A stretch of 64,000 bases of DNA from Candidatus Omnitrophota bacterium (GTDB lineage: Bacteria; Omnitrophota; Gorgyraeia; Zapsychrales; Zapsychraceae): NCBI GenBank assembly GCA_035292445.1, contig DATDQB010000020.1, positions 155,484 through 219,483 of the forward strand. Reading direction: 5' to 3'. Shown one piece after another: positions 1-64,000 of this stretch (the first letter of the stretch is position 1; every line of letters begins with the position of its first letter). The notes beneath the pieces were generated by a model, which worked only from the letters and a program-made list of their open reading frames with translations, did no database searches and was not told the origin of the DNA. Made by a program: the position numbers and the translations under genes.

Positions 1-567
1 CAGGCCTTGAACAATCTGGAGATGTCCCGTTACTACGAAGATGCCGTGAACCTGTCCCAAAAACTGACCCAATGGTTTAATGAGCCCAAACAACGCCGAA
101 ACCAGTTTGTCATCTGCTCCGGTGGCGGCCCCGGCATCATGGAAGCGGCCAACCTGGGGGCCCAGAAGGCCGGTGGAAAATCCGTCGGCTTGAATATTAG
201 TCTCCCTATGGAACAATATCCCAATCCGTATCAGACCAAAGACCTTGCTTTTGAATTTCACTATTTCTTCATCAGAAAATTCTGGTTTTTTTATCTGGCC
301 AAAGCGTTGGTGATCTTTCCCGGCGGGTTCGGGACACTTGATGAATTCTTTGAGCTTTTGACCCTTATCCAAACGAAAAAGACAAAAAAACACATGCCGG
401 TTGTCATGTACGGAAAAGACTATTGGGATGAAGTGATCAATTTTAAAGCTATGGCCAAATGGGGGGCTATTTCCAAAGAGGACATGAAGCTCTTCAAAGC
501 TTTTAATAAAGTAGATGAGACCTTTGAATATTTAAAACAAGAGCTCACCAAATATTATTTCAAATAA
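1..567 (+). CDS. LOG family (TIGR00730-type) Rossmann-fold nucleotide-binding protein / cytokinin riboside 5'-monophosphate phosphoribohydrolase-like. The 5' end is truncated by the window edge.
   Basis: Translation contains the family motifs GGGPGIMEAAN and PGGFGTLDEF. The ORF starts with TTG at the window edge, and the GGGxGxM motif sits unusually close to the N-terminus, so the gene probably continues upstream of position 1. Confidence 0.75.
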   Translation, partial: QALNNLEMSRYYEDAVNLSQKLTQWFNEPKQRRNQFVICSGGGPGIMEAANLGAQKAGGKSVGLNISLPMEQYPNPYQTKDLAFEFHYFFIRKFWFFYLAKALVIFPGGFGTLDEFFELLTLIQTKKTKKHMPVVMYGKDYWDEVINFKAMAKWGAISKEDMKLFKAFNKVDETFEYLKQELTKYYFK

Positions 568-569
568 AC

Positions 570-3500
570 TTATTTTCCCGGCGGGACACATTCATAACAT
601 TTGAGGATAGGACTCTTTCGGGAAGGATGAAAGAGGATCAACCCGACTTCTTCGCAATTCTCTTCCGCTTTGCAGGCTGAACAATCACGGGCATACCCCT
701 CGTCCAAACATTCGGCATCGCCCAACTCGATTGTAACTGGCCTCTTCGGTGCTTCCTGTTTCTTTTCTGCGCATTGATAGCATGTCTCTCCCTGTTTCGT
801 CTTTTGCGCCTCAACGCATTCTTTATTGGCGCTGGCAAGGCAGCTGTTATCGCATTCGCTCTTGCTTAAAGCGCCCAGATCCGCGCAAGCCTCTTGCCGT
901 ACGGCACATGTATAACAGGGCTCCCCTTGTTTGGTTTGTCCCGCGTGAGCGCACTGCGAATCGGGTTTCTGGTTACACGGCGCGCATTCCTGCTCGGACA
1001 AAAGCCCCAGATCGGCACAGGTCTGTGGTATTTCCACACAACTATAACATTGTTGCCCCTGGTTGGTCGCTTGGGCCGTGACGCATTTTTTCGAGGCAAC
1101 GGCCTGGCAGGCGACGCAATCCGCCGCCGTTATCAGCCCTAAATCTTGGCAAATCTGCGGCTTCTCAACGCAATTGAAACATTGTTTGCCTTCGTTCGTC
1201 TTTTGCCCGGGCTGGCATTGCATCTTCGGGTCTTGAGCGCACTGGGCGCATTGTGCTTCATCCAATTGGTTCAGATCCGCGCAGGCTTGCGGTTTATCAA
1301 CGCAGGAATAACACGGCTGGCCTTCTTTGGTAGGCTGGGCCGGCTGGCATTCTTTACGCGGATTTTCATTGCATAAACGGCATTCGGTTTCATTCAAAAG
1401 CCCCAGGTCTTGGCATTGCTGCGGCTTTTCGAGGCAAACATAACATTGGCCGCCCTGTTTGGTTTTATCGCCGAGTTTACATTCCGTTCTCGCGTTTGTC
1501 TCGCACTGGCGGCATTCTTCGTCGCTCAGTTGCCCGATGTCCTGACAGCTTTGCTCTTTCTCGACGAGCTTCTCAACACAAGCATAACATTGCGTTCCTT
1601 CTTTGGTCTGCTTATCCTCGCGGCATTCGGTCTTGGAGTTACGGTTACAGAGTCGGCATTCCCGCTCATCCAACAATTCCAGATCGGCGCAGGTCTGCGG
1701 CTTTTCAATGCAAACAAAACACTGCTTGCCTTCCTTGGTTTTGTCGCCAAATTTACATTCGGCTCTCGCATTCGCTTCGCAATCACGGCACCCTGCCTCA
1801 TCCAATTGAGCAAGGTCCCCGCAGGTTTGCGGCCTATCAACGCAGCTAAAGCATTGCATCCCTTGCTTGGTCTTTTTAGCGCTTTGACATTCTTTCTTCG
1901 CATCCGTTGAACAATTCCCGCAACCGGCTTCATCCAACAATTGCAGATCAGCGCAAGTTTGCGGCCTTTCCACGCAACCGTAACATTGTTTCCCTTCTTT
2001 GGTCTGTTGGGCCGGCTGGCATTCAAAATTTCCTTTTGACGTGCATGATCCACATTGTGTTTCATCAATGAGATCGAGATCTTTGCATTCCTGAGGTTTA
2101 TCTACGCAAACGAAACATGGCAGGCCTTCTTTGGTCTTGTTGCCTTCTTTGCATTCGGTCTTGGAATTGCGGTTGCACAAACGGCATTCGCGTTCATCCA
2201 ATTGCTCCAAGTCAGCGCACGTTTGCGGTCTATCGGCGCAGCTGAAACATTGTTCGCCCTCATTGGTCTTTTGAGCGATCACACATTCTTTTTTCGGATC
2301 AGATTCGCATTGGACGCACGCATCAGCCTCGACCAATCCCAGATCGGCACACACCTGCGGGCGATCCTCGCAGGAGAAACACTGCTGGCCTTCTTTTGTC
2401 CGACGGGAACTGGCGCATTGTTTCTTGGGATCCTGCGTGCAGGAGGCACAATCGCCCTCGCTGATAAGGCCCAGGTCAACGCAGGTTTGCGGCTTTTCAA
2501 CGCAGCTGAAACACTGTTTTCCTTCCTTGGTTGGCTGGGCTGGCTGGCACTCGGCATTCCCTTTGGCCACACATGACTCACATTGCGTTTCATCAATAAG
2601 ATCCAGATCGCGGCATTCCTGAGGCTTATCCACGCAAATAAAACATTGCGCGCCTTCCTTAGTTTTATTACCCTCTTTGCATTCGGTCTTGGAATTGCGG
2701 TTGCATAGCCGGCAGTCACGTTCATCCAATTGCTCCAGATCCACACAGGTCTGCGGCTTATCAATACAACTAAAACAAGCTTCGCCCTCTTCGGTCTTTT
2801 TATCCGGTTTGCATTCCTTGCCGGCCTCGACACACCCGATGCATTGATTGGCATCAATAAGCCCCAAATCGCTGCATGACTGCGGTTTGTCGGCGCAAAC
2901 AAAACATTGCTCCCCTTCATTTGTTATCTTATCGGCTTGGCATATCTTGGCGGGATCGGAAGTACATTCTTGGCATTGCGCTTCATTTAATAAATCCAAA
3001 TCGGCGCATTCCTGCGGGCGCAGTTCACAACTGTAACATTGCATCCCCTCTTTGGTCCTTTGGGAAATAACACAACGTTTTTTTGAATCTCTCTCACATT
3101 TCTTGCATTCATCAATGCTAATAAGTCCGAAATCATCGCAACTTTGCGGTTTTTCGGTACAAACAAAACATTGCCTGCCCTCTTTTGTTTTATTGCCTTC
3201 GTTACATTCCGTGTTGGGTTTTTGAAGGCACCCCTCGCAAGAGGCTTTCTCCAATTGGCCGATATCCGTGCAGGTCTGCGGTTTATCGAGGCAAACAAAA
3301 CACGCTAGCCCTTGTTTGGTTTTCTTATCCGGTTTACATTCCTTATTAGGATCTTCGCCACAAAGCTTGCAGCCAGGCTCATCCAAGAGGTTTAGATCGG
3401 CGCAGGTCTGGAGTTTATCGAGGCATCTGAAGCAGGCTTTGCCTTCTTTGGTCTTTTTGCCGGCGAGGCATTCTTTCGATGGGTCTTTCACGCATTCGGC

Positions 3501-5615
3501 GCACTGATCGGCATCAAGCAAATCAAGATCACGGCACTCCTGCGGTTTGTCAACACAGCTAAAACATGACAGGCCTTCTTTGGTTTTATCGGCTTTCTTA
3601 CATTCTTTCGATTCCTCTGTGCATAAATCACAAAATTCCTCGTCGAAAAACCCGATATCGGCGCAGGTCTGCGGCCGCTCCACGCAGGAATAACACAGCT
3701 CGCCTCCTTCAGTGCTCTTATCGGCCTTGCATTCTTTCTTCTTGTCTGCTTCACAGGAAGAGCAGCCACCCCTGGAAATTAACCCGAGGTCTTCGCATTC
3801 CTGCGGCCTTTGGACGCATTCAAAACATGGCGTGCCTTCCTTTGTTTTCTTCTTGGGCCGGCATTCGCTTCTAGGCTTTTGGGCACACTCCTGGCAGGCA
3901 GCTTCATCCGAAAGCCCCAGGTCAGAACATGTTTCAGGACGGTCCTCACACTCAAAACATGGCTTACCTTCTTTGGTCACTTTATCTTTGACGCATTGCT
4001 TCTTTCGGTTACGCTCGCAAGAAGCGCAATCTTTTTCATCCAACAAATTGAGTTCAGCGCATTCTTGGGATTTCTCAGCGCAAACGTAACACTGTTTGCC
4101 TTCTTTGGTCTTCTGATCCTGACGGCATTCGGTCTTTTTGTTGCGATCGCACGCGGGGCAATCGCCTTTATCGAGCAAGCCTAAATCGACACATTCCTGC
4201 GGCTTATCGACACAGGCAAAGCATTGTTTGTCCTCTTTGGTAGATTCCGCTTGTTTGCACTCTTTGCGCGGGTTTTGTTCGCACGAAACACCGCAATCTT
4301 TCTTATCAAGAAGCCCGATATCGACACATTCCTGCGGCTTATCCACACAAGTAAAACATGGCTTGCCTTCTTTGGTTTTCTGGGCCTCCTTGCACTCGCT
4401 TCTGTTATCTTCTTCGCATTGGGCGCAACCCTTTTGATCAAAAAAGCCGATATCTATGCATTCCTGGGGCCTGTCAACGCAGGCAAAACATGGCTTGCCT
4501 TCTTTGGTTTGCTTGGACGCTTCGCATATCTTCTTGGGATTTTGAGTACAAACAGCGCAATCTTTTTCATCGAGCAACTTCAGGTCAACACACTCCTGCG
4601 GCTTATCGATGCATTTAAAGCACGAGACCCCCTCTTTTATGTTTCTTAAAGGAACACATTGCTTGGAAGGGTCTTTGGCGCAGGATGGGCATTCTTTTTC
4701 GTCGATCAAATCAAGGTCGGCGCATGTTTCGGAGCGCGACACGCACGCGTAACATTGCCTGCCTTCCTTGGTCTGCTGGGCCGGCTGGCATTCCATCTTG
4801 AGATCGCTCGAACACTGCCGGCAATCCTTTCTCTCCAATAAACCAATGTCGGGACACTCTTGCTCTTGCTCCAGGCATTTATAACACTGTTTGCCAGTCT
4901 TTGTTTTCTTGATCTCAACGCACTGTTTATGGCGTGCAATGTTGCAGGCGTCGCATTCTTTCTTATCGATCAAACGCATATCGGCGCATTCGTTGGTGCG
5001 CAAGACGCATTCGAAACATTCCGTGCCGTCTTCCGCTGTTTCTTTCACGACGCATTCCATGAACGGATTGACATTGCAGGCCTTGCATTCGGAGATGGTG
5101 AGCAAACCGAGCTCTTTACAGACGGGTGGTTTCGACTCGCATTGAAAACAGGAATCTCCGTCAATGGTCTTGCGGACAAAAACGCATTCACCGTAAGGGA
5201 TCTTCTGGCACTCGGAGCATTGCCCTTTATCCAGAAGCTTTATTTCGCGGCATTGTTGGCGGCGCTGCAGGCATTCATAGCATTGTTCACCGCTTTTGGT
5301 CTTTAAACTGGGCTGGCAGACGTTTTTGGGGACGTCTTCACATTGACCGCAGTCTTCTCGTTTGATGAGGCCGACTTCTCGGCACGTTTGGGGGGCAGGC
5401 AGCGGGGAAACTTTAGGTTGTCCAAGAGTTTGGCGGGAGGTGGCCAAAGTATCTATTGGGAGTTTCTCCCGCTGCACAAGTGTCGATACGCTATTATTTT
5501 CAAGTTGCTGGAGCGCCTGTGGCCCCGTGGCTGCTCCAGATCTGTCTTCAGCTATTAAAGAGAAAGATATCAGTGAGCAAATAAAAACGACCGCCGCCAA
5601 TTTCGATATCTTCAT
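570..5615 (-). CDS. Giant secreted cysteine-rich tandem-repeat protein (1681 aa). It has an N-terminal signal peptide followed by about 35 copies of a 44-aa repeat with six Cys each. Function unknown.
   Basis: One uninterrupted 5-kb ORF. The N-terminus MKISKLAAVVFICSLISFSLIA is signal-peptide-like. The repeat consensus is roughly PQxCxDLGLLDxxxCxxCxxxxxxxCxxxxKTKEGxxCFxCVDKPQ, repeated throughout. Opposite-strand ORFs in this span are repeat artefacts. Confidence 0.8.
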   Translation of the reverse strand: MKISKLAAVVFICSLISFSLIAEDRSGAATGPQALQQLENNSVSTLVQREKLPIDTLATSRQTLGQPKVSPLPAPQTCREVGLIKREDCGQCEDVPKNVCQPSLKTKSGEQCYECLQRRQQCREIKLLDKGQCSECQKIPYGECVFVRKTIDGDSCFQCESKPPVCKELGLLTISECKACNVNPFMECVVKETAEDGTECFECVLRTNECADMRLIDKKECDACNIARHKQCVEIKKTKTGKQCYKCLEQEQECPDIGLLERKDCRQCSSDLKMECQPAQQTKEGRQCYACVSRSETCADLDLIDEKECPSCAKDPSKQCVPLRNIKEGVSCFKCIDKPQECVDLKLLDEKDCAVCTQNPKKICEASKQTKEGKPCFACVDRPQECIDIGFFDQKGCAQCEEDNRSECKEAQKTKEGKPCFTCVDKPQECVDIGLLDKKDCGVSCEQNPRKECKQAESTKEDKQCFACVDKPQECVDLGLLDKGDCPACDRNKKTECRQDQKTKEGKQCYVCAEKSQECAELNLLDEKDCASCERNRKKQCVKDKVTKEGKPCFECEDRPETCSDLGLSDEAACQECAQKPRSECRPKKKTKEGTPCFECVQRPQECEDLGLISRGGCSSCEADKKKECKADKSTEGGELCYSCVERPQTCADIGFFDEEFCDLCTEESKECKKADKTKEGLSCFSCVDKPQECRDLDLLDADQCAECVKDPSKECLAGKKTKEGKACFRCLDKLQTCADLNLLDEPGCKLCGEDPNKECKPDKKTKQGLACFVCLDKPQTCTDIGQLEKASCEGCLQKPNTECNEGNKTKEGRQCFVCTEKPQSCDDFGLISIDECKKCERDSKKRCVISQRTKEGMQCYSCELRPQECADLDLLNEAQCQECTSDPAKICQADKITNEGEQCFVCADKPQSCSDLGLIDANQCIGCVEAGKECKPDKKTEEGEACFSCIDKPQTCVDLEQLDERDCRLCNRNSKTECKEGNKTKEGAQCFICVDKPQECRDLDLIDETQCESCVAKGNAECQPAQPTKEGKQCFSCVEKPQTCVDLGLISEGDCASCTQDPKKQCASSRRTKEGQQCFSCEDRPQVCADLGLVEADACVQCESDPKKECVIAQKTNEGEQCFSCADRPQTCADLEQLDERECRLCNRNSKTECKEGNKTKEGLPCFVCVDKPQECKDLDLIDETQCGSCTSKGNFECQPAQQTKEGKQCYGCVERPQTCADLQLLDEAGCGNCSTDAKKECQSAKKTKQGMQCFSCVDRPQTCGDLAQLDEAGCRDCEANARAECKFGDKTKEGKQCFVCIEKPQTCADLELLDERECRLCNRNSKTECREDKQTKEGTQCYACVEKLVEKEQSCQDIGQLSDEECRQCETNARTECKLGDKTKQGGQCYVCLEKPQQCQDLGLLNETECRLCNENPRKECQPAQPTKEGQPCYSCVDKPQACADLNQLDEAQCAQCAQDPKMQCQPGQKTNEGKQCFNCVEKPQICQDLGLITAADCVACQAVASKKCVTAQATNQGQQCYSCVEIPQTCADLGLLSEQECAPCNQKPDSQCAHAGQTKQGEPCYTCAVRQEACADLGALSKSECDNSCLASANKECVEAQKTKQGETCYQCAEKKQEAPKRPVTIELGDAECLDEGYARDCSACKAEENCEEVGLILFHPSRKSPILKCYECVPPGK
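755..5375. repeat. Tandem array of about 132-bp (44-codon) direct repeats inside the Cys-rich gene.
   Basis: Periodic recurrence of motifs such as caaacaaaacattg / ttctttggtct / gcattcggtcttgg at about 132-bp spacing on the plus strand. This corresponds to the protein-level repeats. Confidence 0.8.
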
Positions 5616-5668
5616 TGCCCTTCCTTAACTTATTCGTAATCAAGAAAATAAAACTCATTACTCTATAC

Positions 5669-7759
5669 TCACATTCTACTTAAAATATCCTTTGTTTCAA
5701 GTGTTTCAAACGGAATCTCTTTGGGAATGCTCACCGTCAATTTAATTTGGCCAGTGGCCATTAACTCTTCCGACTCGATTTTCATGTAACTCGAAAGCTC
5801 AGCGGCATCTACACCCAACTCAAACGCTAATTCCTTTTGCGCCTCCTCAAGCGTCAGCTTGCGGGCCATGGCATATTTGATCTTATCCGAGGCGCTGACC
5901 ATCTCAAGGGGCTTGGAAATCTTGGTTAAATAAATACGGTTTTCCTGAACTCCCTTTTGCGCCCTGAAATTAAAAACCCCCACCTGATCCAAACCATAAT
6001 TGGCCACATAAATCTTCCCGTTGGCGACCGTTACGCTGGAAAGGCTAGGAAAATAACTGGGTCCCTGGCCGTTGGAGCCGAAATCCATCACCAATTCGCC
6101 GTTGGGATCAATGATCGTCACTTTGTGCCGGCCCCGATCCGCCACGTACAGATAATCATGCTCATCAATGCTTAGATCAACAGGGTCTTCAAATTGTATT
6201 TCCTGGTCCAACAACCCGCCGATCTGGCGGATGAATTCGCCGCCTTTGGTGAAGATCTGGATGCGCCTGTTCCTGCTGTCCAAAACAAATAACCGATCTC
6301 TTGAATCAAAAGCGACCGTTTTAGGGCTTAAGAACGTCCCCGGCGACGGGCCGGCCTCGTTCATTCTTTCTGATTTCTCTCCGAAAGCTTTCAGGTAAAT
6401 ACCGTCTTCGCTGAAGATCTGAATGCGGTTGTTCTTGCTGTCAGCGACATAGATGTTCCCCTGGCTGTCCGCGGCAACCCCGCCCAACGCGTTGAATTCA
6501 CCGGCTTGATCACCGCGCTTACCGAAAAAATAGGTCGGATTCCCTTCCTGGTCCAGAAGCTGAAGCCGATGATTCCCTGTGTCGGCGACCAAAATCCTTC
6601 CTCTGGGATCCACCTCAATGGATCCCGGCCGTTTCAATTGATGTAAATTCTCGTTCAATGGCTGGAACGTTAAATGGGCCGGGTCCTTGATAAGGATTTC
6701 TCCCCGCTTCTCGGCTAAAGCATAAAGCCCTTTTTGCTCGTCATAATTAAGATCAACAACGCTGGGACCGGCATCAATCGAACGATCATAATCAAGAAGG
6801 GGCGGTAAATAGACCGCTGGCTCAAGATTGCCCTTAGGGCTTCCTGTGATCTCCAATACCTGAACGCGCCGATTCCTGGCATCCGCCACATAAACATGAC
6901 CCGTCCGATCCGCCGTGATCCCCGATGGCCAGTTAAACTGTCCTTTACCGTCCCCTTGAGATCCGAAAGAAAACAATAACTTCTTGTTTTGATCGATCTT
7001 TTTGACGCTGTGCGAATCCGTCTCGATCAAATAAATATCCCCTCGCATGTCAACGGAAATACCCGCCGAGCTGGAAATAAGGTCCTTCCCCTCCGCCTTG
7101 AGAGTGATCTGTTCATATTCATATGTCTTCAAATTAAATTTAATGATACGCCCGATGCCCGGCATAAGGACGTAAAGATGCTCGTTAAGATCGAAAACCA
7201 AATCCGTCGGCTTAAAGCTTAACCGTCGGTAATCCAGAAATGCCCCGTTGGGGGAAAACTTGGAAATGGTCTTATTGGTGCTGTCGCCGATATAGATGTT
7301 TCCGATGTTATCAATGGCAATGCTGTCGGGCGATTTAAACTGCCCTTCGTCCTTCCCGTAATGGCCCAGCTGAAAGACAAATTCGCCTTGAGGGCCGAAG
7401 ACCTGCACGCGGCTATTGCCGGTATCCGCTACAACCACGTTTCCCGTTAATGTTAAAGCGACCGCTTTAGGCTGATTGAACTCACCGATATTCGAACCTC
7501 TTTGGCCGAAAGAACTTTTTAATTCCCCCTGTGGATTAAAGACGGATACCTTTGCCTGCTTTCGATCCAGCACATAAATGTCGCCGCTGTCATTGACCGC
7601 GGCATCAATAGGCTCCTGCAGGCCTTCCGTTAATTCCCGTACAAACTTGACCTCTTCAAGCGCCCACGAATCCTGAACATTCAGACCGATAAGACCAATC
7701 GTGAAGGCCAGCAGGAACGAATAGTTTCGGAATATTTTCCTTTGTTTCATAAACCCCAC
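5669..7759 (-). CDS. NHL-repeat beta-propeller protein (about 12 NHL blades) with an N-terminal signal peptide and a C-terminal non-repeat domain.
   Basis: Repeated GxxGxxxGQFxxPxGIAxDxxGxIYVADxxNxRIQxF-type blades (e.g. GQFNWPSGITADRTGHVYVADARNRRVQVL). The N-terminus is hydrophobic. A GGGGTGGGG ribosome-binding site lies 4 nt upstream of the ATG. The gap to the downstream Cys-rich gene is 53 bp, which suggests an operon. Confidence 0.85.
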   Translation of the reverse strand: MGFMKQRKIFRNYSFLLAFTIGLIGLNVQDSWALEEVKFVRELTEGLQEPIDAAVNDSGDIYVLDRKQAKVSVFNPQGELKSSFGQRGSNIGEFNQPKAVALTLTGNVVVADTGNSRVQVFGPQGEFVFQLGHYGKDEGQFKSPDSIAIDNIGNIYIGDSTNKTISKFSPNGAFLDYRRLSFKPTDLVFDLNEHLYVLMPGIGRIIKFNLKTYEYEQITLKAEGKDLISSSAGISVDMRGDIYLIETDSHSVKKIDQNKKLLFSFGSQGDGKGQFNWPSGITADRTGHVYVADARNRRVQVLEITGSPKGNLEPAVYLPPLLDYDRSIDAGPSVVDLNYDEQKGLYALAEKRGEILIKDPAHLTFQPLNENLHQLKRPGSIEVDPRGRILVADTGNHRLQLLDQEGNPTYFFGKRGDQAGEFNALGGVAADSQGNIYVADSKNNRIQIFSEDGIYLKAFGEKSERMNEAGPSPGTFLSPKTVAFDSRDRLFVLDSRNRRIQIFTKGGEFIRQIGGLLDQEIQFEDPVDLSIDEHDYLYVADRGRHKVTIIDPNGELVMDFGSNGQGPSYFPSLSSVTVANGKIYVANYGLDQVGVFNFRAQKGVQENRIYLTKISKPLEMVSASDKIKYAMARKLTLEEAQKELAFELGVDAAELSSYMKIESEELMATGQIKLTVSIPKEIPFETLETKDILSRM

Positions 7760-7784
7760 CCCATCAATAGATTTTTCACAACAA

Positions 7785-7812
7785 AAAAGGCCTATTCCAA
7801 AAGGAATAGGCC
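7785..7812 (-). terminator. Intrinsic terminator hairpin on the minus strand, 26 bp upstream of the NHL start codon. It is the candidate attenuator / expression platform of leader element A.
   Basis: Perfect inverted repeat aggcctattcc aaaa ggaataggcct, followed on the minus strand by TTTTTTGTTGTG. Confidence 0.6.
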
Positions 7813-8130
7813 TTAGCTAGACAGAATCTATCTGTTAAAAAAGATGCTTTGATTCGGCAGCTGGCTATCCCTTTTCAAGGACCCTTCCCCGACGCTTCGG
7901 TCGGGGCCCCGACTTCCTCATTTAATTTTTTCTGAGGAAACGTCGGGGTAGTTTTGCGACCCCGGATTACTCCGCCCCGCTTCGCCGAATTACTTTCGTA
8001 TTCGGCTACGCAGGACGTTCTGCGAAGCTCAAACGTGAAAACTTTTGAGCGAAGCAGAACGGGTGTGCCTTTTTCGTCAAAAAGACGAATTTTTAAAGAA
8101 CTGTTAGAAATTTATCTATCATCAAACAAA
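7785..8130 (-). ncRNA. Structured RNA-like element copy A (about 340 nt). It is a candidate riboswitch, attenuator or sRNA in the 5' leader of the NHL / Cys-rich operon.
   Basis: The minus-strand order is: a conserved 44-nt imperfect hairpin (GUUCUGCUUCGCUCAAAAGUUUUCACGUUUGAGCUUCGCAGAAC); a second hairpin (GCCGAAU..AUUCGGC); GC-rich stems (CCCCGAC/GUCGGGG twice); the conserved stretch GGAUAGCCAGCUGCCGAAUCAAA; then the terminator. It is paralogous to copy B, with compensatory substitutions between the two. Confidence 0.4.
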
Positions 8131-8139
8131 AAGCCTGTC

Positions 8140-8375
8140 CGCACATAAATAGAGGACAGGCCTTGAACGTCTTTCTTGCTGTTTTGATTCGGCAACTGGC
8201 TATCCTCGTGAAAGGACCCTATTAGCTTTGCGTCCCTGAGTTACCCCGCTCTACTACGCCAAATACTTAACGTATTTGGCTTCGAAGAGCGTTCTGCGAA
8301 GCTCAAACGTGAAAACTTTTGAGCGAAGCAGAACAGGTTTGCTATTATCGTCAAAAACAATGAGCAACTGACACC
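8140..8375 (-). ncRNA. Structured RNA-like element copy B (about 235 nt), a tandem paralogue of copy A.
   Basis: It shares the identical 44-nt 5' hairpin with copy A. Its second hairpin is GCCAAAUAC..GUAUUUGGC against GCCGAAU..AUUCGGC in copy A, i.e. compensatory changes. It also shares the GGAUAGCCAG(U/C)UGCCGAAUCAAA block, and ends in its own terminator hairpin cctgtcc..ggacagg plus a U-run (8147-8172, minus strand). Confidence 0.4.
8147..8172 (-). terminator. Intrinsic terminator hairpin of element B, on the minus strand.
   Basis: cctgtccgcacataaatagaggacagg, followed on the minus strand by CUUUUUGUUUG. Confidence 0.5.
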
Positions 8376-8475
8376 TAATGGAAGTATAAACTATGCCCGG
8401 CTAAAATGCAAATGATCGGAGGAAACTTCATTTAACACACCCAAATAAATCAGTACCCGTTTGACTTAACGCATT

Positions 8476-9534
8476 TTGTTCTCTAAAATAACGATATATA
8501 TGGATAATAATATTGATAAAGAGAGACGATTTCAGACCGTTTGCCTGCTCATTTTAAGCATCATCGCGATCGCCTTCGCTTTATACTGGTTAAAACCGAT
8601 GATGATCCCTTTCGTCTTGGCCCTTTTCTTCAGCCTTATCCTGACCTCATTGATCGACTTCCAAATAAAATATTTCAAGGTCCCCCGTTTCCTGGCGCTT
8701 ACAACGACCCTTATTATCGGGATTTTGATCTTGATCACCCTGGGGCTTTTGATCTCCGTTTCCGTCACCCAGATGCTGGTCAATTTCGATTCCTACCAGG
8801 AAAAGGTCTTTCAACTTCTTAACAAAGCCGCCCTCTCTCTTAATGTGGAGCGTTTTGGGATGAACCCTCAGGAAATATTGGATCCTTTAAAAAATAATCT
8901 GACTAAAAGTGTCGGGGGAATGGTGATCGGCATCGTCAATTCGATCGTTAAGCTTCTTTCGCAGGGGCTCCTTGTCCTTATCTTTGTCTGCTTTCTTCTT
9001 TTGGGAAAAACGATCCAGACGAAACCGCCCGGCAAAGAATGGAAAGAAGGCGTGTATCGGGTAAAACGCTTCATCGCGACCAAAATGGCCGTTTCCATCG
9101 TTACCGGAGTTTTGGTGGGGGCGGCGCTGATGATCTTAGGAGTTGATATGGCGCTGGCCTTCGGGTTGTTCGCCTTTATCCTTAATTTCATCCCCAGCAT
9201 CGGCTCGACCATCGCCACCCTTCTTCCCTTACCGGTTGTCCTCATCAATCCCGACATCACGCCTTTGACAGGGTTTCTCGCGATCGCTATTCCCGGTGTA
9301 ATTCAATTTGTAATTAGCAATTTCGTTGAACCTAAAGTGGAAGGTGATGCGCTGGAGCTGCATCCGGTGGCGGTCTTGATGGCGTTGATCTTTTGGGGAA
9401 TGATCTGGGGGATCGTGGGGATGTTCCTGGCCTCTCCCCTAACGGCCATCATGAAGATCATCTTTCAACGCATTGAATTTACCGTTCCCCTGGCCCACCT
9501 TCTTGCCGGGCGCGTTGACGATATCCAATCATAA
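8476..9534 (+). CDS. AI-2E family transporter (PerM / YhhT-like permease).
   Basis: 352-aa polytopic membrane protein with the typical AI-2E architecture (N-terminal TM pair, central loop, C-terminal TM cluster). The true start may be the internal Met at about 8500. Confidence 0.7.
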   Translation: MFSKITIYMDNNIDKERRFQTVCLLILSIIAIAFALYWLKPMMIPFVLALFFSLILTSLIDFQIKYFKVPRFLALTTTLIIGILILITLGLLISVSVTQMLVNFDSYQEKVFQLLNKAALSLNVERFGMNPQEILDPLKNNLTKSVGGMVIGIVNSIVKLLSQGLLVLIFVCFLLLGKTIQTKPPGKEWKEGVYRVKRFIATKMAVSIVTGVLVGAALMILGVDMALAFGLFAFILNFIPSIGSTIATLLPLPVVLINPDITPLTGFLAIAIPGVIQFVISNFVEPKVEGDALELHPVAVLMALIFWGMIWGIVGMFLASPLTAIMKIIFQRIEFTVPLAHLLAGRVDDIQS

Positions 9535-9541
9535 AATCTCT

Positions 9542-10993
9542 TTAAAGAAGCGGTGCGAACAGCCGCGCCAGTGAATTCCTTAATTTAGCGGCCGTCGTGA
9601 GATTGCTGAAATCTTCGAGGGTAAACTCGCGGCAGTCCTTAAGGTCTTCCATAAACTGCCTTTCGATTGCCAACGCGCAATCCTCCTCATAAATAAGCGT
9701 ATTCGTTTCATAATTGAGATGAAAACTTCGGATATCCAAGTTGGCCGTCCCGATGGAGCAAACCTGGCTGTCGATGGAGATGGTTTTGGCGTGCATAAGC
9801 CCTTTCTTATAGTGAAAGATGCGCACGCCGGCCTGAAGAAGATCCTCAAAATACGTGAACGCCGACCAATAGGGGAGCCAATGGTCAACGACGCCGGTAA
9901 TCATGATCTTCACCTCTATCCCGCTTAACGCCGCGGTCTTTAAGGCCATGAAAATGCTCGGGTCTGGGATAAAATAGGCTGATTGGATAAAAAGATGTTT
10001 CTCTGCCGACTTAATGAGCGCAAAATACAATTGCTTGATCGAAAGCCACTGCGAGTCCGGGCCCGAGGTCGAGATCTGGATCGGTAGATCATCTTTTAAG
10101 TCAAACGCCGGCCTATAATACTTCTCATCAAAAAGTTTCTTCTTGGTCGTGTTGTACCAATCGATCGTAAAAATGGCCTGATAAATGGACGTGGCCTCTC
10201 CCTCAACCCGCAAATGGGTGTCCCGCCAGAACTTAAATTTACCGCCGTTAATATATTCATCGCCGATATTGACGCCGCCATTGTAACCTATCGTGCCGTC
10301 GATGATAACGAGCTTGCGGTGATTGCGATAATTAAGCGTATGGGCCGTGAACAAAGACAAAAAATTAAAATACGGATAAATATCGATACCAGCTCCCCTT
10401 AATTCACGGATATATTTCTTGCTCAAAAACATGCATCCCCAAGAATCATACAAGATCCTGACCTCAACTCCTTTCTTGGCGCGTTCAATCAGTATCGCCT
10501 TGATCTTTTGGCCAAGTTCGTCATGGCGCCAAATATAATATTCCATATGGATGAACGCCTTGGCATTATTCAAATCCTCCAAAAGACAATCGAATTTATC
10601 TTTGCCGTGATGGAAAATTTTCAAACGATTATTGGCCGTCAATATGGAATTTGAGGTGTTGGCCAATAACTGCATCAATTCTCTTTTATAGGAAGTAGCC
10701 CATTTTGATTGAAGGTTCTCAAGCTCTGTTTCTTGCCTCTCAAGAAGCGGCTTTAAAGGATAGGCCAAATTCCCCTCGATAAACTGATGGACCAATTTAT
10801 CCTGGGCGCGGGAGCGTTTCCAGCTCCTTCCAAAAAAAACATAGGCGATAAAACCCAAAACAGGGAACAAAATAAAAAGGACCAGCCAGGCGATGGTGGA
10901 GGAAGGTTCACGGTTATCCAACAAAAGATAAATAGCCGTGATGACAAGGAAAATATAATAAACAATGATTAAAACAGAAAGTATATGATCCAT
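9542..10993 (-). CDS. cls: Cardiolipin synthase (PLD superfamily with two HKD motifs).
   Basis: Two N-terminal TM helices. HKD motifs HRKLVIIDGTIGYNGGVNIGDEY and HAKTISIDSQVCSIGTANLD. Length 483 aa, typical of ClsA. Confidence 0.85.
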   Translation of the reverse strand: MDHILSVLIIVYYIFLVITAIYLLLDNREPSSTIAWLVLFILFPVLGFIAYVFFGRSWKRSRAQDKLVHQFIEGNLAYPLKPLLERQETELENLQSKWATSYKRELMQLLANTSNSILTANNRLKIFHHGKDKFDCLLEDLNNAKAFIHMEYYIWRHDELGQKIKAILIERAKKGVEVRILYDSWGCMFLSKKYIRELRGAGIDIYPYFNFLSLFTAHTLNYRNHRKLVIIDGTIGYNGGVNIGDEYINGGKFKFWRDTHLRVEGEATSIYQAIFTIDWYNTTKKKLFDEKYYRPAFDLKDDLPIQISTSGPDSQWLSIKQLYFALIKSAEKHLFIQSAYFIPDPSIFMALKTAALSGIEVKIMITGVVDHWLPYWSAFTYFEDLLQAGVRIFHYKKGLMHAKTISIDSQVCSIGTANLDIRSFHLNYETNTLIYEEDCALAIERQFMEDLKDCREFTLEDFSNLTTAAKLRNSLARLFAPLL

Positions 10994-11001
10994 AGGGTTT
11001 G

Positions 11002-13068
11002 TTAAAGATGCTCGGCCAAGAATTCAGCCAGCCGCTCTTTCCATCCTTGATCCAGCGGCTCGGTCATTTCTTTCGATTCTTTAAAGTCGGCCTCGAATAA
11101 GCTCTCCAATATGCTCTCGACCGTCTTACTATCGGATGTCGCGAGATTTAATTCCAGGTTATCGACCAAACTCAGTTTATCAAAATTCGCCGAGCCCGTA
11201 CAGAGCCATCCGTCGTAAACGGCGGCTTTGATATGCGACATGCCCGGATAAAAAAAGACCCGGATGCCACTGCGGAACATCGTATTGGCGCTCACCACGT
11301 TATTGGCGTTCATGATATTATGGTTGCCGTGAATGGGAAGGATGACCCGCACATCCACCCCGCGCCGCCGGGCTTTGATCAGCTCATAAATGATCGTATC
11401 GTCCGAAAGATAGGAGTTATGGACATAAATATATCTTTTCGCCTCTTTAATGGCCAAAAGCTGGGCTTTATAAATCTGCGGGTCGTTAAGCCGCGTATAC
11501 AACGTCCGTAACGGCGGGTGCCCTTCATGCCCCCGGTTGACGGCGAGTTTATTAAAAACCGATTGTAAATACCCCAAATCGCCCCACGCGCCGGCATGGG
11601 CCCAGGCGATCTCGAATTCCTTCATGATCTCAGCCAATACGGGGCCCCGCACTTCCATCATCATATCATGCCAATGATAACGGTATTCCCGTCCGATGTT
11701 CATGCCGCCGGTAAAAAATAATTCTTCATCGATGATAATGGTCTTGGTATGGTCCGCCTTGAACCAGGCATTCGGCCTGACACGCACTTGAATATTGGAG
11801 CCTTTCCTTAAATAGCTTTCCATCGAAGAAGGCGGCGTAAACCCTTGGGGCAGATCTTCCGGGACTTTCCCCTCCCCCATCACCTGCCCCATCCCATCCA
11901 GCAAAACCCTGACCTTAACGCCTTCTTTAGATCTTTTCTTCAATAGATCCGCGATGGAAACGGCATAATCATCGTTATCAAAAATAAAAATACGCACGTC
12001 AATAGACTTCTTGGCAGCGATAATGGCATCGGTCAAGCGCGTAAAGAATTCATCGCCGTCGATAAGAAAATCCATGGCCCCATGAGAAGTTCTCGTGCCA
12101 AGGGTTTTATTGAGCTTGTCTTCAAAAGCCTTCAAGTCCATCCCCTCCCCCTTATACAAAGGCGGCGGGGGCGTGTTATCAAAGGCCGCCAAAGACGGTG
12201 GCTTGATGACATCGCGGGTCGTGGATTGGGCCCAGGAAAAAAGCCGTAAACTGGAACTGACCGGACGCTTCCACATCCCCAGCACATAACTGTCGAATAA
12301 CAAATAATCGGCGGATTTGACCCCTTTTTTAAGCAAGCCCTGGCGGTATTTGGCTTCATTACCGACAGGAAGCTTCAAATGGAAAGCGACCCTGTTGGCT
12401 ATATCAATATATAAAAAAGGATTGGTATAATCATCGTCATTCGCGACGGCTAACAAAATTTGCTCGGCCTCGATCGATTGTTTTGCAAGATACCCTTTCA
12501 TCGTCTCAACCATCTTGAAAGCAAGCTCCTGCTGGGTGAGTGTTTGCGCTATCTGAACATGCGCCGGCTTATCTTTGAGAGCCATGACCTGAAGATGCTC
12601 ATCGTCATCATAGAACAGAATTAACTCGTCCTCATTACTACGGATAACCGTTCCTTGGTTGGCTTCCTGGGGCGTCAGCGCGTGCGCCAGATCAAAACGA
12701 AAATCGTGCCAATGCTGCGCCGGAAGGGCCAAAATGCTCTTAAGTTGCTGCGGGCGACCTTGCCAGCGCTGCTCATCAATAATCTTTAAGGGGACAACGA
12801 TATTTTTAGACAGATTTATATCGGGGCTCTCGGTGGGATCCCAGTTGGCGTAAGCGTAAAACGTCTCATATTCGTCGCTGTCATTCCAGTAGCTGTTGAA
12901 ATGGATGTACAGTTCATTCTCTGCAACGGCAGCTTCGAGGACCTCCAGCGCGGCGGTTTGATTAATCCAGATGCGCGCCACATCGTTGAGTCTTGCCTGA
13001 GGGTCTTTGAGAAAAGAACAACCCCCTAACAAGAAAAGAGAAATAAAAAATAGGATCGCTTTTCGCAT
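11002..13068 (-). CDS. Lipoprotein of the phospholipase D family. The N-terminal domain of about 350 aa has unknown function; the C-terminal half carries two HKD motifs.
   Basis: Lipobox LFLLGGC after the start MRKAILFF. HKD motifs HTKTIIIDEELFFTGGMNIGREY and HIKAAVYDGWLCTGSANFDKLS. The start was chosen at the signal-peptide Met; the ORF runs on to 13161. Confidence 0.75.
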   Translation of the reverse strand: MRKAILFFISLFLLGGCSFLKDPQARLNDVARIWINQTAALEVLEAAVAENELYIHFNSYWNDSDEYETFYAYANWDPTESPDINLSKNIVVPLKIIDEQRWQGRPQQLKSILALPAQHWHDFRFDLAHALTPQEANQGTVIRSNEDELILFYDDDEHLQVMALKDKPAHVQIAQTLTQQELAFKMVETMKGYLAKQSIEAEQILLAVANDDDYTNPFLYIDIANRVAFHLKLPVGNEAKYRQGLLKKGVKSADYLLFDSYVLGMWKRPVSSSLRLFSWAQSTTRDVIKPPSLAAFDNTPPPPLYKGEGMDLKAFEDKLNKTLGTRTSHGAMDFLIDGDEFFTRLTDAIIAAKKSIDVRIFIFDNDDYAVSIADLLKKRSKEGVKVRVLLDGMGQVMGEGKVPEDLPQGFTPPSSMESYLRKGSNIQVRVRPNAWFKADHTKTIIIDEELFFTGGMNIGREYRYHWHDMMMEVRGPVLAEIMKEFEIAWAHAGAWGDLGYLQSVFNKLAVNRGHEGHPPLRTLYTRLNDPQIYKAQLLAIKEAKRYIYVHNSYLSDDTIIYELIKARRRGVDVRVILPIHGNHNIMNANNVVSANTMFRSGIRVFFYPGMSHIKAAVYDGWLCTGSANFDKLSLVDNLELNLATSDSKTVESILESLFEADFKESKEMTEPLDQGWKERLAEFLAEHL

Positions 13069-13200
13069 AAGACTTTCCAGAGCCTTGCTCCAAAACGTCC
13101 GAATGATGCCAGCCGGTGTATGAACAAGCCAATTGTAACAAAGATAAATAAAAACAGCCACTCTTTATTCTTAATAAACAGCGGCTGTTTTACTAAATTT

Positions 13201-15054
13201 CTAATTATAACTTAGGTTACGCGCAATAGGGGAAGGAACGGGCTTGATGTTCTGCAGGTTTTGCTCGACGAAATCTTCGAGCCTTGTCTTAAGTTCCTCG
13301 ATTTCCTCGATGGCTTGCAAACGGTATTCTTCCGTCTGCTCCACCATCTTGGGGAAAAGTTCTTTGTAATACTCGATGCCTTCCAGCATGTTGTTTTGAA
13401 ATTCTCTGAAGTACTGCAGTTTCTTCTCGGTGGGCGCATGGACGATCTTATCGAACTCTTTGATGAAATAATCGATGTAGATCTTAAGCTCTTTGACGAA
13501 CATATTCGACCGGTAAGTGCTGTTTAACAAATTCAGCCTGCCGTAGATGTGATCGACCATTTCCCTTAAGGTTGCGATTTTGGAAAAATAGGCGATATTC
13601 GGCCCCGGGCAGATGGCCGGAAAATGCTTGGCGGCATCCTTGACCGCGTTATTCTTGATCAAAACGCCTTCGCCTAAATCATTACAGAGGCAGGCCTTCT
13701 TGACGACTTCCTGATATTTGACATTATACGACTCATGGTCCAAATTTTGCTTACTAAGTTGTTCCAGCTTTAATTTCTGGTATTGGCGGCTGGCGGTACA
13801 GATCGGTTCTTTCGTAAATTCCGTATTGGACACCAAATACCCCTTAGGGCACGCGCTTCCCGGCTGGCCTATTTGAGAGCGCCGTTCTTTGGCGCGATCC
13901 GACGGGTTATCTCTTAGATTACTAAACGGAATGCCTAACGGTGAGACGTCGCTCATATAAATGTCTTTTTCGCCGGCTCGGGAAAGTTTCATCAACGTCT
14001 CTTGATCGACGTTCGTAACCTCAGGCACCAGCAGGAACGGCGAAGCCCACCCCGTGCCATCCAGCCCATAATATTGAAGTAAAAACTGATCTTCCAAATA
14101 CGTCCCGATGCCGCCCTGGGCGGTTATCTTCACTTCAAGCGGCTGCGAAGGACACGGCCTGTTTTGCTCTCGCAAGACCTTTTGATAAATGGCAAAAAGC
14201 TCCTCTACCAATTCAGCCCTTTTTTGTTTAAATTCTTCCAAGATCGGCCCCATCAAATACCCGTCTGTTGCGAACAAATGGCCGCCGCAATTAAGCCCCG
14301 ACTCGATACGGTACTCGGAAACCCAAATCCCTTTTTTGGCGAGGAATTTCCCTTGAATAATGGTCGAGCGGTAATCGCTGACCTTAAGGACGACTTTTTT
14401 CTTAAGGAATCCCTGTTCATCGGGAAAGAAATCATTGAATTTTTCAATATACGCATAAAGCGACCGGTTGAATCCGGCGGAAAAAACGATGGAAGATACC
14501 AAATCGCTTTGGGCATAACCGCGTAAGGCGGAGAGTGCATCCGAATATTCGGACGAAAGAGGTGTTTTATCTTTAGCAGAAAAATTGGCCCGATCGAGCT
14601 TTGTCATGATGTTGACGTTGATATCGCCAGCCACCAGTTCTTTCTTCAACTGTTCCTGGAGGCGTTTCTTCTCAACGGTACCGATAGTGGCCTTCATCTG
14701 TTCATACAAGCCATTGAGCGGTGAACTTTCCGGTAAGAGTTCGAAATATTTGGTAATCTCGCTTCCGGCTTCAAAGGCGCTTTTCTTAAGCGCCTCGAAC
14801 TTCTGCTCAACGATACGTTTGACGAGGTTCAAATAAGCCGTAATCCGTTTGGCGCGATGGTCCTCTTCATATTTGGTGATGGGCTCGTACTTTTCTTTGC
14901 TTATCTTGCAGTAATACTCGCGCATCTTCTCGATCAAGACATCGTCAACCAGAGAAATGACAGAGGAAATCCCGTATGGCGCGACCTTGACAGGCGTGTC
15001 AATCGAGAATCCCGTTCCCATGACAGGGATATGGAAGGTGTGTACTTTAGACAT
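13201..15054 (-). CDS. Hypothetical 617-aa protein with no motif I can assign. It is the first gene of the operon with the PLD lipoprotein and cls.
   Basis: Long uninterrupted ORF. It is separated from the PLD gene by 40 bp on the same strand. Glycine-rich stretches (GGHLFATDGY, ITAQGGIGTY) suggest a nucleotide- or cofactor-binding fold, but I cannot assign a family. Confidence 0.6.
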   Translation of the reverse strand: MSKVHTFHIPVMGTGFSIDTPVKVAPYGISSVISLVDDVLIEKMREYYCKISKEKYEPITKYEEDHRAKRITAYLNLVKRIVEQKFEALKKSAFEAGSEITKYFELLPESSPLNGLYEQMKATIGTVEKKRLQEQLKKELVAGDINVNIMTKLDRANFSAKDKTPLSSEYSDALSALRGYAQSDLVSSIVFSAGFNRSLYAYIEKFNDFFPDEQGFLKKKVVLKVSDYRSTIIQGKFLAKKGIWVSEYRIESGLNCGGHLFATDGYLMGPILEEFKQKRAELVEELFAIYQKVLREQNRPCPSQPLEVKITAQGGIGTYLEDQFLLQYYGLDGTGWASPFLLVPEVTNVDQETLMKLSRAGEKDIYMSDVSPLGIPFSNLRDNPSDRAKERRSQIGQPGSACPKGYLVSNTEFTKEPICTASRQYQKLKLEQLSKQNLDHESYNVKYQEVVKKACLCNDLGEGVLIKNNAVKDAAKHFPAICPGPNIAYFSKIATLREMVDHIYGRLNLLNSTYRSNMFVKELKIYIDYFIKEFDKIVHAPTEKKLQYFREFQNNMLEGIEYYKELFPKMVEQTEEYRLQAIEEIEELKTRLEDFVEQNLQNIKPVPSPIARNLSYN

Positions 15055-15255
15055 ATTTTCTCATAATAGATTACTTATATTATACATGTTTTGAATTAAG
15101 CCACAACGAAAATAACGTAAGAATGAATGACGGGCGTATTTATGAATATTGGGGAAAGTATACCATATTAAGAGAAAATGGCAAATTTTATATGGGGTGG
15201 GATAGAGCCTGCGTTGTGAGCCAAATGAGGACCCACAACGCCCCTGCAACCCTTA

Positions 15256-15774
15256 TCACTTACCGGGCATTCCTTCCTTGCGGTGTTCAAGGCGCTCTTT
15301 AAACCGTTCTTTATTGAACTTGCCTTTATGGTCTTCTTTTAGCTCCTGGAATTTCGTAAACTGTTCCGGCGTAAGGATTTTACGCACTTCAAACATCCCG
15401 TTCAAGCGATGCTCGGCCATCTTGCCCTGTAAAGTATTAACCTCATTACTAATGGCCCTGACCTTGCCTTCATCGAAATCCGCTTTTTGGATCTCGTTTT
15501 TGAGCTCCTCACGCTTGGCTTGAATCTGCTCTCTTAACGCCTTCATTTCACCGCGATGGGTTTCTTTGTGCTGCTTGAGGGCAGTACGCTGCTCTGGCGT
15601 CAAACCCAGCTCATCGTACATCTTGTTGACCTTCTCCTCCCAGTCCTTCTTATGCTCACCCATCTTACCGTTATCTTTCTCAGCATAAACATTAACGGAT
15701 GATACTAAGAAGAAACTTAAGATAAGCCCCAAAAATACGGCTGTTCGTTTAATGAATCGTTGGTCCATGTTCAT
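15256..15774 (-). CDS. Periplasmic Spy/CpxP-family stress protein (LTxxQ motifs).
   Basis: Signal peptide. Two LTPEQ motifs. Lys/Glu-rich helical protein of 172 aa. Confidence 0.7.
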   Translation of the reverse strand: MNMDQRFIKRTAVFLGLILSFFLVSSVNVYAEKDNGKMGEHKKDWEEKVNKMYDELGLTPEQRTALKQHKETHRGEMKALREQIQAKREELKNEIQKADFDEGKVRAISNEVNTLQGKMAEHRLNGMFEVRKILTPEQFTKFQELKEDHKGKFNKERFKERLEHRKEGMPGK

Positions 15775-15791
15775 CCACCTCCTTCTTTCCT

Positions 15792-16310
15792 TTAAAGAAA
15801 ATATTCCTCAATGGCCGTGCCGTAACTGGCCATTTCTGATTCTTCGCCATTTGATTCTTCAAAAGTGAATTCCTCTAACGCATATGCCAGGACCTGAATT
15901 TCCTCAGCCGGCGGCTTTTGTTGGGCAAGATGGTTGTCGTAAATGAGTTTAAACTGAAATACCATCACCAGCAGGACAATAGCGACCTTCACCGATGCCA
16001 TTACCACTTTAGGGGTCAGCAAAGCATCCTTAAGATGAGTTAAAAAGCCCATTAAGGGGTTCGATAAAAATGCCGGCGCGGCCTCTTCCTCTATCTGGTT
16101 TTTGATGTTCTGCCAGATAGCTTCTTCATCCAATCGAATGGGCTTGGCATTCTGCAGGGCGGTGACGGCCTTCTCTTTGGCCTCTTCGGCAAACGCCCGG
16201 CAGGCGAGACAACCGGCAAGGTGCTGGTCTATCTCTCTTCGTTTTTCTTCCCATTGTTCGCCGTCAAGAAAATCGGTTAAAATGATGTCCCGGATATCTT
16301 TACAATTCAT
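15792..16310 (-). CDS. Anti-sigma factor (zinc-binding, ZAS-like, single-pass membrane protein).
   Basis: HLAGCLACRAF zinc-finger motif. A central TM segment. It overlaps the upstream ECF sigma gene by 11 bp. Confidence 0.7.
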   Translation of the reverse strand: MNCKDIRDIILTDFLDGEQWEEKRREIDQHLAGCLACRAFAEEAKEKAVTALQNAKPIRLDEEAIWQNIKNQIEEEAAPAFLSNPLMGFLTHLKDALLTPKVVMASVKVAIVLLVMVFQFKLIYDNHLAQQKPPAEEIQVLAYALEEFTFEESNGEESEMASYGTAIEEYFL

Positions 16311-16854
16311 TTTTGACCACCTCTTGTCTTAAGGCCAGCATGGCCTCGCGCGCGCGCTTGATGCGTGAACGGACCGTGTTGATAGGGATCTTTAACGTCT
16401 GCGCGATCTCGTGATAACTTAAGCCCTCAATGCTTCGTAACACAATAACCGCTCTTTGCTCAGGGCTAAGGCCGGCCAATAATTGCGAAACAAGTTTTTC
16501 GTTGTCCATCTGATGCATGGATTCTCTGACGCTGTCGGCCCCTTGGGCAGCGAACACATCAGCGTATTCAACCGTATTTTTGTGCTTGCCGGTCCTTTTG
16601 ATATGGTTGATCGCGCAATTGACGCTGATGCGGTATACCCACGTTTTCAGCGACGACTCAAAACGAAAATTATTTAATTTGCGATAAATGTTCATGAAAA
16701 CGTCCTGGGTCACTTCCTGTGCATCTTCCATATTACCCACCACCCGATAAACCACGTTCGAGACAAAACCGACATGCGTTCTATAGATTTGCTCAAATGC
16801 CCTTAGATCACCGGCCTGGGCCTGCCTTATAATTTCTTGCGCTAGCTCGACCAT
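16300..16854 (-). CDS. ECF (sigma-70 family) RNA polymerase sigma factor.
   Basis: Region 2 signature VFMNIYRKLNNFRFESSLKTWVYRISVNCAINHIKR. Region 4 HTH SYHEIAQTLKIPINTVRSRIKRAR. Confidence 0.85.
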   Translation of the reverse strand: MVELAQEIIRQAQAGDLRAFEQIYRTHVGFVSNVVYRVVGNMEDAQEVTQDVFMNIYRKLNNFRFESSLKTWVYRISVNCAINHIKRTGKHKNTVEYADVFAAQGADSVRESMHQMDNEKLVSQLLAGLSPEQRAVIVLRSIEGLSYHEIAQTLKIPINTVRSRIKRAREAMLALRQEVVKNEL

Positions 16855-16915
16855 GGTGTTTACCCGTTCACTTGGTTAGACAGAAAAAAAGGCTAAAAGT
16901 TCCATCGCTCAAGAC

Positions 16916-17563
16916 TTACAAACTTTCCTCCTGGGGTACCCCTCGTAGCCGCTCCAAATGCATGACCATGATATTGGCCCAGATGCCTAAGACCTCTTTG
17001 GTGTGCCCCCATTTGGTGAGCCCCTTGGTGTAATTAAGCTTTTTCCCTTTCCTCGCGTCAATAAAGGCCAACACCCTCTCGCCGGTCAGGGAATCGACCA
17101 GTTCCGCCTCCAAGGAAGCGCCGCCGATGCCGGCGCCGATCAGGGTCGTGGACCAATGAAGATTAAGGTACACTTTATTGGGCAACACATCAGTCACCGC
17201 CGTCCTTAAAAGAAGCACGCCTTCTCCCGCTTCAGTTGTGATCGTATAATTTTCCTTAAGCCCGTCTTCCAGTTCCTTGTAAAAATAATCCGTCAATTTC
17301 TGCCGGTCTTCACCCTTCATCTGATGCGCCTCGACACTGGGATCTAACTTAAATTCAACCGGGGCAATGATGACCTTAGAGTAACCCTGCGCGATATTCG
17401 CGTTGGGATTCGTATATATATACATCCCTTTCGATTCCTCGTCTTCCTCCAACCCCGAGTAATCGCTTAAAAATCCTGTTTCTGTACGTTTCATTTCTAC
17501 GGTCGCACAGCCCGTCAAAACCATAAAAACAATACAATGGATAAACAAAAACCTCTTATTCAT
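16916..17563 (-). CDS. Hypothetical lipoprotein.
   Basis: Signal peptide with lipobox VLTGC. 215 aa. Confidence 0.6.
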   Translation of the reverse strand: MNKRFLFIHCIVFMVLTGCATVEMKRTETGFLSDYSGLEEDEESKGMYIYTNPNANIAQGYSKVIIAPVEFKLDPSVEAHQMKGEDRQKLTDYFYKELEDGLKENYTITTEAGEGVLLLRTAVTDVLPNKVYLNLHWSTTLIGAGIGGASLEAELVDSLTGERVLAFIDARKGKKLNYTKGLTKWGHTKEVLGIWANIMVMHLERLRGVPQEESL

Positions 17564-17589
17564 TTAATTTTCCTTTCTTATCGAGCGTT

Positions 17590-17655
17590 TAGATTAAAAA
17601 ATGACACACGTGTCCGGTGATGATCCCCAGATACGTCCCTACAATATTACCAATC
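17590..17655 (-). pseudogene. Displaced 3'-terminal fragment of the DUF819 gene (about 21 codons).
   Basis: Minus-strand translation IGNIVGTYLGIITGHVCHFLI-stop. This closely matches the current C-terminus of the 18386..19555 gene (LGGIIGTYLGLLVGQICHLIAG-stop), and the DNA is about 70% identical over roughly 55 bp. Confidence 0.55.
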
Positions 17656-18400
17656 ATACAACTTTGATATCATTTAATTTGAAATTATCTTTAAACTTTT
17701 TAACTAATAATACTGTGATTCATTTGAGGTTTACGCTTGGCATCCGCAGTTGTTAAATAACGGACTATCGTAATTTTAACCATTTCTGAAAATCGGGTCA
17801 TAGTTATTTTAATATCTCGAACTCCGCTGCGCCGACCACGATGACCTCGACCTATAGACAAAACACTACCCTCATCAATCCTTATTAACTCAGCTCTATG
17901 CATAAATCCATCACGCATATCTACCAGCGTCTTAAGCTTAGAAAAAGAATTTTTAATAATTCTTTCTTTTGTTCCTCTATAAATAACAATATTATCTAAC
18001 AATTCTTGCTTATCTGCGTTTGATAAATTATTGAGTAAAAAAGTAACAATTAATGGCTTGGGCACAGATTTTCTTTTTCCATTACTAATTTTTCTTTTTT
18101 CTTTTTTAGCGTTGCCTAATAAAGCCTCCATGGCAGCGATACAAGCTAAAAATCGAAATTGACTAGTTGGGGCTGAACACTTCCTACAATTACGATCATT
18201 TATATAAACATGAAATATGAAACCTATTTTAAAGATTAAAGCCTTTTCTAATTTGTTTAAATCATCAATATTTTTTCCAAAATCCTTGAACAAAGAGGAA
18301 AATTCTTTCAAGACAATTTTCTTTTTACTGTTTTGAAAATTTTTGCTGGCGTAGTATCTAAGATGAGATGGGATGTACATAAAATTTACCCTGCGATTAA
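17656..18400. mobile_element. AT-rich insertion of about 0.75 kb, integrated at the 3' end of the DUF819 gene. It carries a single orphan gene.
   Basis: Base composition drops sharply (long A/T runs) relative to the flanks. It is bounded by two versions of the same gene 3' end (17590-17655 and 18386-18450). No integrase or transposase is present. Confidence 0.45.
17700..18379 (-). CDS. Orphan hypothetical protein (about 226 aa) carried by the AT-rich insert.
   Basis: ORF in AT-rich DNA (MYIPSHLRYYASKNFQNSKKK...). An alternative start, MSLNRR, at 18406 has an AGGAC ribosome-binding site. The longer 17700..18812 ORF runs into the DUF819 gene in another frame and is rejected. Confidence 0.5.
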
Positions 18401-19555
18401 GTGACATATCTGTCCTACCAACAGTCCCAGGTAGGTCCCTATGATACCACCCAAGATGGCCAACAGCAATCCGACCGAAGCCAGCCCCGGCTGGTACACC
18501 TCCGCCACGATCGGAGCGGAGGCCACCCCGCCGATATTGGCCTGGCTGGCGACCGCGACCAAGAACAAAGGAGCGCGGATCAGCCGGGCCACGCCGATGA
18601 GGACCGCCAGATGAATAAAGACGATCAGAAATCCGGCAACGATCAAGATAAGCGCTGAGCCGATATGGGCTAAACTCGCCTTGGCGCCGATGGAGGTTAA
18701 CACGAAATACAAAAGAAAGTAGCCGATGCGCGTAGAGCCGTATTCTTCCAATCTTCTGGCCGGCGTGAATGAAAACAAAAGCCCTAGCACGGATACAAGG
18801 ATGATCGTCCACGCGTACATTGAAATGACATCTTTGACCTCCGGCAACAGGCGGGCGGCGCTGGTTGCCGCAAAGCCACCCAGGAAAGCAAATATCAAGA
18901 TAAAAATCGTGACAAAGAAATGATTTTTTTCTTTTCGCACGCTCATCATCCCCTTGATCCTTCGAGTAAGATCTTCCAGCACCTGGCGGTCACAGCGGTT
19001 CCAGCGGTCATAAATGGGTTGAAGCCCAACCAACGCGACCAGCGTTCCCATCCAAATATAGGGAACGATGGTGTCCACGATCACCATCGGCAGGAAAACT
19101 TGATCCGGGGTGCCCAAAGCTTCTTTGACGGCGATCATATTCGCGCTTCCCCCTGTCCACGAGCCCGAAAGCGCGCCAAAGCCGGACCACATCTGTGTTC
19201 CCACCACATCCTTAAAAAGAACAAAAACAACGACCGTCCCCAGCATGATCCCGAAACTCCCTGCCAACATCATCGCCAGCGCCGAGGGGCCTAATTTAAA
19301 GATCGCCTTAACATCAACGCAAAGTAAAAGTAAGAACAAACTCGCCGGCAGGAAATTCTTGGAAATAACGCCGTAAACACTTGCTTGGCTGTCAATAAAT
19401 CCCATCGTTGAGGTGACCATCGGCAAAAAATAGATCCAGAAAACCGCCGGCAGGAACTTAAAGAATCTTTTATAATGTGGATGACCGGACAAATAAAGGA
19501 TCATGATCTCGATCAACAAAAGAACGCCCACGATGCCTAAAGGATGTTTGATCAT
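18386..19555 (-). CDS. DUF819-like polytopic membrane protein.
   Basis: 389-aa protein with about 10 TM helices. Last gene of the peptide-recycling operon. Its 3' end has a displaced paralogous copy 0.8 kb downstream. Confidence 0.6.
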   Translation of the reverse strand: MIKHPLGIVGVLLLIEIMILYLSGHPHYKRFFKFLPAVFWIYFLPMVTSTMGFIDSQASVYGVISKNFLPASLFLLLLCVDVKAIFKLGPSALAMMLAGSFGIMLGTVVVFVLFKDVVGTQMWSGFGALSGSWTGGSANMIAVKEALGTPDQVFLPMVIVDTIVPYIWMGTLVALVGLQPIYDRWNRCDRQVLEDLTRRIKGMMSVRKEKNHFFVTIFILIFAFLGGFAATSAARLLPEVKDVISMYAWTIILVSVLGLLFSFTPARRLEEYGSTRIGYFLLYFVLTSIGAKASLAHIGSALILIVAGFLIVFIHLAVLIGVARLIRAPLFLVAVASQANIGGVASAPIVAEVYQPGLASVGLLLAILGGIIGTYLGLLVGQICHLIAG

Positions 19556-20634
19556 AGGCCCTGAAGGATGATCCCCACTCCCGCCTTCACTTTTCTTAAA
19601 TCATATTGGCCATCGGAACTTAAATAAGAATTACCTTTTAATCCGCCCTTGATAAAAAATGGCGTATCCAGGTCGATGTAATCAAAACACCCCAAACCGG
19701 CAGCCAGGTGCGCGGAGGCAGTCATGGCCAAAGACGTTTCCATCATCCCGCCGATCATGAGCTTTATGCCGCTCGCCCGGGCGAGCCGGGCGATCTTGCA
19801 AGCGTGCACGATGCCGCATTTCATGATTTTAATGTTAATGACGGGAACTAACTTTTGTTTTATGATTTTTCTGGCGTCGTCCATCGTACGCACGCTTTCA
19901 TCCGCGCAAACGGGAATGGTTGTCGAACGGGAAATCCTTTTAAGCCCCTCCCAATCGTCTTTGGGCACCGGCTGCTCAAGTAGATCGATCTTGATCTTTC
20001 CCTTTTCCAATAATTTCAAAAATTTCAACATCTCATCAGCCGTATATCCCTGGTTGGCATCCAGATAAATACGGCTTCTAGGGGCCGATCGTTTAACGAT
20101 CTCAAGGCGTTTGAAATCAAGGTCCATGTCCCTGCCGATCTTGACCTTAAAGGCCCGGAATCCCTGACGAAAATATTTCTTAACCGAACTTTCCGTTTCC
20201 TTAAGGCCTGCCAGCACGATCGTTATATCACTGGTGAGCTTATGGCAGCGCCGGCCGAAAAACCGCCATAAAGGCATCCTCTCCTGACGGGTCAAGGCAT
20301 CGAGCAAGGCCGTTTCAATAGCGGCAATGGCACAGGGATTGGAAGAAAGGATTTGATGAAAACGCTGCGATATTTCTTCCACCCTTGCCGGCGATTCGCC
20401 CAATAATTGTTTTTTGATACGCTCTAAATTGTCGAGGGTCTGCCGCAGTGTTTCGCCGGTGATGTGTGTGGCAACAGCGGCCTCGCCCCAGCCTTTGGTC
20501 TTATCTTCCAATTCGATGCCGAATAAAATATTTTCGAGATAATCATGGGTACCCAACGCCGTGCGGAAAGGCTGGTTAAGTTCGGCCTTGAGAATTTGGA
20601 CAGAAATGTTCTTGATCCGATGGCGCGCGCTCAA
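19552..20634 (-). CDS. Dipeptide epimerase of the enolase superfamily (L-Ala-D/L-Glu epimerase, YkfB-like).
   Basis: MR/MLE-type N-terminal capping domain and barrel (KVKIGRD..., DANQGYT..., metal-binding D/E residues). It overlaps its neighbours by 4 bp. Confidence 0.75.
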   Translation of the reverse strand: MSARHRIKNISVQILKAELNQPFRTALGTHDYLENILFGIELEDKTKGWGEAAVATHITGETLRQTLDNLERIKKQLLGESPARVEEISQRFHQILSSNPCAIAAIETALLDALTRQERMPLWRFFGRRCHKLTSDITIVLAGLKETESSVKKYFRQGFRAFKVKIGRDMDLDFKRLEIVKRSAPRSRIYLDANQGYTADEMLKFLKLLEKGKIKIDLLEQPVPKDDWEGLKRISRSTTIPVCADESVRTMDDARKIIKQKLVPVINIKIMKCGIVHACKIARLARASGIKLMIGGMMETSLAMTASAHLAAGLGCFDYIDLDTPFFIKGGLKGNSYLSSDGQYDLRKVKAGVGIILQGL

Positions 20635-21986
20635 TTTTTTATCTCAACAACGGCCGCCAAACGCCGCAACAATGAGCCTTTCTTTGAGCCCTCGCCTAAA
20701 AAAAGATCACTGACCACTACCCTGTTTAGAACGCGGATGACATCTTCATCCTGTGAAGGTTCGCGATAACCCCAAACGGAATGAATGGCATATGGATGTT
20801 CATCCACTGTTCCTAAATACAACATGATATGGCCTTTCATGGGAAGAATGACGCTTGCTCCTGGGATGTTTCCCAAGATATCGATCTTTTGATGTGCATC
20901 CACCGTTTCATCAAACCGGGCCAGCGCCCTTCCAACCTGGGCCTGATTTTTGGAATCGCGCGTTAGATTTATCCCGACGGTCGCAAAAACTTCCTGCAGA
21001 AACCTTGAACAATCTTGTTCACCATACATATCACCCCATCCGTAGGGCTTATTCAACAGCTTAAACGCCTGTTCAAAAATAGTGCGCGGTGTATGTGGCA
21101 AAAATTTATCAGAGGCCTGAGATTTTTTTATATAAGCCGTCCTTAGTTCCATCATTCCCTCGCTTGTCGGCGCGGGGATCAAAACGGCATATACCAACTT
21201 ATCGGCTTTTTTGGCCAACGGCAATATCACTCCCATGCGTACATGGTCGTAATGCTGGGTCAAGGCCTCATCAAGGTAAATATCCGCTGTCGCATCGGTA
21301 ACGACAATAAATTTACGCATAGAAATATACTGCTTAAACTGCTGGCGGGAACACAGGGCGATCGTATCAGCGGGCACCCAACCGTCGCTTAACGCAGAGA
21401 CCGCATAGAGCCAGCGCCGATCGGCACTTCGATGAAGAACAATGACAGGTATGCCGATATCAAGGCCGCTGTTTTGAAGCTCATCAAAATCAATGTCTAA
21501 CGGCTTAGCATACAAACCCAGGTCCGTCGGCAAAAACCGCTGGTCGGCGAAACGGGTAACCACCCCATATTCGACAGGAATCTTCTTGGCGATTGTATCT
21601 ACTGCCGTTTCCGCCATCATCTCATCAAAAAAACGCTCCGGAGCCGCTTGGCCATCATCCATGAAAAGCCCTCGCGCTTTCAACTCGAGAACCTTCGTCG
21701 CCAATTGCTCCTTAAGGGCCGGGCCATCATAAAACTGAGGAAACTTCTTCAGGTCTTTGGTCAGTCCCAACACCTCTTGGTTATGGCGGTTAAAATCGTT
21801 GATGGCCTGCTCATTCATGATGAGTTGGTCGGGGTCAGGATGGCGGCTGATCCAATAGCCGGCCGTTTTCATCTCGCGTGTCACGCCGGGAAGTTCACTG
21901 GGCGCGCTGTAGTAAAGCTGCTCGTGATCGGCGAACGATTGATTACTTAAAAGTATCAAGCAGATAATGAGTGGAATGTATTTCAT
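20631..21986 (-). CDS. NlpC/P60-family peptidoglycan peptidase with an N-terminal extracytoplasmic domain (YkfC-like gamma-D-Glu-diamino-acid endopeptidase).
   Basis: Signal peptide. C-terminal papain-like motif YGWGDMYGEQDCSRFLQEVF ... GHIMLYLG (Cys/His). Confidence 0.7.
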   Translation of the reverse strand: MKYIPLIICLILLSNQSFADHEQLYYSAPSELPGVTREMKTAGYWISRHPDPDQLIMNEQAINDFNRHNQEVLGLTKDLKKFPQFYDGPALKEQLATKVLELKARGLFMDDGQAAPERFFDEMMAETAVDTIAKKIPVEYGVVTRFADQRFLPTDLGLYAKPLDIDFDELQNSGLDIGIPVIVLHRSADRRWLYAVSALSDGWVPADTIALCSRQQFKQYISMRKFIVVTDATADIYLDEALTQHYDHVRMGVILPLAKKADKLVYAVLIPAPTSEGMMELRTAYIKKSQASDKFLPHTPRTIFEQAFKLLNKPYGWGDMYGEQDCSRFLQEVFATVGINLTRDSKNQAQVGRALARFDETVDAHQKIDILGNIPGASVILPMKGHIMLYLGTVDEHPYAIHSVWGYREPSQDEDVIRVLNRVVVSDLFLGEGSKKGSLLRRLAAVVEIKN

Positions 21987-22669
21987 GGATCCCCTAAAAC
22001 AATTACAGGATGTTTCGCCCCATCAAGCCATTTCAACAGCCGTTTGACATTCCGTTGCGAGAGCGCCACGCAGCCGGCGGTTGAGCTGTCCGCGCCGCGC
22101 CAGACATGCAGGAATATCGCGGAGCCGTTCCCTGCAACAACCGGGCGCGTATTATATTCGATCACCGCTGCGTATTTGTAAAGATGGTCATCGCGCTTTA
22201 AGCGTTCAAATGAATTTACTTGAGGCGTTCCTTTGACCCAAGTATTGTATTGTTCGGAAGCCGGATCATCGACCCAGAAATCATCAACTCCGACTTGAGC
22301 GTACGCGAGCTTCGTATTAACGGCCGCCGGATAACCGAACGCCCTTTCCAATCGAAAGAGGCCGGATGGCGTACGGCCGTCGCCCTCTCTTTTTTCACCC
22401 GCGCTCGCCAAGCCGTTTCTTCCAATGACCGAATTCATTGAAGGGAACACAGCCTCCCAGCCGTTTTCCCCGCGTTGCCATGCGCTCACTTTCGCTTTCG
22501 TCTGATGCTGTGGGTCGGCCTCGACAACCACCGCTTGTTGAATATCTGTTTCTAATGAACCTAAAACATTTGCCGGAGGCAAGGGTGTGGCGCATCCGCC
22601 GAGGCATAAAAGAAAGACCACAATGAACGTGTTATGAGTTTTCATTCGCTGGCAACCACTTGGGGCCAC
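21983..22669 (-). CDS. L,D-transpeptidase (YkuD domain) lipoprotein.
   Basis: Lipobox LLCLGGC. Catalytic motif HVWRGADSSTAGCVAL. Confidence 0.75.
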   Translation of the reverse strand: MAPSGCQRMKTHNTFIVVFLLCLGGCATPLPPANVLGSLETDIQQAVVVEADPQHQTKAKVSAWQRGENGWEAVFPSMNSVIGRNGLASAGEKREGDGRTPSGLFRLERAFGYPAAVNTKLAYAQVGVDDFWVDDPASEQYNTWVKGTPQVNSFERLKRDDHLYKYAAVIEYNTRPVVAGNGSAIFLHVWRGADSSTAGCVALSQRNVKRLLKWLDGAKHPVIVLGDP

Positions 22670-23867
22670 CGAGAAGGCGGGCGACCATCATGCTGGAGAC
22701 GTTGTCACCAACGGCATTGACCATCGTGGCCGGCGGGTCGACTAATACGCCTATCATTGAAATAAGCGGCAAAGCTTCTATCGGAAAACCGTATAACGTA
22801 ACGATCAAAATCTCCCCCAAGAATCCGCCGGAAGGGATACCGCTCATCACGGTCCCGCTTAATAGGGCGACACCGATAGCGGTAAGTAAGACGGCGGGGC
22901 TGGAAAAATCCATTTGATAAAGGCCGAACAATAAAGCGATCTTCAATATAGCTGACAGGCACGAGCCTTCCATGTGAATGGTCGCGCCTATTGGGATCAC
23001 CACTTCTCTTATATCTTCAGGGATCCCGATTTTTTTAGCGGCCTCCAAACTCGTCGGGATGGTCGCCACACTGCTACCGGTCGCCAACGCCGTCAAAGAA
23101 GCCGGGATAATGTTCTTCCAAAATCTTTTGATCCCTTCTTGCCCGGCGGCCAAGAACGCGTACAACGAGAACGCGGCTATAAAATAAAAGAAGGCGAGCG
23201 GGTAATACACTTTCATCGCCCGCAGGTACGAACCGAACAGCTCCGGCCCGAACACGCCCACCAGATAGGCAAAATACGCGCCTAAACCAACAGGGGCATA
23301 ATACATGATATACCCGATGACTTTCCCCATGACCTCGTTACCGCTCATAAGAAATTGCGTGAACGCCCTTCCCTTGTCCCCGGCATGGGAAGCGCCAAGG
23401 CCGATCAAAAGAGAAAAAATGATCAACGCCAGCATATTCTTCTTGGATAAAAGGTCCCCGAAATCGGAAACGGTAAAAGCCTTAACGATCTGCGCTGAAA
23501 CATTGACCGCTTCGGGCTCTGTTACCGATGGCATGTCAACACCGATCCCCTGCGCCGGCGGATAAACCTTGACGGCGATGACCATCAGGATGGATGAGAT
23601 GATGCCGGTTACGATAAAAATGAGCATCATGGCCGATAGGATCTTTCCCAGCCGCTTGCCGCTGCTCATCGAAGCAACGGCTGAGGAAATGGAGAAAAAA
23701 ACCAGCGGGACAACGCTCGTAAAAAGTAAATTAAGGAAAATGTCGCCGAAAGGCTTGAAAAAAACCGCCCTCTCTTTAAGGGCAAGCCCCGTGACCGATC
23801 CGATAACGAGCGACAAGAGCAGAATGAGGGAAAACCGATAACTTTTAAGCGGGGATGTTTTTGCCAT
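22632..23867 (-). CDS. Dicarboxylate/amino acid:cation symporter (DAACS / GltP family).
   Basis: 411-aa membrane protein with the characteristic re-entrant-loop regions (GSSVATIP, NxDG-like region near the C-terminus). Confidence 0.75.
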   Translation of the reverse strand: MAKTSPLKSYRFSLILLLSLVIGSVTGLALKERAVFFKPFGDIFLNLLFTSVVPLVFFSISSAVASMSSGKRLGKILSAMMLIFIVTGIISSILMVIAVKVYPPAQGIGVDMPSVTEPEAVNVSAQIVKAFTVSDFGDLLSKKNMLALIIFSLLIGLGASHAGDKGRAFTQFLMSGNEVMGKVIGYIMYYAPVGLGAYFAYLVGVFGPELFGSYLRAMKVYYPLAFFYFIAAFSLYAFLAAGQEGIKRFWKNIIPASLTALATGSSVATIPTSLEAAKKIGIPEDIREVVIPIGATIHMEGSCLSAILKIALLFGLYQMDFSSPAVLLTAIGVALLSGTVMSGIPSGGFLGEILIVTLYGFPIEALPLISMIGVLVDPPATMVNAVGDNVSSMMVARLLGGPKWLPANENS

Positions 23868-23916
23868 TAGCCACCATTATACATCCTGACGGTTATAGGA
23901 TAAATATGAGATTGGA

Positions 23917-24723
23917 TTATTGTGAGGGGACAGAAAATAAATCCTTAACGCGATTGAACAGCGGACGCTTGGGGGAAATTTGGCCGTTATTAACTCCCGC
24001 GTACACCTTAAGCCCGTCTTTGAGGGTGAATTGGTTTTTTAGGACGCGCATGCCTACTTTTTCCAAAAATTTACCCAAACTTTGGATGTCGAAATAATAA
24101 AAGTGATCGGAAATGAAACCTGCCCATTTGGCGCCCTGGCGCCTGACATTGCGGTGGCCGACGTTCGGCGTCCATACCTCTAAGAGCCCGTCCGATTTAA
24201 GGATGCGCCTGATCTCTTTGAAGACGGCGGAAGGATCAGGGACATGCTCGATGACATGGTAGATCGTAACGACGTCAAAGAACGCATCGGGAAAATGGGC
24301 GTCTTCCAAAAATCCGGCAAACACATTAAGCTTAAGTTCTTCCCGGGCAAATTTATAACCGATCGGTGATATCTCGACACCGTAAGGGTCAAAACCGACA
24401 TTGCGGGCCGCCTCCAGGATAAATCCGGCGGAACAGCCGATATCAAGAAACCGCCCTCCCTTTTTGTAACGGCTGATGCCCCTTAAGATCTTCTTGGCCC
24501 TGCGGCGCTTGGATTCGCTTTTTTGGATATAGCCAGCGGAATAATCGCCGTCGGTATAAACCTTATTCTGCTTTTCGATGATTAGCCGGGGATTCATGTA
24601 CACCAACCGGCAGTTGGCGCACCTGACGATATGGTAACCGTCCTTTTGGTAAAGCTGCGAAGGCGCATCGAGCCCGCACAAATTGCAGGGGACATAAATT
24701 TTATCTTGTTCCAATATTTCCAT
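23917..24723 (-). CDS. Class I SAM-dependent methyltransferase with an N-terminal zinc ribbon.
   Basis: CNLCG...CANC zinc-ribbon pattern. Motif I LDIGCSAGF. Confidence 0.7.
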   Translation of the reverse strand: MEILEQDKIYVPCNLCGLDAPSQLYQKDGYHIVRCANCRLVYMNPRLIIEKQNKVYTDGDYSAGYIQKSESKRRRAKKILRGISRYKKGGRFLDIGCSAGFILEAARNVGFDPYGVEISPIGYKFAREELKLNVFAGFLEDAHFPDAFFDVVTIYHVIEHVPDPSAVFKEIRRILKSDGLLEVWTPNVGHRNVRRQGAKWAGFISDHFYYFDIQSLGKFLEKVGMRVLKNQFTLKDGLKVYAGVNNGQISPKRPLFNRVKDLFSVPSQ

Positions 24724-24775
24724 AAGGACACATTATAACAAAAGAACGTTGGCGGCGCATATGATTTTACGGAAG

Positions 24776-26203
24776 TTAATATCCCCGCCCTTTGCCCATC
24801 ATATTATAAATGAATTTCCATACCTCAAAAGATTCACCACAGCTTAAGCCTCTATCTTTCATCAAATAATAGCGGGTATGAAAATCTTTCATCCGATACC
24901 TGACGAGAAATTGGTTCCAATCCTGGGTCGTCTTCAGCTGCTGCGCATGCTTTAGCACCCAAAACTCGAACATGCCCTTGCTGCGGTCAGGGTATTTTTT
25001 AAAAAAATCATACAAGAAATCAACAGAAAACAAAACCGCCACGGCCAAGGCGACGGCGGCCAGCCACGGCCACCATTTCTCGGCCTGCGATATCAAGACC
25101 CCGGTCAATAAACTCACAACAGGCCAATGAACGCTGGTGCGCAGCGCGTTGGGGATGTCATGGTTTGTAAGCGAAGCGGGTATCAGGGAAAGGAAAAAAC
25201 CGGCAATGCATAGAAGAATGATCCCTTCCTGCCCCTGAAAGGCCCCTCGGTCTTTTTTATACCACCTACGCCATAAAAGAAGGAATAGACCAAAGCCCCA
25301 CCCCGCGTAATCCAGCCAGCTAAATAAGCCGTTTCGGCCGGTAGAATGGACCAATAGCCCTCCTTTTCGAAAAAGGAATTCCCACGACAAATGCAGGCCC
25401 AAATTGTTGATAAATAACGACCAAACGTTCTTCATCCATAAAGGACTCAGCGCTTCTCCCTGCGCCTGGCCGAAAATACTGATCTGATTAAACCTCGTCT
25501 GCAGCTCTCCGGAGACAATGCCAAGGATCAATGGCAGCGTTATCAGGACCAAAACTAAAAAGAAAACGACCCACGGAAGAAATCCGTAACGCCATCCGCG
25601 GCATAAAACGAAAAATACCATCAAAAATAACGGAATAAACAGCCTTTCGGGAGGATAAGAATACAAGCTCAACCCGATAAAGGCGGCCGATGCCCCCATA
25701 TTCACTTTGCTTTGGGCCTTAAGCAGGAAAAATAATCCCCACCCAAAAAAAACAGCGCCGAAGATGGACTCAAGCCCCAGGCGGGAACAGACAAAAACAA
25801 TGGGCGATAAAGAAGCCGCCAGCGCTGACCACAGCCCGCAGGTTAATCCGCCGACGCGCCGGCCCAAAAAAAAGATCCCCACGATCCCGAATATGACGCC
25901 CAATGCCGTGAAGGCACGCAAAGAAGGCACCGTGGTACCAAATACTTTCGCCCACAACGCGACCGGCCACATATACGTGGGCGGCCGCGGCGTGCCGTAG
26001 CCGACATGCAAAAACAAACCGGCCTTTTCCCCCCAGCAATTCAAGCCTTCCAACGCAAAACAGCGCACCGTCACCGCGGTACTGTATTCGTCAATATTGT
26101 ATCCCAGCGGGACCTTGTCTAACTGGAAAAGCCGAAAGCCGTTAACGATAATGATGAGAAAAATCAAAAAGAAAGGAAGGAATTTTTTCACAAAATCAAT
26201 CAT
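24776..26203 (-). CDS. GT-C fold glycosyltransferase (ArnT/PMT-like, polyprenyl-phosphate-sugar dependent).
   Basis: 475 aa with more than 10 TM helices. N-terminal loop with a conserved acidic motif (NIDEYS) typical of family 39/83 GT-C enzymes. Confidence 0.6.
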   Translation of the reverse strand: MIDFVKKFLPFFLIFLIIIVNGFRLFQLDKVPLGYNIDEYSTAVTVRCFALEGLNCWGEKAGLFLHVGYGTPRPPTYMWPVALWAKVFGTTVPSLRAFTALGVIFGIVGIFFLGRRVGGLTCGLWSALAASLSPIVFVCSRLGLESIFGAVFFGWGLFFLLKAQSKVNMGASAAFIGLSLYSYPPERLFIPLFLMVFFVLCRGWRYGFLPWVVFFLVLVLITLPLILGIVSGELQTRFNQISIFGQAQGEALSPLWMKNVWSLFINNLGLHLSWEFLFRKGGLLVHSTGRNGLFSWLDYAGWGFGLFLLLWRRWYKKDRGAFQGQEGIILLCIAGFFLSLIPASLTNHDIPNALRTSVHWPVVSLLTGVLISQAEKWWPWLAAVALAVAVLFSVDFLYDFFKKYPDRSKGMFEFWVLKHAQQLKTTQDWNQFLVRYRMKDFHTRYYLMKDRGLSCGESFEVWKFIYNMMGKGRGY

Positions 26204-26285
26204 AACATAGCCGTCTTTCGGCCCATAACATTAATTCAGAAATCTTTTGCGAATTTGAGGCAGATTTGTTATAAACAAAGTACGA

Positions 26286-27071
26286 ATGAACACTCATTTC
26301 GACATCACCATCCTCATACCAGCCAAAGATGAAGCGCTGCGCCTTCCGCCCTTTTTAAATAGCGTACTTACCTTTGCCAAGAATTACCCGGGAAAAATCG
26401 AAGTCATCGTTATTGACGATGGCAGCCGTGACGATACCGGAGGTGTCGTCATAAAAGCACAACAAATGTATCCCGGCCTTAAACTTTTGAGACTTCCCAC
26501 TAATAAGGGAAAAGGTTACGCCTTAAAATGCGGGATGTCCAGCTCCCAAGGGACCATCATTGCTTTCTTGGATGCTGACGGCTCAACACCGGTTGAAGAA
26601 GTTAGCCGCCAAATAAAATGGTTTGATGAAGGTTTTGACATCGTTGCCGGATCACGGGTGTTACGGGACCCTTCTTCCCAAGTGCAGGCGTTGGCGTACC
26701 GGAGATGGGCCGGCGCCCTTTTTAACAGCCTCGTGCACATATTCCTGATGAATGACATCAAGGATACCCAATGCGGCTTTAAGATGTTCCGCCGCGGTGT
26801 TGTGGCCGAGCTTGTGAGCCGCGTGCGCTTAAACGGCTACGGCTTTGACCTGGAACTTTTATATGCCGCCAAGCAGCTCGGGCTTAGGATCAAAGAAACC
26901 CCGGTCAACTGGCATCATGTGGACGGCAGCAAAGTGAGTTTGCTCAAGGATTCCTGGCGGATGATGGCCAACATCTTTCAGATCAGATCATGGCACGCCA
27001 GCGCCCCCAAGCAGCCGCTTATGCGGGTCCGTATTGAAAATCTTGAAAATAACTACGTTGAAAAGAATTAA
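26286..27071 (+). CDS. GT2 polyprenyl-phosphate glycosyltransferase (DPM1 / ArnC-like).
   Basis: ITILIPAKDE ... IVIDDGSRDDT ... DADG motifs (DxD-type GT-A fold). Confidence 0.8.
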   Translation: MNTHFDITILIPAKDEALRLPPFLNSVLTFAKNYPGKIEVIVIDDGSRDDTGGVVIKAQQMYPGLKLLRLPTNKGKGYALKCGMSSSQGTIIAFLDADGSTPVEEVSRQIKWFDEGFDIVAGSRVLRDPSSQVQALAYRRWAGALFNSLVHIFLMNDIKDTQCGFKMFRRGVVAELVSRVRLNGYGFDLELLYAAKQLGLRIKETPVNWHHVDGSKVSLLKDSWRMMANIFQIRSWHASAPKQPLMRVRIENLENNYVEKN

Positions 27072-27076
27072 CCCTG

Positions 27077-27835
27077 ATGGACCCTGCCCAAGAGCTTGTC
27101 GTCTTACAAAAGACCCTTTACACTTCTAAGAACCCCACCAGGCGATGGCTGCATTGCCTTCGCAGGGACTGGATCATCTCAAAGATCATCGAATACAGCA
27201 AGGGAAGGGCCATTATCTCTTTGGAAACCGGCCCCGGATCGGGCGTCTACATCCCCACGCTTTCGGACGTGTCCTATGAAGTTGTTGCCTCGGACATAGA
27301 AAACGCCCATTTAAATAATATCGAAGGGCTGTTTAAGACTTATCCGAACGTCCGGCTGGTCGTGGATGACATCAGCGCCACACGCTTGCGCCCATCGTCT
27401 TTTAACTTGATATTATGCTCGGAAGTCATCGAGCATATTAACGGCTCGGCAGAAGTGCTGGGCAACTTCTTCAAGCTGCTTAAACCCGACGGGATCCTGA
27501 TCCTTTCAACGCCCCAAAAATTCAGCACGCTGGAGGTGCTTTGCAAGATCGCCTTTCTCCCCGGGATCATACAGCTCGTGAGGCTCATTTATGGGGAAAG
27601 CATCCTCAAGACCGGCCACATCAACCTGAAAACACAAAAACAATTAATGAAAGAGATCCGTCAGGCGGGCTTTACGATCGTTGAACAATACAAATGCGGC
27701 TTTTATCTGCCTTTGATCGCGGAGTTCCTTGGTGAGGCGGGATTATCGCTTGAGAAAGGCTTGGAAAAAACCATCCGCAAAACCAAATTTATGGACTGGC
27801 TGCTGTGGACCCAGGCTTATGTGTTGAAAAAATAA
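27077..27835 (+). CDS. Class I SAM-dependent methyltransferase.
   Basis: Motif I LETGPGSG, followed by the acidic motif II. Confidence 0.65.
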   Translation: MDPAQELVVLQKTLYTSKNPTRRWLHCLRRDWIISKIIEYSKGRAIISLETGPGSGVYIPTLSDVSYEVVASDIENAHLNNIEGLFKTYPNVRLVVDDISATRLRPSSFNLILCSEVIEHINGSAEVLGNFFKLLKPDGILILSTPQKFSTLEVLCKIAFLPGIIQLVRLIYGESILKTGHINLKTQKQLMKEIRQAGFTIVEQYKCGFYLPLIAEFLGEAGLSLEKGLEKTIRKTKFMDWLLWTQAYVLKK

Positions 27836-27844
27836 ACGGCCTGG

Positions 27845-28636
27845 TTACTTCTTTTCCATCCCGAAAATCTCTTTAAAAAAACCCTTCATCGCTTTCCAGG
27901 ATCGCTTGTCAGCCGTCGCATCATAAGCGTTCCCGCTGGCTTTGTCATTCCCGGCGGCTTCTTTAGTAAAGGAATGTACTGCGCCGCTATAATGGACCAT
28001 CTGCCAATCGGCCTTGGCATCGTTCATCTCTTTCATGAACGCGGCGATTTCTTCCGGCGGGACGTGCGGGTCATCGGCACCGTGCAAAACAAGCACTTTG
28101 GCGTTGATGGAATCCGTACCGGCCACTTCCCCTTTACCGAGCCCGCCGTGAAAGCTCACTACACCCGTCACATCGGCGCCGCTGCGGGCCAGTTCCAACA
28201 CCGTTGTTCCGCCGAAACAATAACCGATCGCGCCTGTCTTGGCCGCATCGACCATCGGATGTTTCTTTAATTCATTGAGCGCCGCAATAACGCGTTGGCG
28301 CAAAAGCGTCCGGTCGCCCTTAAATTTTCCGGCCTGCGCGCCGGCCTCAGCCGCGTCTTTGGGCCGCACGCCTTTGCCGTAAATATCCGCGGCAAAAGCG
28401 ACATATCCGAGTTCCGCCAGCATATCAGCCCTCATATTGCCGTACTCGCCAAAGCCCATCCAGTCATGAATGACAATGACGCCGGGGCGTTTGCCTTCGG
28501 TCGCGTTATCGTAAACAACATAACCCTCAAGCGCCGTATCGCCGTCTTTGTATTCGACAAGCTCTTTCACCAATTCCGCTTTGCTGGCCGAAACAAAAAG
28601 GAATAAAAACATCAATAACATCCATATCTTTTTCAT
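27845..28636 (-). CDS. Dienelactone-hydrolase-family alpha/beta hydrolase, secreted.
   Basis: Signal peptide. DLH-like pattern GVIVIHDWMG ... GYCFGG ... HGADDPH. Confidence 0.7.
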   Translation of the reverse strand: MKKIWMLLMFLFLFVSASKAELVKELVEYKDGDTALEGYVVYDNATEGKRPGVIVIHDWMGFGEYGNMRADMLAELGYVAFAADIYGKGVRPKDAAEAGAQAGKFKGDRTLLRQRVIAALNELKKHPMVDAAKTGAIGYCFGGTTVLELARSGADVTGVVSFHGGLGKGEVAGTDSINAKVLVLHGADDPHVPPEEIAAFMKEMNDAKADWQMVHYSGAVHSFTKEAAGNDKASGNAYDATADKRSWKAMKGFFKEIFGMEKK

Positions 28637-28643
28637 GTTCTCC

Positions 28644-28937
28644 TCACAAGGCCTCGGACTCATCGTCCGTTTTCACCAAGTTAGCGTAGACTTTAAGCCG
28701 TTCAAGAAAACGGTTATATGAACCGCTTGCACGATGGGGGATGATATTTTCAGAGGCGGTACTGACTGCGCCTAGGAGCTCTTTGAGGTCCTCGGCGTCA
28801 AACTCAATACGGTATTTTTTCTCTTCCAGGTAGGCATGCTCAAGGTTACTTAAAAGAAAAGGCTCCAAAAAAATGACCCTCTTGAGGAAATCGATCTCCT
28901 GCTTCGACACCAAAAAGGAAATTTTCTGCAGCTTCAT
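28644..28937 (-). CDS. Hypothetical 97-aa protein downstream of the receiver genes.
   Basis: ORF on the same strand as the flanking genes, with tight spacing. Confidence 0.4.
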   Translation of the reverse strand: MKLQKISFLVSKQEIDFLKRVIFLEPFLLSNLEHAYLEEKKYRIEFDAEDLKELLGAVSTASENIIPHRASGSYNRFLERLKVYANLVKTDDESEAL

Positions 28938-28952
28938 AAACCTTTCCTCCCT

Positions 28953-29333
28953 TTATTTTCCAGCCAGCGCTTTTTGGACGGCTTTTTTGATGTAACCTTC
29001 GCGAAAGGGTTTATAGAGAAAGTACAACCGGCCGCCGGCGGCGACAAAGTCCATTTGCCGCTCGATAATATGCTTATCGTACGTGCCTGTGAAACAAACG
29101 ATCTCGGTATCGGGGCTGAGCTCTTTGATCTTCTGGCAGGTTTCGGCGCCGTTCATCCCCGGCATCACCAGATCCACGAATATCAAGTCATAGGTCATTT
29201 TCCTGATCTTCTCGAGAGCCGCCTCCCCGGAGGTGACGCTTTCGACCTCATAGCCGTCTTCTTCCAGCTCCTTGATCAGCGCAATGCCGACCAATTTCTC
29301 ATCATCGACAATAAGGATCTTTTTAGCTGACAT
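28953..29333 (-). CDS. Single-domain response regulator (CheY-like receiver).
   Basis: KILIVDDE ... D54-equivalent in IFVDLVMPGMNG ... conserved T/K. Confidence 0.8.
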   Translation of the reverse strand: MSAKKILIVDDEKLVGIALIKELEEDGYEVESVTSGEAALEKIRKMTYDLIFVDLVMPGMNGAETCQKIKELSPDTEIVCFTGTYDKHIIERQMDFVAAGGRLYFLYKPFREGYIKKAVQKALAGK

Positions 29334-29742
29334 GGCTCGGCCCCCTGGCAAGATTTTTCTTGTAATTGATTTCTTTCATCAAATTCTCCGTGACCTTAAT
29401 GAGGACGCCTTCGCCCAAGGGTTTACGCAGCATCTCATCACGCCCGCCGGCGGCCGTGAAGGCCTCATGCTGCGCTTCGACCTCATAAGGATTGCCGGAA
29501 AATAAAACTACCTCAGTTTCCGGAAAAAGCCGTTTGATCTGGTGGCACAATTGCGTGCCGTTGATCTCCGGCATGATGAGATCGGTATAAACGATATCAA
29601 ACCGCTCTTTCAATAGCCGCGCGATCGCTTCTTTCGCGCTCAACGCGGACCTGGCATCGTAACCGGCCTGTTCCAATTCAATGCGAAAGGCCGTTAAGAC
29701 GATCTGTTCGTCATCGACGATTAAAATCTTACCCTTGCTCAT
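29323..29742 (-). CDS. Single-domain response regulator (CheY-like receiver).
   Basis: KILIVDDE ... VYTDLIMPEINGT. No output domain. Confidence 0.8.
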   Translation of the reverse strand: MSKGKILIVDDEQIVLTAFRIELEQAGYDARSALSAKEAIARLLKERFDIVYTDLIMPEINGTQLCHQIKRLFPETEVVLFSGNPYEVEAQHEAFTAAGGRDEMLRKPLGEGVLIKVTENLMKEINYKKNLARGPSHVS

Positions 29743-31192
29743 GCAGTGATCCCATTCTTTTGTTTAACGCCTCTGTTGTTAATGTAGGTAATCTTATGGT
29801 GAAACTCGTCCCCTTATCAACTTCGCTATCAACCGTCATTTCCCCTTTATGGCTCTCGATGATCCCGTGGGAAACCGACAGCCCCAAACCAGTTCCCTTG
29901 CCGCGGGGTTTGGTCGTGAAAAACGGATCGAATATCCTCGATAAATTCTCTTTCGGGATGCCCATACCAGTGTCGGAGAAAGTCAGAACCACGCAATGAT
30001 GCGCTTCATCATGCTGGAGCTTGATGGTCATAACACCGCCGTTGGCCATGGCATCGCGGCCATTGGTCAAAACGTTCAGGACAACCTGTTGAAGCTGGCT
30101 TTTATTGCCAAAGACCGGCGGCAAATGGACGGCATAATTCTTGACGATCTTTATATTGCCGTTGATCAGCTGGTACTGGCTGAAGCTTAAAGTGGTTTCA
30201 ATGACATCGATCAGATCGACGAAGGTCCTCTCGTCTTCGGAGGCCTTGGAGAACTGGTTTAAATCCTTGACGATCTTGGCCATGTGTTCGGAAGATATGA
30301 GCATCTCGGAAATGATCTTATGATCTTCCGAATGCGGGGAATACCGTTTTTTATATGTCCTTAACAGGCTCAAGAGCCCCGCCAAAGGGCTGTTAAGTTC
30401 GTGCGCGACGCCGGCGGCCAACAATCCCAGCGCCGAAAGCTTCTCGGCCTGCAATAATTTTACATGAAGCTCGCGCTCATTGGCCTGGGCTTTCTTGCGC
30501 TCGGCGATCTCTTCCACCAGCTCAAGGGTGCGCTCTTTAACCCTTTTTTCCAAATGATCATGTGCGCGCTTTAAGGATTCCTCCGCCTGGTTGCGTTTAT
30601 AGTGGATCAAGACCTGTGCGACCTGATCAGCTATCTCACCGGCAAAGTTGATCTCATCGGACGACCATTTCCTTGCTTTACCGACATGCTCGTGGCAAAC
30701 AACACCGACCGTTTTCCCCTTGACGCGGATCGCCGCGTTGAGGACCGACTTGACATTATTGGGGAGTAGATAGTTGCTGGCAAACCGAGCCGTGCGGTGG
30801 TCCGTCAACGCGTCATAAACGTCAATGGCACGGCCGTTCTCCAACGCATGGAAATAATTGGGGTAATCTTCCGCGTTAAAAGACATGCCGTTGGAGTGAT
30901 GGTCGGCGCTACGCTCATACAGATCAACGCAATGAAGCTCGCTTTTGTCGCTCAAAAGCCAAATACTCACCCGCTCGACAATTAAGACGTTGGCGGCAGC
31001 TTCCGTAATAACTTTTTTGGCCTCATCAAAATGGCCATTGGCGACCGCATCGTTTTTGGCGAGCTGAACAATGGTGTTTTGCTGGCTTTGAACGCGCTGG
31101 AACCATAAGAAGAGGTCTTCATCAACAATTCGGCTGGGATAACCAAGGGAAGAAAGATTGAACTGCTTCTGTTTAGATAGGATAATTTTCAT
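29729..31192 (-). CDS. Cytoplasmic sensor histidine kinase (GAF-HisKA-HATPase).
   Basis: H-box HELNSPLAGL. N, G1 and G2 boxes (LTNGRDAM, DTGMGI, GTGLGLS). No TM segments. The start was chosen at MKIIL; the ORF runs on to 31240. Confidence 0.8.
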   Translation of the reverse strand: MKIILSKQKQFNLSSLGYPSRIVDEDLFLWFQRVQSQQNTIVQLAKNDAVANGHFDEAKKVITEAAANVLIVERVSIWLLSDKSELHCVDLYERSADHHSNGMSFNAEDYPNYFHALENGRAIDVYDALTDHRTARFASNYLLPNNVKSVLNAAIRVKGKTVGVVCHEHVGKARKWSSDEINFAGEIADQVAQVLIHYKRNQAEESLKRAHDHLEKRVKERTLELVEEIAERKKAQANERELHVKLLQAEKLSALGLLAAGVAHELNSPLAGLLSLLRTYKKRYSPHSEDHKIISEMLISSEHMAKIVKDLNQFSKASEDERTFVDLIDVIETTLSFSQYQLINGNIKIVKNYAVHLPPVFGNKSQLQQVVLNVLTNGRDAMANGGVMTIKLQHDEAHHCVVLTFSDTGMGIPKENLSRIFDPFFTTKPRGKGTGLGLSVSHGIIESHKGEMTVDSEVDKGTSFTIRLPTLTTEALNKRMGSLHEQG

Positions 31193-31306
31193 GATCTTGT
31201 ATATCTGATTGGAAAATAATAGTTTATAGCTTATCAGCAAGCCATTTTCCTGTCAATACCCGTAAGGCTCCCCACCGCCAGGAAGAAAGCGGGAAAATTT
31301 TATGTT

Positions 31307-31915
31307 TTACATCCTAACCGGGATCGTTTCTTGGAACCAACTGATGAATAATCGGAGCAACTCTTGCGGAAAACTGCGGAAAAGATACTCGGCATGCGTG
31401 CCGTTCTCAAAAGAATAAATTTTTTTAACGCCTTTTTTCTTTTCAAACAGGGCTTGGGAATGCCATGGATAGATCAGCCAATCTTTTTGGCCGTGAATGA
31501 AAAAAACAGGGATCCGGACATCATTGATGGCATCAAACGGGCGGATCTTCTTAAGGAAGGGGTTCCCTAAGCGCACTCCTTTGCCGACGCGGCCTTCTTG
31601 AAAAAGGTTATACGTCACGTTCTCGGCAAAGCCCATCTTGAAAATATTAAACTCGATCTTTCTGAATTCCGTCGGGGCGCACACGGCAATCAAACTGTTG
31701 ATGGCACTACTTTGGGCGGATGCGATGATGGCCGCTGCCGCGCCCATGGAAAAGCCGATGACGCCGATCCTTGCATACCGCGCCTTGGCATAGTCCACGA
31801 CCGCCAGCATATCCAAATGCTCTTTGGCGCCGAAGGTGAACCGCCCGCCGCTTTGGCCGTGGCCGCGAAAATCCATTACCATGACATCATAATCAGCGGC
31901 CAGCGCCTGGCCCAT
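31307..31915 (-). CDS. Alpha/beta hydrolase. The conserved reading frame continues upstream to about 32107 with no ATG, GTG or TTG in it.
   Basis: Nucleophile elbow GFSMGAA and the D...H catalytic triad lie in the annotated part. The oxyanion HG motif (VIILAHGF) lies upstream of the first ATG, in the same frame, which is bounded by a stop at 32108. Confidence 0.6.
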   Translation of the reverse strand: MGQALAADYDVMVMDFRGHGQSGGRFTFGAKEHLDMLAVVDYAKARYARIGVIGFSMGAAAAIIASAQSSAINSLIAVCAPTEFRKIEFNIFKMGFAENVTYNLFQEGRVGKGVRLGNPFLKKIRPFDAINDVRIPVFFIHGQKDWLIYPWHSQALFEKKKGVKKIYSFENGTHAEYLFRSFPQELLRLFISWFQETIPVRM

Positions 31916-32177
31916 TTGCCGGAATAAAACAGCGTCTTTACTGTTGTAAAAACCATGGGCAAGGATGATGACCGTATCGCGTTTATTATCGAAATGATGA
32001 AAACTGATGGTAACACGGTCTTGGGTGGATATGGTTTGCTGAATATTTTTGTTTGTCCGGACGATGATTTTTATTATACATGAAATCTTTTCCTTATCCC
32101 TAAATATTCAACAGTTTTTCTTGCCCCTTTTACTGGTATTCTTCCCGCTTCGTTTCTTTTGCTTGCGCCCCATAAAG

Positions 32178-34385
32178 ATGTTCAGTACAATAGAGCCAGA
32201 TTTTATGATGCCGACAGACACTATCCATATTTTTACACCCGCCTCCCACCAAGATGTCCTTGCCCTCATTTTGATGATTGCCGTTTTGCTCACCACCTCC
32301 CGGTTGTTGGGGGAGCTCATGCTGCGGCTGGGGCAGCCCAGCATCATCGGGGAAATTGGCGCCGGTATCCTCCTGGGGCCTTCCATATTAGGATATTTCT
32401 TCCCCTCGATCATCGGCTATATTATTCCCGCTACCCCCACCCAAGGGTACCTTCTTGAAACCATCAGCCTCCTGGGCGCGATGTTTCTTTTGTTGATTAC
32501 CGGCTTGGAAATAGACCTGAATCTTATCAAGCATCACGCGAAAACAGCGCTGAGCGTTTCGGCTGGAGGAATTATTGTTACATTCTCAACCGGATTTATC
32601 CTCGGGCAAATGATCCCTGATGCGCTTCTGCCCAGCCCCGACCAGCGCCTGATTTTTTCTCTTTTTATGGCTACCGCCATGTCTATTTCCGCTATTCCTG
32701 TGATCGCCAAAGTTCTCATCGACCTTAATCTGATCCGCCGTGACATCGGCCAAACGATCATTGCCGCCGGCATGAGCGATGACACCTGCGGATGGATTTT
32801 ACTTTCTATCGTTACCGGATTGGCCGCCGGCCATGCCGTCTCCGCCACAACGGTACTGACATCTGTTTTTACGGTCGTTTTCTTCCTGGCGATCAGCTTT
32901 ACGATCGGCTCCGGGCTTGCCAAAAGAGCGTTGGATTTCGTGCAGGATAACATGAAAAGCCCTTATCAACTTTTGACGCTGGTTGTCGCCTTCGCCTTTG
33001 CCTGGGGCTCCTTCTCGCAGGCCCTTCATTTTGAGCCGATCCTGGGCGCGTTTATCGTAGGGATTATTTTCGGCCACCTCCCGCGGCTTCCGCGCAAGAT
33101 TCACCAGCAACTCGAGGAGATGACCTTGGGCATTTTCGCGCCCATCTTTTTTGCCGTTGCCGGATTAAAGGTCAACGTTATTGGCCTGTTGACACGGCCG
33201 GACCTATTGGCCGTCGCTTTCCTTGTCATTCTTATCGCCTCTGTCGGAAAGATCACGGGAACGTATCTTGGCGCCAGGTTTATCGGCCGGCAGGACCATT
33301 GGACAAGCCTCAGTTTCGGCGCCGCGTTGAACGCCCGTGGCGCCATGGAAATCATCATCGCCACCATCGGCCTTTCGTTGGGAATTCTAACGCAGGATAT
33401 GTTCTCTATTATCGTCCTCATGGCGATCACGACGTCTTTGATGGCGCCCTTCGCGCTGCGCTGGACATTGCGCCACGTCCATCCCAGCGAAAAAGAAGAA
33501 AAACGGATGGAAAAAGAACGCCTGGCGGAAAAAAGCCAGATCCAAAATATTCACCGCGTTTTGATCCCAATCAGAAAACGCGTCAATGACAGCAAACTGA
33601 CCACGATCCAGATCATCAAAGCCGGCCTCTTGCAAAAAATGGCCGATAAAATGGAGCTGTCCATTACGCTCTTTAGCGTCGATCTGCCGGAACACCGGGA
33701 AGCCAATTTTAAGTTCCTGCACGAGGTGGGCGCGCTTTTCCCGGGACAGGAAGTGGTGATCAAATTCGTTGAAGGTAACCCGGCGGAAGAAATCATCGAG
33801 GAATCCAAGAAAGGTTATGATCTTCTGATTATGGGCGCCTCCCAACGGCTCAGCGATGAGCAATATCTGTTCTCGGATATCATTGACTCGGTCGTCAAAT
33901 TTTCCGCATGTGCCACGCTGATTATCCACACGCCCAATATCGCCTCCGACTGGACGCCTAAACGGATTTTAGTGCCCACCAACGGTTCGGTCGCTTCCCG
34001 TCACGCCGCCGAATTATCTTTCTTATTTTCTTCTTCGCAGGACCAACAAATCGTTTTCTTACATGTCGTTGAAGCCAAATCTTATCCTTTGTCTTACAGA
34101 GAACGAGAAAGCGAACACAAGAACCAAATGGAAATCGGGAAAAAAATCATCGATGATCTAAAGGCCCTGGCCGACATGCATCATGTCAGCGCAACGACCG
34201 ATATCCAGACCCATCTCGATGCCGGAGCGGGGATCGTGCAGGCCGCCGAATCGCACAAAGTCGATCTGATCATTTTAGGAACGGACATCCGCCCCGCCTC
34301 TCACCGGCTCTTCTTCGGCCCCAGTGTTGAGCGCATCCTCAAGACCGCCTCCTGCCCCGTCCTCGTATTGAATACCGTCCAATAA
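32178..34385 (+). CDS. CPA2-family cation:proton antiporter fused to two C-terminal universal stress protein (UspA) domains.
   Basis: The membrane domain has Kef/NhaP-type motifs (GEIGAGILLGPS). The C-terminal 280 aa contain two Usp-like alpha/beta units (VLIPIR..., ILVPTNGS...). The start was chosen at MFSTIEP; the ORF track starts at 32049. Confidence 0.75.
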   Translation: MFSTIEPDFMMPTDTIHIFTPASHQDVLALILMIAVLLTTSRLLGELMLRLGQPSIIGEIGAGILLGPSILGYFFPSIIGYIIPATPTQGYLLETISLLGAMFLLLITGLEIDLNLIKHHAKTALSVSAGGIIVTFSTGFILGQMIPDALLPSPDQRLIFSLFMATAMSISAIPVIAKVLIDLNLIRRDIGQTIIAAGMSDDTCGWILLSIVTGLAAGHAVSATTVLTSVFTVVFFLAISFTIGSGLAKRALDFVQDNMKSPYQLLTLVVAFAFAWGSFSQALHFEPILGAFIVGIIFGHLPRLPRKIHQQLEEMTLGIFAPIFFAVAGLKVNVIGLLTRPDLLAVAFLVILIASVGKITGTYLGARFIGRQDHWTSLSFGAALNARGAMEIIIATIGLSLGILTQDMFSIIVLMAITTSLMAPFALRWTLRHVHPSEKEEKRMEKERLAEKSQIQNIHRVLIPIRKRVNDSKLTTIQIIKAGLLQKMADKMELSITLFSVDLPEHREANFKFLHEVGALFPGQEVVIKFVEGNPAEEIIEESKKGYDLLIMGASQRLSDEQYLFSDIIDSVVKFSACATLIIHTPNIASDWTPKRILVPTNGSVASRHAAELSFLFSSSQDQQIVFLHVVEAKSYPLSYRERESEHKNQMEIGKKIIDDLKALADMHHVSATTDIQTHLDAGAGIVQAAESHKVDLIILGTDIRPASHRLFFGPSVERILKTASCPVLVLNTVQ

Positions 34386-34386
34386 A

Positions 34387-34415
34387 AAAGGCAACCTTTT
34401 AAGGGGTTGCCTTTA
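34387..34415. terminator. Bidirectional intrinsic terminator between the antiporter gene and ssrA.
   Basis: aaaaggcaaccttttaaggggttgccttt: a stem-loop flanked by an A-run and a T-run. Confidence 0.55.
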
Positions 34416-34511
34416 ATCATGCTTGGTGGCATTTTGGTTTCCCTAAATTTATGGTAACCAAAATACCACTTAAACTCGGGTTCGCCCTATGGGCTCACCC
34501 TCGTATTTAAG

Positions 34512-34901
34512 TGGAGGTGCCGGGAATCGAACCCGGGTCCTCAAGTAACTTTCTAAAAGCCTCTACATGCTTAGACTGTTTTTAAGTTTCGTCCTGATTT
34601 TCTAAACAGACAAACGGACCAGGACCAGCCTTTAGGATCTCGCCCACATGAATAAGGCGTTCATATGAGCCAGCCTGCCAATGACCTTATTGCCCGCTCA
34701 CAGGCTAAGCAAGCATAAGGGCGCTGCGCTATTAGGCAGCGACTGTTTCGCCAGCGAAAATCGGGTTAACGATTTCGTTAGCTTGGGCTAAGATTGAATC
34801 TTCGCCGTTTAATTGGTGCTTGGGCTGATTAACGAGGCCAACCAAGCGTCCTCGGCATGCCACTGATAGTCCATCGACTCAAGTCGAGACCGATCACCCC
34901 C
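34512..34901 (-). ncRNA. ssrA: tmRNA (SsrA), one-piece, about 390 nt. The 3' CCA is not encoded.
   Basis: 5' GGGGGUGAUCGGUCUCGAC... and 3' ...GGACCCGGGUUCGAUUCCCGGCACCUCCA form the tRNA-like domain. Internal GCAUGCCGAGG and UUGGCCUCG elements are present. The tag ORF ...GCU AAC GAA AUC GUU AAC CCG AUU UUC GCU GGC GAA ACA GUC GCU GCC UAA UAG gives (A)NEIVNPIFAGETVAA followed by two stops. Confidence 0.9.
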
Positions 34902-34957
34902 ATATTTTTAAAGAACAAAAACCGTATAATTATAGAATATCTTGCGCTGAATGCAAA

Positions 34958-35620
34958 TTAATTCGCCTTCATGACCTTCTTGATCTTAAACGACTCGACT
35001 TCTAACACGCCATCTTTATTCTTGACTCTAAAGTCAACGATTAACGTTTCAGCGCTTTCGAGGTCTTTGAACGTGGCTTCGGCAAGGCTAAGGATCCCGA
35101 AATGCCTGATCTCCTTGCTTAACTCAACCAACTCCAGCCTCCTCATGATCTGTTTATCGGGATCAAAAAGCTGGAAATTCTCGGTGAATTTCGACTGCTG
35201 CGTAACGTAATCCGTCATCACCTGGCGGATCTCCTCATCGGTGTAATTCTCTTTTTTCTTAACCTTTTCTTCCGGCGCCTCGATCTTGGCGATCACCCAC
35301 TCGTTGACCACCGATTGACCGGCTTTCTTAACGATCTTGGCTTCCAACGTCACGATGCTACCGGTCGCGATATCCCGGAACTTAACCGGAACGACCGCTT
35401 CGTCGCCTTTCTGTTGAAGAAGGCCATTCTCGATCGACAGCATCCTTAGATTCAAGACCTTTCTGGTCGAATCATCGTACAGATCAAAAGTGCCGACGAG
35501 CTTTGTCCTTTTATTAAGGTCGTTCTGGATAACCTCCGTGTATGATGGGCCATCCGCAACCGCTGGATGCACCGCTAATAGTAATGCTATGAAAAACGCG
35601 TGTAACGTAATACTTCTCAT
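34958..35620 (-). CDS. Hypothetical exported protein, lying between ssrA and smpB.
   Basis: Signal peptide MRSITLHAFFIALLLAVHPAVA. No recognisable domain. Confidence 0.5.
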   Translation of the reverse strand: MRSITLHAFFIALLLAVHPAVADGPSYTEVIQNDLNKRTKLVGTFDLYDDSTRKVLNLRMLSIENGLLQQKGDEAVVPVKFRDIATGSIVTLEAKIVKKAGQSVVNEWVIAKIEAPEEKVKKKENYTDEEIRQVMTDYVTQQSKFTENFQLFDPDKQIMRRLELVELSKEIRHFGILSLAEATFKDLESAETLIVDFRVKNKDGVLEVESFKIKKVMKAN

Positions 35621-35630
35621 GATGCCCTCC

Positions 35631-36101
35631 CTAAGATCTCCTTTGACTGGCCTTTCCCTGGCGAAGCGCGCGACCAATATCCCGCTCAATACTTCTTTTC
35701 TTGATCGTTTCCCTCTTATCATGGAGCTTTTTGCCTTTGCCTAAAGCCAACTCGATCTTGACCATCCCGCGGCTGCTAAAATATATCTTGGTCGGCACCA
35801 GCGCGAACTTTCGCTGGAGCACAAAGCCCCCGATCCTTTCAATTTCCCTTTTATGCAATAGAAGCTTACGGGGCCTGTCAGGAGCGAGCAGCTGATGGCC
35901 GGCCTGAGCGTAGGGTTCAATATGAAGATTATAAAGATAAACTTCGCCTTTTTCAACCCTGGCAAAGGCGTCCTTAAAATTCACTTCTCCTGCCCGTATG
36001 GATTTGACCTCGCTGCCGTTCAAGGCAACGCCGCATTCCCATTTATCGGTAAGGAAAAAATCACGGAATGCCTTTTTATTCGTTGCGATTGATTCTGCCA
36101 T
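35631..36101 (-). CDS. smpB: SsrA-binding protein SmpB.
   Basis: Typical SmpB sequence (IATNKKA..DF....E.GV.L.G.EVKS...G...L.D....) and a basic C-terminal tail. 156 aa. Confidence 0.9.
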   Translation of the reverse strand: MAESIATNKKAFRDFFLTDKWECGVALNGSEVKSIRAGEVNFKDAFARVEKGEVYLYNLHIEPYAQAGHQLLAPDRPRKLLLHKREIERIGGFVLQRKFALVPTKIYFSSRGMVKIELALGKGKKLHDKRETIKKRSIERDIGRALRQGKASQRRS

Positions 36102-36188
36102 GACTGGTGAATTATAGCATAATCCGCCGCCAATATAAAGGCGGGATAGTCCTAACTTGCCCTGTTGATATCAGGTAAGTTGTGATAT

Positions 36189-36216
36189 TGACAGACTAAT
36201 GCACAGTAAGTATACT
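36189..36216 (+). promoter_or_regulatory. Sigma-70-type promoter for tRNA-Leu.
   Basis: TTGACA, a 17-bp spacer, then TATACT, 16 nt upstream of the tRNA 5' end. Confidence 0.55.
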
Positions 36217-36231
36217 GTGAGAAATCTACTT

Positions 36232-36313
36232 GCGGAAGTGGTGGAATTGGTAGACACGCAGGTCTCAGAAGCCTGTGCTTCACGGCATGAGAGTTCAAGT
36301 CTCTCCTTCCGCA
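36232..36313 (+). tRNA. tRNA-Leu (anticodon CAG), type II with a long variable arm.
   Basis: Acceptor GCGGAAG/CUUCCGC plus discriminator A. Anticodon stem CAGGU/GCCUG with loop CUCAGAA. T arm GAGAG-UUCAAGU-CUCUC. Confidence 0.9.
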
Positions 36314-36428
36314 TTTATCATTTCAGATAAAGGAAATTTTCTTGCAACTTCCCGCAAAGCATACTAGAATGTTGGGACAATTTTAAGAATATTAAAATAA
36401 TATTAATAATTATTAATAATACCTGCCT

Positions 36429-39110
36429 ATGAACTCGGATGGCGTCAACCACGATGAGATCAATGTCCAGGACGTAGAGATCCAGGAGTGGATGGATTCC
36501 CTGGAATATGTCCTGCAGCACGGGACCACGGAACAGGCCGCCAAGATCCTCGGGCAACTGCAGATCCGCGCCCAAGCAGCCGGCGTTACCCTCCCCTTTA
36601 CGGTCAATACCCCTTACGTCAACACGATCCACCATTCCAAGCAGCCGGTGATGCCCGGTAATAGGGAGATCGAGCGGCGCATCAAAAGCTTGGTGCGCTG
36701 GAACGCCATGGCCATGGTCGTGCGCGGCAACCGCGCGGAAGCCGGCATCGGCGGGCACATCTCAACCTACGCCTCGGCGGCGACACTTTTTGAAGTCGGG
36801 TTTAACCATTTCTTCCGCGCGCGCACCGGTAAATTCTGCGGCGATTTCGTTTATTTTCAGGGCCATGCTTCTCCCGGCGTCTATGCCCGCGCTTTTATAG
36901 AAGGCCGGCTGACCGAACAAAACATGGAAAACTTCCGCCGGGAGCTTCAACCCGGGGGCGGATTATCCTCCTATCCCCATCCGTGGCTGATGCCGAACTT
37001 CTGGCAATTCCCGACCGTTTCCATGGGGCTTGCCCCCATCTGCGGCATTTATCAAGCCAGGTTCCTGCGCTATCTAGAAGACCGCGGCCTCAAACCCAAA
37101 GATGACGCCAAAGTATGGGTCTTTATGGGCGACGGCGAGTGTGATGAACCCGAATCATTGGGCGCTATCACGGTCGCTTCCCGCGAAAAATTAGACAATC
37201 TTGTTTTTGTCATCAACTGCAACCTCCAGCGTTTGGACGGCCCTGTGCGCGGCAACGGCAAGATCATTCAGGAACTGGAAGCTATTTTCCGCGGGGCACA
37301 ATGGAACGTCCTTAAGGTCATCTGGGGCGGCGAATGGGATCCCATTTTGGATAATGATACCGAGGGCTTATTGGCCAAACGCATGGGCGAAGTTGTCGAT
37401 GGCCAATATCAGCTCTACTCGGTTTCCAAAGGCGATTTTATCCGCAAAGATTTCTTCGGGCCTGACCAGCGCTTGCAGGAAATGGGGGCGAACCTCTCCG
37501 ATGAGCAGCTGGAAAAAATCAAACGCGGCGGGCACGACCCAGCTAAAGTCTATGCCGCTTATAAAAACGCCCAGGACTTCAAAGGGGCGCCGACCGTTAT
37601 TCTCGCGAAGACAGTCAAAGGCTACGGGCTTGGCGAGGCCGGCGAAGGCAAGAACATCACGCATCAGCAGAAAAAAATGAATGAGGAAGAGCTTAAAGAA
37701 TTCCGCACGCGATTCAATATCCCGATCTCCAATGACCAGGTTGCCGATGCCCCCTTCTACCGTCCGCCGGATAACTCCGAAGAGATGAAATACATGCATG
37801 AACGGCGTAAAGCTTTAGGCGGTTACGTTCCCTCCCGCCAACAAAAAAGTAAACCGATCAAAACACCGCCGGAAGAATTGTTCGAAGAATTTTATGAGGG
37901 GACCGAAGACCGCGAAGCGTCCACCACCATGGTGTACGTGCGCATCTTAAGCAAACTTCTTAAGGATAAAGAGGTCGGCAAGCTCATCGTTCCCATCATT
38001 CCCGATGAAGCGCGCACCTTCGGCATGGAAGCGCTGTTCCGCCAATGCGGCATTTATTCCCATATCGGCCAACTTTATGAACCGGTCGACAAAGAAAGCC
38101 TTCTTTATTACAAGGAAGCCAAAGACGGGCAGATCTTGGAAGAAGGCATCAATGAAGCAGGCTCCATCTCTTCCTTCATTGCCGCCGGAACGTCTTATTC
38201 AACGACCGGTATCAATACGATACCCTTTTATACTTATTACTCGATGTTCGGCCCGCAACGGGTCGGGGACCTCATCTGGGCCGCGGCCGATTCACGCTGC
38301 CGCGGGTTTTTGATCGGCGCAACGGCCGGGCGCACCACGCTTAACGGCGAAGGCCTGCAGCACCAGGACGGCCACAGCCATCTTCTTCTTTCATCCGTGC
38401 CGACCATACGCACCTACCATCCTTCTTATGCCTATGAGATCGCCGTTATTATCCGCGATGGCATCTATCGCATGTACGAAAAACAGGATAACGCCTTTTA
38501 CTATATCAGCGTCGGCAACGAAAACTATCCCATGCCGAAAATGCCGGCAGGCGCCAAAGAAGGCATCCTTAAGGGGCTGTACAAATTCAAGGCATCGCAA
38601 CTGAAGAAAGCATCGGCCAAGGCCCAATTGTTCGGAAGCGGCGCCATTCTTAATCAGGTCATGGAAGCGCAAAAAATACTGGAAACCAAATATAACATCG
38701 CCGCCGATGTCTGGAGCGTCACCAGCTACAACGAGCTGCGCCGCGATGGCCTTCACGTCGAACGGTCCAACATGCTCAACCCGACCAAGAAGCCCCAAGT
38801 TCCCTATGTTACCGGGCAATTGCAAGGGCTCGGTGATGTTTTTATCTTCGCCTCCGATAATATGAAAGCCATGTCCGATGGCATTGCCCCATGGGTCCCG
38901 GGACCGATGGTAAGTTTGGGGACCGACGGTTTCGGGCGCAGCGAATCGCGCGCCGCCCTTCGGGACTTTTTTGAAGTCGATGCCAAACATGTGGCCTTTG
39001 CCACGCTCGGCAAATTGTTCAAAGAAGGCAAGGTCAAAAAAGGCGTTGTCGAAAAAGCGGCCAAAGATCTCAAGATCGATCCGGATAAATTGAATCCGAT
39101 GGTTTCGTGA
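36429..39110 (+). CDS. aceE: Pyruvate dehydrogenase E1 component (homodimeric AceE type).
   Basis: 893 aa. Thiamine-diphosphate binding region GDGECDEPESLGA. Collinear with enterobacterial AceE. Confidence 0.9.
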   Translation: MNSDGVNHDEINVQDVEIQEWMDSLEYVLQHGTTEQAAKILGQLQIRAQAAGVTLPFTVNTPYVNTIHHSKQPVMPGNREIERRIKSLVRWNAMAMVVRGNRAEAGIGGHISTYASAATLFEVGFNHFFRARTGKFCGDFVYFQGHASPGVYARAFIEGRLTEQNMENFRRELQPGGGLSSYPHPWLMPNFWQFPTVSMGLAPICGIYQARFLRYLEDRGLKPKDDAKVWVFMGDGECDEPESLGAITVASREKLDNLVFVINCNLQRLDGPVRGNGKIIQELEAIFRGAQWNVLKVIWGGEWDPILDNDTEGLLAKRMGEVVDGQYQLYSVSKGDFIRKDFFGPDQRLQEMGANLSDEQLEKIKRGGHDPAKVYAAYKNAQDFKGAPTVILAKTVKGYGLGEAGEGKNITHQQKKMNEEELKEFRTRFNIPISNDQVADAPFYRPPDNSEEMKYMHERRKALGGYVPSRQQKSKPIKTPPEELFEEFYEGTEDREASTTMVYVRILSKLLKDKEVGKLIVPIIPDEARTFGMEALFRQCGIYSHIGQLYEPVDKESLLYYKEAKDGQILEEGINEAGSISSFIAAGTSYSTTGINTIPFYTYYSMFGPQRVGDLIWAAADSRCRGFLIGATAGRTTLNGEGLQHQDGHSHLLLSSVPTIRTYHPSYAYEIAVIIRDGIYRMYEKQDNAFYYISVGNENYPMPKMPAGAKEGILKGLYKFKASQLKKASAKAQLFGSGAILNQVMEAQKILETKYNIAADVWSVTSYNELRRDGLHVERSNMLNPTKKPQVPYVTGQLQGLGDVFIFASDNMKAMSDGIAPWVPGPMVSLGTDGFGRSESRAALRDFFEVDAKHVAFATLGKLFKEGKVKKGVVEKAAKDLKIDPDKLNPMVS

Positions 39111-39213
39111 AAATAATTCATGGGTTACCAGTTACCCGTAACCCGTTTCCTATAGAAATCAAAACCGGCAACTGGTAACCGGTAACAGGTAACCAAACCT
39201 CCTTACTTTTACT
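39111..39213. repeat. Intergenic imperfect long hairpin built from GGTAACC-like tandem motifs.
   Basis: gggttaccagttacccgtaaccc ... ggcaactggtaaccggtaacaggtaacc. The same motif family recurs at 59258-59341. Confidence 0.6.
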
Positions 39214-40509
39214 ATGATCGACTTCAAACTCCCCGCCGTCGGCGAAAACATCGAAAAAGGAACGGTCATCAAGCTGTTGGTCTCCGTTGGCGAAGCCGTT
39301 GCCAAGGGCCAGGACCTATTGGAACTGGAAACCGACAAAGCGACCATTCCTGTCCCCTCTCCCAACAACGGTGTCATCAAAGAGATCTTCATTAAAGAAG
39401 GCGATGAGGTCAAAGTCGGCGCTGTCATTATGAAAATTGAAACCCGCCAGCATTCTTCGAATGCTGGCGAGGCCTCGCCAGATTTACAAAAGAAATCTGG
39501 CTGGCCGCCAGCCGCAAAAATTTCCGAACAAAAACCTAAAATCGCAACTAAGACCACAACAAGAGCAGTGCCTCAACCGATGTCACGCACTCCGCTGCCT
39601 AATGAAGCGATTCCCCCACAGACCAATGTCCCGGCCGCGCCGGTCGTACGGCGGTTAGCCCGCGAACTGGGAATCGTTATCTCTCAAGTGCAAGGGTCAG
39701 GCCCGGGCGGGCGCATCAGCGACGATGACGTTAAGGCGTTTGCCAAACAGATCATTTTAGGCGCCGGCCAGATGGGTGGCGGGCTGGCGAAAAAGACCTT
39801 GCCGGATTTTACCAAATGGGGCGAAGTTGAGCGCCAGCCGATGAACAACATCCGCAAAATAACCGCGGAACATTTGAGCTACTGCTGGCAGACCATCCCT
39901 CATGTCACCCAATTTGACAATGCCGACATTACGGAATTGGAAGACTTGCGCAAAAATAGATCAACAGACCATCGCAAGCTCACCATCACCGCGTTTCTCT
40001 TGAAAGTGATGGCTTGGGGCCTGAAAGAATTCCCGCAATTTAATTCCAGCGTCGATATGGACACGCAAGAGATCATTTACAAAAAATACATTCATTTAGG
40101 TGTGGCGGTCGATACCGACCGGGGGCTTTTGGTGCCGGTCATCCGTGACGTCGACAAGAAAAGCATCGTTGAACTGACCGATGAGCTTGGCAAAATGGCC
40201 GAACGGGCCAGGACCAGAAAAACTTCTTTGGAAGAGCTCCACGGCAGCAGCATGGCCCTGACCAATTTAGGGGGCATCGGCGGCACCCATTTTACGCCGA
40301 TCATCAACTGGCCCGATGTCGCCATTTTAGGCGTGTCCCGCGGCGTGTGGGAGCCGGTGTACGCGGACGGCAAATTTATTCCCCGTTTAAAACTTCCCCT
40401 TTCACTTTCCTACGACCATCGCATCATCGATGGGGCCGACGGCGCCAGATTCTTACGCTGGGTCTGCAGGAAGATCGAACAGACATCCTGGGCGGATGAA
40501 TTAAGGTAG
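39214..40509 (+). CDS. aceF: Dihydrolipoamide acetyltransferase E2 (lipoyl domain, E3-binding domain, catalytic domain).
   Basis: Lipoyl-lysine motif ELETDKATIPVPS. PSBD RRLARELGI. Catalytic motif DHRIIDGADGARFL. Confidence 0.9.
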   Translation: MIDFKLPAVGENIEKGTVIKLLVSVGEAVAKGQDLLELETDKATIPVPSPNNGVIKEIFIKEGDEVKVGAVIMKIETRQHSSNAGEASPDLQKKSGWPPAAKISEQKPKIATKTTTRAVPQPMSRTPLPNEAIPPQTNVPAAPVVRRLARELGIVISQVQGSGPGGRISDDDVKAFAKQIILGAGQMGGGLAKKTLPDFTKWGEVERQPMNNIRKITAEHLSYCWQTIPHVTQFDNADITELEDLRKNRSTDHRKLTITAFLLKVMAWGLKEFPQFNSSVDMDTQEIIYKKYIHLGVAVDTDRGLLVPVIRDVDKKSIVELTDELGKMAERARTRKTSLEELHGSSMALTNLGGIGGTHFTPIINWPDVAILGVSRGVWEPVYADGKFIPRLKLPLSLSYDHRIIDGADGARFLRWVCRKIEQTSWADELR

Positions 40510-40551
40510 GGGCAGGCCTTGCGCCTGCCCGATAACGGGCAACCATAAAGG

Positions 40552-42366
40552 TTGCCCCTACATAATATGATAGACATCAAATTACCGGAAATAGGCGAGA
40601 ACATAGAAAAAGGCACGGTCATCAAGCTGTTGGTTTCCGTCGGCGATCAAGTCACGAAGGGGCAGGATCTTCTCGAGCTGGAAACGGACAAAGCGACCAT
40701 TCCTGTCCCTTCGGCCTATAGCGGCGTTATCAAAGAGATCCTTATTAAAGAAGGCCAAGACGTCGAGATCGGCGCGGTGATCATGCGCCTCGATGCGCGA
40801 TCACTCGAAAGCGGCAAGGCTAAGCCAGCCACCCCTCAACCAAAGCCTCAAGCGCAACAAAAAACTCAAGCAGTCCGCCAACATTCTTTGAATGTTGGCG
40901 AGACCTCGCCAGATTTACAACGTAAATCTGGCGGGCAACCGCCCGTTGACCTTAAGAATATCAAAGTCGCTGTCGTTGGTGCCGGCCCCGGCGGTTATGC
41001 CGCCGCCTTTTTGGCCGCTGATTTAGGCCTAGACATCACCTTGATCGACCGTGATATCAACCCTGGCGGCGTTTGCCTTTACCGCGGCTGCATCCCTTCG
41101 AAAGCACTGCTTCATGCGGCCAAAGTTTTATCGGAATCCAAAGACGCCAAACATTTCGGTATCGAATTCAACAAACCCAAGATCGATCTCGATAAATTAC
41201 GCGGATGGAAAGACAGCGTTGTCCAGCAACTCACGGGCGGCTTAGGGATATTGGCCAAACAACGGAAGGTCAAATATGTCCGCGGGACCGCCACGTTCGT
41301 TGACTCAACCACACTGCTTATCAAAAAAGAAGACGGCTCATCGGAAAAAAGTAAATTTGATTATACGGTGATCGCCACCGGTTCCCGGCCCATTAAACTT
41401 CCTTTCCAGCCGGATTCCAAACGCCTGCTGGATTCGACAACGGCGCTCGAGCTTGAAAACATCCCTAAGTCCCTTCTGTTGGTCGGCGCCGGCTATATCG
41501 GGCTGGAATTGGGAACGGTGTATGCTGAATTAGGCGGTGAAGTTTCCGTCGTTGAAATGATGCCGGGGATCATTCCCGGAGCGGACCGCGACCTGGCCCA
41601 AGTGCTGGAAAAACGTTTAAAAACGATTTTCAAAAACATCATGCTCTCAACCAAGGTCCTGGGCATGAAAGAGACGAAAGACGGCATTAAGGTTTCTTTC
41701 GAAGACAAGGACGGCAAAAAATTTGATGAAACGTATGAAAAGGTGTTGGTCGCTATCGGCCGCAAGCCCAATTCGGAAAACTTAGGTTTGGATAAAACAA
41801 AAGTCAAGATCGACCCAAAAGGGTTTATCGAAGTGAATGGGCAACGGCGTACCGCCGATCCGCACATCTACGCCATCGGCGATGTCGCGGGAAATCCGAT
41901 GCTCGCGCATAAGGCCTCCCACGAAGGGCGCATCGCGGTTGAGGCGATCGCCGGCCATAAAGTGGCCTTCGAGCCCAACGCCATTCCGGCGGTTGTCTTT
42001 ACGGATCCCGAGATCGCCTGGGCGGGCTTGACCGAAACCGAGGCCAAAGACCAGGGCATTGAAGTGGAAGTCGTCAAATATCCGTGGGCGGCATCAGGGC
42101 GGGCCTTAACGCTTAACCGCAGCGACGGGTTTACAAAACTTTTGATACAGCCTAGAACGGAACGCATCTTAGGTGTTTCGATCGTGGGGCCCGGGGCGGG
42201 TGAGTTGATCGCGGAAGGTGTCTTGGCGCTCGAAATGGGCTCGGTCGTCTCAGACCTGAAACTCAGTATCCATCCTCATCCAACACTTACCGAAACGCTC
42301 ATGGAATCAGCAGAAATATTCTTCGGCCAAAGCACGCATGTCTACAAGCCCAGAAAAAAAGGATAG
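40552..42366 (+). CDS. lpd: Dihydrolipoyl dehydrogenase E3 with a fused N-terminal lipoyl domain.
   Basis: The N-terminal 80 aa are near-identical to the E2 lipoyl domain. They are followed by FAD-binding VVGAGPGGYAAA, the redox disulfide GGVCLYRGCIPSK, and the C-terminal HPHPTLTE interface motif. Confidence 0.9.
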   Translation: MPLHNMIDIKLPEIGENIEKGTVIKLLVSVGDQVTKGQDLLELETDKATIPVPSAYSGVIKEILIKEGQDVEIGAVIMRLDARSLESGKAKPATPQPKPQAQQKTQAVRQHSLNVGETSPDLQRKSGGQPPVDLKNIKVAVVGAGPGGYAAAFLAADLGLDITLIDRDINPGGVCLYRGCIPSKALLHAAKVLSESKDAKHFGIEFNKPKIDLDKLRGWKDSVVQQLTGGLGILAKQRKVKYVRGTATFVDSTTLLIKKEDGSSEKSKFDYTVIATGSRPIKLPFQPDSKRLLDSTTALELENIPKSLLLVGAGYIGLELGTVYAELGGEVSVVEMMPGIIPGADRDLAQVLEKRLKTIFKNIMLSTKVLGMKETKDGIKVSFEDKDGKKFDETYEKVLVAIGRKPNSENLGLDKTKVKIDPKGFIEVNGQRRTADPHIYAIGDVAGNPMLAHKASHEGRIAVEAIAGHKVAFEPNAIPAVVFTDPEIAWAGLTETEAKDQGIEVEVVKYPWAASGRALTLNRSDGFTKLLIQPRTERILGVSIVGPGAGELIAEGVLALEMGSVVSDLKLSIHPHPTLTETLMESAEIFFGQSTHVYKPRKKG

Positions 42367-42553
42367 TTGGTTATAAGTTGTAAGTTATAAGTAGTAAGTT
42401 AAAAGAAAAACAGAAAAAAACAAACAAACAAAAAAAACGATATTCATATTTTGAATATCGTTTTTTTCTTTCTTTATTCTTTATTTATTTTTTCTTTCTT
42501 TTTTGCTTTTAAGCTTTTACTTATAACCTATGACTTATTACTTATGACTCTTT
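42367..42553. repeat. Intergenic low-complexity long inverted repeat (TAAGT/ACTTA tandem motifs) around a central bidirectional terminator hairpin.
   Basis: gttataagttgtaagttataagtagtaagtt ... acgatattcatattttgaatatcgt flanked by A- and T-runs ... aagcttttacttataacctatgacttattacttatgac. Confidence 0.6.
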
Positions 42554-42925
42554 CTAAATCTCTTTCCCTATCGCCAACTTGACCACCTGGCGCACTTCAT
42601 CCATTTCAAAAGGTTTCTTCAGGCATGTGATCGCCCCCAATTCCATGGCGCGATGGCGCTTCTCATCCACCGAATAACCGCTCATCATGACAACCGGCAG
42701 GTCGGGAGCGACCTCTCTGATCTTTTCCAATACCGACACCCCATCGGGTTCCGGCATGACGATATCGATAAAAACAATATCAAACTTCTCTTTCTTGACC
42801 AATTGGACCGCCTCTTCGCCGTCCTGGACGATCTTGATGTCATGGCCCTTATAGCCCAAGGTGACCCCGAAAAGGTCCCCGATCACCCGTTTATCATCCA
42901 CGACCAATGCTTTTATTTTATCCAT
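42554..42925 (-). CDS. Single-domain response regulator (receiver only).
   Basis: KALVVDD ... IVFIDIVMPEPDG ... receiver fold. 123 aa. Confidence 0.8.
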   Translation of the reverse strand: MDKIKALVVDDKRVIGDLFGVTLGYKGHDIKIVQDGEEAVQLVKKEKFDIVFIDIVMPEPDGVSVLEKIREVAPDLPVVMMSGYSVDEKRHRAMELGAITCLKKPFEMDEVRQVVKLAIGKEI

Positions 42926-42967
42926 CGTTCTTCTCCGAATGACTTATTATAACAGAGGCCAAACCGG

Positions 42968-43864
42968 TTATGTTTTTTGTTCTTTCGTTTTAACGGCCGG
43001 GAGTTTAATGATAAAATTGGCCCCCTTGTGCGGCTGGCTTTCCACGTATACCTTGCCGCCGTGCTCGGCGATCAAGTCTTTGACGAGCGTGAGCCCGATC
43101 CCCGCCCCCTTCGGCTTTTTCGAATAAAAAGGCTCAAAGATCCTTTGTTGGTCGCCCGCCGAAATCCCCGGGCCGGTATCCAGGAAAGAAACTTCAACCT
43201 CGTTCTTCGGCGCATCAAAGCTTGTCGAAATGGCCAGGAATTTATCGCTCCCGCGCGGCAGTTCCCCCATCGCCTGCATCGCGTTAATGACGATATTCAT
43301 GAAGATCTGCTGCAGGTGGATCCCGTCGGCATAAACGAAAGGCAGGCCGTCTTCCAAATTCAGGTCCCAATTGACGCGCTGGATGCGCAATTCGTCCTTC
43401 AACAAATTGATCGAACGGTAAATGATGTCGTTGACGTTGATATAATCCTTCCTGATCTCCCGATGGCGGACCAATTCCATCAGATCGCCCAGCATCTCCT
43501 TAAGGTACACCGATTGCTCATCGATCAAACACACCGGCTTATAGAAGACGACATTGGGGTCCATTTCTTTCTTGAGGAATTTGGCGAAGCCGTGAATGGC
43601 TGTGATCGGCTGGCTGATCTGGTGCAGTATGCCTGCGCTCAAACTGGCGACGGCGGAAATTTTCCCGCTCTCCATCAATTTAAGCTGGGTGGTGCGCAGC
43701 TCCTCGACGACCTGGCTCATCTCGCGGGCCTTCTCATCCAGGGCGTTCTCGTACTGGCGCGTCTTGTCCCTGATCTGCTTATTCAGGAAGACGATATAAA
43801 TAAAAAGGACGAGGACGATGATGAACTGGATAAAAGCCAAAATGGTCAGCTGTAAAAGTGTCAT
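42968..43864 (-). CDS. Membrane-anchored sensor histidine kinase.
   Basis: One N-terminal TM helix. The H-box region is followed by HATPase N/G boxes (NIVINAMQAM, DTGPGI, GAGIGL). Confidence 0.75.
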   Translation of the reverse strand: MTLLQLTILAFIQFIIVLVLFIYIVFLNKQIRDKTRQYENALDEKAREMSQVVEELRTTQLKLMESGKISAVASLSAGILHQISQPITAIHGFAKFLKKEMDPNVVFYKPVCLIDEQSVYLKEMLGDLMELVRHREIRKDYINVNDIIYRSINLLKDELRIQRVNWDLNLEDGLPFVYADGIHLQQIFMNIVINAMQAMGELPRGSDKFLAISTSFDAPKNEVEVSFLDTGPGISAGDQQRIFEPFYSKKPKGAGIGLTLVKDLIAEHGGKVYVESQPHKGANFIIKLPAVKTKEQKT

Positions 43865-44316
43865 AGGTCCTTAATATCTAAATGGAACATCCATTGGTCG
43901 CCTTTTTTGATGCCGTGCTTCCTGACTTCCCCGGCATTGACCTCCAAGACATAGACCGCCTCTTCTTCGGGAACATAATGGGGGCAGGGGTCTTTCTCAC
44001 AGGGCACGGCCTCTTCCTTGATGTCCACGACCCGCCGGGCATCATCCAGCCATAAGATATCCAACGGGATCAATGTGTCTTTCATCCAAAATGAATGGCG
44101 GTAACTGGAAGGAAAAACGAACAACATTCCCCGGCGGCCCTCAAGCTGCTGGCGGAACATAAGCCCCTTCATCCATTCCTCCTGTGTCCTGGCCACTTCG
44201 ACCTCGTAACAAATATCTTTGAGGCAGGCCCGGTGTTGCCCCCCCGGTGCGGCGGCACACGCCAAGAATAAAAACACGACCGCCAAAATAAAATTACTCG
44301 GAAAGAATCGGATCAT
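43861..44316 (-). CDS. DUF192 (COG1430) family protein, secreted.
   Basis: Signal peptide. Conserved WMKGLMFR ... PLDILWLD pattern typical of DUF192. Confidence 0.65.
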   Translation of the reverse strand: MIRFFPSNFILAVVFLFLACAAAPGGQHRACLKDICYEVEVARTQEEWMKGLMFRQQLEGRRGMLFVFPSSYRHSFWMKDTLIPLDILWLDDARRVVDIKEEAVPCEKDPCPHYVPEEEAVYVLEVNAGEVRKHGIKKGDQWMFHLDIKDL

Positions 44317-45658
44317 CGGATTGAATGATATTCAAATAATCTTTAAATTCCAGTTTACCTGTGATCTCTTTGTTAGTGACGGCGATGCGCCGTGATATAT
44401 GCGGGTGCGTGCGCCAATAGCTGTACACCCGGATCGGGTCTTTTTCCTGCTTTTCTTTGAGCATCTCAAGAAAGACGATCATTTGGGCCGGGTCATAACC
44501 GGCATTTTTCATGTATTTGACCGCCAGCTGATCGGCCTGAAATTCATCCTGCTGGGAATATTCCGTGAACAAAGAACTGATCGCCAAGCTGACTCCCGCC
44601 GCCACATCGGAATTTTTTGTCTCCATCGATAAGATCTGCACGAGCATGGCGCCGTAAAAAGCCTGCAGCCTCTTAACGCCGTGCCGGGCAGTGATGTGCC
44701 CGACCTCGTGCGCGATGACGCCAGCCAACTGGTCATCGTTCTCGATTTTATCCATCAGGTCTTTGAATACATAAATATACCCTCCCGGAAGGCTGACAGC
44801 GTTAATGATCTCCTCGCCGCTTTCTTCTTTTTCATCGATGATCTTCGCGAAATACAGCAAGCCTTTACGGTCACAGACTTGGACGATACGCTCAAGAACC
44901 AGATCAAGCCGTTCATTAAGGTCGATGTCCTCAATGACCTCAAATTGCTCCTCGACCTGCTCGGCCACGCGTTCCCCGATACGGACTTCCTTGTCGGTCG
45001 AGTATAACAAGGATTCCTGCTGGCGCGTGGCCAGGTTATATTCGCTGGTGCATCCACAGAAAAAAACGGCCAAACACACGCTCAAGACACAAACGCCCAT
45101 TTTCTTGAGCATCCTAAACAGCTTCGCCATCGGCAATCCGATCACGTTGGTGTAACAGCCCTCGATCCGGTGGATAAAAACGCTGCCGACCCCTTCGATA
45201 TCAAACCCGCCGGCCTTATCAAAGGGGTGCACCTTGCGGTGGTAATTGCCGATCTCTTTATCCGTCAAGGCCGTCATGTACACCTTTGTCTTTTCGTAAT
45301 CAACGAGCCGCTTTCCCGAATCGGTATCGATCAGCGCCACCCCCGTATAAACCCATTGGGCCTTTGAAAAAAGGGCCTTTAAGATGCGCCGGGCATCCGC
45401 GTAATTGCGCGGCTTTAAAATAAGCCTTTTACCGCCCGCGTAAACGACCGTATCGGCGCCGATGACAATACTGCCTTTATGTCGAGCCGCCACTTCTTGG
45501 GCCTTTTTCAAAGCGTTGTGCTGGACCAAGTGGGCGCAGCTGTAGGTGATGTTCTCTAATTCTTTGGAATGGCTGGGCACGACGCAAAATTTGACGCCCA
45601 GAAGCGAAAGAAGTTTCTTGCGCTGCTTGGAAGCTGATGCAAGGATTATACGTTTCAT
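44294..45658 (-). CDS. In-frame fusion of Maf (nucleoside triphosphate pyrophosphatase) to a lipoprotein-type M48 zinc metallopeptidase.
   Basis: N-terminal 190 aa are Maf-like (ILASASKQRKKLL ... GADTVV ... IGLPM). They are followed by a hydrophobic segment with lipobox FFCGC, then an M48 domain with HEVGHITARH (HExxH). There is no stop between the parts. Confidence 0.65.
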   Translation of the reverse strand: MKRIILASASKQRKKLLSLLGVKFCVVPSHSKELENITYSCAHLVQHNALKKAQEVAARHKGSIVIGADTVVYAGGKRLILKPRNYADARRILKALFSKAQWVYTGVALIDTDSGKRLVDYEKTKVYMTALTDKEIGNYHRKVHPFDKAGGFDIEGVGSVFIHRIEGCYTNVIGLPMAKLFRMLKKMGVCVLSVCLAVFFCGCTSEYNLATRQQESLLYSTDKEVRIGERVAEQVEEQFEVIEDIDLNERLDLVLERIVQVCDRKGLLYFAKIIDEKEESGEEIINAVSLPGGYIYVFKDLMDKIENDDQLAGVIAHEVGHITARHGVKRLQAFYGAMLVQILSMETKNSDVAAGVSLAISSLFTEYSQQDEFQADQLAVKYMKNAGYDPAQMIVFLEMLKEKQEKDPIRVYSYWRTHPHISRRIAVTNKEITGKLEFKDYLNIIQSDDPILSE

Positions 45659-45665
45659 TTATATA

Positions 45666-46241
45666 TCAAGATGAATGGAAATCGCCGGCCTTAAAAACGG
45701 ATACCAGCTCACAGCCTTTTTTGGCCAGCGCTTCTTTGGCCCCTTCCCCGCGGTCGATCAGGCAAACCGCCTTCACCACCTTGACATCAAGGGCCGTTAA
45801 AACGTCCAGAGAATGGATGAACGCCTGGCCCGTCGTTGCCACATCGTCGATCAGGATAACGCGGCTGCCCTTCGCGAGCGCCGGGCCTTCGAGCAAGCGC
45901 TGCTTGCCGTGCTCTTTGGCTTTTTTTCGGATAATGAACGTCTTCAAATGTTTCTTCTGCTGGTGGCTTAACACGTTAATGGCCCCGACCAGAGGATCGG
46001 CCCCCAGCGTCGGCCCGCCGATGGCGTCATAGGTAAGGCCTTCGATCGCCTCCAGGATAAGTTTGGCGCTCAAGTACGCGCCGTCAGAGGTCAGGGTGAT
46101 GAGGCGGGCGTCGATGTAATAGTCGCTCACTTTCCCCGAGGAAAGGGTGACCTTCTCGCGGAAATAGGCGTTCTTCTTGATGATGTTCCTAAGCTGTTCT
46201 TTGTCTTGCCTGGATTCAACGCTCATGGTTATCTTATCCAT
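45666..46241 (-). CDS. pyrE: Orotate phosphoribosyltransferase.
   Basis: PRPP-binding motif VILIDDVATTG. Length and overall pattern match PyrE. Confidence 0.8.
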   Translation of the reverse strand: MDKITMSVESRQDKEQLRNIIKKNAYFREKVTLSSGKVSDYYIDARLITLTSDGAYLSAKLILEAIEGLTYDAIGGPTLGADPLVGAINVLSHQQKKHLKTFIIRKKAKEHGKQRLLEGPALAKGSRVILIDDVATTGQAFIHSLDVLTALDVKVVKAVCLIDRGEGAKEALAKKGCELVSVFKAGDFHSS

Positions 46242-46543
46242 TCATCGATGGGCGGCGGCTGCAATTCCCTTAATTGCATCTCAAGCCTTAAAGCGATGAC
46301 ATATCCCAACAATCCTTTATGCTTTTCATATTCTTTCGGCGTAAAACCTGCTTTGCCGTGGAAGGTGCGGCTGGCATCGATCTCTATCTTGACCTGGATA
46401 TAGGCGCTGATCAGGTCGGCATCCGATAATTCTTTGACTTCTTCCTTGGAAAGGACCGGCACATCGTAAAGAAAGGCCCAGGAAAGGCTTGTGGTGCACA
46501 GGAACATTCCCAACGCGATAAGAACGATGGTTTTTTTCATCAA
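46229..46543 (-). CDS. Hypothetical small exported protein.
   Basis: Signal peptide MMKKTIVLIALGMFLCTTSLSWA. Confidence 0.45.
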   Translation of the reverse strand: MMKKTIVLIALGMFLCTTSLSWAFLYDVPVLSKEEVKELSDADLISAYIQVKIEIDASRTFHGKAGFTPKEYEKHKGLLGYVIALRLEMQLRELQPPPIDEWIR

Positions 46544-46658
46544 CGACCTCCCTTATTAATTGCGTTTATTATACCTTTTCGATATGAGCGATTCAAGGCG
46601 ATTTTAACGCGAAATCGAACGGGTTGACAACAGAAGCGACGAATGTTAGGATAGCGAC

Positions 46659-47384
46659 GTGTTAAAAGACCTGGTGGATGGTTTAACTTCCCTGGTCTAT
46701 CCCCCGCAGTGTATGCTTTGCCGCCAAATGCCTCGCGCTCTTTCCCCCTCCGGTTTGGTCTGTCCATCGTGCGCCGCAAAAATTTCCAGCAACCACCCCC
46801 CGTTCTGCCTCAAATGCATGCGTCATTTACGGAATATCGGACGCCCCGTCTGTACCAATTGCTGCGATCGCCCGATTTATTTCGACTTTGCCTGGAGCAG
46901 CTCTCTGTTTGAGGAGCCTTTGAAAGAACTCATTCATCGTTTCAAATATTACCAAAAAACGCTCCTGCGGCATTTTTTCGGAGAATTAATGGCCTCCTTC
47001 ATCCGGGAGTATCATCTGGACATCGGGCAATTCGATTGGGTTGCGCCTATTCCCTTGCATCCCAGCAAGTTAAGGGAGCGCGGGTTCAACCAGAGCCTCC
47101 TTTTGGCCGAACAGTTATGCAGGAATTTTGATAAAAAACTGCGGCCTGATGTGCTGTTGAAGGTGCGCCAAACGAAGAACCAGGCGGAATTAAGCCAAAA
47201 AGAACGCTGGACAAATATGGAAGGGGCTTTTAGAATAAAACGTTCTGAAAAAGTTTCTGGCAAGAATATTTTGCTGATCGATGACCTGTTAACGACGGGC
47301 GCGACCGCCTCCGAGGCGGCAAGGGCCCTGAAAGAAAACGGCGCCCAAAAAGTGGCCGTCTACACACTGGCCGTTGCCTTATGA
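46659..47384 (+). CDS. comF: ComF-family protein (double zinc ribbon plus phosphoribosyltransferase domain).
   Basis: CxxC pairs (CPSCAAKI, CTNCC). PRTase motif ILLIDDLLTTGAT. Confidence 0.75.
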   Translation: MLKDLVDGLTSLVYPPQCMLCRQMPRALSPSGLVCPSCAAKISSNHPPFCLKCMRHLRNIGRPVCTNCCDRPIYFDFAWSSSLFEEPLKELIHRFKYYQKTLLRHFFGELMASFIREYHLDIGQFDWVAPIPLHPSKLRERGFNQSLLLAEQLCRNFDKKLRPDVLLKVRQTKNQAELSQKERWTNMEGAFRIKRSEKVSGKNILLIDDLLTTGATASEAARALKENGAQKVAVYTLAVAL

Positions 47385-47391
47385 GAAGACC

Positions 47392-48477
47392 ATGAAAATA
47401 CTGCGCACCTACATCTTGCGGGAAACATTCATCCCGTTCTTGCTGGCCCTCTGTGTCCTTACCTGTGTTTTCCTTCTGGGAAACCTGGTCAAACTGACCG
47501 ACATGGTCATCAATAAAGGAGTGGGCCTCTCAACGATCGGCAAGATCTTCATCCTCTATGTCCCGATGCTTTTGGGTTATACGCTTCCCATCGCGAGCCT
47601 TATTGCCGTCATTACAACCTTCAGCCAGCTTTCCTCCGATAACGAGATCCTGGCCATGCGCGCCTGCGGCATTCACCTGGGACGACTTCTTTTCCCTTTG
47701 TTTATCGTCGGCATCATATTAAGCCTTACCCTCATTATCCTCAATGAGCGCCTCATCCCTTACGCGCACTACCAGCAGCGCAACATCCTGAAGAATTTAG
47801 GCAAGGATAACCCGACCGCCTTCCTGGAGCCGGGCGTATTCATTGACGCCTTCGGGGACCAGATCCTTTTCATCCACAGGATCCAAGGCAATAAAATGTA
47901 TAACGTGACGATCTACCAGCCCCAAGCGAACCGCCCGACCCGCACGATCGTGGCCAAAGAAGGGGAATTTACCCCCGTGCCGGGCGAGGACCAGATCAAG
48001 CTCAAGCTTATCGATGGGACCAGTGACGAGCCGGATTTGACAAACCCGGAGAATTTCTACAAGCTGAACTTTCGAACATATTTCATGACGCTGGATTTCA
48101 CCAAAGAAAAGATCACCGCCCATAAAAAACCGAAAAGCATGAGCCTGGATGAGCTGTCCCAGGAGATCGAGCGGCTTCAAAGCCTGTTCATCGACCCCGG
48201 CAGCCTGGTCACCGAATACTGGCGGAAGATCGCCAGCTCCTTTTCCCCCTTATTTTTTATCCTCTTGGGCTTTCCGCTGGCGGTCGTGACCAACCGGCGG
48301 GAAAAATCCGCCAATATCATGCTGGCCATGATCTTTGCCGTCGGCTATTATGTGATCACCATGGGCTGCGAGGGCTTGAGTACGGAAAAGATCTTTCCCG
48401 CCCAATATATCATGTGGGCCCCTAACCTGCTGGCCGCCCTTGTGGCCGGCGCCTTATACACCAAATGCGTATCCTAG
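47392..48477 (+). CDS. lptF: LptF/LptG-family LPS export permease (YjgP/YjgQ).
   Basis: 6-TM permease with a periplasmic beta-jellyroll insert. Paired with a paralogous downstream gene as in lptFG. Confidence 0.7.
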   Translation: MKILRTYILRETFIPFLLALCVLTCVFLLGNLVKLTDMVINKGVGLSTIGKIFILYVPMLLGYTLPIASLIAVITTFSQLSSDNEILAMRACGIHLGRLLFPLFIVGIILSLTLIILNERLIPYAHYQQRNILKNLGKDNPTAFLEPGVFIDAFGDQILFIHRIQGNKMYNVTIYQPQANRPTRTIVAKEGEFTPVPGEDQIKLKLIDGTSDEPDLTNPENFYKLNFRTYFMTLDFTKEKITAHKKPKSMSLDELSQEIERLQSLFIDPGSLVTEYWRKIASSFSPLFFILLGFPLAVVTNRREKSANIMLAMIFAVGYYVITMGCEGLSTEKIFPAQYIMWAPNLLAALVAGALYTKCVS

Positions 48478-49565
48478 ACCGCTATATCCTTTCTTCCATC
48501 ATCAAGATCTTTGTCCTGACGGTCATTGTTTTCTGCCTCCTTTATATCCTTATCGATACCACCAATGGCCTGGATGACCTGATCGAACGCAAAGTGTCAT
48601 TGGGCTTGCTTTTATTCTACTACACGAACCTGCTGCCCCTGATCTTCGTCCAAACGAGCTCGACGGCAACGCTGGTGGCCATTCTTCTCACGTTCAGCCA
48701 TTTGAACGCGACCAACGAGGCCATTGCCATGCGCAGTAGCGGCATGAATTTCTGGCAGCTGACCAAACCCGCCGTCTTTTTCGGGCTCCTCGTTTCCGTC
48801 TTTGTCTTTTGGGTCAATGAGCAGATCGTTCCCCAGGCCTACTTGATGACCAAGGAGATCAGGGACGAAAAACTGCTCAGCCTTAAAAAAGTGGAATGGA
48901 AAAGGCAGGAACGCGTCAATAACCTGACCTTCTACGGGCTGCAGAACCGCCTTTATTTCATCGAACGCTATGATCCCGAGGCCGAAACGCTGCACGGGAT
49001 CACCATCATCGAGTTCGATGAGAACCAGGATATCCAGCAGAAGGTCGTGGCCTTATCGGGCACATGGACCGGGATCGCCTGGAAATTCTACAATTGCCAG
49101 ATCTCCGTGTTCGACCCCAACTCCCCCCGAACGCCCGTTAAATTCTATAAAGAAAAATTGATGGACATCAAAGATGGCCCGAAAGACCTGTTGAAACAAC
49201 GGCTCAACGTCGCCAGCATGAATTTCCGGCAGCTCGCGCAATATATCGACCGCTTCTCGACCAGCGGCGCGGTGCGGGCGATCAACAACCTGCGGGTGGA
49301 CCTTCACGGCAAGATCTCCTATCCCATGAGCAATTTCGTCATTGCCTTCACGGGCCTGCCTTTCGCGCTCATGATCCGTTCCCGCAAACGCTCCTCCTTT
49401 GCGGCAATCGGGGCGGCCATGGCGATCGGCTTTCTCTACTATGTCTTGACCGCCGTCTGCCTGGCTTTCGGCAAAGGCGGATTGTTCCCGCCCATCGTCG
49501 CCGCGTGGTCAGCGCCCCTCGTCACTATTTTGATCGGCCTGATCGTTATTGAAAGAAACTTCTAA
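48465..49565 (+). CDS. lptG: LptF/LptG-family LPS export permease.
   Basis: Paralogue of the upstream gene with the same architecture. Confidence 0.7.
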   Translation: MRILDRYILSSIIKIFVLTVIVFCLLYILIDTTNGLDDLIERKVSLGLLLFYYTNLLPLIFVQTSSTATLVAILLTFSHLNATNEAIAMRSSGMNFWQLTKPAVFFGLLVSVFVFWVNEQIVPQAYLMTKEIRDEKLLSLKKVEWKRQERVNNLTFYGLQNRLYFIERYDPEAETLHGITIIEFDENQDIQQKVVALSGTWTGIAWKFYNCQISVFDPNSPRTPVKFYKEKLMDIKDGPKDLLKQRLNVASMNFRQLAQYIDRFSTSGAVRAINNLRVDLHGKISYPMSNFVIAFTGLPFALMIRSRKRSSFAAIGAAMAIGFLYYVLTAVCLAFGKGGLFPPIVAAWSAPLVTILIGLIVIERNF

Positions 49566-49567
49566 CC

Positions 49568-50227
49568 GTGAAGAGACATATTTTCCTCTTTATTTTCACC
49601 TTCCTTTTTCTCTCCCCCGCCCTTGCCCAGCCAACATATCATTTCCGCGAATACCGCAAAAATACCAATGAAACGATCGAACGCACTACCATCCGGTTCG
49701 AACACCAAGCAGGCACTATCAAAGCCTTCTTCGCCAGGGGCCTTGAAGATTTTCCCCAACAAGAAGAATACGTTCTCAACAAGGATTACGAAACGGTTTC
49801 CTGGAGCGTAACCAACCTTCAAACCGCGACCGCCTATACGGGAGAACGAAAAGGCAACACCGTTGTCATTAAGGGAAAGTTCCTGGGCAAGGAAGTCAAC
49901 AAAGTCCTCCCCATCGATAAGCGGCCGTTCTTTGCCTTCCCTAAGATCGCGCTTACCCGCTTCGCGCTCTCCAAAAAAAAAGAATTGGTGTTCTGGGCTC
50001 TGCGTAATGATGAGCTGACCGTCTTTAAGATGCTGGCCCAGCACAAGGGGACCGAAACGATCAGCGTGAACGGCGTTCCCGTGGAGGCCGTGAAGGTCTA
50101 TTGGAGCACGGTGAACCCGCTATTTCGCATCTTTAAACGCACCTATTATTATCGGGCAAGTGACGGGATATTTCTCAAGCAAGAATATCCTGATGGAAAG
50201 ATTCGGGAATTGGTGCAGGAAGAGTAG
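49568..50227 (+). CDS. Hypothetical exported protein.
   Basis: Signal peptide MKRHIFLFIFTFLFLSPALA. 3 bp downstream of lptG. Confidence 0.5.
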   Translation: MKRHIFLFIFTFLFLSPALAQPTYHFREYRKNTNETIERTTIRFEHQAGTIKAFFARGLEDFPQQEEYVLNKDYETVSWSVTNLQTATAYTGERKGNTVVIKGKFLGKEVNKVLPIDKRPFFAFPKIALTRFALSKKKELVFWALRNDELTVFKMLAQHKGTETISVNGVPVEAVKVYWSTVNPLFRIFKRTYYYRASDGIFLKQEYPDGKIRELVQEE

Positions 50228-50247
50228 TGAACGGTCGCGACCGTTCC

Positions 50248-51369
50248 TTACTTGTAGATACGTGGAATGTTATTGCCCAGCGAACAGACGATCTCGTAGC
50301 TGATCGTGTTGGCGTACGCGGCAAGCTCATCAGCGGTAATTGTATGGGAGCTTTGTTTTCCAAGGATCACGACCGGCGTGCCCAAACGCGCGCCTTTAAC
50401 CTTCGTTACATCGGCCACGATCTGATCCATGGTCACGCGCCCCAGGAGTCGGCAACGCTTCCCGCCGACCAAGACATCCGCTTTATTGGAGAGTAACCGC
50501 GGATACCCATCGCTGTAACCGATAGGGATGGTCGCGACCGTCATCGCAGCTTTAGCGATGAAGGTGCGGCCGTAACTGATGCTTCTTCCCTTCTCGATTC
50601 TTTTAAGAAAAATAATTCTTGAATGAACGCTCATCGCCGGTTTGAGGGAAATCAATTTCTTTAACCGTGCCTGCGGATACAGGCCGTAAAGCATGAGCCC
50701 CGGGCGGAATAGGTTCAACATCTTTGTCCGGTACCCCGCCAGCCCCATGCTGTTGGAGGCGTGGATGGTGGGAATGATAATTCCCTTTCGGTCCAGTTTC
50801 CTGACCAGATCATGCAATTGACGAATTTGGCGTTGCGTAAATTTTTTGTCCGTGTCAGCCGCGGGAAAATGCGTGTAAATGCCGTCGATAATTAAATAAG
50901 GAAGCCGGCTGACCTGTTCGATGAAAGAAAAAGCGTCCGCGTGCCAAACGCCGAGGCGCCCCATGCCGGTATCGACCTTCACGTGAACTTTCACCCGCCG
51001 CCCGGCCCTTTGGGCGCAGCGGTTCAGGGCGCTGGCCAACTCTCGCGTGCACACCGTCGGGATCAGATGATGATCACAAATAGCGGAAGCTTGCTGTGGG
51101 AGCGTGCTTTCGAATAATAGGACCGGCCCCTTGATGCCTAGCTTGCGCAAACGAATCCCTTCCTGGACATCGGAGACACCTAAATAGCCGGCGTGAAGTT
51201 TATCCAAGATTTTAGCGATCCTGTCCATCCCGTGGCCGTACGCTTCGGCTTTGACAACGGCCAAGATGCGGCTCTTCGATCCGGCCAGCCGCTTGATGAC
51301 GGCGAAATTATGGCGGACCGCGCTCAAGTCGACCTCAACCCACGTTAACGGCCTTAGATCTTTACTCAT
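50248..51369 (-). CDS. alr: Alanine racemase.
   Basis: PLP-lysine motif AVVKAEAYGHG. C-terminal beta domain. Confidence 0.85.
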   Translation of the reverse strand: MSKDLRPLTWVEVDLSAVRHNFAVIKRLAGSKSRILAVVKAEAYGHGMDRIAKILDKLHAGYLGVSDVQEGIRLRKLGIKGPVLLFESTLPQQASAICDHHLIPTVCTRELASALNRCAQRAGRRVKVHVKVDTGMGRLGVWHADAFSFIEQVSRLPYLIIDGIYTHFPAADTDKKFTQRQIRQLHDLVRKLDRKGIIIPTIHASNSMGLAGYRTKMLNLFRPGLMLYGLYPQARLKKLISLKPAMSVHSRIIFLKRIEKGRSISYGRTFIAKAAMTVATIPIGYSDGYPRLLSNKADVLVGGKRCRLLGRVTMDQIVADVTKVKGARLGTPVVILGKQSSHTITADELAAYANTISYEIVCSLGNNIPRIYK

Positions 51370-52040
51370 CGATTGACCACCTGGCAGTCTTCCGCGTATA
51401 GATAAATGGGCACAAGCGTCGCCGCCTCATCAAAATCTTTCTTGGCGATCCGCGAAGAAGCAAGGGCGATCAAGTGCTTGGCTTGAGGCGCCCCATATTT
51501 TTCCGCTGCCAACGTCGCGCCGGGATGTTTAAGGACCCTTTCCTTCCCTATATTTATACCATCGCCTACAAAAACCGTCTGCCCCTTAACTGTTTTTAAA
51601 AGCTCTTCCATGGGAACGAGCATATAATCGTCGACGCGTTTAAGCTGTCCCCCTTTTTTCTCATAGCGGCAGGCGTACAATAAATTCCGCCGGGCATCCA
51701 AGATAACACAGATCTGCGCATCCTCTTGTGGCACACCGTAAGCGATCGCATCCAAACTTGCGACCCCGATAATGGGGATGCGCAAGCTGTAAGAAATGGC
51801 CTTGGCCGTTGCCAAACCGACGCGCAGCCCCGTGAAAGAGCCCGGCCCAAGCCCAACGACGATCACGTCCACTTTCTTGATCGTCAGTGAAGCCGCTTTA
51901 AGGATACTTTCAATATAACCGCTGAGCTTGGCGGATAGGTCTTTTTTAAAGCCGTAGTTCTTGGTACGGACAACCTTCCCGTCCTTGGCAACCGCCAGGC
52001 TGGCATCGCGTAATGATGTGTCCAGAGCAAGTATGTTCAT
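51366..52040 (-). CDS. tsaB: tRNA threonylcarbamoyladenosine biosynthesis protein TsaB (YeaZ).
   Basis: MNILALDTS ... VGLGPGSFTGLRVG. The start was chosen at MNIL. Confidence 0.8.
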   Translation of the reverse strand: MNILALDTSLRDASLAVAKDGKVVRTKNYGFKKDLSAKLSGYIESILKAASLTIKKVDVIVVGLGPGSFTGLRVGLATAKAISYSLRIPIIGVASLDAIAYGVPQEDAQICVILDARRNLLYACRYEKKGGQLKRVDDYMLVPMEELLKTVKGQTVFVGDGINIGKERVLKHPGATLAAEKYGAPQAKHLIALASSRIAKKDFDEAATLVPIYLYAEDCQVVNR

Positions 52041-52498
52041 GATCGTACAAATTCCTTTAACGAACTTAAAATTTTTTCGTACTTGTTTCCTTGGGCACTG
52101 CATTCCAAGCGCCTCTCATTGGTTGAAACATGAGCTAATTCGATCTTCAGGAACTCTTTGGGATACAATTCCTGCAGCTTATCCGCCCATTCGACAACAC
52201 TGACACCGTTGCCGTAAAGAAATTCTTCATAACCGATTTGCTCGATCTCCTTGGGGTTCTCCAGCCGGTAAAAATCAAAATGGTACAACGGCAGCTTCCC
52301 CTCATAAACGTTCATCAAAACAAACGTCGGGCTGTTGACCGCCTCCGGCTTGAGCTTCAAGCCCTGGGCCAGCCCCTTAACGAGCGTTGTCTTGCCGCTT
52401 CCCAGCTCGCCATGCAAACAAACGATACTGCCCGGTTTCAAATGTTGCGCCAACGCCTTGCCGAGTCTCATCGTTTCTTCAGCGCTTTTGGTGATCAT
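52037..52498 (-). CDS. tsaE: tRNA threonylcarbamoyladenosine biosynthesis ATPase TsaE (YjeE).
   Basis: Walker A GELGSGKTTLVKG. Confidence 0.85.
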   Translation of the reverse strand: MITKSAEETMRLGKALAQHLKPGSIVCLHGELGSGKTTLVKGLAQGLKLKPEAVNSPTFVLMNVYEGKLPLYHFDFYRLENPKEIEQIGYEEFLYGNGVSVVEWADKLQELYPKEFLKIELAHVSTNERRLECSAQGNKYEKILSSLKEFVRS

Positions 52499-52506
52499 GG
52501 TTTCCC

Positions 52507-53433
52507 TTAGAAATGCCGATACCCTTTAAGATTTAATGAAACAAAGCTTTTATTGGCTTTCATCAGCAAAAGCCTGCCCTTGGCCTTGGTGATCTCACCG
52601 ATACGGTAAATGCGAAAATGTTTTTGTGCCATCAAGCGGAAAGCTTCTTTCGCCGGAACCGTTACGATCAGCTCAAAATCCTCGCCGTCGTACAGGGCAT
52701 TATGTAGGGGCACAGCGCGCTGTGCCCCTACCAATCGTCTGGGAATCAATTTTTCATAAATCGTGGCGCCGACCTTGCTTTGCGTTAGGATATGTCCTAG
52801 ATCGGCCGCCAGCCCATCGGAGACATCGATCATGGATGTCGGATGGAATCTCTTCACCAAATATTGGGACTCATCGATCCTTGGAGTGAACTTAAGATGC
52901 TGGCCGCTCTTCAAAGATCCGCCCAACGCTCCCGTAACAAATATATGGTCACCGACCTTGGCACCGCTTCTTAAAACAAGCTGCTTCTTTTTAACCTCGC
53001 CGGTCAAAGCAATGTTGATGATGATTTTTTGGCTTTTGACCGTGTCGCCACCGACAACGCTAACACCGAACTTGCGCGCCAGATCATGAATGCCCCGGTA
53101 AATGTCGCGGACCTTCTCCCACGAAGTCTGGCCGGATATTCCTAAAGACACAAGCGCGTAGCGGGCAACACCTCCCATGGCCGCGATGTCGCTTAAATTA
53201 CACGCGAGCGCCTTGCGGCCGATCAAATACGCAGGATCGTCTTTCCTGAAATGCACACCCTCCATGATCATGTCCGTTGTCAGAAGCGAATATCGTTTCT
53301 TATCCAACGCCACGACCGCCGTGTCATCGCCGATGCCGGCAATAACCGACGTAGGGAACGCTCGCGAGCGTTCCCTACATTGCCTCTTGATACGCTCGAT
53401 CAAACCAAATTCACCTAACGCGGAAATCTTCAT
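52507..53433 (-). CDS. thiL: Thiamine-monophosphate kinase.
   Basis: GEFGLIERI ... GIGDDTAV ... AIR-synthase-like fold motifs. It carries the 31-bp palindrome in frame near the N-terminus. Confidence 0.85.
   Translation of the reverse strand: MKISALGEFGLIERIKRQCRERSRAFPTSVIAGIGDDTAVVALDKKRYSLLTTDMIMEGVHFRKDDPAYLIGRKALACNLSDIAAMGGVARYALVSLGISGQTSWEKVRDIYRGIHDLARKFGVSVVGGDTVKSQKIIINIALTGEVKKKQLVLRSGAKVGDHIFVTGALGGSLKSGQHLKFTPRIDESQYLVKRFHPTSMIDVSDGLAADLGHILTQSKVGATIYEKLIPRRLVGAQRAVPLHNALYDGEDFELIVTVPAKEAFRLMAQKHFRIYRIGEITKAKGRLLLMKANKSFVSLNLKGYRHF
53351..53381. repeat. 31-bp element whose core is a 28-bp perfect palindrome (gtagggaacgctcgcgagcgttccctac), copy 1, inside thiL.
   Basis: Exact self-complementary sequence. 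Identical to copy 2 at 54224-54254. Confidence 0.9.
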
Positions 53434-54443
53434 AAATGGCGGATTATCCCTTTTTCCGTCACAAACCCCGTGATCAATTCGTGCGGTGTCACATCGAAGG
53501 CCGGATTATAAACTTTGACGTTCTTGGGCGCTGTCGGAATGCCTCCCCACTGGATGACTTCTTTCCTATCCCTTTGTTCGATCGGGATGGCGCGGCCATT
53601 CTTCGTCTTAAGGTCGAACGTCGTTGACGGCGCGACCACGTAAAAAGGAACCCGGTGATGCTTGGCCAATACAGCCAGCATGTAAGTGCCGATCTTGTTG
53701 GCGGTATCGCCATTGGCCGCGATGCGGTCCGCGCCGGTTAAAATAAGATCGACTTTACCCTGCTTCATGAGTGTCGCCGCCATGTTATCACAAATGAGCG
53801 TGACATCGATTCTTCTGCGCATCAGCTCCCAGGTCGTCAGCCGCGCTCCTTGCAGGAGCGGGCGCGTTTCGCACGCGTAGACCGAAAATCTCTTCCCCGC
53901 TTCCTTGGCCGCGTACATGACGCCTGCCGCTGTGCCGTAATCGACCGTTGCCAACACGCCCGTGTTACAGATCGTCAGAACCCGAGAGCCCGATCTGATC
54001 AAAGAACTGCCCGCTTTTCCCATGGCCCGGCAAAGGCGGCGGTCCTCTTCGTACATACGAAACGCTTCTTTCTTTAACGCGGCCTTGATCTGGGAAACGC
54101 TCCGGCGCTTATTGCCCTGGGCCGCCTTTTCCATCCGTTCAAGGGCGTAAAATAAATTCACGGCAGTCGGCCGCGAGGTGCGTAAATACGCGGCGGTTTT
54201 CTTGATATGCTGTTGTAGGGAACGCTCGCGAGCGTTCCCTACATTAAATCCCTTCAATCCCAAAAGAACACCGAAAGCCCCGGCCACGCCCAATGCCGGC
54301 GCACCGCGGACCTTCAATTGCTTGATCGCTTTCCAAAGGGAAGTTACGTCAGAGTAAGTGCAGTAGACAAGCTTCTGCGGAAGCTTGGTTTGGTCGATGA
54401 GCTTGACCTTGCCGTTGACCCATTTGATAGTTTGGATGGACAT
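53430..54443 (-). CDS. mtnA: S-methyl-5-thioribose-1-phosphate isomerase (eIF-2B alpha/beta/delta family).
   Basis: VRGAPALGVAGAFG ... TSRPTAVNL ... CNTG ... CETRP ... GADRIAANGDTANKIGTY. Confidence 0.85.
   Translation of the reverse strand: MSIQTIKWVNGKVKLIDQTKLPQKLVYCTYSDVTSLWKAIKQLKVRGAPALGVAGAFGVLLGLKGFNVGNARERSLQQHIKKTAAYLRTSRPTAVNLFYALERMEKAAQGNKRRSVSQIKAALKKEAFRMYEEDRRLCRAMGKAGSSLIRSGSRVLTICNTGVLATVDYGTAAGVMYAAKEAGKRFSVYACETRPLLQGARLTTWELMRRRIDVTLICDNMAATLMKQGKVDLILTGADRIAANGDTANKIGTYMLAVLAKHHRVPFYVVAPSTTFDLKTKNGRAIPIEQRDRKEVIQWGGIPTAPKNVKVYNPAFDVTPHELITGFVTEKGIIRHL
54224..54254. repeat. Copy 2 of the same 31-bp palindromic element, inside mtnA.
   Basis: Identical 31-mer gtagggaacgctcgcgagcgttccctacatt. 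Confidence 0.9.
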
Positions 54444-54490
54444 ATTACCGAAAACTACAGTCTAGAGTCTAGTGTCTGAAGTCTCCAACC

Positions 54491-54664
54491 CTAATTTCCC
54501 GACCCCGGAGGGTTCTTCTTGATACTTTCTTCCACGTGCTCGGAGCCGCTGCTGATCCAGCCGCCCACGGTCTTGACATCATCCCCGATACCTTTTATGG
54601 TATTGCAACCATAAAGCGAGCCCATCAAGGCCAGGGTTAGAACACCTAAGATAACTTTTCTCAT
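54491..54664 (-). CDS. Entericidin (EcnA/EcnB) family small lipoprotein.
   Basis: MRKVILGVLTLALMGSLYGCNTIKGIGDDVKTVGG matches the entericidin pattern (lipobox, then NTxxGxGxDxxxxG). Confidence 0.7.
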   Translation of the reverse strand: MRKVILGVLTLALMGSLYGCNTIKGIGDDVKTVGGWISSGSEHVEESIKKNPPGSGN

Positions 54665-54744
54665 GTTAACTCCTTCCGTGAAGTTTTTCCTGCTCCCAAA
54701 GCGCGAGTCCGCCAACGGCAGACGAGCATTTGGGGTTACCTTAA

Positions 54745-55050
54745 TTATATAGGGCGCGGCGGCCGAGCGGAGCGGGCTGCGCGATCCTTGTCACCGGGCC
54801 GGAAGGGTTTCTTCTTTTCCACATACCTTCTGCCCTCATCTTGTCGCTTGTGGCTAAAAGCGCTTCCCCGCGGATTTTCATAGCGTTGATGCGCTCCATA
54901 GCTGCGGGATGATGGGGGATAACTCTTTGGCCCCGCTTGCCTGCCCGCTGACTGAGCCACCAGCGTGTCGATCTTGCGCTCAAGATAGGTGATCTGTTTT
55001 TGCAGTTCCTTAATTAAAGTAATGACTGTTTCATTGGCTTGCTGTTCCAT
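54745..55050 (-). CDS. Hypothetical small protein (N-terminal coiled coil, Arg-rich C-terminus).
   Basis: 101-aa ORF with its own upstream spacer. Confidence 0.4.
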   Translation of the reverse strand: MEQQANETVITLIKELQKQITYLERKIDTLVAQSAGRQAGPKSYPPSSRSYGAHQRYENPRGSAFSHKRQDEGRRYVEKKKPFRPGDKDRAARSARPPRPI

Positions 55051-55080
55051 AGATACTCCTTAATTTATGTGTCCCTTTTT

Positions 55081-55235
55081 AAAGTGCCTGGCATCTATTT
55101 TTTATTTTCAGGTTATTGGGTCATCAGGCGATCAGGTTGCAGGAAATCGGGGTATTGGGATATTTGGTAAAACCCGATATCCTGATAACCTAATTCCCTC
55201 CATCCTGATATCCTGATTCCCTGATGACCTTTACC
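55081..55235. repeat. Intergenic long imperfect hairpin built from ATCAGG/CCTGAT tandem motifs.
   Basis: ggttattgggtcatcaggcgatcaggttgcagg ... cctgataacctaattccctccatcctgatatcctgattccctgatgacc. Confidence 0.55.
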
Positions 55236-55507
55236 TTCTTCTTCTCCGCCAATTTTTTGGCCTTGGCGACCGCTTTAGCTTCTTTTTTGCGCTGCGCCTT
55301 TAAATTCTTATTCAACTGTTCCGTTCTCTTGATCGCGTCCTTCGCCCTCTTGGCATCGTCTTCTTTTCTCAGCTGCAGCTTATCAACATTGCGAAAAATA
55401 TTCCCGCCGTTGCCCGCGCTTGGGGCCTGGTCGGACAAAGCCAATGCGCTGGTGATGGGTATTAAGAAAATGCCTGCCGCGACCGATATAGCCTTAATGT
55501 TCGTCAT
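55190..55507 (-). CDS. Hypothetical secreted Lys/Ala-rich protein.
   Basis: Signal peptide MTNIKAISVAAGIFLIPITSALA. Highly charged helical remainder. Confidence 0.5.
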   Translation of the reverse strand: MTNIKAISVAAGIFLIPITSALALSDQAPSAGNGGNIFRNVDKLQLRKEDDAKRAKDAIKRTEQLNKNLKAQRKKEAKAVAKAKKLAEKKKVKVIRESGYQDGGN

Positions 55508-55679
55508 CCTGCTCCGCCATTTTCTTTAGGACAATCTCGATCGTTGCCGCGTCAACATCCGCTTCCCTCATGAGCGCCTCGGCGCGCTTTAGGTCATCGC
55601 CATCGACGGCGTCCATGAATTCCTCAAGCTTATCGATCCGCGCCATTTGCTCTAACACCAATGACCCTTCGAAATCCAT
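55494..55679 (-). CDS. Hypothetical small acidic protein (61 aa).
   Basis: Short ORF overlapping the downstream gene start by 14 bp. Confidence 0.3.
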   Translation of the reverse strand: MDFEGSLVLEQMARIDKLEEFMDAVDGDDLKRAEALMREADVDAATIEIVLKKMAEQDDEH

Positions 55680-55691
55680 GGAATTCCACCT

Positions 55692-56021
55692 CTATTTTCG
55701 CGGCAACTGGGAAACAAAACCAATGGCTTGATCGATCCACTCCTTCAAGGCAGCCTCGCCCTTCAACCCTTGCGGCTTCGCCATGACCCAACCCTTCATG
55801 GCCCGGCCAGTAATGTCAAAAGGCACGGTGTTCTTTTTCTTTAAAGCGATCCCGGCATTTGCCTCACCCAAGCGCAGGATCAGATTATCTTTCCAGATCC
55901 CAAAGCACATATTGCCGCGCAGCAAAAATCCCACCCCGCCGAACATTTTTTGTTGCTGGAAATCCCTTCGCTCCTCCACTATCTTCGCCAAACGTTTTTC
56001 GAGTTTCTGATCGTAGGCCAT
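55692..56021 (-). CDS. TfoX/Sxy N-terminal-domain family protein.
   Basis: Conserved MFGGVGFLLRGNMCFGIW ... LRL pattern of the TfoX_N domain. Confidence 0.65.
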   Translation of the reverse strand: MAYDQKLEKRLAKIVEERRDFQQQKMFGGVGFLLRGNMCFGIWKDNLILRLGEANAGIALKKKNTVPFDITGRAMKGWVMAKPQGLKGEAALKEWIDQAIGFVSQLPRK

Positions 56022-56033
56022 AATTAATTGAAC

Positions 56034-56066
56034 CTGTCCCCTCAGAGTGTCCTGTCCCCTTCTCCT
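56034..56066. repeat. Inverted-repeat copy (reverse orientation) of the GGGGACAGGACACTC element.
   Basis: cctgtcccctcagagtgtcctgtccccttctcc is the reverse complement of ggagaaggggacaggacactcccaagggaca at 56407-56440. Confidence 0.75.
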
Positions 56067-56383
56067 TTTTCTAAGTTACCTATACATTGATATTTAACTG
56101 TTACCAGATTGTCCGAACAAAAAGAGTTCTCACCAGATTGACATACAGAAGTTGCTTGTCCAAAGGGTTCAGCACTATCATATCCCCAAGCCTGACATCT
56201 CTGCTTCGCAGTTTGCAATGCTGACGCCCAATCTACTTCAACCGTGTCCAGCCAACTATATTGATAGGACATCTCTATAATGCCGTCTGCCCGACTTCCA
56301 CCCGTTGGTTGTAAAACTTTTACCACCGTACACCCAATGAAAACGGGCAATAGGGCTGTCATTATTAAAATCTTTGTTTTCAT
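56042..56383 (-). CDS. Small hypothetical lipoprotein (113 aa). Its coding ends run into the flanking inverted repeats.
   Basis: Lipobox LLPVFIGC after MKTKILIMTA. Cys-rich mature part. The C-terminal GEGDRTL is encoded by the inverted repeat. Confidence 0.5.
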   Translation of the reverse strand: MKTKILIMTALLPVFIGCTVVKVLQPTGGSRADGIIEMSYQYSWLDTVEVDWASALQTAKQRCQAWGYDSAEPFGQATSVCQSGENSFCSDNLVTVKYQCIGNLEKGEGDRTL

Positions 56384-56406
56384 ATTCTTTGGAAAATCAT
56401 GGAGAA

Positions 56407-56447
56407 GGAGAAGGGGACAGGACACTCCCAAGGGACACCCTTCTATT
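56407..56447. repeat. GGGGACAGGACACTCCC element, forward copy 1.
   Basis: ggagaaggggacaggacactcccaagggacacccttctattt. Repeated directly at 56578-56617. Confidence 0.75.
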
Positions 56448-56577
56448 TCTTCTCTACTTCGATCCTCGGAAACAACGCTTCGTGCGTTTGCATCCGAATT
56501 CCTCATCTAAAATAAAAATATTGTACGGGCCGCAGATCTGCGGCCCCTACTTTGTCTCGATTCTTGTATTGAAGGGG

Positions 56578-56617
56578 ACAGGACACTCCCCAGGGACACC
56601 CTTCTATTTTTTCTCCA
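56578..56617. repeat. GGGGACAGGACACTCCC element, forward copy 2.
   Basis: gaaggggacaggacactccccagggacacccttctatttt. Confidence 0.75.
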
Positions 56618-56757
56618 CTTCTCCCCAAATGCTCCCCGCCTTTACACTACAATTGTTGCCGCGCGGCAACAATTTGAATATGTGCCCGCCGGCACAAATT
56701 GTCGGCCCAGCACACAATTTTAAACAGTACGGACCGCAACAGTGTGCGGCCCCTACG

Positions 56758-57144
56758 TTATAACGCCTTAAACAACCCCTCCACAAACTGAAGATACTCG
56801 CTGGCCTCTTTTTTGGCGATCAGCATATCGGCATTATACATATCCCGATTACGGCTTTTGCGCATCCTTTCGCCGACAACCAACACATCCTGCGAACCCA
56901 AGATCTCGCTTAACGCCTCGATGATCTTCTTATGATGCCCCGGACGACTTTTGACGCGGTAACCTTCCTTCGCCAGATAATAGATCCCTATCATAATAAG
57001 CGCCATATAGGAAAAGTGAAAGACCACCTCCGGCTCCCCATGGCGGCCGGCAATATCCAGATTCCGCTTCGCCGATTTGCGATACTTTCCCAGTTGGGCC
57101 TGCGTAAATTTCTGGCTTATAAAAAAATCCTTATCAAATGTCAT
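56758..57144 (-). CDS. HEPN-domain protein, the putative toxin of a HEPN/MNT pair.
   Basis: Rx4H motif (RPGHHKK). 128 aa. Overlaps the upstream MNT gene by 4 bp. Confidence 0.65.
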   Translation of the reverse strand: MTFDKDFFISQKFTQAQLGKYRKSAKRNLDIAGRHGEPEVVFHFSYMALIMIGIYYLAKEGYRVKSRPGHHKKIIEALSEILGSQDVLVVGERMRKSRNRDMYNADMLIAKKEASEYLQFVEGLFKAL

Positions 57145-57686
57145 AATAGACGGACCGTTTTTCCGTCAAAAATGTTTTTGATGAACTCATCCTTTTGTTT
57201 TTTATTCTTGGCCAACTCCTGCGGGGTGATATCGATGACATTGATCTCGCGGCCGGTCTCTTTTTGAAGGCCATAAATGGCCTTTTGCGCCTCTATGCTG
57301 CTGTGGGTCCCGACCAGCAAAATATCGATATCGCTCATCGCTTCATAACGGCCATTGGCGTAGGAACCGAAAATATAAGCTTCCTTGAGGTTCTTGACCG
57401 TTTTAAGCCTCTCGCTCAAACCGTGCTCAAAACCCGCCGTCTTAAGGAAAATTTCTTTATAGTGCTTGTAGAGAGGGTTCCCCTTATTAACGGAAAAAAA
57501 CCTCTCTTTGCCCCTGAACTCGCTTTTAAGAAGGCCTTCCTGCTGAAGCTGCACCAGGATGCGAAAGACGTTCTTGGGGTCGGCTTCAATAAGCCGGGCA
57601 AGCTCGTTAATATAAGCCTGTTTTTCTTCGTTCAAGAAGAAGTAATTGAGGACCCTCGTTTTGGTTTGGGAACGCGCTCGGATCAT
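57141..57686 (-). CDS. Minimal nucleotidyltransferase (MNT, Pol-beta-like) with an N-terminal winged-helix domain, the putative antitoxin.
   Basis: GSYANGRYEAMSDIDILLVG (GSx9-13DxD). N-terminal HTH-like region NELARLIEADPKNVFRILVQLQQEGLL. Confidence 0.7.
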   Translation of the reverse strand: MIRARSQTKTRVLNYFFLNEEKQAYINELARLIEADPKNVFRILVQLQQEGLLKSEFRGKERFFSVNKGNPLYKHYKEIFLKTAGFEHGLSERLKTVKNLKEAYIFGSYANGRYEAMSDIDILLVGTHSSIEAQKAIYGLQKETGREINVIDITPQELAKNKKQKDEFIKNIFDGKTVRLL

Positions 57687-57742
57687 AATGGTCTTTCTTA
57701 ACCATGATTATGGTATAAATATACCATAACAGAAAAAACCTG

Positions 57743-59257
57743 TCAAGCGGCTGCCTTAGGAGTGGTTTCAATCCTCGGAAACAACGCCTCATGCGTTTGT
57801 AGCTGCGTGCCGCTTTTGAGTTCGCCCCACTTGCTCCCTGATTTAACAGCACCCAAAACTTCAAGTACCTTCTGTGTCTTCGAAGGCATAACGGGGGCTA
57901 GAAAGACCGCGCTTATGCGTAGCGCCTCGCTCGCGGTGTAAAGGATAACGCCGGCTTTTTTAAGGTCCTCTTTGGCGACCTTCCAGGGAGCAGATTCCTC
58001 CAGGTATTTATTCGCCATGCGGACAATGTTCAAGGGCGCTTCAATGGCTTCCCTTATATTCATCCGCTCGATGGATTCCGGAACGGTCTTGGCTAACGCT
58101 TCCGCCGCTTGTTTAATATCTTGTACGGAACGGTCGAGACCGTTCCCTACGGGGATTTTCCCATCAAACAATTTATTAATCAACCCGCTCACGCGGTTCA
58201 ACAAATTCCCAAAGTCATTAGCGAGATCGCTATTGAAACGTTTGATAAAGGATTCGATCGTAAAGTTCGCATCAGAACCGAGCACCATTTCACTCATCAG
58301 ATAATAGCGGACCGGGTCCACCCCATATTGCTCGATCAGATCCAATGGATTGACCACATTCCCTAAGGATTTGCTCATTTTGGACTCGCCAATAAGCCAC
58401 CAGCCGTGGGCGAAAATTGTTTTGGGCAGCGGAATGCCGAGTGAGAAAAGCATGGTCGGCCAATACACGGCGTGGGTGGTCAAAATATCCTTGCCGATCA
58501 GATGAACGTCCGCCGACCACCATTTCTTAAAATTTTTCTCATTGCTTCCATAACCTGGGACGGAAATGTAATTGATAAGCGCGTCAAACCACACATAGGT
58601 GACGTAATCTTTATCAAAAGGAATTTCAATGCCCCAGCTCATGCGGGACTTGGGCCGCGAGATGCACAGGTCCGTCAGCGGCTGCTTTAAAAACCCAAGA
58701 ACTTCATTCTTACGATGTTCGGGCTGGATAAATTCGGGATGCGTATTGATGTATTCGATGAGCTGTTTCTGGTACTTGCCCATCTTGAAAAAATAGTTCT
58801 TCTCTTTTAATTCCTTAACGTCCCGGAAGGCGCCGGATTCTTTCTCGGTTGAGGTGATGAAACGCTCCTCCGAAACCGAATACCAGCCCGTGTACTCATC
58901 GATGTAAATATCGCCCTTGTCGTAGACTTCCTGCAACACTTTTTGCACGATTGTCGTGTGGCGCTTCTCGGTCGTGCGGATAAAATCATCGTTCTCGATC
59001 TCAAGGCGCTTCCACAATTCGCTGAACCTCGGCGCCATCTCATCGGCGTGCTGCTGAGGGCTTACCCCTCTTTTTTCCGCGGCCTGGGCCACTTTTTGCC
59101 CGTGCTCATCGAGGCCTGTTAAGAAAAAAACCTCATCACCCGCGACCTTATGGTAACGGGCGAGCACATCGGCGAGGATCGTTGTGTACGCATGCCCAAT
59201 GTGCGGCTTGTCGTTCACGTAGTAAATCGGAGTTGTGACAAAAAATTTGGAGCTCAT
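57743..59257 (-). CDS. metG: Methionyl-tRNA synthetase (core form without the C-terminal tRNA-binding domain).
   Basis: HIGHAYT and KMSKS motifs (PHIGHAYTTILAD, SKMSKSLGN). Confidence 0.9.
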   Translation of the reverse strand: MSSKFFVTTPIYYVNDKPHIGHAYTTILADVLARYHKVAGDEVFFLTGLDEHGQKVAQAAEKRGVSPQQHADEMAPRFSELWKRLEIENDDFIRTTEKRHTTIVQKVLQEVYDKGDIYIDEYTGWYSVSEERFITSTEKESGAFRDVKELKEKNYFFKMGKYQKQLIEYINTHPEFIQPEHRKNEVLGFLKQPLTDLCISRPKSRMSWGIEIPFDKDYVTYVWFDALINYISVPGYGSNEKNFKKWWSADVHLIGKDILTTHAVYWPTMLFSLGIPLPKTIFAHGWWLIGESKMSKSLGNVVNPLDLIEQYGVDPVRYYLMSEMVLGSDANFTIESFIKRFNSDLANDFGNLLNRVSGLINKLFDGKIPVGNGLDRSVQDIKQAAEALAKTVPESIERMNIREAIEAPLNIVRMANKYLEESAPWKVAKEDLKKAGVILYTASEALRISAVFLAPVMPSKTQKVLEVLGAVKSGSKWGELKSGTQLQTHEALFPRIETTPKAAA

Positions 59258-59341
59258 AGATTTGGGTTACCAGTTACCTGTTTCCTGTTACCAGTTGTTA
59301 CCTGTTTTATTGGTAACCGGTAACGGGTAACCGGTAACTAT
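59258..59341. repeat. Intergenic GGTAACC-motif long hairpin, the same family as 39111-39213.
   Basis: gggttaccagttacctgtttcctgttaccagttgttacctgtttt attg gtaaccggtaacgggtaaccggtaac. Confidence 0.6.
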
Positions 59342-60124
59342 TTATGTATATACCGACTTGACCAGGCGGCCTTCACCCACATCCACGGTCACGTACTTTT
59401 TGAGGATGTTGATATCCACGACCCTGCCCTTGCCTTCGGGGAGCGTGACCTTATCGCCGACCCGAGGTAAGTTCCTGGCAAATTCCCTGTAGACCTCGTA
59501 CTCATACGCCATGCAGCATTTGATCCGCCCGCACACCCCTGATATGCGTGAGGGGTTAAGGGGCAGCCCCTGGCTCTTGGCCATTTTTATCGACAAAGGA
59601 TGGAAGCCTTTCAGGAAAGAACTGCAGCAAAGCTCGCGGCCGCACACGCCATAACCACCGATGATCTTCGCCTTATCGCGCACGCCTATTTGCTTCAATT
59701 CGATGCGCACCCTAAAAACGCGCGCCAGATCCTTAACAAGATTGCGGAAATCCACGCGCCCTTCGGAGGTAAAATAAAAAATGACCTTGCTTGAGTCAAA
59801 GGTGTATTCCACCTTCGTGATCTGCATATCAAGCTTGCGGTCGGTGATCTTGCGCACACAGGTGCTTTGGGCGTCCTTGGCCTTCATGAGGTTATTCTCG
59901 ATCTGCTTAAGGTCCCCTTCGGTCGCTTTGCGCAAGACCTTGCCCTCGACGGATTCGGGCTTGGTGTCACATACCTTTTTGATATCGGAGATGACACGGC
60001 CGAACTCACTCCCGCGCTCGACCTCCAGTATCACGATATCGCCTCTATTGCATTCCACGCTGTTCAAGTAACACAAACTCGGGCCGCGAAACTCGCCCAA
60101 TTGCACTTCGATCAGTCTATCCAT
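59342..60124 (-). CDS. PSP1-domain protein (YaaT / RicT-like).
   Basis: PSP1 C-terminal domain pattern. Conserved position between holB and metG, as in the Firmicute tmk-holB-yaaT arrangement. Confidence 0.75.
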   Translation of the reverse strand: MDRLIEVQLGEFRGPSLCYLNSVECNRGDIVILEVERGSEFGRVISDIKKVCDTKPESVEGKVLRKATEGDLKQIENNLMKAKDAQSTCVRKITDRKLDMQITKVEYTFDSSKVIFYFTSEGRVDFRNLVKDLARVFRVRIELKQIGVRDKAKIIGGYGVCGRELCCSSFLKGFHPLSIKMAKSQGLPLNPSRISGVCGRIKCCMAYEYEVYREFARNLPRVGDKVTLPEGKGRVVDINILKKYVTVDVGEGRLVKSVYT

Positions 60125-61082
60125 GGATCATCTCCCTCAATATCATCAATGACAAGCGGATGTTAAGGTTGTCCGTAAGCTGCTTGTAGGCCAGAACAAC
60201 CGTGTCATGGATCGTATTTAACTGCGCGAATGAAAATTTGACCTGGAAATTCTCCAAATCCTTCTTGCGGTCCAGATGGATGAGCCGCTGGTCAGCGACC
60301 CCCGATTTGCACAAAATGGCGTCCCTGACCCAGCTCAATAGGACTTTAAGGAACTCTTGGCATTTTTCCCTATCAGTACTCATCTCTTTGATGAACGCCT
60401 CGCTGTCAGCGCGGAAAAGAAATTCATCCAAATATTCGTTCTTGGCCTCGAAAAAACCTTCCTCCCGCAGCCGCTCGGCCCTTTTCAGGCACCCTTCGGC
60501 GAAATACGACAGGAAATGGGACGAGGCAAAGCTTTCCACATATTTTCCTTCCAGGTATTGGAGGATCCTTTCGCTGGATTCGCTTAAAAAATGCACCGCT
60601 TGGCAGCGCGAGCGCACCGTCGGCAAAAGTTTCTCAGGAACCGAGCTCGTCAACAAAAGGACGCTTGTGCTGGTAGGCTCCTCAAGCGTTTTTAAAAGGG
60701 CATTCGCCGCATCCGGCGTCATCCCTTCGGCGTCCTTGATGATGAAAACTTTCCTTTTCGCCTCGAACGGCCTTAAGCGCGCCTGGCCCAAGAGCTCTCT
60801 GACCTGGTCGATCTTGATGACGGATGAATCCTCTTCGCATTGCAGCACGTGCACGTCCGGATGATTGGATTTAATTATCTTCAGGCAGGAGGCGCATTGA
60901 TCACAAGAAATGCCTTCACCCGGCTTCTCACAATTGAGCATTTTGGCGAGCACGAGGGCCGTTTCGAATTTGCCGACCTCCTGGGGGCCGATCAAAAGAT
61001 AGGCGTGGGCCAAGAGGCCTTTCTTCTCAATCGTGCAAAAGCGCTCAAGAATATTTTGATGGATGTTGAGGATTTCTTTCAT
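60117..61082 (-). CDS. holB: DNA polymerase III delta-prime subunit.
   Basis: AAA+ Walker-A-like GPQEVGKFETALVLAKMLNC. Zinc module CDQCASC. SRC box TVRSRCQ. Confidence 0.85.
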   Translation of the reverse strand: MKEILNIHQNILERFCTIEKKGLLAHAYLLIGPQEVGKFETALVLAKMLNCEKPGEGISCDQCASCLKIIKSNHPDVHVLQCEEDSSVIKIDQVRELLGQARLRPFEAKRKVFIIKDAEGMTPDAANALLKTLEEPTSTSVLLLTSSVPEKLLPTVRSRCQAVHFLSESSERILQYLEGKYVESFASSHFLSYFAEGCLKRAERLREEGFFEAKNEYLDEFLFRADSEAFIKEMSTDREKCQEFLKVLLSWVRDAILCKSGVADQRLIHLDRKKDLENFQVKFSFAQLNTIHDTVVLAYKQLTDNLNIRLSLMILREMIHG

Positions 61083-61159
61083 GTTAGCTTTCAGTCGTCA
61101 GTCTTCAGTCATCAGAAACCATCCGTCTGACAGCTGACGACTGACGTCTGATGACTTAT
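61083..61159. repeat. Intergenic hairpin built from GTCAG/CTGAC tandem motifs, between tmk and holB.
   Basis: tcagtcgtcagtcttcagtcatcag aaaccatcc gtctgacagctgacgactgacgtctgatgac. Confidence 0.55.
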
Positions 61160-61780
61160 TTACATTTTTAACAACCGCTCAATATACGCTTTTACCTTTG
61201 CGTGAATTATCTCCGGAGATCCATTCACCTTGATCACCTTGACCCTCTTGGGTTCTTGGCGCGCGATCGTAAGATACCCCCGGCGCACCTTTTGATGGTA
61301 CGATAACTTCCTTCGTTCGATCCTATCTTTCTTGCGATGGATGCGCGAGAGGCCGGTTTGCGGTTCGATATCGAAAACAAGCGTCAGATCCGGCGTGATC
61401 CCCTGGGTTGCGAAGGCCCCCATTTTCTTGATGAGCGCCAGATCCACCCCGCAACCGTAGCCCTGATAAGCAAGCGTTGAATCCAGAAAGCGGTCGCATA
61501 AGATGATCTTGCCCTTTTGAAGCGCCGGGCGGATGACCTCGGCGACCAGTTGGGCGCGGGCGGCCATGTACAGGAATGTTTCGCATTCCTTGCCCATGCG
61601 GACGTTCTTGGCATCCAGCAGGATACGGCGGATTTTCTCGCTGATGGCAACACCTCCGGGCTCGCGCACGAACAGAACGGATCTGCCTTTGCGCTTTAAA
61701 TATTTCTTGATGAGCTCGATCTGGGTGGATTTCCCTGAGCCTTCCGAGCCTTCAAAGGTGATGAATTTACCTTTTATCAT
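61160..61780 (-). CDS. tmk: Thymidylate kinase.
   Basis: P-loop FITFEGSEGSGKST. DRF-like motif CDRF. LID-region basic residues. Confidence 0.85.
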   Translation of the reverse strand: MIKGKFITFEGSEGSGKSTQIELIKKYLKRKGRSVLFVREPGGVAISEKIRRILLDAKNVRMGKECETFLYMAARAQLVAEVIRPALQKGKIILCDRFLDSTLAYQGYGCGVDLALIKKMGAFATQGITPDLTLVFDIEPQTGLSRIHRKKDRIERRKLSYHQKVRRGYLTIARQEPKRVKVIKVNGSPEIIHAKVKAYIERLLKM

Positions 61781-61784
61781 TGTT

Positions 61785-62093
61785 TCAATTCTTTGCCAAC
61801 ATGGCAAAACGCAACGAATAGTCTTTTAAAGATTCGGGATCGATATCGTAAACTTTCGTCTGGCAATACCAATCGCTCAATACTTCCTTAAATCGGCACA
61901 ATTCCCTCAATCTCGATACATTCCTTTTATCGTCTATGGTCAGATCCAATAATTCAAGCAGCCTCCATAACGATGAGTTCATATGTTCAGTATCATTTTG
62001 GTCCTTGAACTTAATGGCCCGGCTTAACTCGCTGGCAACATTGCCCAGCTGCTGATAGAACGACAGGTTTTGCCATTTTTGTTGGCTGATCAT
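61785..62093 (-). CDS. Hypothetical 102-aa protein.
   Basis: ORF that overlaps the upstream gene by 4 bp and lies just upstream of tmk. Confidence 0.45.
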   Translation of the reverse strand: MISQQKWQNLSFYQQLGNVASELSRAIKFKDQNDTEHMNSSLWRLLELLDLTIDDKRNVSRLRELCRFKEVLSDWYCQTKVYDIDPESLKDYSLRFAMLAKN

Positions 62094-62437
62094 AAAAAGA
62101 CCTTTTCAAAAATGATGCGTTTCATTTCTTTGCGAATGGCAGGGTCCTGGACTTCTAAATTCCTGTTATTATCTCTCGGCCGAATATTGATAAACGACTC
62201 GAACATCAGGCATTCTTCTTTATTTTTATCTAAAAGAATATTAAAACCCCATAGATCAGATTGCTTCGAGCCATTCTTTAATAAAACCTCCTCGGCATCC
62301 GCATGCATCTCGCCCCCCAAGGCCACCACTTCACGCCTTATGTCAACGACGCCTTTGATCAGATCTTCGTAATATTCCTTGGCCAGGTCTTTTAATTCCT
62401 CTTGGGGAATAGGTTGACTTATAATGCGTATGCCCAT
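62090..62437 (-). CDS. Hypothetical 115-aa protein (possibly a DUF-type conserved small protein).
   Basis: ORF with acidic motifs (VVALGGEMHADAEE). First gene of the apparent tmk operon. Confidence 0.45.
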   Translation of the reverse strand: MGIRIISQPIPQEELKDLAKEYYEDLIKGVVDIRREVVALGGEMHADAEEVLLKNGSKQSDLWGFNILLDKNKEECLMFESFINIRPRDNNRNLEVQDPAIRKEMKRIIFEKVFL

Positions 62438-62492
62438 ATATAAATCCTCGGTTCAAAATTCATGGTCTTGAATGAAAAATTCCCGGATGCGT

Positions 62493-63173
62493 TTAGCTGC
62501 GGGGCTTGCCCTTATCCTCGAGGTCTCTCACCCGTTGGATAATGTCTTTTAAGTGCTGCATAATAGGATCCGTTACCTGCACGTGATCCATCATGAGGTC
62601 TATTCTTTTTCCATCTTGCTTGGTGACGTGGCCGGGAACGCCGACCACGGTCGAGTTGGGCGGCACGTCCTTCAAGACGACCGCGTTGGCCCCGATGTAC
62701 GTGTTGGAGCCGATAGTGATGTTCCCTAAAATTTTCGCGCCCGCGCCCACGACGATATTATCACCGAGTGTGGGATGCCTTTTGCCGGTTTCTTTGCCTG
62801 TCCCGCCGAGCGTCACCCCCTGAAATAACGTGACGTTATCGCCGACGATCGATGTCTCCCCGATCACGACCCCCATCCCGTGGTCGATAAAAAGCCCCTT
62901 GCCTATTTGCGCCCCGGGATGAATCTCGATGCCGGTAAAAAACCGCGCGAGCTGCGACAACCAGCGGGCAAAAAAAGTGAGCTTGGCCTCCCACAGGACA
63001 TGGTTGATCCGGTAAGCGATGATGGCGTGCAGCCCCGAGTAGATCAGGATGATCTGCAGAAATCCGCGCGCGGCCGGGTCCCTTTCCCTGGTACTGTTGA
63101 TCTCGTCTTTAAAGAAGACGCCGATAAGCACAATGGCAACAATGAATATGACCAATATTTGTATTAACATCAT
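62493..63173 (-). CDS. cysE: Serine O-acetyltransferase.
   Basis: [25 protein letters not shown]-terminal SAT region, followed by left-handed beta-helix hexapeptide repeats ([11 protein letters not shown] ... [14 protein letters not shown]). Confidence 0.8.
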
Positions 63174-63188
63174 ATCCCCTTTGGGTCC

Positions 63189-63674
63189 TTAATCTTTAGC
63201 TTTGATCAATAAAGCACTCGCGAATGCCGCGATACCTTTACCTTCTCCGATGGCGCCGAGTTTTTCCTGGGTCGTCGCTTTGATGTTGACCTGGTTTTCA
63301 TCGATCGCGAGCTTGTACGCGATATGAAAACGCATCTGCGTTTTAAAATTCTTCAAATTCGGCTCTTCGGCCTGGATCACCGTGTCAATGTTGGCGACCT
63401 TGTAGCCTTCCTTCTCGAGCATCTCATTGATGTGCCCCAAAAGGACCATGCTGGAGATGCCCTTATATTTAGGGTCGGTGTTCGGGAAATGCTCCCCGAT
63501 GTCGCCGCGGCCCAGAGCTCCCAGAATAGCATCGCAGACGGCGTGCGTCAAGACATCCGCGTCCGAGTGGCCCTCGAGGCCTTTTGAATACGGAATTTCC
63601 ACGCCGCCCAGGATAAGCTTCCTTCCGGGCGCGAAACGGTGGATATCGTAACCTATGCCGAAGCGGTATGTCAT
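63189..63674 (-). CDS. ispF: 2-C-methyl-D-erythritol 2,4-cyclodiphosphate synthase.
   Basis: GIGYDIHRF ... EGHSDADVLTHA ... zinc- and substrate-binding motifs. Confidence 0.9.
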   Translation of the reverse strand: MTYRFGIGYDIHRFAPGRKLILGGVEIPYSKGLEGHSDADVLTHAVCDAILGALGRGDIGEHFPNTDPKYKGISSMVLLGHINEMLEKEGYKVANIDTVIQAEEPNLKNFKTQMRFHIAYKLAIDENQVNIKATTQEKLGAIGEGKGIAAFASALLIKAKD

Positions 63675-64000
63675 GGCTTTAATTGACCGTTCCCTTGCGC
63701 GATGAACGCCTGCGCGATGGTCAGGTCTTCTTCGGTCGTCACTTTGATGTTACGGTAATCGCCTTCGATGATCTTCACGCTGACGCCCATTTGCTCAACG
63801 AGCATGGCGCAATCGGTCACGTCCTTGCCTTGATTCTGCTCATGCGCTTTGACTAAAATGTCCCTTTTAAAGACCTGGGGCGTTTGGATCTCCCACAAGT
63901 CCTTTCGGTCAATGGTCTGTGCCACCGACATTGATTGCGGGTCGACACGCTTAATGGTCGGCTTGATGGGAACCCCCACGACAACGGCCCCGTATTCCTG
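63671..64000 (-). CDS. ispD: 2-C-methyl-D-erythritol 4-phosphate cytidylyltransferase, C-terminal part only (the 5' end lies beyond the window).
   Basis: The C-terminal IspD region ends in ...IEGDYRNIKVTTEEDLTIAQAFI. It overlaps ispF by 4 bp. The ORF is open to the window end. Confidence 0.7.
   Translation of the reverse strand, partial: QEYGAVVVGVPIKPTIKRVDPQSMSVAQTIDRKDLWEIQTPQVFKRDILVKAHEQNQGKDVTDCAMLVEQMGVSVKIIEGDYRNIKVTTEEDLTIAQAFIAQGNGQLKP

Follow-up and report, generated by a model that had tools for sequence, protein, structure and literature searches.

The question raised by this locus is what kind of product, and for what use, is encoded by a gene of an Omnitrophota bacterium that holds little besides one short cysteine-rich module repeated many times over. 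The preliminary description of the DNA had reported a single intact gene in which an export signal is followed almost wholly by 44-residue units with six cysteines each, and this was borne out in the window (the whole analysed stretch of 64,000 nucleotides, to which all positions refer): the ORF opens with an ATG, contains no internal stop codon, and holds 35 such tandem units, for which the earlier estimate had been about 35. The strand has to be corrected, however, as the gene lies on the minus strand. The mature product has ~1659 residues, a mass of ~184 kDa and a pI of ~4.9, its acidic composition being rich in Lys and Glu. Cys makes up 217 of the 1681 residues of the precursor (12.9%); apart from a single one within the signal peptide, all of these (216, or 36 x 6) lie in the rest of the chain. 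The coordinates of the gene and its surroundings are collected in Table 1; sites resembling sigma-70 promoters are no more numerous around the gene than in shuffled sequences.

With a tandem array of this length, the gene model would be wrong if the repeats had been collapsed, expanded or joined into a chimera during assembly, and short-read contigs do stop inside the array, at window positions 3495 (L004), 3064 (L011), 2676 (L013), 4978 (L012) and 5271 (L014). The preliminary description had itself called for a check of an interrupted ORF or a collapsed array, and the gene came through it, as the frame is continuous and its entire length is tiled by contigs of five other public assemblies, all of them 100% identical to it (L010 covers the whole gene, L013 window positions 2676-8000 and L004 positions 1-3495), so that six of six assemblies agree. 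One independent contig of 208 kb in ENA carries the identical 1681-aa gene call at 100% nucleotide identity. The most similar repeats within the array are just 78–81% identical in nucleotides, which is far from ambiguous for reads; the frame is intact with all six Cys kept in every unit, and orthologues have the same architecture. Because the identical assemblies tile the gene and no two units exceed 81% nucleotide identity, we regard an assembly artefact as exceedingly improbable.

Table 1. Positions of the cysteine-repeat gene, the parts of its product and neighboring features within the window.
Feature	Position	Strand	Remarks
Cys-repeat protein gene, complete ORF	570..5615	minus	1681 aa; stop at 570-572
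Signal peptide, residues 1-22	5550..5615	minus	MKISKLAAVVFICSLISFSLIA/ED; looks like Sec/SPase I type; sequence inspection
Cys-free low-complexity N-terminal linker, residues 23-74	5394..5549	minus	
Array of 35 tandem units, residues 75-1618	762..5393	minus	
Youngest part of the array	1944..2800	minus	duplication by 4-unit (528-nt) steps; from unit identities and self-match
Cys-free short linker joining unit 35 to the cap	720..761	minus	KQEAPKRPVTIELG
C-terminal cap module, residues 1633-1681	573..719	minus	C-x8-C-x2-C-x5-C-x18-C-x2-C
Shine-Dalgarno-like sequence	5618..5626	minus	AAGGAAGGG; just 5' of the Cys-repeat ATG
Sigma-70-like promoter match	5673..5700	minus	TTGAAA-16-TAGAAT, 10/12; within the 3' end of the NHL gene; consensus match only
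NHL gene	5669..7759	minus	directly upstream; exported; two six-bladed NHL propellers and a conserved ~90-aa C-terminal domain

The N-terminus of the protein (MKISK, then LAAVVFICSLISFSLIA, then EDR) looks like a signal peptide of the Sec/SPase I type. No canonical lipobox ([LVI][ASTVI][GAS]C) is present in the window protein, where VFIC at residues 10-13 has Ile at position -1 and is followed by more hydrophobic residues. A Tat signal was considered for the family and rejected, as an RR pair occurs in L003 only and neither in the window protein nor in L002. The window protein likewise has no recognized anchor or outer-membrane secretion signal, with no LPXTG, T1SS, autotransporter or T9SS signal found. 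At the opposite end, the array gives way to a distinct cap module, which had escaped the preliminary description, as had the Omnitrophota origin of the DNA and the upstream NHL gene and subtilase-fused architecture discussed below. The cap includes a hydrophobic ‘EEVGLILF’ segment and forms the extreme C-terminus of all members of the type to which the window protein belongs (type A), in the alignment of which six Cys and one Tyr are invariant. The notion that the cap is a mere diverged unit is unsupported, since a profile comparison with hhalign gave a probability of 9.5%.

The units themselves follow a strictly periodic cysteine spacing, C-x10-C-x2-C-x7-C-x11-C-x2-C-x6, with a period of 44 residues over all 35 copies and the consensus PQxCxDLGLLDExxCxxCxxxxxKECxxxxKTKEGxQCFxCxxK. 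The gap between C4 and C5 is thus 11 residues and not 9 as given earlier, and the KTKEG core that had been ascribed to each unit is found in exact form in 9 units only, with the looser T-x-[EQSD]-G occurring in 30. The six Cys are invariant in the window protein, T32 and G35 are kept in >90% of units, and the [DE][KR]PQ linker is present in 21. The strictest form of the cysteine pattern fits 31 units, compared with at most one across 2000 shuffles of the protein, and a hidden Markov model of the unit gives 35 matches in this reading frame and zero elsewhere in the window. Departures from the period are confined to one-residue length variants in units 9, 14, 20 and 35 and an insert of 4 aa after unit 29.

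The units are well diverged at the DNA level, as had been reported, with mean pairwise identities of 54% in nucleotides and 44% in amino acids and a maximum of 81% in nucleotides. The closest pairs lie four units apart in the part of the array listed in Table 1 as its youngest (u21/u25, 81% nucleotide and 89% amino acid identity; u22/u26, 77% nucleotide identity; u29 of the same subtype), and the array matches itself there over 329 nt at 78% identity with an offset of 528 nt. Synonymous differences between units are saturated (pS ~0.80) against a pN of 0.37, and dN/dS for the closest unit pairs is ~0.02-0.07. The suggestion of an old array under selection can therefore be made more specific, in that these values support an old array under purifying selection. 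One-to-one orthology of units across genomes was not found, the best cross-genome identities (45-66%) being about the same as those within a genome.

Consistent with the earlier suspicion that no described Cys-rich repeat family fits, the whole protein has 0 matches in Pfam and NCBIfam at E<=10, the Myxococcus repeat models included, a fragment of three units has 0 Pfam families at E<=1, and the searches of both databases with the whole protein, the three-unit fragment, the cap region and the relatives returned nothing but Peptidase_S8 in those relatives that carry a protease (type B). Similar in general layout is the Myxococcus cysteine-rich repeat (TIGR02232 / Pfam DUF4215, PF13948), which is likewise bacterial, exported, arranged in tandem and ~40 aa long, but which differs in its Cys spacing and in its CGDG signature, absent from the unit consensus as the preliminary description had stated. 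A word-indexed protein search with the full protein gave one relative and no self-match, and gave nothing with the C-terminal region or the unit alignment. A literature search on the repeat or on its pairing with NHL proteins returned nothing relevant, and cysteine repeats go unmentioned in those Omnitrophota papers that were checked. The giant ORFs described from this phylum (PMC10066038, bioRxiv 10.1101/2023.11.21.568195) exceed 20 kb, whereas the window protein at 1681 aa is far smaller.

Profile searches of 1.84 billion representative proteins showed that the unit is carried by ~36 proteins, recognizable by C-x10-C-x2(3)-C-x7-C-x11-C-x2-C, by DLGLL after C1 and by T-x-x-G at the hairpin tip, all of which the window protein has. 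The candidates P0025, P0033, P0040 and P0041 (RanBP2-type Zn-finger arrays), as well as P0039, P0043 and P0044, match profile positions 3-20 only and were discarded. Type A comprises exported proteins and lipoproteins with 1-47 units and the cap, and every taxonomically labelled one is from Omnitrophota. Repeat number varies among homologues, a point that the preliminary description had left to be checked: against the 35 units here, the unit model counts 47 and about 37-38 in two Omnitrophota orthologues and 1-19 in ~33 other proteins, with as few as 1-3 in short members such as P0013, P0015 and P0036, lipoproteins among them. The cap is present in the window protein, L002p, L003p, P0002, P0005, P0009, P0013, P0015, P0017, P0034 and P0036. 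The homologues all begin with export signals, and seven have canonical lipoboxes (L002p, P0013, P0019, P0028, P0030, P0031 and P0036), for example FLGC in L002, VVGC in P0013, LAGC in P0028 and P0031, and IVGC in P0036.

In type B, N-terminal unit arrays are placed on large secreted subtilases (P0001, P0003, P0008, P0014 and others). These are bona fide copies of the unit, scoring up to 47 bits each, and the Peptidase_S8 domain is matched at E<=1e-48 in P0001, P0003 and P0008; the window protein, in contrast, has no protease domain or any other Pfam match, and the subtilases have no cap. A second, related module type also occurs in the subtilases and is found in L003 and P0006 as well.

Directly upstream of the cysteine-repeat gene lies the NHL gene (Table 1), for which the public gene call gives 693 aa with a start at 7750, and the product of which is identical to NCBI HLF18713.1 from Candidatus Omnitrophota bacterium. 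It matches Pfam NHL at E=1.7e-57, and its PDB relatives are the NHL domains of TRIM71, Thin and TRIM2. An orthologous double-NHL gene stands directly upstream in five of the seven type-A loci for which context is available, with orthologues of 45-50% identity adjoining family members in L002, L015, L016-18 and L019 and with the two genes overlapping by 4 nt in L015. At L003 and L020 the NHL gene is absent from this position and a MORN-repeat protein is encoded there instead. No NHL neighbor was seen at L001, the one subtilase-type locus with an inspected gene table.

Structure prediction of consecutive repeats, as had been proposed, gave a confident AlphaFold2 (AF2) fold (pLDDT 93.4 for three units and 93.0 for a single one), with secondary structure alike in both (helices at 4-7 and 12-20, strands at 24-31 and 37-43), so that a single unit is predicted to fold autonomously. 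All six Cys are kept in 214 of 218 complete family units, and the other four lose exactly C2 and C4, which, as the unit concerned is orthologous in the four subtilase-type proteins that have it, counts as one evolutionary event. From these natural variants we infer a C2-C4 pairing, while the C1-C6 and C3-C5 pairings are suggested by the register of the predicted hairpin. Together with the predicted placement of the Cys, the export signal and the even count of 216, the co-loss of C2 and C4 is indirect evidence for the three intradomain disulfides that each unit probably holds. No Dsb/VKOR-type gene came up in a scan of the 64-kb window that covered most ORFs of at least 200 aa, which is uninformative for a piece of this size. 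The lineage has the anaerobic markers NrdD/NrdG, and this has to be counted against a disulfide-built stalk.

The cysteines could alternatively bind metal, with C2, C3, C5 and C6, i.e. the two CxxC motifs, chelating one Zn or Fe in the manner of a zinc ribbon or of site 1 of a RING. C1-C4 would then be a disulfide or else a further, partial site, and the protein would act as a redox chain, a metal sink or a multi-site coat stabilized by metal. The abundance of CxxC in a protein of such Cys content and the anaerobic markers would suit this, and the unit profile has a single sequence match in the PDB, the MDM2 RING (E=0.0025, i.e. ~0.003; 21 bits), with an identical C-x2-C-x7-C-x11-C-x2-C spacing, in which C2, C3, C5 and C6 align at C-x2-C-x19-C-x2-C with what we take to be the ligands of Zn site 1. 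Nearly all of that score is contributed by five Cys-Cys pairs, however, and the match is limited to one protein family. As a homologue the MDM2 RING was rejected because nothing but the Cys accounts for the score, the secondary structure is predicted to be different and a structural match is absent; nor does the unit have the eight Cys/His ligands, the RING fold and the Pfam zf-RING/zf-C3HC4 match that mark a RING finger. In the AF2 model, C5 and C6 stand at i and i+3 within a regular β-strand and therefore face opposite sides, and C2 and C3 lie in the middle of a helix, which is not knuckle geometry. Because of this placement and because the C2-C3 spacing is x3 instead of x2 in several units, disulfide staples fit better than a single metal site. 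In addition, C2 is lost with C4 and not with C3, C5 or C6, and there are zero matches to Pfam zinc-finger or VSP models. A metal-binding array thus appears improbable.

A parallel to the window protein is offered by the variant-specific surface proteins (VSPs) of Giardia (PF03302; kin in Entamoeba, Tetrahymena and Paramecium), which are also extracytoplasmic, contain ~12% Cys with repeated CXXC, have a length set by motif number and a proposed protease-resistant architecture, and for which redox and metal roles have been proposed, metals and/or disulfides being needed for protease resistance (PMC6341118). The window protein differs in that it has no PF03302 match, C-terminal TM helix or cytoplasmic tail and ends in a Cys cap, and in that it is a bacterial, NHL-paired protein built from 44-aa domains that recur with strict periodicity and are each confidently predicted to fold autonomously. 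A bolder version, in our estimate a long shot, has every unit binding a metal, or carrying a redox-active pair of thiols, by means of its CxxC motifs, two per unit. If true, this would give an extracytoplasmic chain of ~36 sites over ~100 nm in a bacterium that is ultra-small and probably anaerobic, serving as a convergent, VSP-like Zn-cross-linked coat or as a cytochrome-free thiolate/metal relay, with the NHL protein as an assembly or docking factor.

The reading that we favor, and to which we give about an even chance, is that the protein is an exported, long and acidic bead-on-a-string stalk, a disulfide-stapled spacer of variable length with a conserved cap, working with the NHL protein in an envelope or adhesion apparatus. 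Each unit would consist of a short helix, a second helix bearing C2 and C3, and a β-hairpin with C4 on its first strand and C5 and C6 on its second, would be locked by the three putative disulfides, and would be joined to the next by short Pro-containing ‘VDKPQ’ linkers into a spacer of variable length, estimated at ~100 nm if extended. The cap is proposed as the functional end, working with and possibly docking the NHL protein, because the two are the constant parts of the family, and since they are usually encoded side by side, the two proteins probably form a stalk or adhesion apparatus of the envelope. Such a two-protein apparatus may serve contact with cells or surfaces, or else act as an envelope scaffold. 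Rod-like tandem-repeat adhesins with Ig-like domains and intradomain cross-links (PMC10619420) similarly combine an export signal with many small stabilized domains in variable copy number, but the repeat here is neither Ig-like nor any other Pfam domain and is only 44 aa long with three putative disulfides. We infer the extended shape, the surface location, the contact between cap and NHL protein and the adhesion from this architecture, and the disulfide-knotted adhesin or matrix protein put forward in the preliminary description is best taken as a working hypothesis. The organism has LptF/LptG and is therefore diderm, and in a diderm a Sec signal leads to the periplasm only, which counts against a surface location.

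The same predicted architecture would also serve for a structural or protective matrix, in which a protease-resistant, highly charged layer in the periplasm or on the surface has its thickness tuned by repeat number and has no specific partner on other cells. The acidic, Lys- and Glu-rich composition and the want of a recognized surface anchor or outer-membrane secretion signal agree with this, as does the shielding of protists from proteases by CXXC-rich coats (PMC6341118), and because the unit is fused to secreted subtilases in relatives, the module must resist proteolysis. Nonetheless, the conservation of a unique cap and of a propeller partner points to a specific interaction and not to bulk material, and lipid-anchored members with 1-3 units (P0013, P0036) cannot make a thick layer, so that a matrix is a serious but unlikely alternative to the stalk. 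The fusion to subtilases could also be read differently, as a hint at a polyprotein precursor that is cleaved at the VDKPQ linkers into ~35 defensin-like, disulfide-rich peptides of 44 aa acting as toxins or antimicrobials. The autonomous predicted fold and the conserved linker would fit such a precursor, and a helix and β-hairpin with six Cys, of which the helix and the last strand have two each, recalls the cysteine-stabilized alpha/beta (CSαβ) peptides of the defensin and scorpion-toxin kind, a resemblance that we treat as a lead. The CxxxC helix paired with a CxC last strand and the structural similarity to defensins that define the CSαβ fold are not found in the unit, however. With only six residues between C6 and the next C1, with surface residues that are highly diverged among units, and with 1-3-unit lipoproteins whose long acidic linkers and conserved terminal cap fit a tethered architecture, processing into peptides is very improbable.

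The favored stalk does not introduce a new principle, as stalks of tandem cross-linked domains are well known. What is added is a compact new domain whose fold is predicted with confidence and for which Pfam, NCBIfam and PDB yield no detectable relative. Along with it come a defined family architecture, in which 1-47 units stand between an export signal or lipid anchor and the conserved cap, and a conserved double-NHL partner gene. A new Pfam-type family built on the unit would allow portions of large secreted subtilases to be annotated, and the 44-aa module, as a hyper-stable scaffold, may be of interest for protein engineering. Omnitrophota are widespread, uncultured bacteria believed to live as dependents or predators of other cells, and hardly any of the molecules that mediate their contacts are known. 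The cells are ultra-small, and their large proteins, most of which have no recognizable domains, have been proposed to act in cell–cell adhesion (PMC10066038). Within this setting, the cysteine-repeat protein and its NHL partner would provide a testable two-protein candidate for the envelope or adhesion apparatus of Omnitrophota.

The Cys-repeat gene is a single uninterrupted ORF for a protein of 1681 residues, in which 217 cysteines (12.9%) are found, one within the N-terminal hydrophobic signal, which is SPase-I-like, and the remaining 216 (36 x 6) after it. Residues 75-1618 form 35 units of 44 residues with Cys-Cys spacings of 10, 2, 7, 11, 2, and 6, and only five deviations in length, each of 1-4 residues, occur along the array; it is followed by a distinct six-Cys module, the cap, with spacings of 8, 2, 5, 18, and 2. 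The strictest Cys pattern is matched by 31 units, a count that never exceeded one in 2000 shuffles. The unit consensus, PQxCxDLGLLDExxCxxCxxxxxKECxxxxKTKEGxQCFxCxxK, contains six invariant cysteines (C1-C6), and the residues T32 and G35 at the tip of its predicted hairpin are kept in more than 90% of the units. ORF translation and Cys spacing uphold the repeat as given in the preliminary description apart from three particulars: it is the minus strand that carries the gene, C4 and C5 are separated by 11 rather than 9 residues, and the KTKEG core ascribed to each unit is literally present in 9, with T-x-[EQSD]-G present in 30. The many smaller ORFs overlapping the gene are shadows of its periodic, stop-poor coding sequence, which is why antisense ones give BLAST matches between loci.

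A collapse of repeats during assembly, named in the same description as a threat to the gene model, can be practically dismissed. The mean identity between units is 54% at the nucleotide and 44% at the amino acid level, and the closest pair, belonging to a duplication in 4-unit (528-nt) steps (u21/u25/u29 and u22/u26, numbered along the array), reaches 81% in nucleotides, a divergence far too great for read-level ambiguity; moreover, overlapping contigs of public assemblies from other samples tile the whole gene at 100% identity. Five independent assemblies terminate in the array, none of which disagrees with the window and all of which are 100% identical in their overlaps. These short-read contigs end at window positions 2676 (L013), 3064 (L011), 3495 (L004), 4978 (L012), and 5271 (L014) despite unit identities of at most 81%; variation in copy number between strains or tangles in the assembler graph may be the cause. 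Between units, synonymous substitutions have reached saturation (mean pS 0.80 vs pN 0.37) and the youngest pairs show a dN/dS of ~0.02-0.07; the array is old and under selection, as had been proposed, and the selection is purifying.

Pfam and NCBIfam returned zero matches at E<=10 for the whole protein, and none for a 3-unit fragment, the cap region, or the Cys-rich parts of relatives, in agreement with the earlier remark that the spacing fits none of the bacterial Cys-rich repeat families known to its author. With the unit profile, HMMER was run exhaustively against 1.84 billion representative proteins and yielded 43 proteins at E<=0.001, and the family is real but very rare; seven of the 43 are false positives with a partial motif only. 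Many family matches are pieces of 100-370 aa, and fragmentation of the arrays is part of the reason why protein databases under-represent the family; no exact copy of the 1681-aa sequence exists in a ~15-billion-protein collection, and a word-indexed search gave no self-match. The sole PDB sequence match of the unit, the MDM2 RING (E 0.036 with a single sequence, 0.0025 with a profile), arises from five cysteines in identical spacing. Checked for cysteine and disulfide, two Omnitrophota papers on giant genes and the Nature Microbiology survey do not describe the repeat, and wider literature searches gave nothing relevant on it or on its pairing with an NHL protein.

Two architectures occur in the family. 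In type A proteins, an export signal and a linker precede 1-47 units and a common C-terminal cap; repeat number thus does vary among homologues, a point that the preliminary description had proposed to check. The cap (alignment A3) has six cysteines and one Tyr that are invariant, together with a hydrophobic segment, xEVGLILF; profile comparison did not support its being simply a diverged unit. A canonical lipobox is present in the export signals of the L002 family protein and of P0013, P0019, P0028, P0030, P0031, and P0036 from the profile search. Type B proteins are secreted subtilases of 1300-2400 aa, the N-terminal halves of which are mosaics of the 44-aa unit and related Cys modules. In one Omnitrophota subclade, as in subtilase-type proteins, the unit alternates with a second six-Cys module, about C-x3-FPG-x7-C-x3-C-x6-C-x16-C-x2-C (e.g. 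'ECAKRFPGTMPKDLCEIECQGEGRQC...CYEC'); the subtilase-type proteins contain several further Cys-module types, e.g. CPxGxxxGxCPGxCSSxQEC...C[HY]xC.

Directly upstream of the window gene lies that of the NHL protein, which is exported and comprises two NHL propellers and, at its C-terminus, a conserved domain; in four further independent type A loci an orthologue (45-50% identity) is placed and oriented alike. In L003 and L020, loci of the subclade also using the second module, a MORN-repeat protein shared by the two, which may be an alternative partner, is encoded upstream instead; besides the NHL and MORN genes, no neighbour is conserved. The strong terminator-like hairpin preceding the NHL gene suggests that this gene is transcribed together with the Cys-repeat gene and separately from what lies upstream.

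The NHL protein has the same sequence as NCBI HLF18713.1 from 'Candidatus Omnitrophota bacterium', the two full-length orthologues of the Cys-repeat protein that turned up in GTDB species representatives both belong to Omnitrophota MAGs, and the short member P0036 is from 'Omnitrophica WOR_2' MAGs. The organism is diderm, since LptF/LptG are encoded in the window. Anaerobic NrdD/NrdG lie just past its left edge, and the pyruvate dehydrogenase complex, which shares its genome region with NrdD, its activase, and NnrS, is a hint of a facultative or microaerophilic way of life. A further cluster resembles peptidoglycan peptide recycling or remodelling, and the Maf-like/Peptidase_M48 ORF is an unusual fusion, if not an ORF-calling artefact.

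Features of the window, the unit, and related loci (window positions unless a locus, protein, or unit is named)
Feature	Location	Strand	Remark
Cys-repeat gene	570..5615	minus	ATG start
Shine-Dalgarno-like element AAGGAAGGG	5' of the Cys-repeat gene ATG	minus	
Overlapping ORFs	749..5306	both	80-213 aa; other frames/opposite strand
Contig L010 (ENA)			208 kb; identical 1681-aa gene call
Contig L013 (Logan)	2676-8000		100% identity
Contig L011 (ENA)	3064-8000		100% identity
Contig L004 (JGI)	1-3495		100% identity
Predicted helix	unit residues 4-7		begins at C1
Predicted helix	unit residues 12-20		holds C2 and C3
Predicted β-hairpin	unit residues 24-31/37-43		C4 on strand 1, TKEG turn, C5/C6 on strand 2
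NHL orthologue	L002		upstream of family protein with ~47 units
NHL orthologue	L015		upstream of P0013 (364 aa), 4-nt overlap
NHL orthologue	L016-18		upstream of P0036 (299 aa), on >24 contigs
NHL orthologue	L019		upstream of P0015
Small exported MORN_2-repeat protein	L003 9434..9826; L020 187..615		43% identity between loci
Second-module sites	L003 9848..10900; P0002, P0006; N-termini of P0001, P0008, P0023 and others		
Terminator-like hairpin	7787..7814	minus	12-bp stem and T-run; just upstream of NHL gene start
Two tandem PLD-type (cardiolipin-synthase-like) genes, then 617-aa protein	9542..15054	minus	617-aa protein without Pfam match; block kept on other contigs of the organism
Mandelate-racemase-family epimerase, SH3b + NlpC/P60 peptidase, YkuD L,D-transpeptidase	19552..22669	minus	
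PMT_2-family (ArnT/PMT-like) glycosyltransferase	24776..26203	minus	~20 kb from the Cys-repeat gene
PMT_2-family glycosyltransferase	L003 16256..17692	minus	close to the family gene
tmRNA gene	34511..34901	minus	tag peptide GEDSILAQANEIVNPIFAGETVAA
tRNA-Leu(CAG)	36231..36314	plus	
Pyruvate dehydrogenase complex (E1, E2, E3)	36429..42366	plus	complete
Maf-like nucleotide pyrophosphatase + Peptidase_M48	44294..45658	minus	one 454-aa ORF; residues 3-187 and 248-427
Anaerobic ribonucleotide reductase NrdD with activase, and NnrS	L010 10980..14615		same genome region

AlphaFold2, with an input alignment of paralogous window units only, predicts the same secondary structure for three consecutive units (pLDDT 93.4) and for a single one (93.0). 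All six cysteines are present in 214 of 218 complete family units; the four exceptions, which are a single orthologous unit from four diverged proteins of the subtilase type, lack exactly C2 and C4, a joint loss that is expected if a bond links these two and unexpected if a metal site is made up of C2, C3, C5, and C6. In the model, C5 and C6, at positions i and i+3 of a regular strand, point to opposite faces and C2/C3 lie mid-helix, and the C2-C3 gap is 3 instead of 2 residues in some units. Together with the export of the window protein and its even Cys count, these observations favour disulfides, and a metal-binding array is an unlikely alternative; from the hairpin register we infer the pairs C1-C6, C2-C4, and C3-C5. 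The unit constitutes a family not described before, and its fold, predicted with confidence, has no detected analogue. The PMT_2 genes and the near-invariant hairpin-tip Thr raise the idea that the units may be O-glycosylated.

Across the family the unit number varies, and the cap and the NHL partner are constant, which is why the array is read as a covalently stapled, protease-resistant spacer and the cap as the functional end of what would be an extended stalk. The cap would act with the double NHL propeller, perhaps by docking, the two proteins thereby constituting, in the Omnitrophota envelope, a stalk-and-head apparatus that would plausibly serve to contact other cells or surfaces. Built on the observed anatomy, conservation, and synteny, this is the most economical reading, and we give it about even odds overall. 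That the protein instead forms a non-specific protective or structural matrix is a possible, though clearly less probable, explanation, and a polyprotein of defensin-like peptides is highly improbable. A stalk-and-head apparatus of this kind would follow a familiar principle, that of an exported stalk of tandem cross-linked mini-domains, with the domain itself being what is new.

Follow-up and report, generated by a model that had tools for sequence, protein, structure and literature searches.

Tandem arrangement is well documented for c-di-GMP-I (GEMM-I) riboswitches. No other tandem riboswitch type is as common: Sherlock et al. (2022, PMC9481103) counted 347 doublets and 12 triplets, and Bc3-5 of Bacillus thuringiensis is a known example (PMC4759541). 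The roles of the ligand-contacting bases G20, A47 and C92 (Vc2 numbering) have been described (PMC6140456). An A at the position equivalent to G20 (A14 of Gs1761) gives cGAMP binding or bispecificity (PMC6140456, PMC9481103), and G20A RNAs can be bispecific (PMC6140456). Here we describe a leader in a 64-kb stretch of DNA (the window) from a Candidatus Omnitrophota MAG. We are confident that this one leader RNA consists of two complete c-di-GMP-I riboswitches in series, predicted to control an operon for an NHL-propeller protein and a giant Cys-rich secreted protein. The leader is unusual in that each copy bears an 87-base double-hairpin repeat in a stem and is predicted to retain the sensor fold. 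It is like the known tandem c-di-GMP-I riboswitches in that two complete units of the same class, with their own terminators, lie in series before one operon. It differs from them in that its two aptamers carry different bases at a ligand-contacting position (A versus G) and both contain the same foreign insertion.

The leader lies in the intergenic region 7760-8475, which is flanked by the NHL gene on the minus strand and an AI-2E transporter gene on the plus strand. A reading made earlier from the sequence only had proposed two minus-strand, terminator-ended riboswitch-like units in tandem ahead of the NHL/Cys-rich operon, and this arrangement is borne out. Unit B (8356-8128) contains an aptamer at 8356-8182 and a terminator at 8164-8128, and unit A (8082-7781) contains an aptamer at 8082-7847 and a terminator at 7814-7781, all on one strand and before one operon; co-transcription is predicted. 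The units measure about 302 nt (A) and about 229 nt (B); the lengths given earlier were about 340 and about 235 nt. The operon predicted to be under control of the leader (570-7750, minus strand) was recognized from Pfam matches, composition and homologous operons with GEMM-I upstream. It encodes an NHL-repeat beta-propeller protein with a signal peptide (7750-5669; Pfam NHL, E 1.7e-57) and a secreted Cys-rich repeat protein of 1681 aa (5615-570), whose composition includes 217 Cys and 70 CxxC and no CxxCH. A candidate sigma-70 promoter for the whole leader lies at 8383-8412 on the minus strand (TTTGCA, 18-nt spacer, TATACT); it comes from a consensus scan only, with 9/12 matches, which is not evidence of function. 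Consensus scanning found no minus-strand promoter-like site between units B and A. An 851-nt region is identical (100%) in four independent assemblies (three ENA and one JGI), indicating that the locus is not an assembly artefact. The locus has no close relatives, the best NHL homolog reaching 49% identity; strain variants were sought for covariation, and all assemblies were identical. Thus, covariation within the exact locus comes from the two paralogs.

The link between riboswitch and operon is conserved. Using R1, a model built from canonical members only, we found GEMM-I RNAs upstream of NHL homologs at 44-49% identity. Locus L001 carries a tandem pair (86.1 and 78.9 bits), of which both members are followed by a terminator, and is a plain version of the arrangement in the window. 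L003 and L004 have one each (76.7 bits), and L002 has one (26.8 bits) with other hairpin insertions. Conservation in related genomes, named earlier as a check, therefore holds in part: the aptamer is present upstream of NHL homologs, and the two hairpins on which the earlier reading was centred are absent there.

That reading recognized no known riboswitch class, which has to be revised because both copies are c-di-GMP-I (GEMM-I) RNAs. The Rfam RF01051 covariance model matches copy B with 30.4 bits (E 0.0016), aligning a false 5' half; contiguous copy B stays below the gathering score of 35 bits because the 87-nt insertion cannot be spanned by the model. Copy A gave no RF01051 match, and no Rfam family reached threshold anywhere in the region. 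A covariance model spanning the insertion was also tried, and it split each copy into halves. In nhmmer searches against a profile of canonical relatives, the spliced copies scored 60.8 bits (B) and 66.4 bits (A), covering model positions 6-94, compared with 45.9 bits for contiguous B and 23.9 + 10.5 bits for unspliced A. Model R1 gave 47.2 bits (E 5e-15) for the 3' part of B, 27.1 bits (E 3e-8) for the 3' part of A and 9.6 bits for the 5' part of A. Spliced B and A align over their full length with 19 canonical GEMM-I RNAs. After splicing, 24/24 pairs of the consensus structure, which consists of the GC/GC helix, the P2 hairpin, a bulged P3 and the closing P1, are formed in B and 23/24 in A, and the one failed pair in A is an A.C in P3 that also occurs in L035 and L036. 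P2 pairing amounts to 95% over the alignment, double changes are seen at all of its pairs (6/6), and P2 of B and A differ by two double compensatory changes (CCU.GGG/CUC.AGG versus CCC.GGA/UCC.GGG). Unconstrained MFE folding of each unspliced aptamer also recovered P1 and the P2 four-way junction. The 3' strand of hairpin 2 (AUUYGGC-GNA) was considered as the aptamer 5' half and P1, as in the Rfam alignment. This short aptamer was rejected because the segment adds nothing to the profile alignment, because P2 would keep only 3 pairs and because the real 5' half is found further upstream.

The conserved blocks give the same picture. About 12 canonical Omnitrophota GEMM-I RNAs share ACGA.AA.GGCAAAC, GACGCAAA(G/A)CUA.AGGGUCC and GGAUAGCCAG(U/C)UGCCGAA. 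In the window copies the canonical 5' block lies 23 nt upstream of the 44-nt hairpin with which the elements had been thought to start, and the remaining blocks lie downstream of hairpin 2. Homology between the copies also begins those 23 nt further upstream, at the true unit start UUUUGACGA(U/A)AA(U/A)(A/G)GCA.AC, and forms a long direct repeat of 135 nt (81% identity; 7949-8083 versus 8223-8357) and a short one of 41 nt (83% identity; 7845-7885 versus 8180-8220). The shared block GGAUAGCCAG(C/U)UGCCGAAUCAAA pointed out earlier is indeed found in both copies. The class blocks are GGCAAA, GACGCAAAGC and AGCC...GCCGAA; copy B has AGCAAA, GACGCAAAGC and GAUAGCCAGUUGCCGAA, and copy A has GGCACA, GUCGCAAAAC and GAUAGCCAGCUGCCGAA. 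Copy A departs from near-invariant positions, with GCACA for GCAAA and GUC for GAC.

Each part of the fold can be placed on the minus strand. In aptamer B (8182-8356; spliced alignment, nhmmer, R1, RF01051 and MFE), the P1 5' strand UUUUGA (8356-8351) is followed by A 8343 at the 'G20' position, GC (8342-8341), P2a CCU (8337-8335), the insertion (8248-8334), P2b GGG-GUAA-CUC-AGG (8247-8235), GACGCAAAG (8234-8226), P3 (8226-8194), GCCGAA (8193-8188) and the P1 3' strand UCAAAA (8187-8182). Aptamer A (7847-8082; spliced alignment, nhmmer, R1 and MFE) has the c-di-GMP-I fold with insertions in both P2 and P3. Its P1 5' strand (8082-8077) is followed by G 8069 at the 'G20' position, GC (8068-8067), P2a CCC (8063-8061), the P2 insertion (7974-8060), P2b GGA-GUAA-UCC-GGG (7973-7961), GUCGCAAAA (7960-7952), P3 (7952-7859), GCCGAA (7858-7853) and the P1 3' strand UCAAAG (7852-7847). 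Both copies share with RF01051 the conserved blocks, the P1a/P2/P3 three-helix fold, the GNRA-capped P2 and the A47 and C92 equivalents, as well as the 5'-leader location, the terminator-type expression platform and predicted control of surface or secreted-protein genes. They differ from it in that P2 is broken by the 87-nt double hairpin, making a four-way junction, that copy A has a further 62 nt in P3 and that the contiguous copies score below the Rfam gathering score. The GUAA tetraloop is present on P2 in both copies, and the classical 11-nt tetraloop receptor (CUAAG..UAUG) is missing here as in most of the aligned Omnitrophota members.

Both copies keep CGCAAA (A47) and GCCGAA (C92) equivalents; we infer the Vc2 numbering by placing it on the alignment columns from the GC/GC helix. 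At the G20 position copy A has G (8069) and copy B has A (8343, in AAUAGCAAAC), a variant already known from nature; an A at this position is also found in L008 and L021. Judging from these bases, A and B may respond to two related ligands, c-di-GMP in the one case and c-di-GMP or 3',3'-cGAMP in the other. Copy B is like the c-AMP-GMP (3',3'-cGAMP, GEMM-Ib) riboswitches in having A at the G20-equivalent position, although this A alone is no proof of cGAMP selectivity and the window organism is not a Geobacter-type exoelectrogen.

The P2 5' strand is interrupted in both aptamers after its third base pair by the 87-nt element. The element would fold on itself into two abutting hairpins, so that P2 would become a perfect four-way junction in which the GNRA-capped end of P2 could still form. 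The 87-nt hairpin pairs fold far better than shuffled sequences, with MFE -41 kcal/mol and z = -7.5 in B and MFE -44.5 kcal/mol and z = -6.7 in A. The first hairpin, H1 (8334-8291 in B), is a 'U-type' hairpin with a UUC/UUC internal loop, and H1 of A (8060-8017) is the same. The sequence-only reading was right that this 44-nt hairpin is identical in both copies: it occurs exactly twice on the minus strand (8017-8060 and 8291-8334) with 0 mismatches, where 0 matches are expected from shuffles. The second, H2ext (8290-8248 in B), is a 'G-type' hairpin with a GAA/GUA internal loop; H2ext of A (8016-7974) is 70% identical to it with compensatory changes, and H2 of B has a nearly identical counterpart among the modules of metagenome locus L160. 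The compensatory change described earlier in hairpin 2, GCCGAAU..AUUCGGC versus GCCAAAUAC..GUAUUUGGC, is real and amounts to one G-C to A-U double change, and the hairpin extends to 43 nt with further compensatory changes. The two hairpins are not the core of the elements, as had been supposed; together they make up the 87-nt insertion, outside the riboswitch consensus. Copy A also has a 62-nt insertion in the internal loop of P3 (7887-7948), which forms two hairpins with the common stem CCCCGAC/GUCGGGG (z -6.3). This stem motif is enriched in the metagenome loci bearing the repeat (14 in 669 kb versus 0 in 280 kb).

The H1 5' arm can also pair with the H2ext 3' arm (12/12 in A, including three G.U, and 11/12 in B), which would turn the insertion into one long hairpin. 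This closed form lies 5-7 kcal/mol above the two-hairpin form and was rejected as the main fold, and it is also opposed by the outer stem of module 2, which covaries alone in the family (CUAC/GUAG, CUUC/GAAG, CUCC/GGAG). H1 was examined as a sigma-54 promoter, an attC site, a k-turn, a CRISPR repeat and a self-cleaving ribozyme; spacing or consensus did not fit on inspection, and Rfam gave nothing. The insertion flanks (CCU, then G...C, then GGG) allow no target-site duplication to be called. The orthologous riboswitches of L001 and L003 serve as 'empty sites' only at great evolutionary distance.

As judged by sequence, the inserted hairpins belong to a family of repeats that occurs in Omnitrophota-type genomes. 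The earlier reading had named a match to a known repeat or mobile element as evidence against it; such a match exists for the two hairpins and not for the riboswitch as a whole. The H1 core is present in at least 119 metagenome stretches, with at least 134 matches and at least 98 distinct inner sequences, and it is followed by a G-type hairpin in at least 33 of the listed metagenome loci. The window has only 2 copies of the repeat in 64 kb. Neither 2.9 M viral contigs nor about 250 kb of other Omnitrophota loci contained a match to the repeat, and no second riboswitch carrying the H1 core was seen among the at least 119 metagenome loci listed. In at least 17 loci the hairpin begins 1-3 nt past a tRNA or tmRNA. 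A small GIY-YIG gene (PF01541, E 2e-13 to 2e-17) adjoins the hairpin in 14 of the at least 119 loci listed, and all GIY-YIG matches in the listed repeat loci lie within about 370 nt of a hairpin; the 64-kb window has no GIY-YIG gene. In L128 and L149 the same inverted repeats stand on both sides of the GIY-YIG gene, and the named homologs of the protein are nearly all from Omnitrophota. Since the family is found directly after tRNA/tmRNA genes and beside small GIY-YIG nuclease genes, a mobile-element origin appears most likely. No description of a family with the core CUGC-UUC-GCUC / GAGC-UUC-GCAG was found in Rfam 15 or by text searches. Literature searches for the core 11-mers, GIY-YIG with tRNA and palindromic repeats, COG2827/YhbQ and repeats in riboswitch aptamers found nothing relevant.

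The family resembles REP/BIME/REPIN, Correia, ERIC and RPE repeats, other MITEs and rRNA intervening sequences in being a self-folding double palindrome of about 90 nt with many genomic copies. It is also like them in that a two-hairpin or one-long-hairpin fold is possible, that the element sits within a structured-RNA helix in such a way that the host fold would survive, and that a nuclease gene adjoins 'full' copies. It departs from them in the associated gene, which codes for a small GIY-YIG nuclease in place of a RAYT/HUH or DDE transposase, and in a strong preference for the site just past tRNA/tmRNA 3' ends. A speculative proposal, to which we give little weight, is that the double hairpin represents an undescribed class of small mobile element, with hairpin ends and an 80-aa GIY-YIG nuclease, that would target structured-RNA helices or 3' ends (tRNA, tmRNA, riboswitch stems). 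Here it would have been domesticated as a functional aptamer arm, and binding or processing at the perfectly conserved H1 would feed a second input into a c-di-GMP/cGAMP two-aptamer logic gate.

Each copy has its own intrinsic terminator, as the earlier reading stated. Terminator B (8128-8164, minus strand), identified as an inverted repeat and by RNAfold, has an 8-bp GCCUGUCC/GGACAGGC stem, a 13-nt loop and U5; the terminator scan missed it only because its loop exceeds 8 nt. Terminator A (7781-7814, minus strand) has a 12-bp stem with 6 G-C pairs, a 4-nt UUUU loop and U6. The terminator 5' arm of B is complementary to the P3 3' strand GAGGAUAGCC, and the 5' arm and loop of A are complementary to the P3 3' strand AAAAGGGAUAGCC. 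The duplexes reach -15.1 kcal/mol (B) and -14.3 kcal/mol (A), compared with -6.6 +/- 2.5 kcal/mol for shuffled arms. When the folded sequence ends before the terminator 3' arm, the 5' arm takes the P3 3' strand as its partner, in L027 and L034 as well as in the two window copies; in full-length MFE folds, aptamer and terminator coexist. These pairings suggest OFF switches that would act through an antiterminator. Without ligand, the P3 3' strand (GGAUAGCC and adjacent loop bases) would pair with the terminator 5' arm and allow read-through; with ligand, P3 would be held by the aptamer, the terminator would form and transcription would stop. Two such switches in series could give a steeper or tighter response. 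The complementarity did not emerge as a general covarying feature: a permutation test of cognate versus non-cognate pairs over 14 riboswitches gave p = 0.14, and several relatives have no complementarity. This result leaves room for the opposite polarity, in which the bound ligand would block termination, as in the Geobacter cGAMP riboswitches and many c-di-GMP-I riboswitches; ON switching is predicted for many characterized c-di-GMP-I and c-AMP-GMP riboswitches (PMC9481103). We regard ON switching as possible but doubtful here. Each terminator begins beyond the P1 3' strand, 17 nt downstream of it in B and 32 nt in A, and does not overlap the aptamer, so a bound aptamer would be unable to exclude it, and the sole strong alternative partner found for the terminator 5' arm is the P3 3' strand.

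Other explanations concern what the leader as a whole has become. The two units could be disabled relics, that is, GEMM-I descendants inactivated by palindromic repeats, leaving a constitutive double terminator or attenuator or nothing. The large size of the insertions (87 nt in P2, 62 nt in P3), the scores below the Rfam threshold, the three departures of copy A from near-invariant positions and the formation of both terminators in full-length MFE folds are all consistent with decay. Nevertheless, the copies have diverged by about 24%, yet all ligand-contacting and near-invariant blocks are kept in both, and P2a/P2b show two double compensatory changes between the copies in spite of being split. 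Moreover, the helices of the insertion itself close it and leave no linker unpaired, so that the four-way junction is perfect. Neither of the terminators has been lost, nor has the candidate antiterminator complementarity, and L002 shows that the riboswitch tolerates hairpin insertions at other sites. Loss of function is thus unlikely in our view. That the units belong to a new riboswitch class or are duplicated sRNA genes, with the 44-nt hairpin and the covarying second hairpin as core, is highly improbable. In favor of it, the hairpins have strong structure, the region contains no Rfam family at threshold, and a terminator at the end of each unit would give rise to short terminated RNAs; however, the remainder of each unit is an unmistakable GEMM-I aptamer, and the hairpins are absent from homologous leaders and recur as a repeat in at least 119 unrelated loci.

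The 87-nt double hairpin may be either neutral or selected. A selected element could, for example, bind a protein, be processed by an RNase or act as a structural gate for P2 formation, and it would add a second input besides the cyclic dinucleotide. H1 is identical at 44/44 positions where other segments are 70-78% identical, which has a chance of about 6e-6 at 24% divergence, but gene conversion or homing-type homogenization would also yield an identical H1. H2ext stays paired by means of compensatory and G.U changes, which are effective in minus-strand RNA only, the order of U-type then G-type relative to transcription is constant in the family, and in one subfamily the stems covary under a constant apical loop YUUUCR. 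Against this, the modules are also met after tRNAs, in arrays and beside GIY-YIG genes, which are unrelated contexts, and the orthologous riboswitches appear to work without the 87-nt element. The H2 3' strand AUUYGGC is complementary to GCCGAAU of the aptamer; however, L082, L093, L145 and L160 also have the GCCAAA/UUUGGC stem, a variant within the family, and thus the match to GCCGAA may be coincidental. Taken together, a selected role for the insertion is unlikely, and we favor two complete c-di-GMP-I riboswitches that carry a repeat.

These results bear on both the riboswitch class and the organisms. Rfam at its curated threshold misses both riboswitches because one of their stems houses a repeat, and split aptamers of this kind are probably under-counted in uncultured phyla. 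The window copies are a natural test of the tolerance of GEMM-I for a four-way junction in P2, and the A/G difference at a ligand-contacting base makes them a possible natural two-input OFF gate for c-di-GMP and cGAMP. The hairpin family linked to tRNA/tmRNA 3' ends and stand-alone GIY-YIG nuclease genes may be an undescribed mobile element. In Omnitrophota, the leader would tie cyclic-dinucleotide signalling to a conserved operon for an NHL-propeller protein and a giant Cys-rich surface protein.

Two paralogous minus-strand units, copy B (8356-8128) upstream and copy A (8082-7781) downstream, lie in the 716-nt intergenic region that separates the NHL gene (minus strand, start 7750) from the AI-2E transporter gene (plus strand, 8476). 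They share a direct repeat, 81% identical over 135 nt and 83% identical over 41 nt. The sequence-only reading had described an identical 44-nt hairpin, GUUCUGCUUCGCUCAAAAGUUUUCACGUUUGAGCUUCGCAGAAC (hereafter H1), in both units; its only two occurrences are at 8334-8291 and 8060-8017, where chance predicts none. Also found were hairpin 2, the two terminators and the GGAUAGCCAG(Y)UGCCGAAUCAAA block common to the units. The units do not start at H1 as had been proposed; the direct repeat begins 23 nt upstream of it. The region is found at 100% identity in four independent assemblies, which rules out an artefactual tandem. In L041 and L042, two Logan assemblies of the locus, the sequence stops within the tandem repeat, 295 and 232 nt ahead of the NHL gene, as is typical of repeat-induced contig breakage.

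The sequence-only reading did not recognise a known riboswitch class. In an Rfam search (E-value threshold), the one relevant match was of copy B to the c-di-GMP-I riboswitch (GEMM-I, RF01051) at 30.4 bits (gathering score 35, E 0.0016), and copy A had none. A pattern scan of one-genome-per-species contigs provided about a dozen canonical Omnitrophota GEMM-I RNAs for comparison (e.g., ACGAAAAUGGCAAACCUGGGGCAACCCAGGGACGCAAAGCUAAAGGGUCC..GGAUAGCCAGUUGCCGAAUCGAAAA, then a terminator). This comparison placed the true 5' half of each aptamer upstream of H1, on the minus strand: UUUUUGACGAUAAUAGCAAACCU in copy B and UUUUUGACGAAAAAGGCACACCC in copy A. In both copies, the 5' strand of stem P2 is broken by an 87-nt minus-strand insertion of two hairpins, H1 and hairpin 2 in its extended 43-nt form (H2ext), at 8334-8248 in B and 8060-7974 in A. 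Copy A alone carries a further 62-nt insertion in the P3 internal loop (7948-7887, minus strand). After removal of the insertions, P2 is a perfect hairpin in both copies (CCUGGG-GUAA-CUCAGG in B, CCCGGA-GUAA-UCCGGG in A), and two double compensatory changes distinguish the copies. Once spliced, both copies can be aligned over their full length with 19 canonical GEMM-I sequences. The consensus structure reaches 84% pairing in this alignment, above all shuffles and slid registers; for P2 the figure is 95%, and 6/6 of its pairs show double changes. Copy B forms 24/24 consensus pairs and copy A 23/24, its sole unpaired position being an A.C shared with two other loci (L035, L036). Against a sequence profile of the canonical set, the spliced copies score 60.8 (B) and 66.4 bits (A) over model positions 6-94. 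Left contiguous, the copies reach 45.9 (B) and 23.9 + 10.5 bits (A), with matches beginning at model position 30, so the GGCG.A segment, Rfam's 5' half, contributes nothing. A canonical-only covariance model detects the 3' parts (E 5e-15 in B, 3e-8 in A) and gives the 5' part of A 9.6 bits, but cannot bridge the 87-nt insertion; it found no further GEMM-I in the window. Unconstrained minimum free energy (MFE) folding of the unspliced aptamers recovered P1 (in B, UUUUGA/UCAAAA) and joined P2a, H1, H2ext and P2b in a perfect four-way junction. It is this junction that made the units unrecognisable to the sequence-only reading and kept them under the Rfam threshold.

Both copies retain the ligand pocket motifs CGCAAA (A47) and GCCGAA (C92) intact. 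At the position that corresponds to Vc2 G20, on the 5' side of the GC/GC helix, copy A has G (8069) and copy B has A (8343). In c-di-GMP, G-alpha is read by G20 and G-beta is paired with C92 (PMC6140456); variants with G20A recognise cGAMP or both ligands (PMC6140456; PMC9481103). As for the expression platform, the terminators lie clear of the aptamer, starting 17 nt past P1 in B and 32 nt past it in A. In folds of RNA that ends before the 3' arm of the terminator, the partner of the 5' arm is the 3' strand of P3 with adjacent loop bases (GAGGAUAGCC with GGCCUGUCCUC in B, AAAAGGGAUAGCC with GGCCUAUUCCUUUU in A), and the same pairing is predicted in two related loci (L034, L027). The candidate antiterminator duplexes come to -15.1 and -14.3 kcal/mol (shuffled arms, -6.6 +/- 2.5), yet cognate pairs had no significant advantage over non-cognate pairs among 14 related riboswitches (p = 0.14). 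For these reasons, we infer with only modest preference that the units would be OFF switches, in which the ligand causes termination. In copy A, ACGAAAAAGGC in the 5' part of the aptamer (8067-8077) is complementary to GCCUUUUUUGU in the terminator 3' side and U-tract (7781-7791), and this pairing replaces P1 in the full-length MFE structure; it may be a chance match of an A-run with a U-run or part of the switch.

The inserted hairpins belong to a repeat family. Scanning metagenomes for the H1 core (CTGCTTCGCTC, 10-30 nt, GAGCTTCGCAG) gave at least 134 matches in at least 119 stretches, with at least 98 different inner sequences inside a conserved hairpin, CUGC-UUC-GCUC..GAGC-UUC-GCAG. In at least 17 loci and after at least 10 tRNA specificities, it starts 1-3 nt past a tRNA or tmRNA 3' end (e.g., L059 847-884, L061 740-781, L153 897-932, L157 8318 and 8755, among L043-L161). 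By contrast, neither the tmRNA of the window (34509-34901, minus strand, 166.6 bits) nor its tRNA (36232-36313, plus strand) is followed by the repeat. Arrays also occur: five copies in L046, three at 79-nt spacing in L048, and four with repeated partial tRNA 3' ends in L086. Among the matches listed, a second hairpin of inverse form with GAA/GAA internal loops follows the first in 33 cases, as in the window, and one such module (L160) is almost identical to hairpin 2 of copy B. The outer stem of this second module covaries independently within the family, an argument for the two-hairpin fold; the 87-nt element also has ends that pair with each other. The P3 insertion of copy A (7887-7948) is formed by a second repeat hairpin with a CCCCGAC/GUCGGGG stem, of which 14 copies occur in 669 kb of H1-bearing loci (L052, L065, L066, L086, L091, L095, L107, L148 and others) versus 0 in 280 kb of control loci. 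The hairpins fall outside all Rfam families, and the repeat had no match in viral contigs, in the other Omnitrophota loci compared or elsewhere in the window. In an abundant freshwater lineage, the GAA-type inverse hairpin is found at the start of prepilin-type genes (..AFTLIELL..), either just upstream of it or inside it, and follows a duplicated 16-nt motif, ttcgcacattaaaacc (L043, L045, L049, L051, L052, L065 and many similar lake contigs). One locus has a group I intron (L060 3676-3895, minus strand, 101 bits) about 1.6 kb from the repeat, with no obvious link.

In 14/119 listed loci (L053, L054, L061, L081, L082, L090, L094, L096, L100, L119, L128, L130, L149, L153), a stand-alone gene for a GIY-YIG nuclease (PF01541, about 80 aa) is found about 20-370 nt from the hairpin, and every GIY-YIG match among the listed loci adjoins a hairpin. 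The usual order is tRNA/tmRNA 3' end, U-type hairpin (the H1 type), GIY-YIG gene, inverted hairpin-arm copy and G-type hairpin (the H2ext type), as in L128 (4500-4900) and L149, where the inverted repeats that bracket the gene come directly after a tRNA. Named homologs of the protein are nearly all from Omnitrophota. The hairpin and the nuclease gene may together be an undescribed small mobile element. Between copies A and B, H1 is identical at 44/44 positions, while the aptamer segments are 76-78% and H2ext 70% identical; selection on H1, gene conversion and homing-type homogenisation are all possible causes.

The second gene of the downstream operon (570-5615, minus strand) encodes a 1681-aa secreted repeat protein (period about 44 aa) with 13% Cys (217 Cys, 70 CxxC), no CxxCH or haem motif and no Pfam match. 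Similar giant proteins are encoded after the NHL homolog in L002 (>2252 aa) and before it in L003 (1357+ aa). The window is from a Candidatus Omnitrophota MAG, and the nearest NHL homolog is only 49% identical; even so, the canonical-only model found GEMM-I directly upstream of NHL homologs in other loci: two in tandem in L001 (86.1 and 78.9 bits) and one each in L003 and L004 (76.7 bits). Each L001 riboswitch has a terminator with the 5' arm (A)CCUAUC(C), and an RBS and start codon follow. This indicates that the link between riboswitch and operon, and even the tandem layout, is conserved. A called 138-aa gene in L001 (3622-4038) overlaps both riboswitches and their terminators and is probably a false call. 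The 87-nt insertion is not conserved in these leaders (L001-L004). The GEMM-I ahead of the NHL homolog in L002 (3718-3960) has a normal P2 but carries inserted hairpins in two other places, one of 57 nt between GAC and GC and one of 39 nt just ahead of UGCCGAA, which argues that hairpin invasion of this riboswitch is recurrent. Tandem c-di-GMP-I riboswitches are common (347 doublets; PMC9481103). In summary, the two units belong to a known riboswitch class, GEMM-I, and their tandem arrangement is known too; the unusual feature is the four-way junction in P2, which derives from a repeat.

Follow-up and report, generated by a model that had tools for sequence, protein, structure and literature searches.

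Predicted NMO-type flavoenzyme gene and phospholipase D lipoprotein–cardiolipin synthase gene pair as neighbouring, probably independent transcription units in a Candidatus Omnitrophota bacterium

Results

The window analysed here, a stretch of 64,000 nucleotides from a Candidatus Omnitrophota bacterium, carries on its minus strand three consecutive genes encoding a 617-aa protein, a lipoprotein of the phospholipase D (PLD) superfamily and a ClsA-type cardiolipin synthase (Table 1). A sequence-only reading of this DNA had described three same-strand genes at these positions, and both strand and coordinates are confirmed by the open reading frames (ORF), all of which are genuine genes belonging to families with many conserved homologs. 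The 8-bp gap that it gave between the PLD-lipoprotein and cls genes is likewise correct. The 40-bp gap given between the 617-aa and PLD-lipoprotein genes rests on a GTG at position 13161 and has to be revised to 132 bp, because the genuine start of the PLD gene is the ATG at 13068. The longer 719-aa ORF (11002-13161) is spurious: its GTG is part of the 3′ arm of a terminator hairpin, homolog N-termini align from the lipobox signal peptide onwards, and one public gene call (locus L002) also gives 688 aa. As a practical by-product, the public 719-aa gene model can be recognized as carrying a spurious N-terminal extension of 31 aa.

Table 1. Genes and sequence features of the locus, in window coordinates
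Feature	Positions	Strand	Description
617-aa gene	13201-15054	-	ORF with >8000 homologs
PLD-lipoprotein gene, 688 aa	11002-13068	-	ATG at 13068 is the genuine start
clsA-type cardiolipin synthase gene	9542-10993	-	TIGR04265 above cutoff, PLDc_N
Promoter candidate, 617-aa gene	15157-15184	-	sigma-70-like: TTGCCA, 16-nt spacer, TG, TATACT
ESGLNCGGH motif, residues 251-259	14278-14304	-	aligns with FabK AEGFEAGGH catalytic-histidine motif
TAQGGIGT, residues 311-318	14101-14124	-	aligns with FMN-phosphate-binding AAGGIA loop of FabK/FabX
Cys-rich segment (C402, C419, C455, C457, C482)	13609-13851	-	candidate Fe-S-binding subdomain
Intrinsic terminator, 617-aa gene	13140-13191	-	hairpin 13151-13191, then U-rich tail 13140-13150
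Extended -10 promoter-like element TGTTACAAT (TGnTACAAT)	13132-13140	-	candidate for the PLD-cls pair, read from sequence
Alpha/beta N-terminal domain, lipoprotein, mature residues 18-237	12358-13017	-	three helix-plus-sheet units, AF2 pLDDT about 90
Conserved segment SYVLGMWKRPVSSSLRLFSW, lipoprotein, residues 258-279	12232-12297	-	homolog alignment
First HKD motif, lipoprotein (HTKTIIIDEELFFTGGMN)	11698-11751	-	Pfam PLDc
Second HKD motif, lipoprotein (HIKAAVYDGWLCTGSAN)	11182-11235	-	Pfam PLDc_2
ClsA HKD motifs	10268-10321 and 9740-9793	-	HRKLVIID and HAKTISID

Within the 132-bp interval between the first two genes lie a terminator and, next to it, a promoter-like element. The terminator hairpin, which starts 10 nt past the stop codon of the 617-aa gene, folds with a dG of -21.7 kcal/mol (z = -5.62), and none of 200 shuffled sequences folds equally well. 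The adjoining TGTTACAAT element has no -35 counterpart and was not listed by the promoter scan. The same scan assigns to the 617-aa gene a promoter candidate with a 10/12 match and a TG extension, which is a match to consensus only.

The second gene encodes a protein whose signal peptide ends in a lipobox of the form L-x-[GAS]-C (MRKAILFFISLFLLGGC), with predicted lipidation at C17 following MRKAILFFISLFLLGG; across an alignment of 23 homologs, at least 85% retain the lipobox cysteine. PLDc_2 matches the protein (E 3e-36) in two stretches, with HxKxxxxD motifs at H440 and H612 (688-aa numbering), which bears out its earlier description as a lipoprotein with two C-terminal HKD motifs; these motifs are intact both here and in ClsA. 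The N-terminal half had been described as a single 350-aa domain without assignment. The lack of assignment stands, given that profile searches return no Pfam or NCBIfam match for this half and structure searches of the domain return no significant PDB fold match (best Foldseek E 0.077), and the size does not, the half consisting of a domain of about 220 aa plus a conserved linker. The domain is present in homologs of about 690 aa and absent from those of about 490 aa, and SYVLGMWKRPVSSSLRLFSW, the most conserved segment of the N-terminal half, is kept even in the short homologs.

Scored against cardiolipin synthase equivalog models, the lipoprotein falls below the cutoffs for both ClsA (TIGR04265, 141 bits vs 290) and ClsB (NF008427, 114 vs 281), and its similarity to ClsC is partial (BLASTP E 3e-5 over 152 aa). 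Its best NCBIfam matches are nevertheless all cardiolipin synthases, and its catalytic half aligns with the neighbouring ClsA over 378 residues at 25% identity (E 8e-23). The only PDB sequence match is to the Nuc endonuclease (E 5.6e-4). A Lysobacterales-labelled homolog with 49% identity (P0292) was also observed and is a lead only. The product of the third gene is a clear ClsA (TIGR04265, 482.8 bits vs a cutoff of 290); its N-terminus carries two membrane helices, and its PLDc_N anchor covers residues 14-56. The view that two different PLD-superfamily enzymes, one exported and one membrane-bound, are tightly linked holds for this genome and for the closest relatives, in which the PLD lipoprotein is at least 64% identical: clsA lies directly 3′ of the lipoprotein gene in 4/4 of those with downstream sequence (L097, L103, L091 and the P0272 contig), with the 8-bp gap retained except in the P0272 contig, where it is 1 bp. 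Since the pairing is absent at 56 of the 59 more distant loci with enough downstream sequence, the two PLD enzymes do not necessarily cooperate.

The 617-aa protein had been considered to lack an assignable family, and at the level of profiles this is so: no Pfam or NCBIfam model matches it. The gathering score of the Pfam NMO model (PF03060) is reached neither by this protein nor by any of 26 diverse family members, one of which alone (P0205) matches at all (E 1.4e-4, 21.8 bits vs a cutoff of 28) and has FabX as its best PDB sequence match (phmmer E 0.11). Structure comparison does suggest a placement. The AF2 model (pLDDT 74.8, pTM 0.79) finds Helicobacter pylori FabX (9lt5) as its best Foldseek match in the PDB (E 4.9e-8), followed at probability 1.00 by the enoyl-reductase domains of DfnA and MlnA, yeast FAS and the NMOs 6bka, 3bw2, 2gjl and 6e2a; all top ten matches are NMO-fold enzymes (probability 0.98-1.00). 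The model thus predicts a TIM barrel with a substrate subdomain of the NMO type, a long helical insertion of roughly 100 aa after the first strand and some 100 aa of C-terminal amphipathic helices.

Alignment of the family with FabK by hhalign gives a weak sequence-level link (E 0.002 at probability 14%, with probabilities of 8-16% for the NMO/FabK link as a whole) that is colinear through the SAG, (E)SG..GGH, GGIG, G(T/S)xF..PE and P.R/F..L motifs. Residues E251, S252, G257, G258 and H259 are invariant, as is N148, and both GGH257-259, which aligns with FabK GGH142-144, and QGGIG313-317, which aligns with FabK AGGIA and FabX AAGGI, are invariant or nearly so; the corresponding histidine of FabX, H182, has a catalytic role (PMC8626469). 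All 26 diverse members have C402, C419 and C457, and at least 90% conservation is seen at C455 and C482. These cysteines follow a C-x16-C-x35-C-x-C-x24-C spacing and lie in segments of the model (396-426 and 453-460) with pLDDT below 50. Overall, the protein best matches a putative FMN-binding TIM barrel of the NMO/FabK/FabX superfamily, mainly on the strength of a model of moderate confidence, and by analogy with FabX the conserved cysteines would most likely hold an Fe-S cluster in a C-terminal subdomain.

The family so delineated comprises more than 8000 clusters at 90% identity and about 1000 at 50%, with relatives in at least 598 species-level genomes from Omnitrophota, Bacteroidota, Ignavibacteriota, Planctomycetota and other phyla, including the culturable genera Pontibacter, Runella, Maribacter, Gillisia and Ancylomarina. 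Across Omnitrophota, members share 60-79% identity, and their genes are flanked by thiC, a radical-SAM/BATS gene and genes for Fe-S assembly and for 2-oxoacid:ferredoxin oxidoreductase; lipid genes are not among these neighbours. The neighbourhood survey recovered no recurring fab, acp or pls genes. In most genomes examined the gene stands alone, with a same-strand neighbour within 60 bp upstream in 4/76 cases and downstream in 9/76. Two natural fusions were found, one to a CysJ-type diflavin reductase (P0121, 548 bits) and one to a PlsB/PlsC-type acyltransferase (P0151), the latter on two independent contigs.

A search for the three-gene arrangement in other genomes, which the sequence-only reading had proposed as a check, located neither a PLD gene nor cls within 8 kb at any of 81 loci with a 617-aa homolog, and no 617-aa homolog at any of 85 loci with a PLD-lipoprotein homolog. 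Gene contexts viewed one by one agree with this: a 73%-identical 617-aa homolog (L092) has other neighbours, the closest PLD-cls pairs carry a different upstream gene, and one Omnitrophota assembly has its 617-aa and PLD-lipoprotein homologs on separate contigs (L007, L012).

Discussion

The proposal that these genes constitute a three-gene operon and a dedicated phospholipid-remodelling module does not survive the presence of a terminator between the first two genes and the failure of the triad to recur. The triad is no operon, and the gene of the predicted 617-aa flavoenzyme adjoins the PLD/cls pair by chance. We find it reasonably probable, and the best explanation of the sequence features at hand, that the locus comprises two independent transcription units, neighbours only in this lineage, with the enzyme assignments set out below. 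One would be the monocistronic 617-aa gene, bounded by a promoter-like site and an intrinsic terminator of its own, and the other the bicistronic PLD lipoprotein and ClsA pair (9542-13068). The two are read as separate because the hairpin and U-run are followed by TGTTACAAT, and because the GTG inside the hairpin is spurious. A single operon that joins the 617-aa protein functionally to both PLD enzymes is very improbable. It could draw on the adjacency of the three genes on one strand here and likewise in L001 and L003, on structural neighbours of the 617-aa protein that act on fatty-acyl chains, and on the lipid theme suggested by the acyltransferase fusion, but it has to contend with the strong terminator and promoter-like element, the absence of linkage across both sets of homolog loci, and the different surroundings of the close 617-aa homolog and of the closest PLD-cls pairs. 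Some read-through of the terminator, and hence a joint transcript, could still occur. By fold, moreover, the 617-aa protein would belong to a well-known enzyme superfamily, the NMO/FabK/FabX group, and its gene appears to have its own regulation, which the sequence-only reading had named as grounds against a module. As the proposed operon is not real, no new membrane-remodelling module is established; a lipid role of the 617-aa protein remains plausible on grounds other than gene linkage, since its superfamily acts on fatty-acyl chains.

Within the second unit, the lipoprotein would be a Cls-like PLD transphosphatidylase that is exported, lipid-anchored and equipped with an accessory alpha/beta domain. 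Together with ClsA it probably makes or remodels head groups of the cardiolipin and phosphatidylglycerol type at the periplasmic face of the envelope. Low equivalog scores, the Nuc endonuclease as sole PDB sequence match and the predominance of homologs that stand alone without cls would all be expected of a periplasmic hydrolytic phospholipase D, or of a nuclease-type PLD engaged in scavenging or defence, for which adjacency to clsA would have no functional meaning. We regard this as unlikely in view of the long alignment of the catalytic half with ClsA, the exclusively cardiolipin synthase character of the best NCBIfam matches and the retention of the tightly spaced pairing in all four closest relatives with downstream sequence. 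The Cls-like lipoprotein is a smaller, second lead, bearing on the envelope site of cardiolipin-type lipid synthesis.

The main lead is the 617-aa family itself, which is large, lacks Pfam and NCBIfam annotation and was brought to light by the operon check. Its natural fusions suggest that it performs redox chemistry on acyl chains and is supplied with electrons. In the mechanism we put forward, a ferredoxin, flavodoxin or CysJ-type reductase would pass electrons through the predicted Fe-S cluster to FMN, and the enzyme, by means of the histidine in its conserved GGH motif, would reduce a C=C bond beside the carbonyl of a thioester- or ester-linked fatty-acyl chain, carried as acyl-ACP, acyl-CoA or acyl lipid. 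It may also work in reverse, as a dehydrogenase or isomerase. We infer the substrate only from structural neighbours and one fusion, because no fab, acp or pls genes recur alongside. It is a tentative suggestion that the family represents a new, widespread class of FMN/Fe-S oxidoreductases acting on fatty-acyl chains with electrons that do not come from NAD(P)H, possibly an NAD(P)H-independent enoyl reductase or an oxygen-independent enzyme introducing or isomerising double bonds.

An NMO-type flavoenzyme acting on a small non-lipid substrate, for instance one that detoxifies nitronates or nitroalkanes, reduces quinones or catalyses a step of cofactor biosynthesis, is a less likely alternative, the lipid-like structural matches then reflecting a common fold only. 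The top structural matches do include nitronate monooxygenases and the NADH:quinone reductase PA1024, and the Omnitrophota gene neighbours, like the lack of recurring fab, acp or pls genes, would suit such a role; set against this, FabX is the best match, enoyl-reductase modules make up four of the seven top matches, the acyltransferase fusion is present on two contigs, and the identity maintained across Omnitrophota suits a core function better than detoxification. Acyl-chain tailoring is incompletely known in many bacteria of the FCB and PVC groups, anaerobes included. A new enzyme class acting on fatty-acyl chains would be of interest to lipid biochemists, and the function of the family is directly testable in its culturable hosts.

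Comparison with known systems

With ClsA, the lipoprotein shares its catalytic half and differs in its low TIGR04265 score and in having a lipobox signal peptide, the alpha/beta domain and an RPVSSxxRLFxW segment in place of two membrane helices. It resembles Escherichia coli ClsB and ClsC as an accessory PLD-type Cls paralog beside ClsA that lacks membrane helices; ClsB provides its second-best NCBIfam model, whereas similarity to ClsC is confined to the short region noted above and a YmdB partner is missing. Paralogs of this kind can use other substrates, as illustrated by the bifunctional cardiolipin/phosphatidylethanolamine synthase Xc_0186 of Xanthomonas campestris (PMC4966929). By description, Xc_0186 and the lipoprotein would be alike as accessory PLD-type Cls paralogs coexisting with ClsA.

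For the 617-aa protein, the closest parallel is FabX (H. pylori HP0773; UfaA in Neisseria), an NMO-family acyl-ACP dehydrogenase/isomerase with FMN and a [4Fe-4S] cluster. FabX and the model of the 617-aa protein share a TIM barrel, the catalytic-histidine motif GGH and the flavin-phosphate loop GGI(G/A); in each, a cysteine-bearing subdomain C-terminal to the barrel stands where FabK has its NAD(P)H site (PMC8626469 for FabX). The relationship is nonetheless not a close one, with 14% identity in the structural alignment and a phmmer E of 0.11 at best, against at least 36-50% identity to HP0773 among published FabX homologs; Bacteroidales also encode true FabX homologs, distinct from this family and about 40% identical to HP0773. 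Members of the 617-aa family are also longer (about 610 vs about 360 aa) and have the helical insertion and C-terminal helices, and the FMN-contacting Gln of FabX and FabK is replaced by Gly335. The four-cysteine motif of FabX (C300/C304/C308/C320, Cx3Cx3Cx11C) differs in spacing from the cysteines at 402, 419, 455, 457 and 482 (x16, x35, x1, x24), although these may still bind a cluster.

FabK, the enoyl-reductase domains of DfnA and MlnA (trans-AT PKS) and those of fungal FAS have the fold predicted for the 617-aa protein, and FabK motifs are colinear with those of the 617-aa protein (SAG; AEGFEAGGH vs ESGLNCGGH; AAGGIA vs AQGGIG; G(S/T)xF..PE), which differs in having no recognisable NAD(P)H-binding motif. 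Because a true FabK is encoded a few kb from the 617-aa family gene in Chitinophagaceae genomes (L034, L049), the two coexist there and are not interchangeable orthologs. A further parallel is 2,4-dienoyl-CoA reductase FadH, which combines an FMN TIM barrel with a [4Fe-4S] cluster and a FAD/NADPH module. Its barrel is of the Old-Yellow-Enzyme type, not the NMO type, and FadH is absent from the Foldseek PDB matches of the 617-aa model. Electrons in FadH pass from the NADPH/FAD module through the Fe-S cluster to FMN for reduction of an acyl C=C bond, a logic that would be mirrored, by analogy, in the fusion of a 617-aa family domain to a CysJ-type diflavin reductase.

Gene organization of the locus

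The three-gene lipid operon that the sequence-only reading had drawn from a 617-aa protein, a PLD lipoprotein and cls is unsupported, because a terminator stands between its first and second genes and the triad is absent at other loci; the point of interest that is left is an unannotated flavoenzyme family, which its culturable carriers make directly testable. Three consecutive minus-strand genes are borne out by the ORF call, as is the 8-bp spacing between PLD and cls, and all three genes are real, since each has many conserved homologs. A hypothetical protein from a Candidatus Omnitrophota MAG has the same sequence as the 617-aa protein (100% identity). The middle ORF encodes two PLD domains (motifs HTKTIIID and HIKAAVYD), its N-terminal half matching nothing in Pfam or NCBIfam, and the third product is a canonical ClsA (482.8 bits on TIGR04265, cutoff 290) with a PLDc_N membrane anchor and two full HKD motifs, a protein that is already known.

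The 132 bases that separate the 617-aa stop codon from the PLD ATG contain a 41-nt hairpin, which starts 10 nt past the stop codon, has a dG of -21.7 kcal/mol (z = -5.62; 0/200 shuffles fold equally well) and is followed by a U-rich tail, making it a textbook intrinsic terminator of the 617-aa gene. The 40-bp gap initially reported between these genes depends on a GTG at 13161 that sits within the 3' arm of the hairpin; the true gap is 132 bp. Given the position of this GTG, the signal peptide and lipobox with which PLD homologs start (in an alignment of 23 homologs, 85% or more keep the lipobox cysteine) and a public gene call at homolog locus L002 that is also 688 aa, the real start is the downstream ATG, and the 31-aa N-terminal extension of the 719-aa model is almost certainly spurious, the true protein having 688 aa. 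Other public calls (P0271, L001, L003) give 719 aa from the hairpin GTG. An extended -10-like element lies directly past the terminator, and the 201-bp intergenic region upstream of the 617-aa gene holds the area's best promoter-like match (TTGCCA, a 16-nt spacer, TG, TATACT). Rfam and tRNA scans of the triad region gave no match.

Just upstream of the 617-aa gene lies an envelope-stress-style cluster (15256-17563, minus), which is not conserved beside 617-family genes elsewhere. Between the NHL-repeat gene and cls the window has an inserted AI-2E family transporter gene, convergent with cls and only 7 bp away.

Features of the locus and other annotated elements in the window
Feature	Position	Strand	Remark
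NHL-repeat protein	5669-7759	minus	696 aa
AI-2E family transporter	8476-9534	plus	
ClsA ORF	9542-10993	minus	483 aa
PLD-family ORF	11002-13161	minus	719 aa when read from GTG
PLD lipoprotein, real start	ATG 13068	minus	signal peptide/lipobox MRKAILFFISLFLLGG-C
Span affected by GTG start	13069-13161	minus	public calls of 719 aa
Extended -10-like element	13132-13140		TGTTACAAT; read from sequence
Terminator hairpin	13151-13191		41 nt
617-aa ORF	13201-15054	minus	ORF call
C-terminal helices of 617-aa protein	13258-13503		residues 518-599
CpxP/Spy/LTXXQ periplasmic protein	15256-15774	minus	
Putative anti-sigma factor	15792-16310	minus	11-bp overlap with ECF sigma factor gene
ECF sigma factor	16300-16854	minus	
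DUF3313 lipoprotein	16916-17563	minus	
tmRNA	34509-34901	minus	tag peptide GEDSILAQANEIVNPIFAGETVAA; unrelated to finding
tRNA-Leu(CAG)	36231-36314	plus	unrelated to finding

Recurrence of the triad and of the PLD-cls pair

Comparison of homolog loci in both directions did not find the 617-PLD-cls triad beyond the source organism. Scanning GTDB with one genome for each species yielded at least 598 relatives of the 617-aa protein, the best 81 loci of which, with 8-kb flanks, formed the neighbourhood set; neither of the window's PLD proteins had a BLASTP match in these loci, and none of 85 PLD-lipoprotein homolog loci carried a 617-aa homolog. Co-occurrence thus stood at 0/81 and 0/85 loci, the outcome that the sequence-only reading had itself named as counting against its operon.

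The adjacency of the 617-aa gene to the PLD-cls pair is lineage-specific. The homolog of the 617-aa gene stands by itself in three further Omnitrophota, in convergent orientation to thiC and in divergent orientation to radical-SAM/BATS and 2-oxoacid:ferredoxin oxidoreductase genes; a 73%-identical homolog (L092) has other neighbours, and in assembly GCA_029261065 the 617-aa and PLD homologs lie on separate contigs (L007, L012). Same-strand neighbours within 60 bp were seen upstream at 4/76 loci and downstream at 9/76, and the family gene usually stands alone.

What remains is a PLD-cls unit of two genes in a narrow clade, kept only in the closest relatives (PLD identity 64-77%), namely L097, L103, L091 and the contig of public protein P0272, where the gap is 1 bp; it is absent from 56/59 more distant loci whose sequence extends 1.5 kb or more downstream. 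Where upstream sequence is present (L091 and the P0272 contig), the gene upstream of PLD is not a 617-aa homolog. The gene for an NHL-repeat protein lies downstream of the pair both in the window and in the 65%-identical relative on the P0272 contig, so that local synteny reaches beyond the pair. In three more distant relatives (L008, L009, L090) the lipoprotein is followed, in place of cls, by a protein of ~240-255 aa that matches Pfam not at all or only faintly (MORN_2). Neighbour clustering of the 85 lipoprotein loci gave no universal partner.

The PLD lipoprotein

Metagenomes commonly contain full-length homologs (~690 aa) with generic annotation only, which align over 94-100% of the query at 38-66% identity. 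A ~490-aa form retains the lipobox, the conserved RPVSSxxRLFxW segment and the PLD domains and lacks ~220 aa. The AF2 model of mature residues 18-322 reaches a pLDDT of about 90 over its first 220 residues, which fold into three helix-plus-antiparallel-sheet units, and is poor over the conserved linker segment. The alignment of this N-domain is highly variable among homologs, and Foldseek against the PDB returned nothing significant (best E 0.077, short NTF2-like/START-like fragments only). The N-terminal domain therefore stays unassignable by Pfam, NCBIfam and Foldseek, as first described, but its size is ~220 aa and not 350.

The best NCBIfam matches of the lipoprotein are Cls models, each far under cutoff. 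Over 378 aa its catalytic half shares 25% identity with the ClsA encoded next to it (E 8e-23), and from this nearness to ClsA-type enzymes we read the protein as a probable exported, lipid-anchored Cls-like transphosphatidylase; it may instead be a hydrolase. A ClsC-like identity was rejected, the match reaching only E 3e-5. Among Cls-like PLD enzymes the lipoprotein has a variant architecture that is uncharacterised, and its co-expression with ClsA is predicted in this clade. Literature searches found no paper describing either this family or the 617-aa family.

Predicted fold and active-site motifs of the 617-aa family

Homolog searches with the 617-aa protein returned more than 8000 clusters at 90% identity with E<=0.001, the top 120 all being 60-79% identical, and 1065 family representatives at 50% identity. 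The family is found in Omnitrophota, Bacteroidota (many, including Pontibacter, Runella, Maribacter, Gillisia, Ancylomarina and Chitinophaga), Ignavibacteriota, Planctomycetota, Zixibacteria, Elusimicrobia, Acidobacteriota, Desulfobacterota and Gemmatimonadota. It had been called unassignable, and this holds for Pfam and NCBIfam, which do not match the 617-aa protein and gave nothing usable for 26 diverse members save one sub-threshold NMO match, but structure search returns an NMO/FabK/FabX fold. In the AlphaFold2 model (22 homologs; pLDDT 74.8, pTM 0.79) strands and helices alternate, and the top Foldseek match in the PDB is H. pylori FabX (9lt5, E 4.9e-8, probability 1.00). Probability 1.00 was also obtained for DfnA and MlnA (their FMN enoyl-reductase domains), the fatty-acid synthase of yeast, three nitronate monooxygenases (6bka, 3bw2, 2gjl) and PA1024, an NADH:quinone reductase.

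Sequence evidence agrees weakly with this assignment: for the divergent member P0205 the best PDB sequence match is FabX (E 0.11) and the Pfam NMO match is below threshold (E 1.4e-4), while hhalign of the family against small FabK alignments is marginal (E 0.002-0.004, probability 8-16%). The FabK alignment is colinear through the hallmarks, including SAG192-194, and pairs ESGLNCGGH251-259 with AEGFEAGGH, AQGGIG312-317 with AAGGIA, GWASPF..PE with VQIGSRF..PE, and SPLGIPF with the P-x-R segment of FabK. Residues H259, G257, G258, N148, E247, E251 and S252 are invariant in the 26 diverse members, and the FabX counterpart of H259, His182, is the catalytic residue beside FMN (PMC8626469).

In the same members C402, C419 and C457 do not vary, and conservation is at least 90% for C455, C482 and C256. 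C402-C457 fall in segments of the model with pLDDT<50 (396-426 and 453-460), as expected for a metal site missing from the model. A C-terminal [4Fe-4S] subdomain of FabX occupies the place of the FabK NAD(P)H site (PMC8626469), and by analogy we infer a candidate Fe-S cluster in the 617-aa protein.

The last 80-100 residues form long amphipathic helices, whose only PDB sequence matches are apolipoprotein A-I and a BAR-domain protein, both weak (E about 0.1). These coiled-coil matches, obtained with the single sequence and the family profile, cover the C-terminal helices only and were rejected as spurious; the helices may serve as a tail that binds membranes or lipid surfaces, or may merely reflect coiled-coil composition.

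Functional leads and alternatives

Two fusions bear on function. In P0121 (1167 aa) the partner of the family domain is a CysJ-type flavodoxin-FAD-NADPH reductase (548 bits on TIGR01931), so the domain would get its electrons from a flavodoxin-like module. In P0151 (981 aa), encoded on two independent contigs (L093, L094), the partner is a PlsB/PlsC-type acyltransferase, which links the family to glycerolipid acyl chains. P0131 (812 aa) carries an N-terminal TetR regulator domain and may be a merged gene call. The 2-oxoacid:ferredoxin oxidoreductase genes (alpha and beta) are found no more than a few kb from the family gene at 10/81 loci from three phyla (L065 and L077, Cytophagales; L023, Ignavibacteriaceae; and L004, L005, L010, L012, L015, L017 and L019, Omnitrophota), directly upstream on the same strand at L065 and L077, a weak hint of ferredoxin electron supply. 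As a mechanistic guess, in which we place somewhat less than even confidence, electrons from ferredoxin or flavodoxin would pass through the Fe-S cluster to FMN, which would reduce a C=C bond in an acyl thioester or an acyl lipid, or the reaction would run in reverse.

The main rival is a non-lipid function of NMO type. Nitronate monooxygenases stand among the structural matches, fab, acp and pls genes do not recur near family genes in the 81 loci, and neighbourhood clustering of these loci gave no conserved partner, recurrent neighbours being either Omnitrophota-specific synteny (thiC, radical-SAM/BATS, 2-oxoacid:ferredoxin oxidoreductase and Fe-S assembly genes) or generic regulators; on the side of acyl chemistry stand the acyltransferase fusion and the FabX match.

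Comparison with FabK and FabX

Two Chitinophagaceae carry a true FabK gene (L034:14065-15003, L049:13541-14494; E 9e-120 against 4IQL, the FabK of P. gingivalis) at a distance of 4-5 kb from the family gene, and this coexistence argues against the family being simply their enoyl reductase. True FabX homologs ~40% identical to H. pylori FabX (HP0773) occur separately in Bacteroidales (PMC11300592), and cysteine spacing differs between FabX and the 617-aa family. Sharing the fold and the catalytic motif, and lacking the sequence-HMM match and the FabX cysteine motif, the 617-aa protein represents an uncharacterised, sequence-divergent family inside the NMO/FabK/FabX superfamily.
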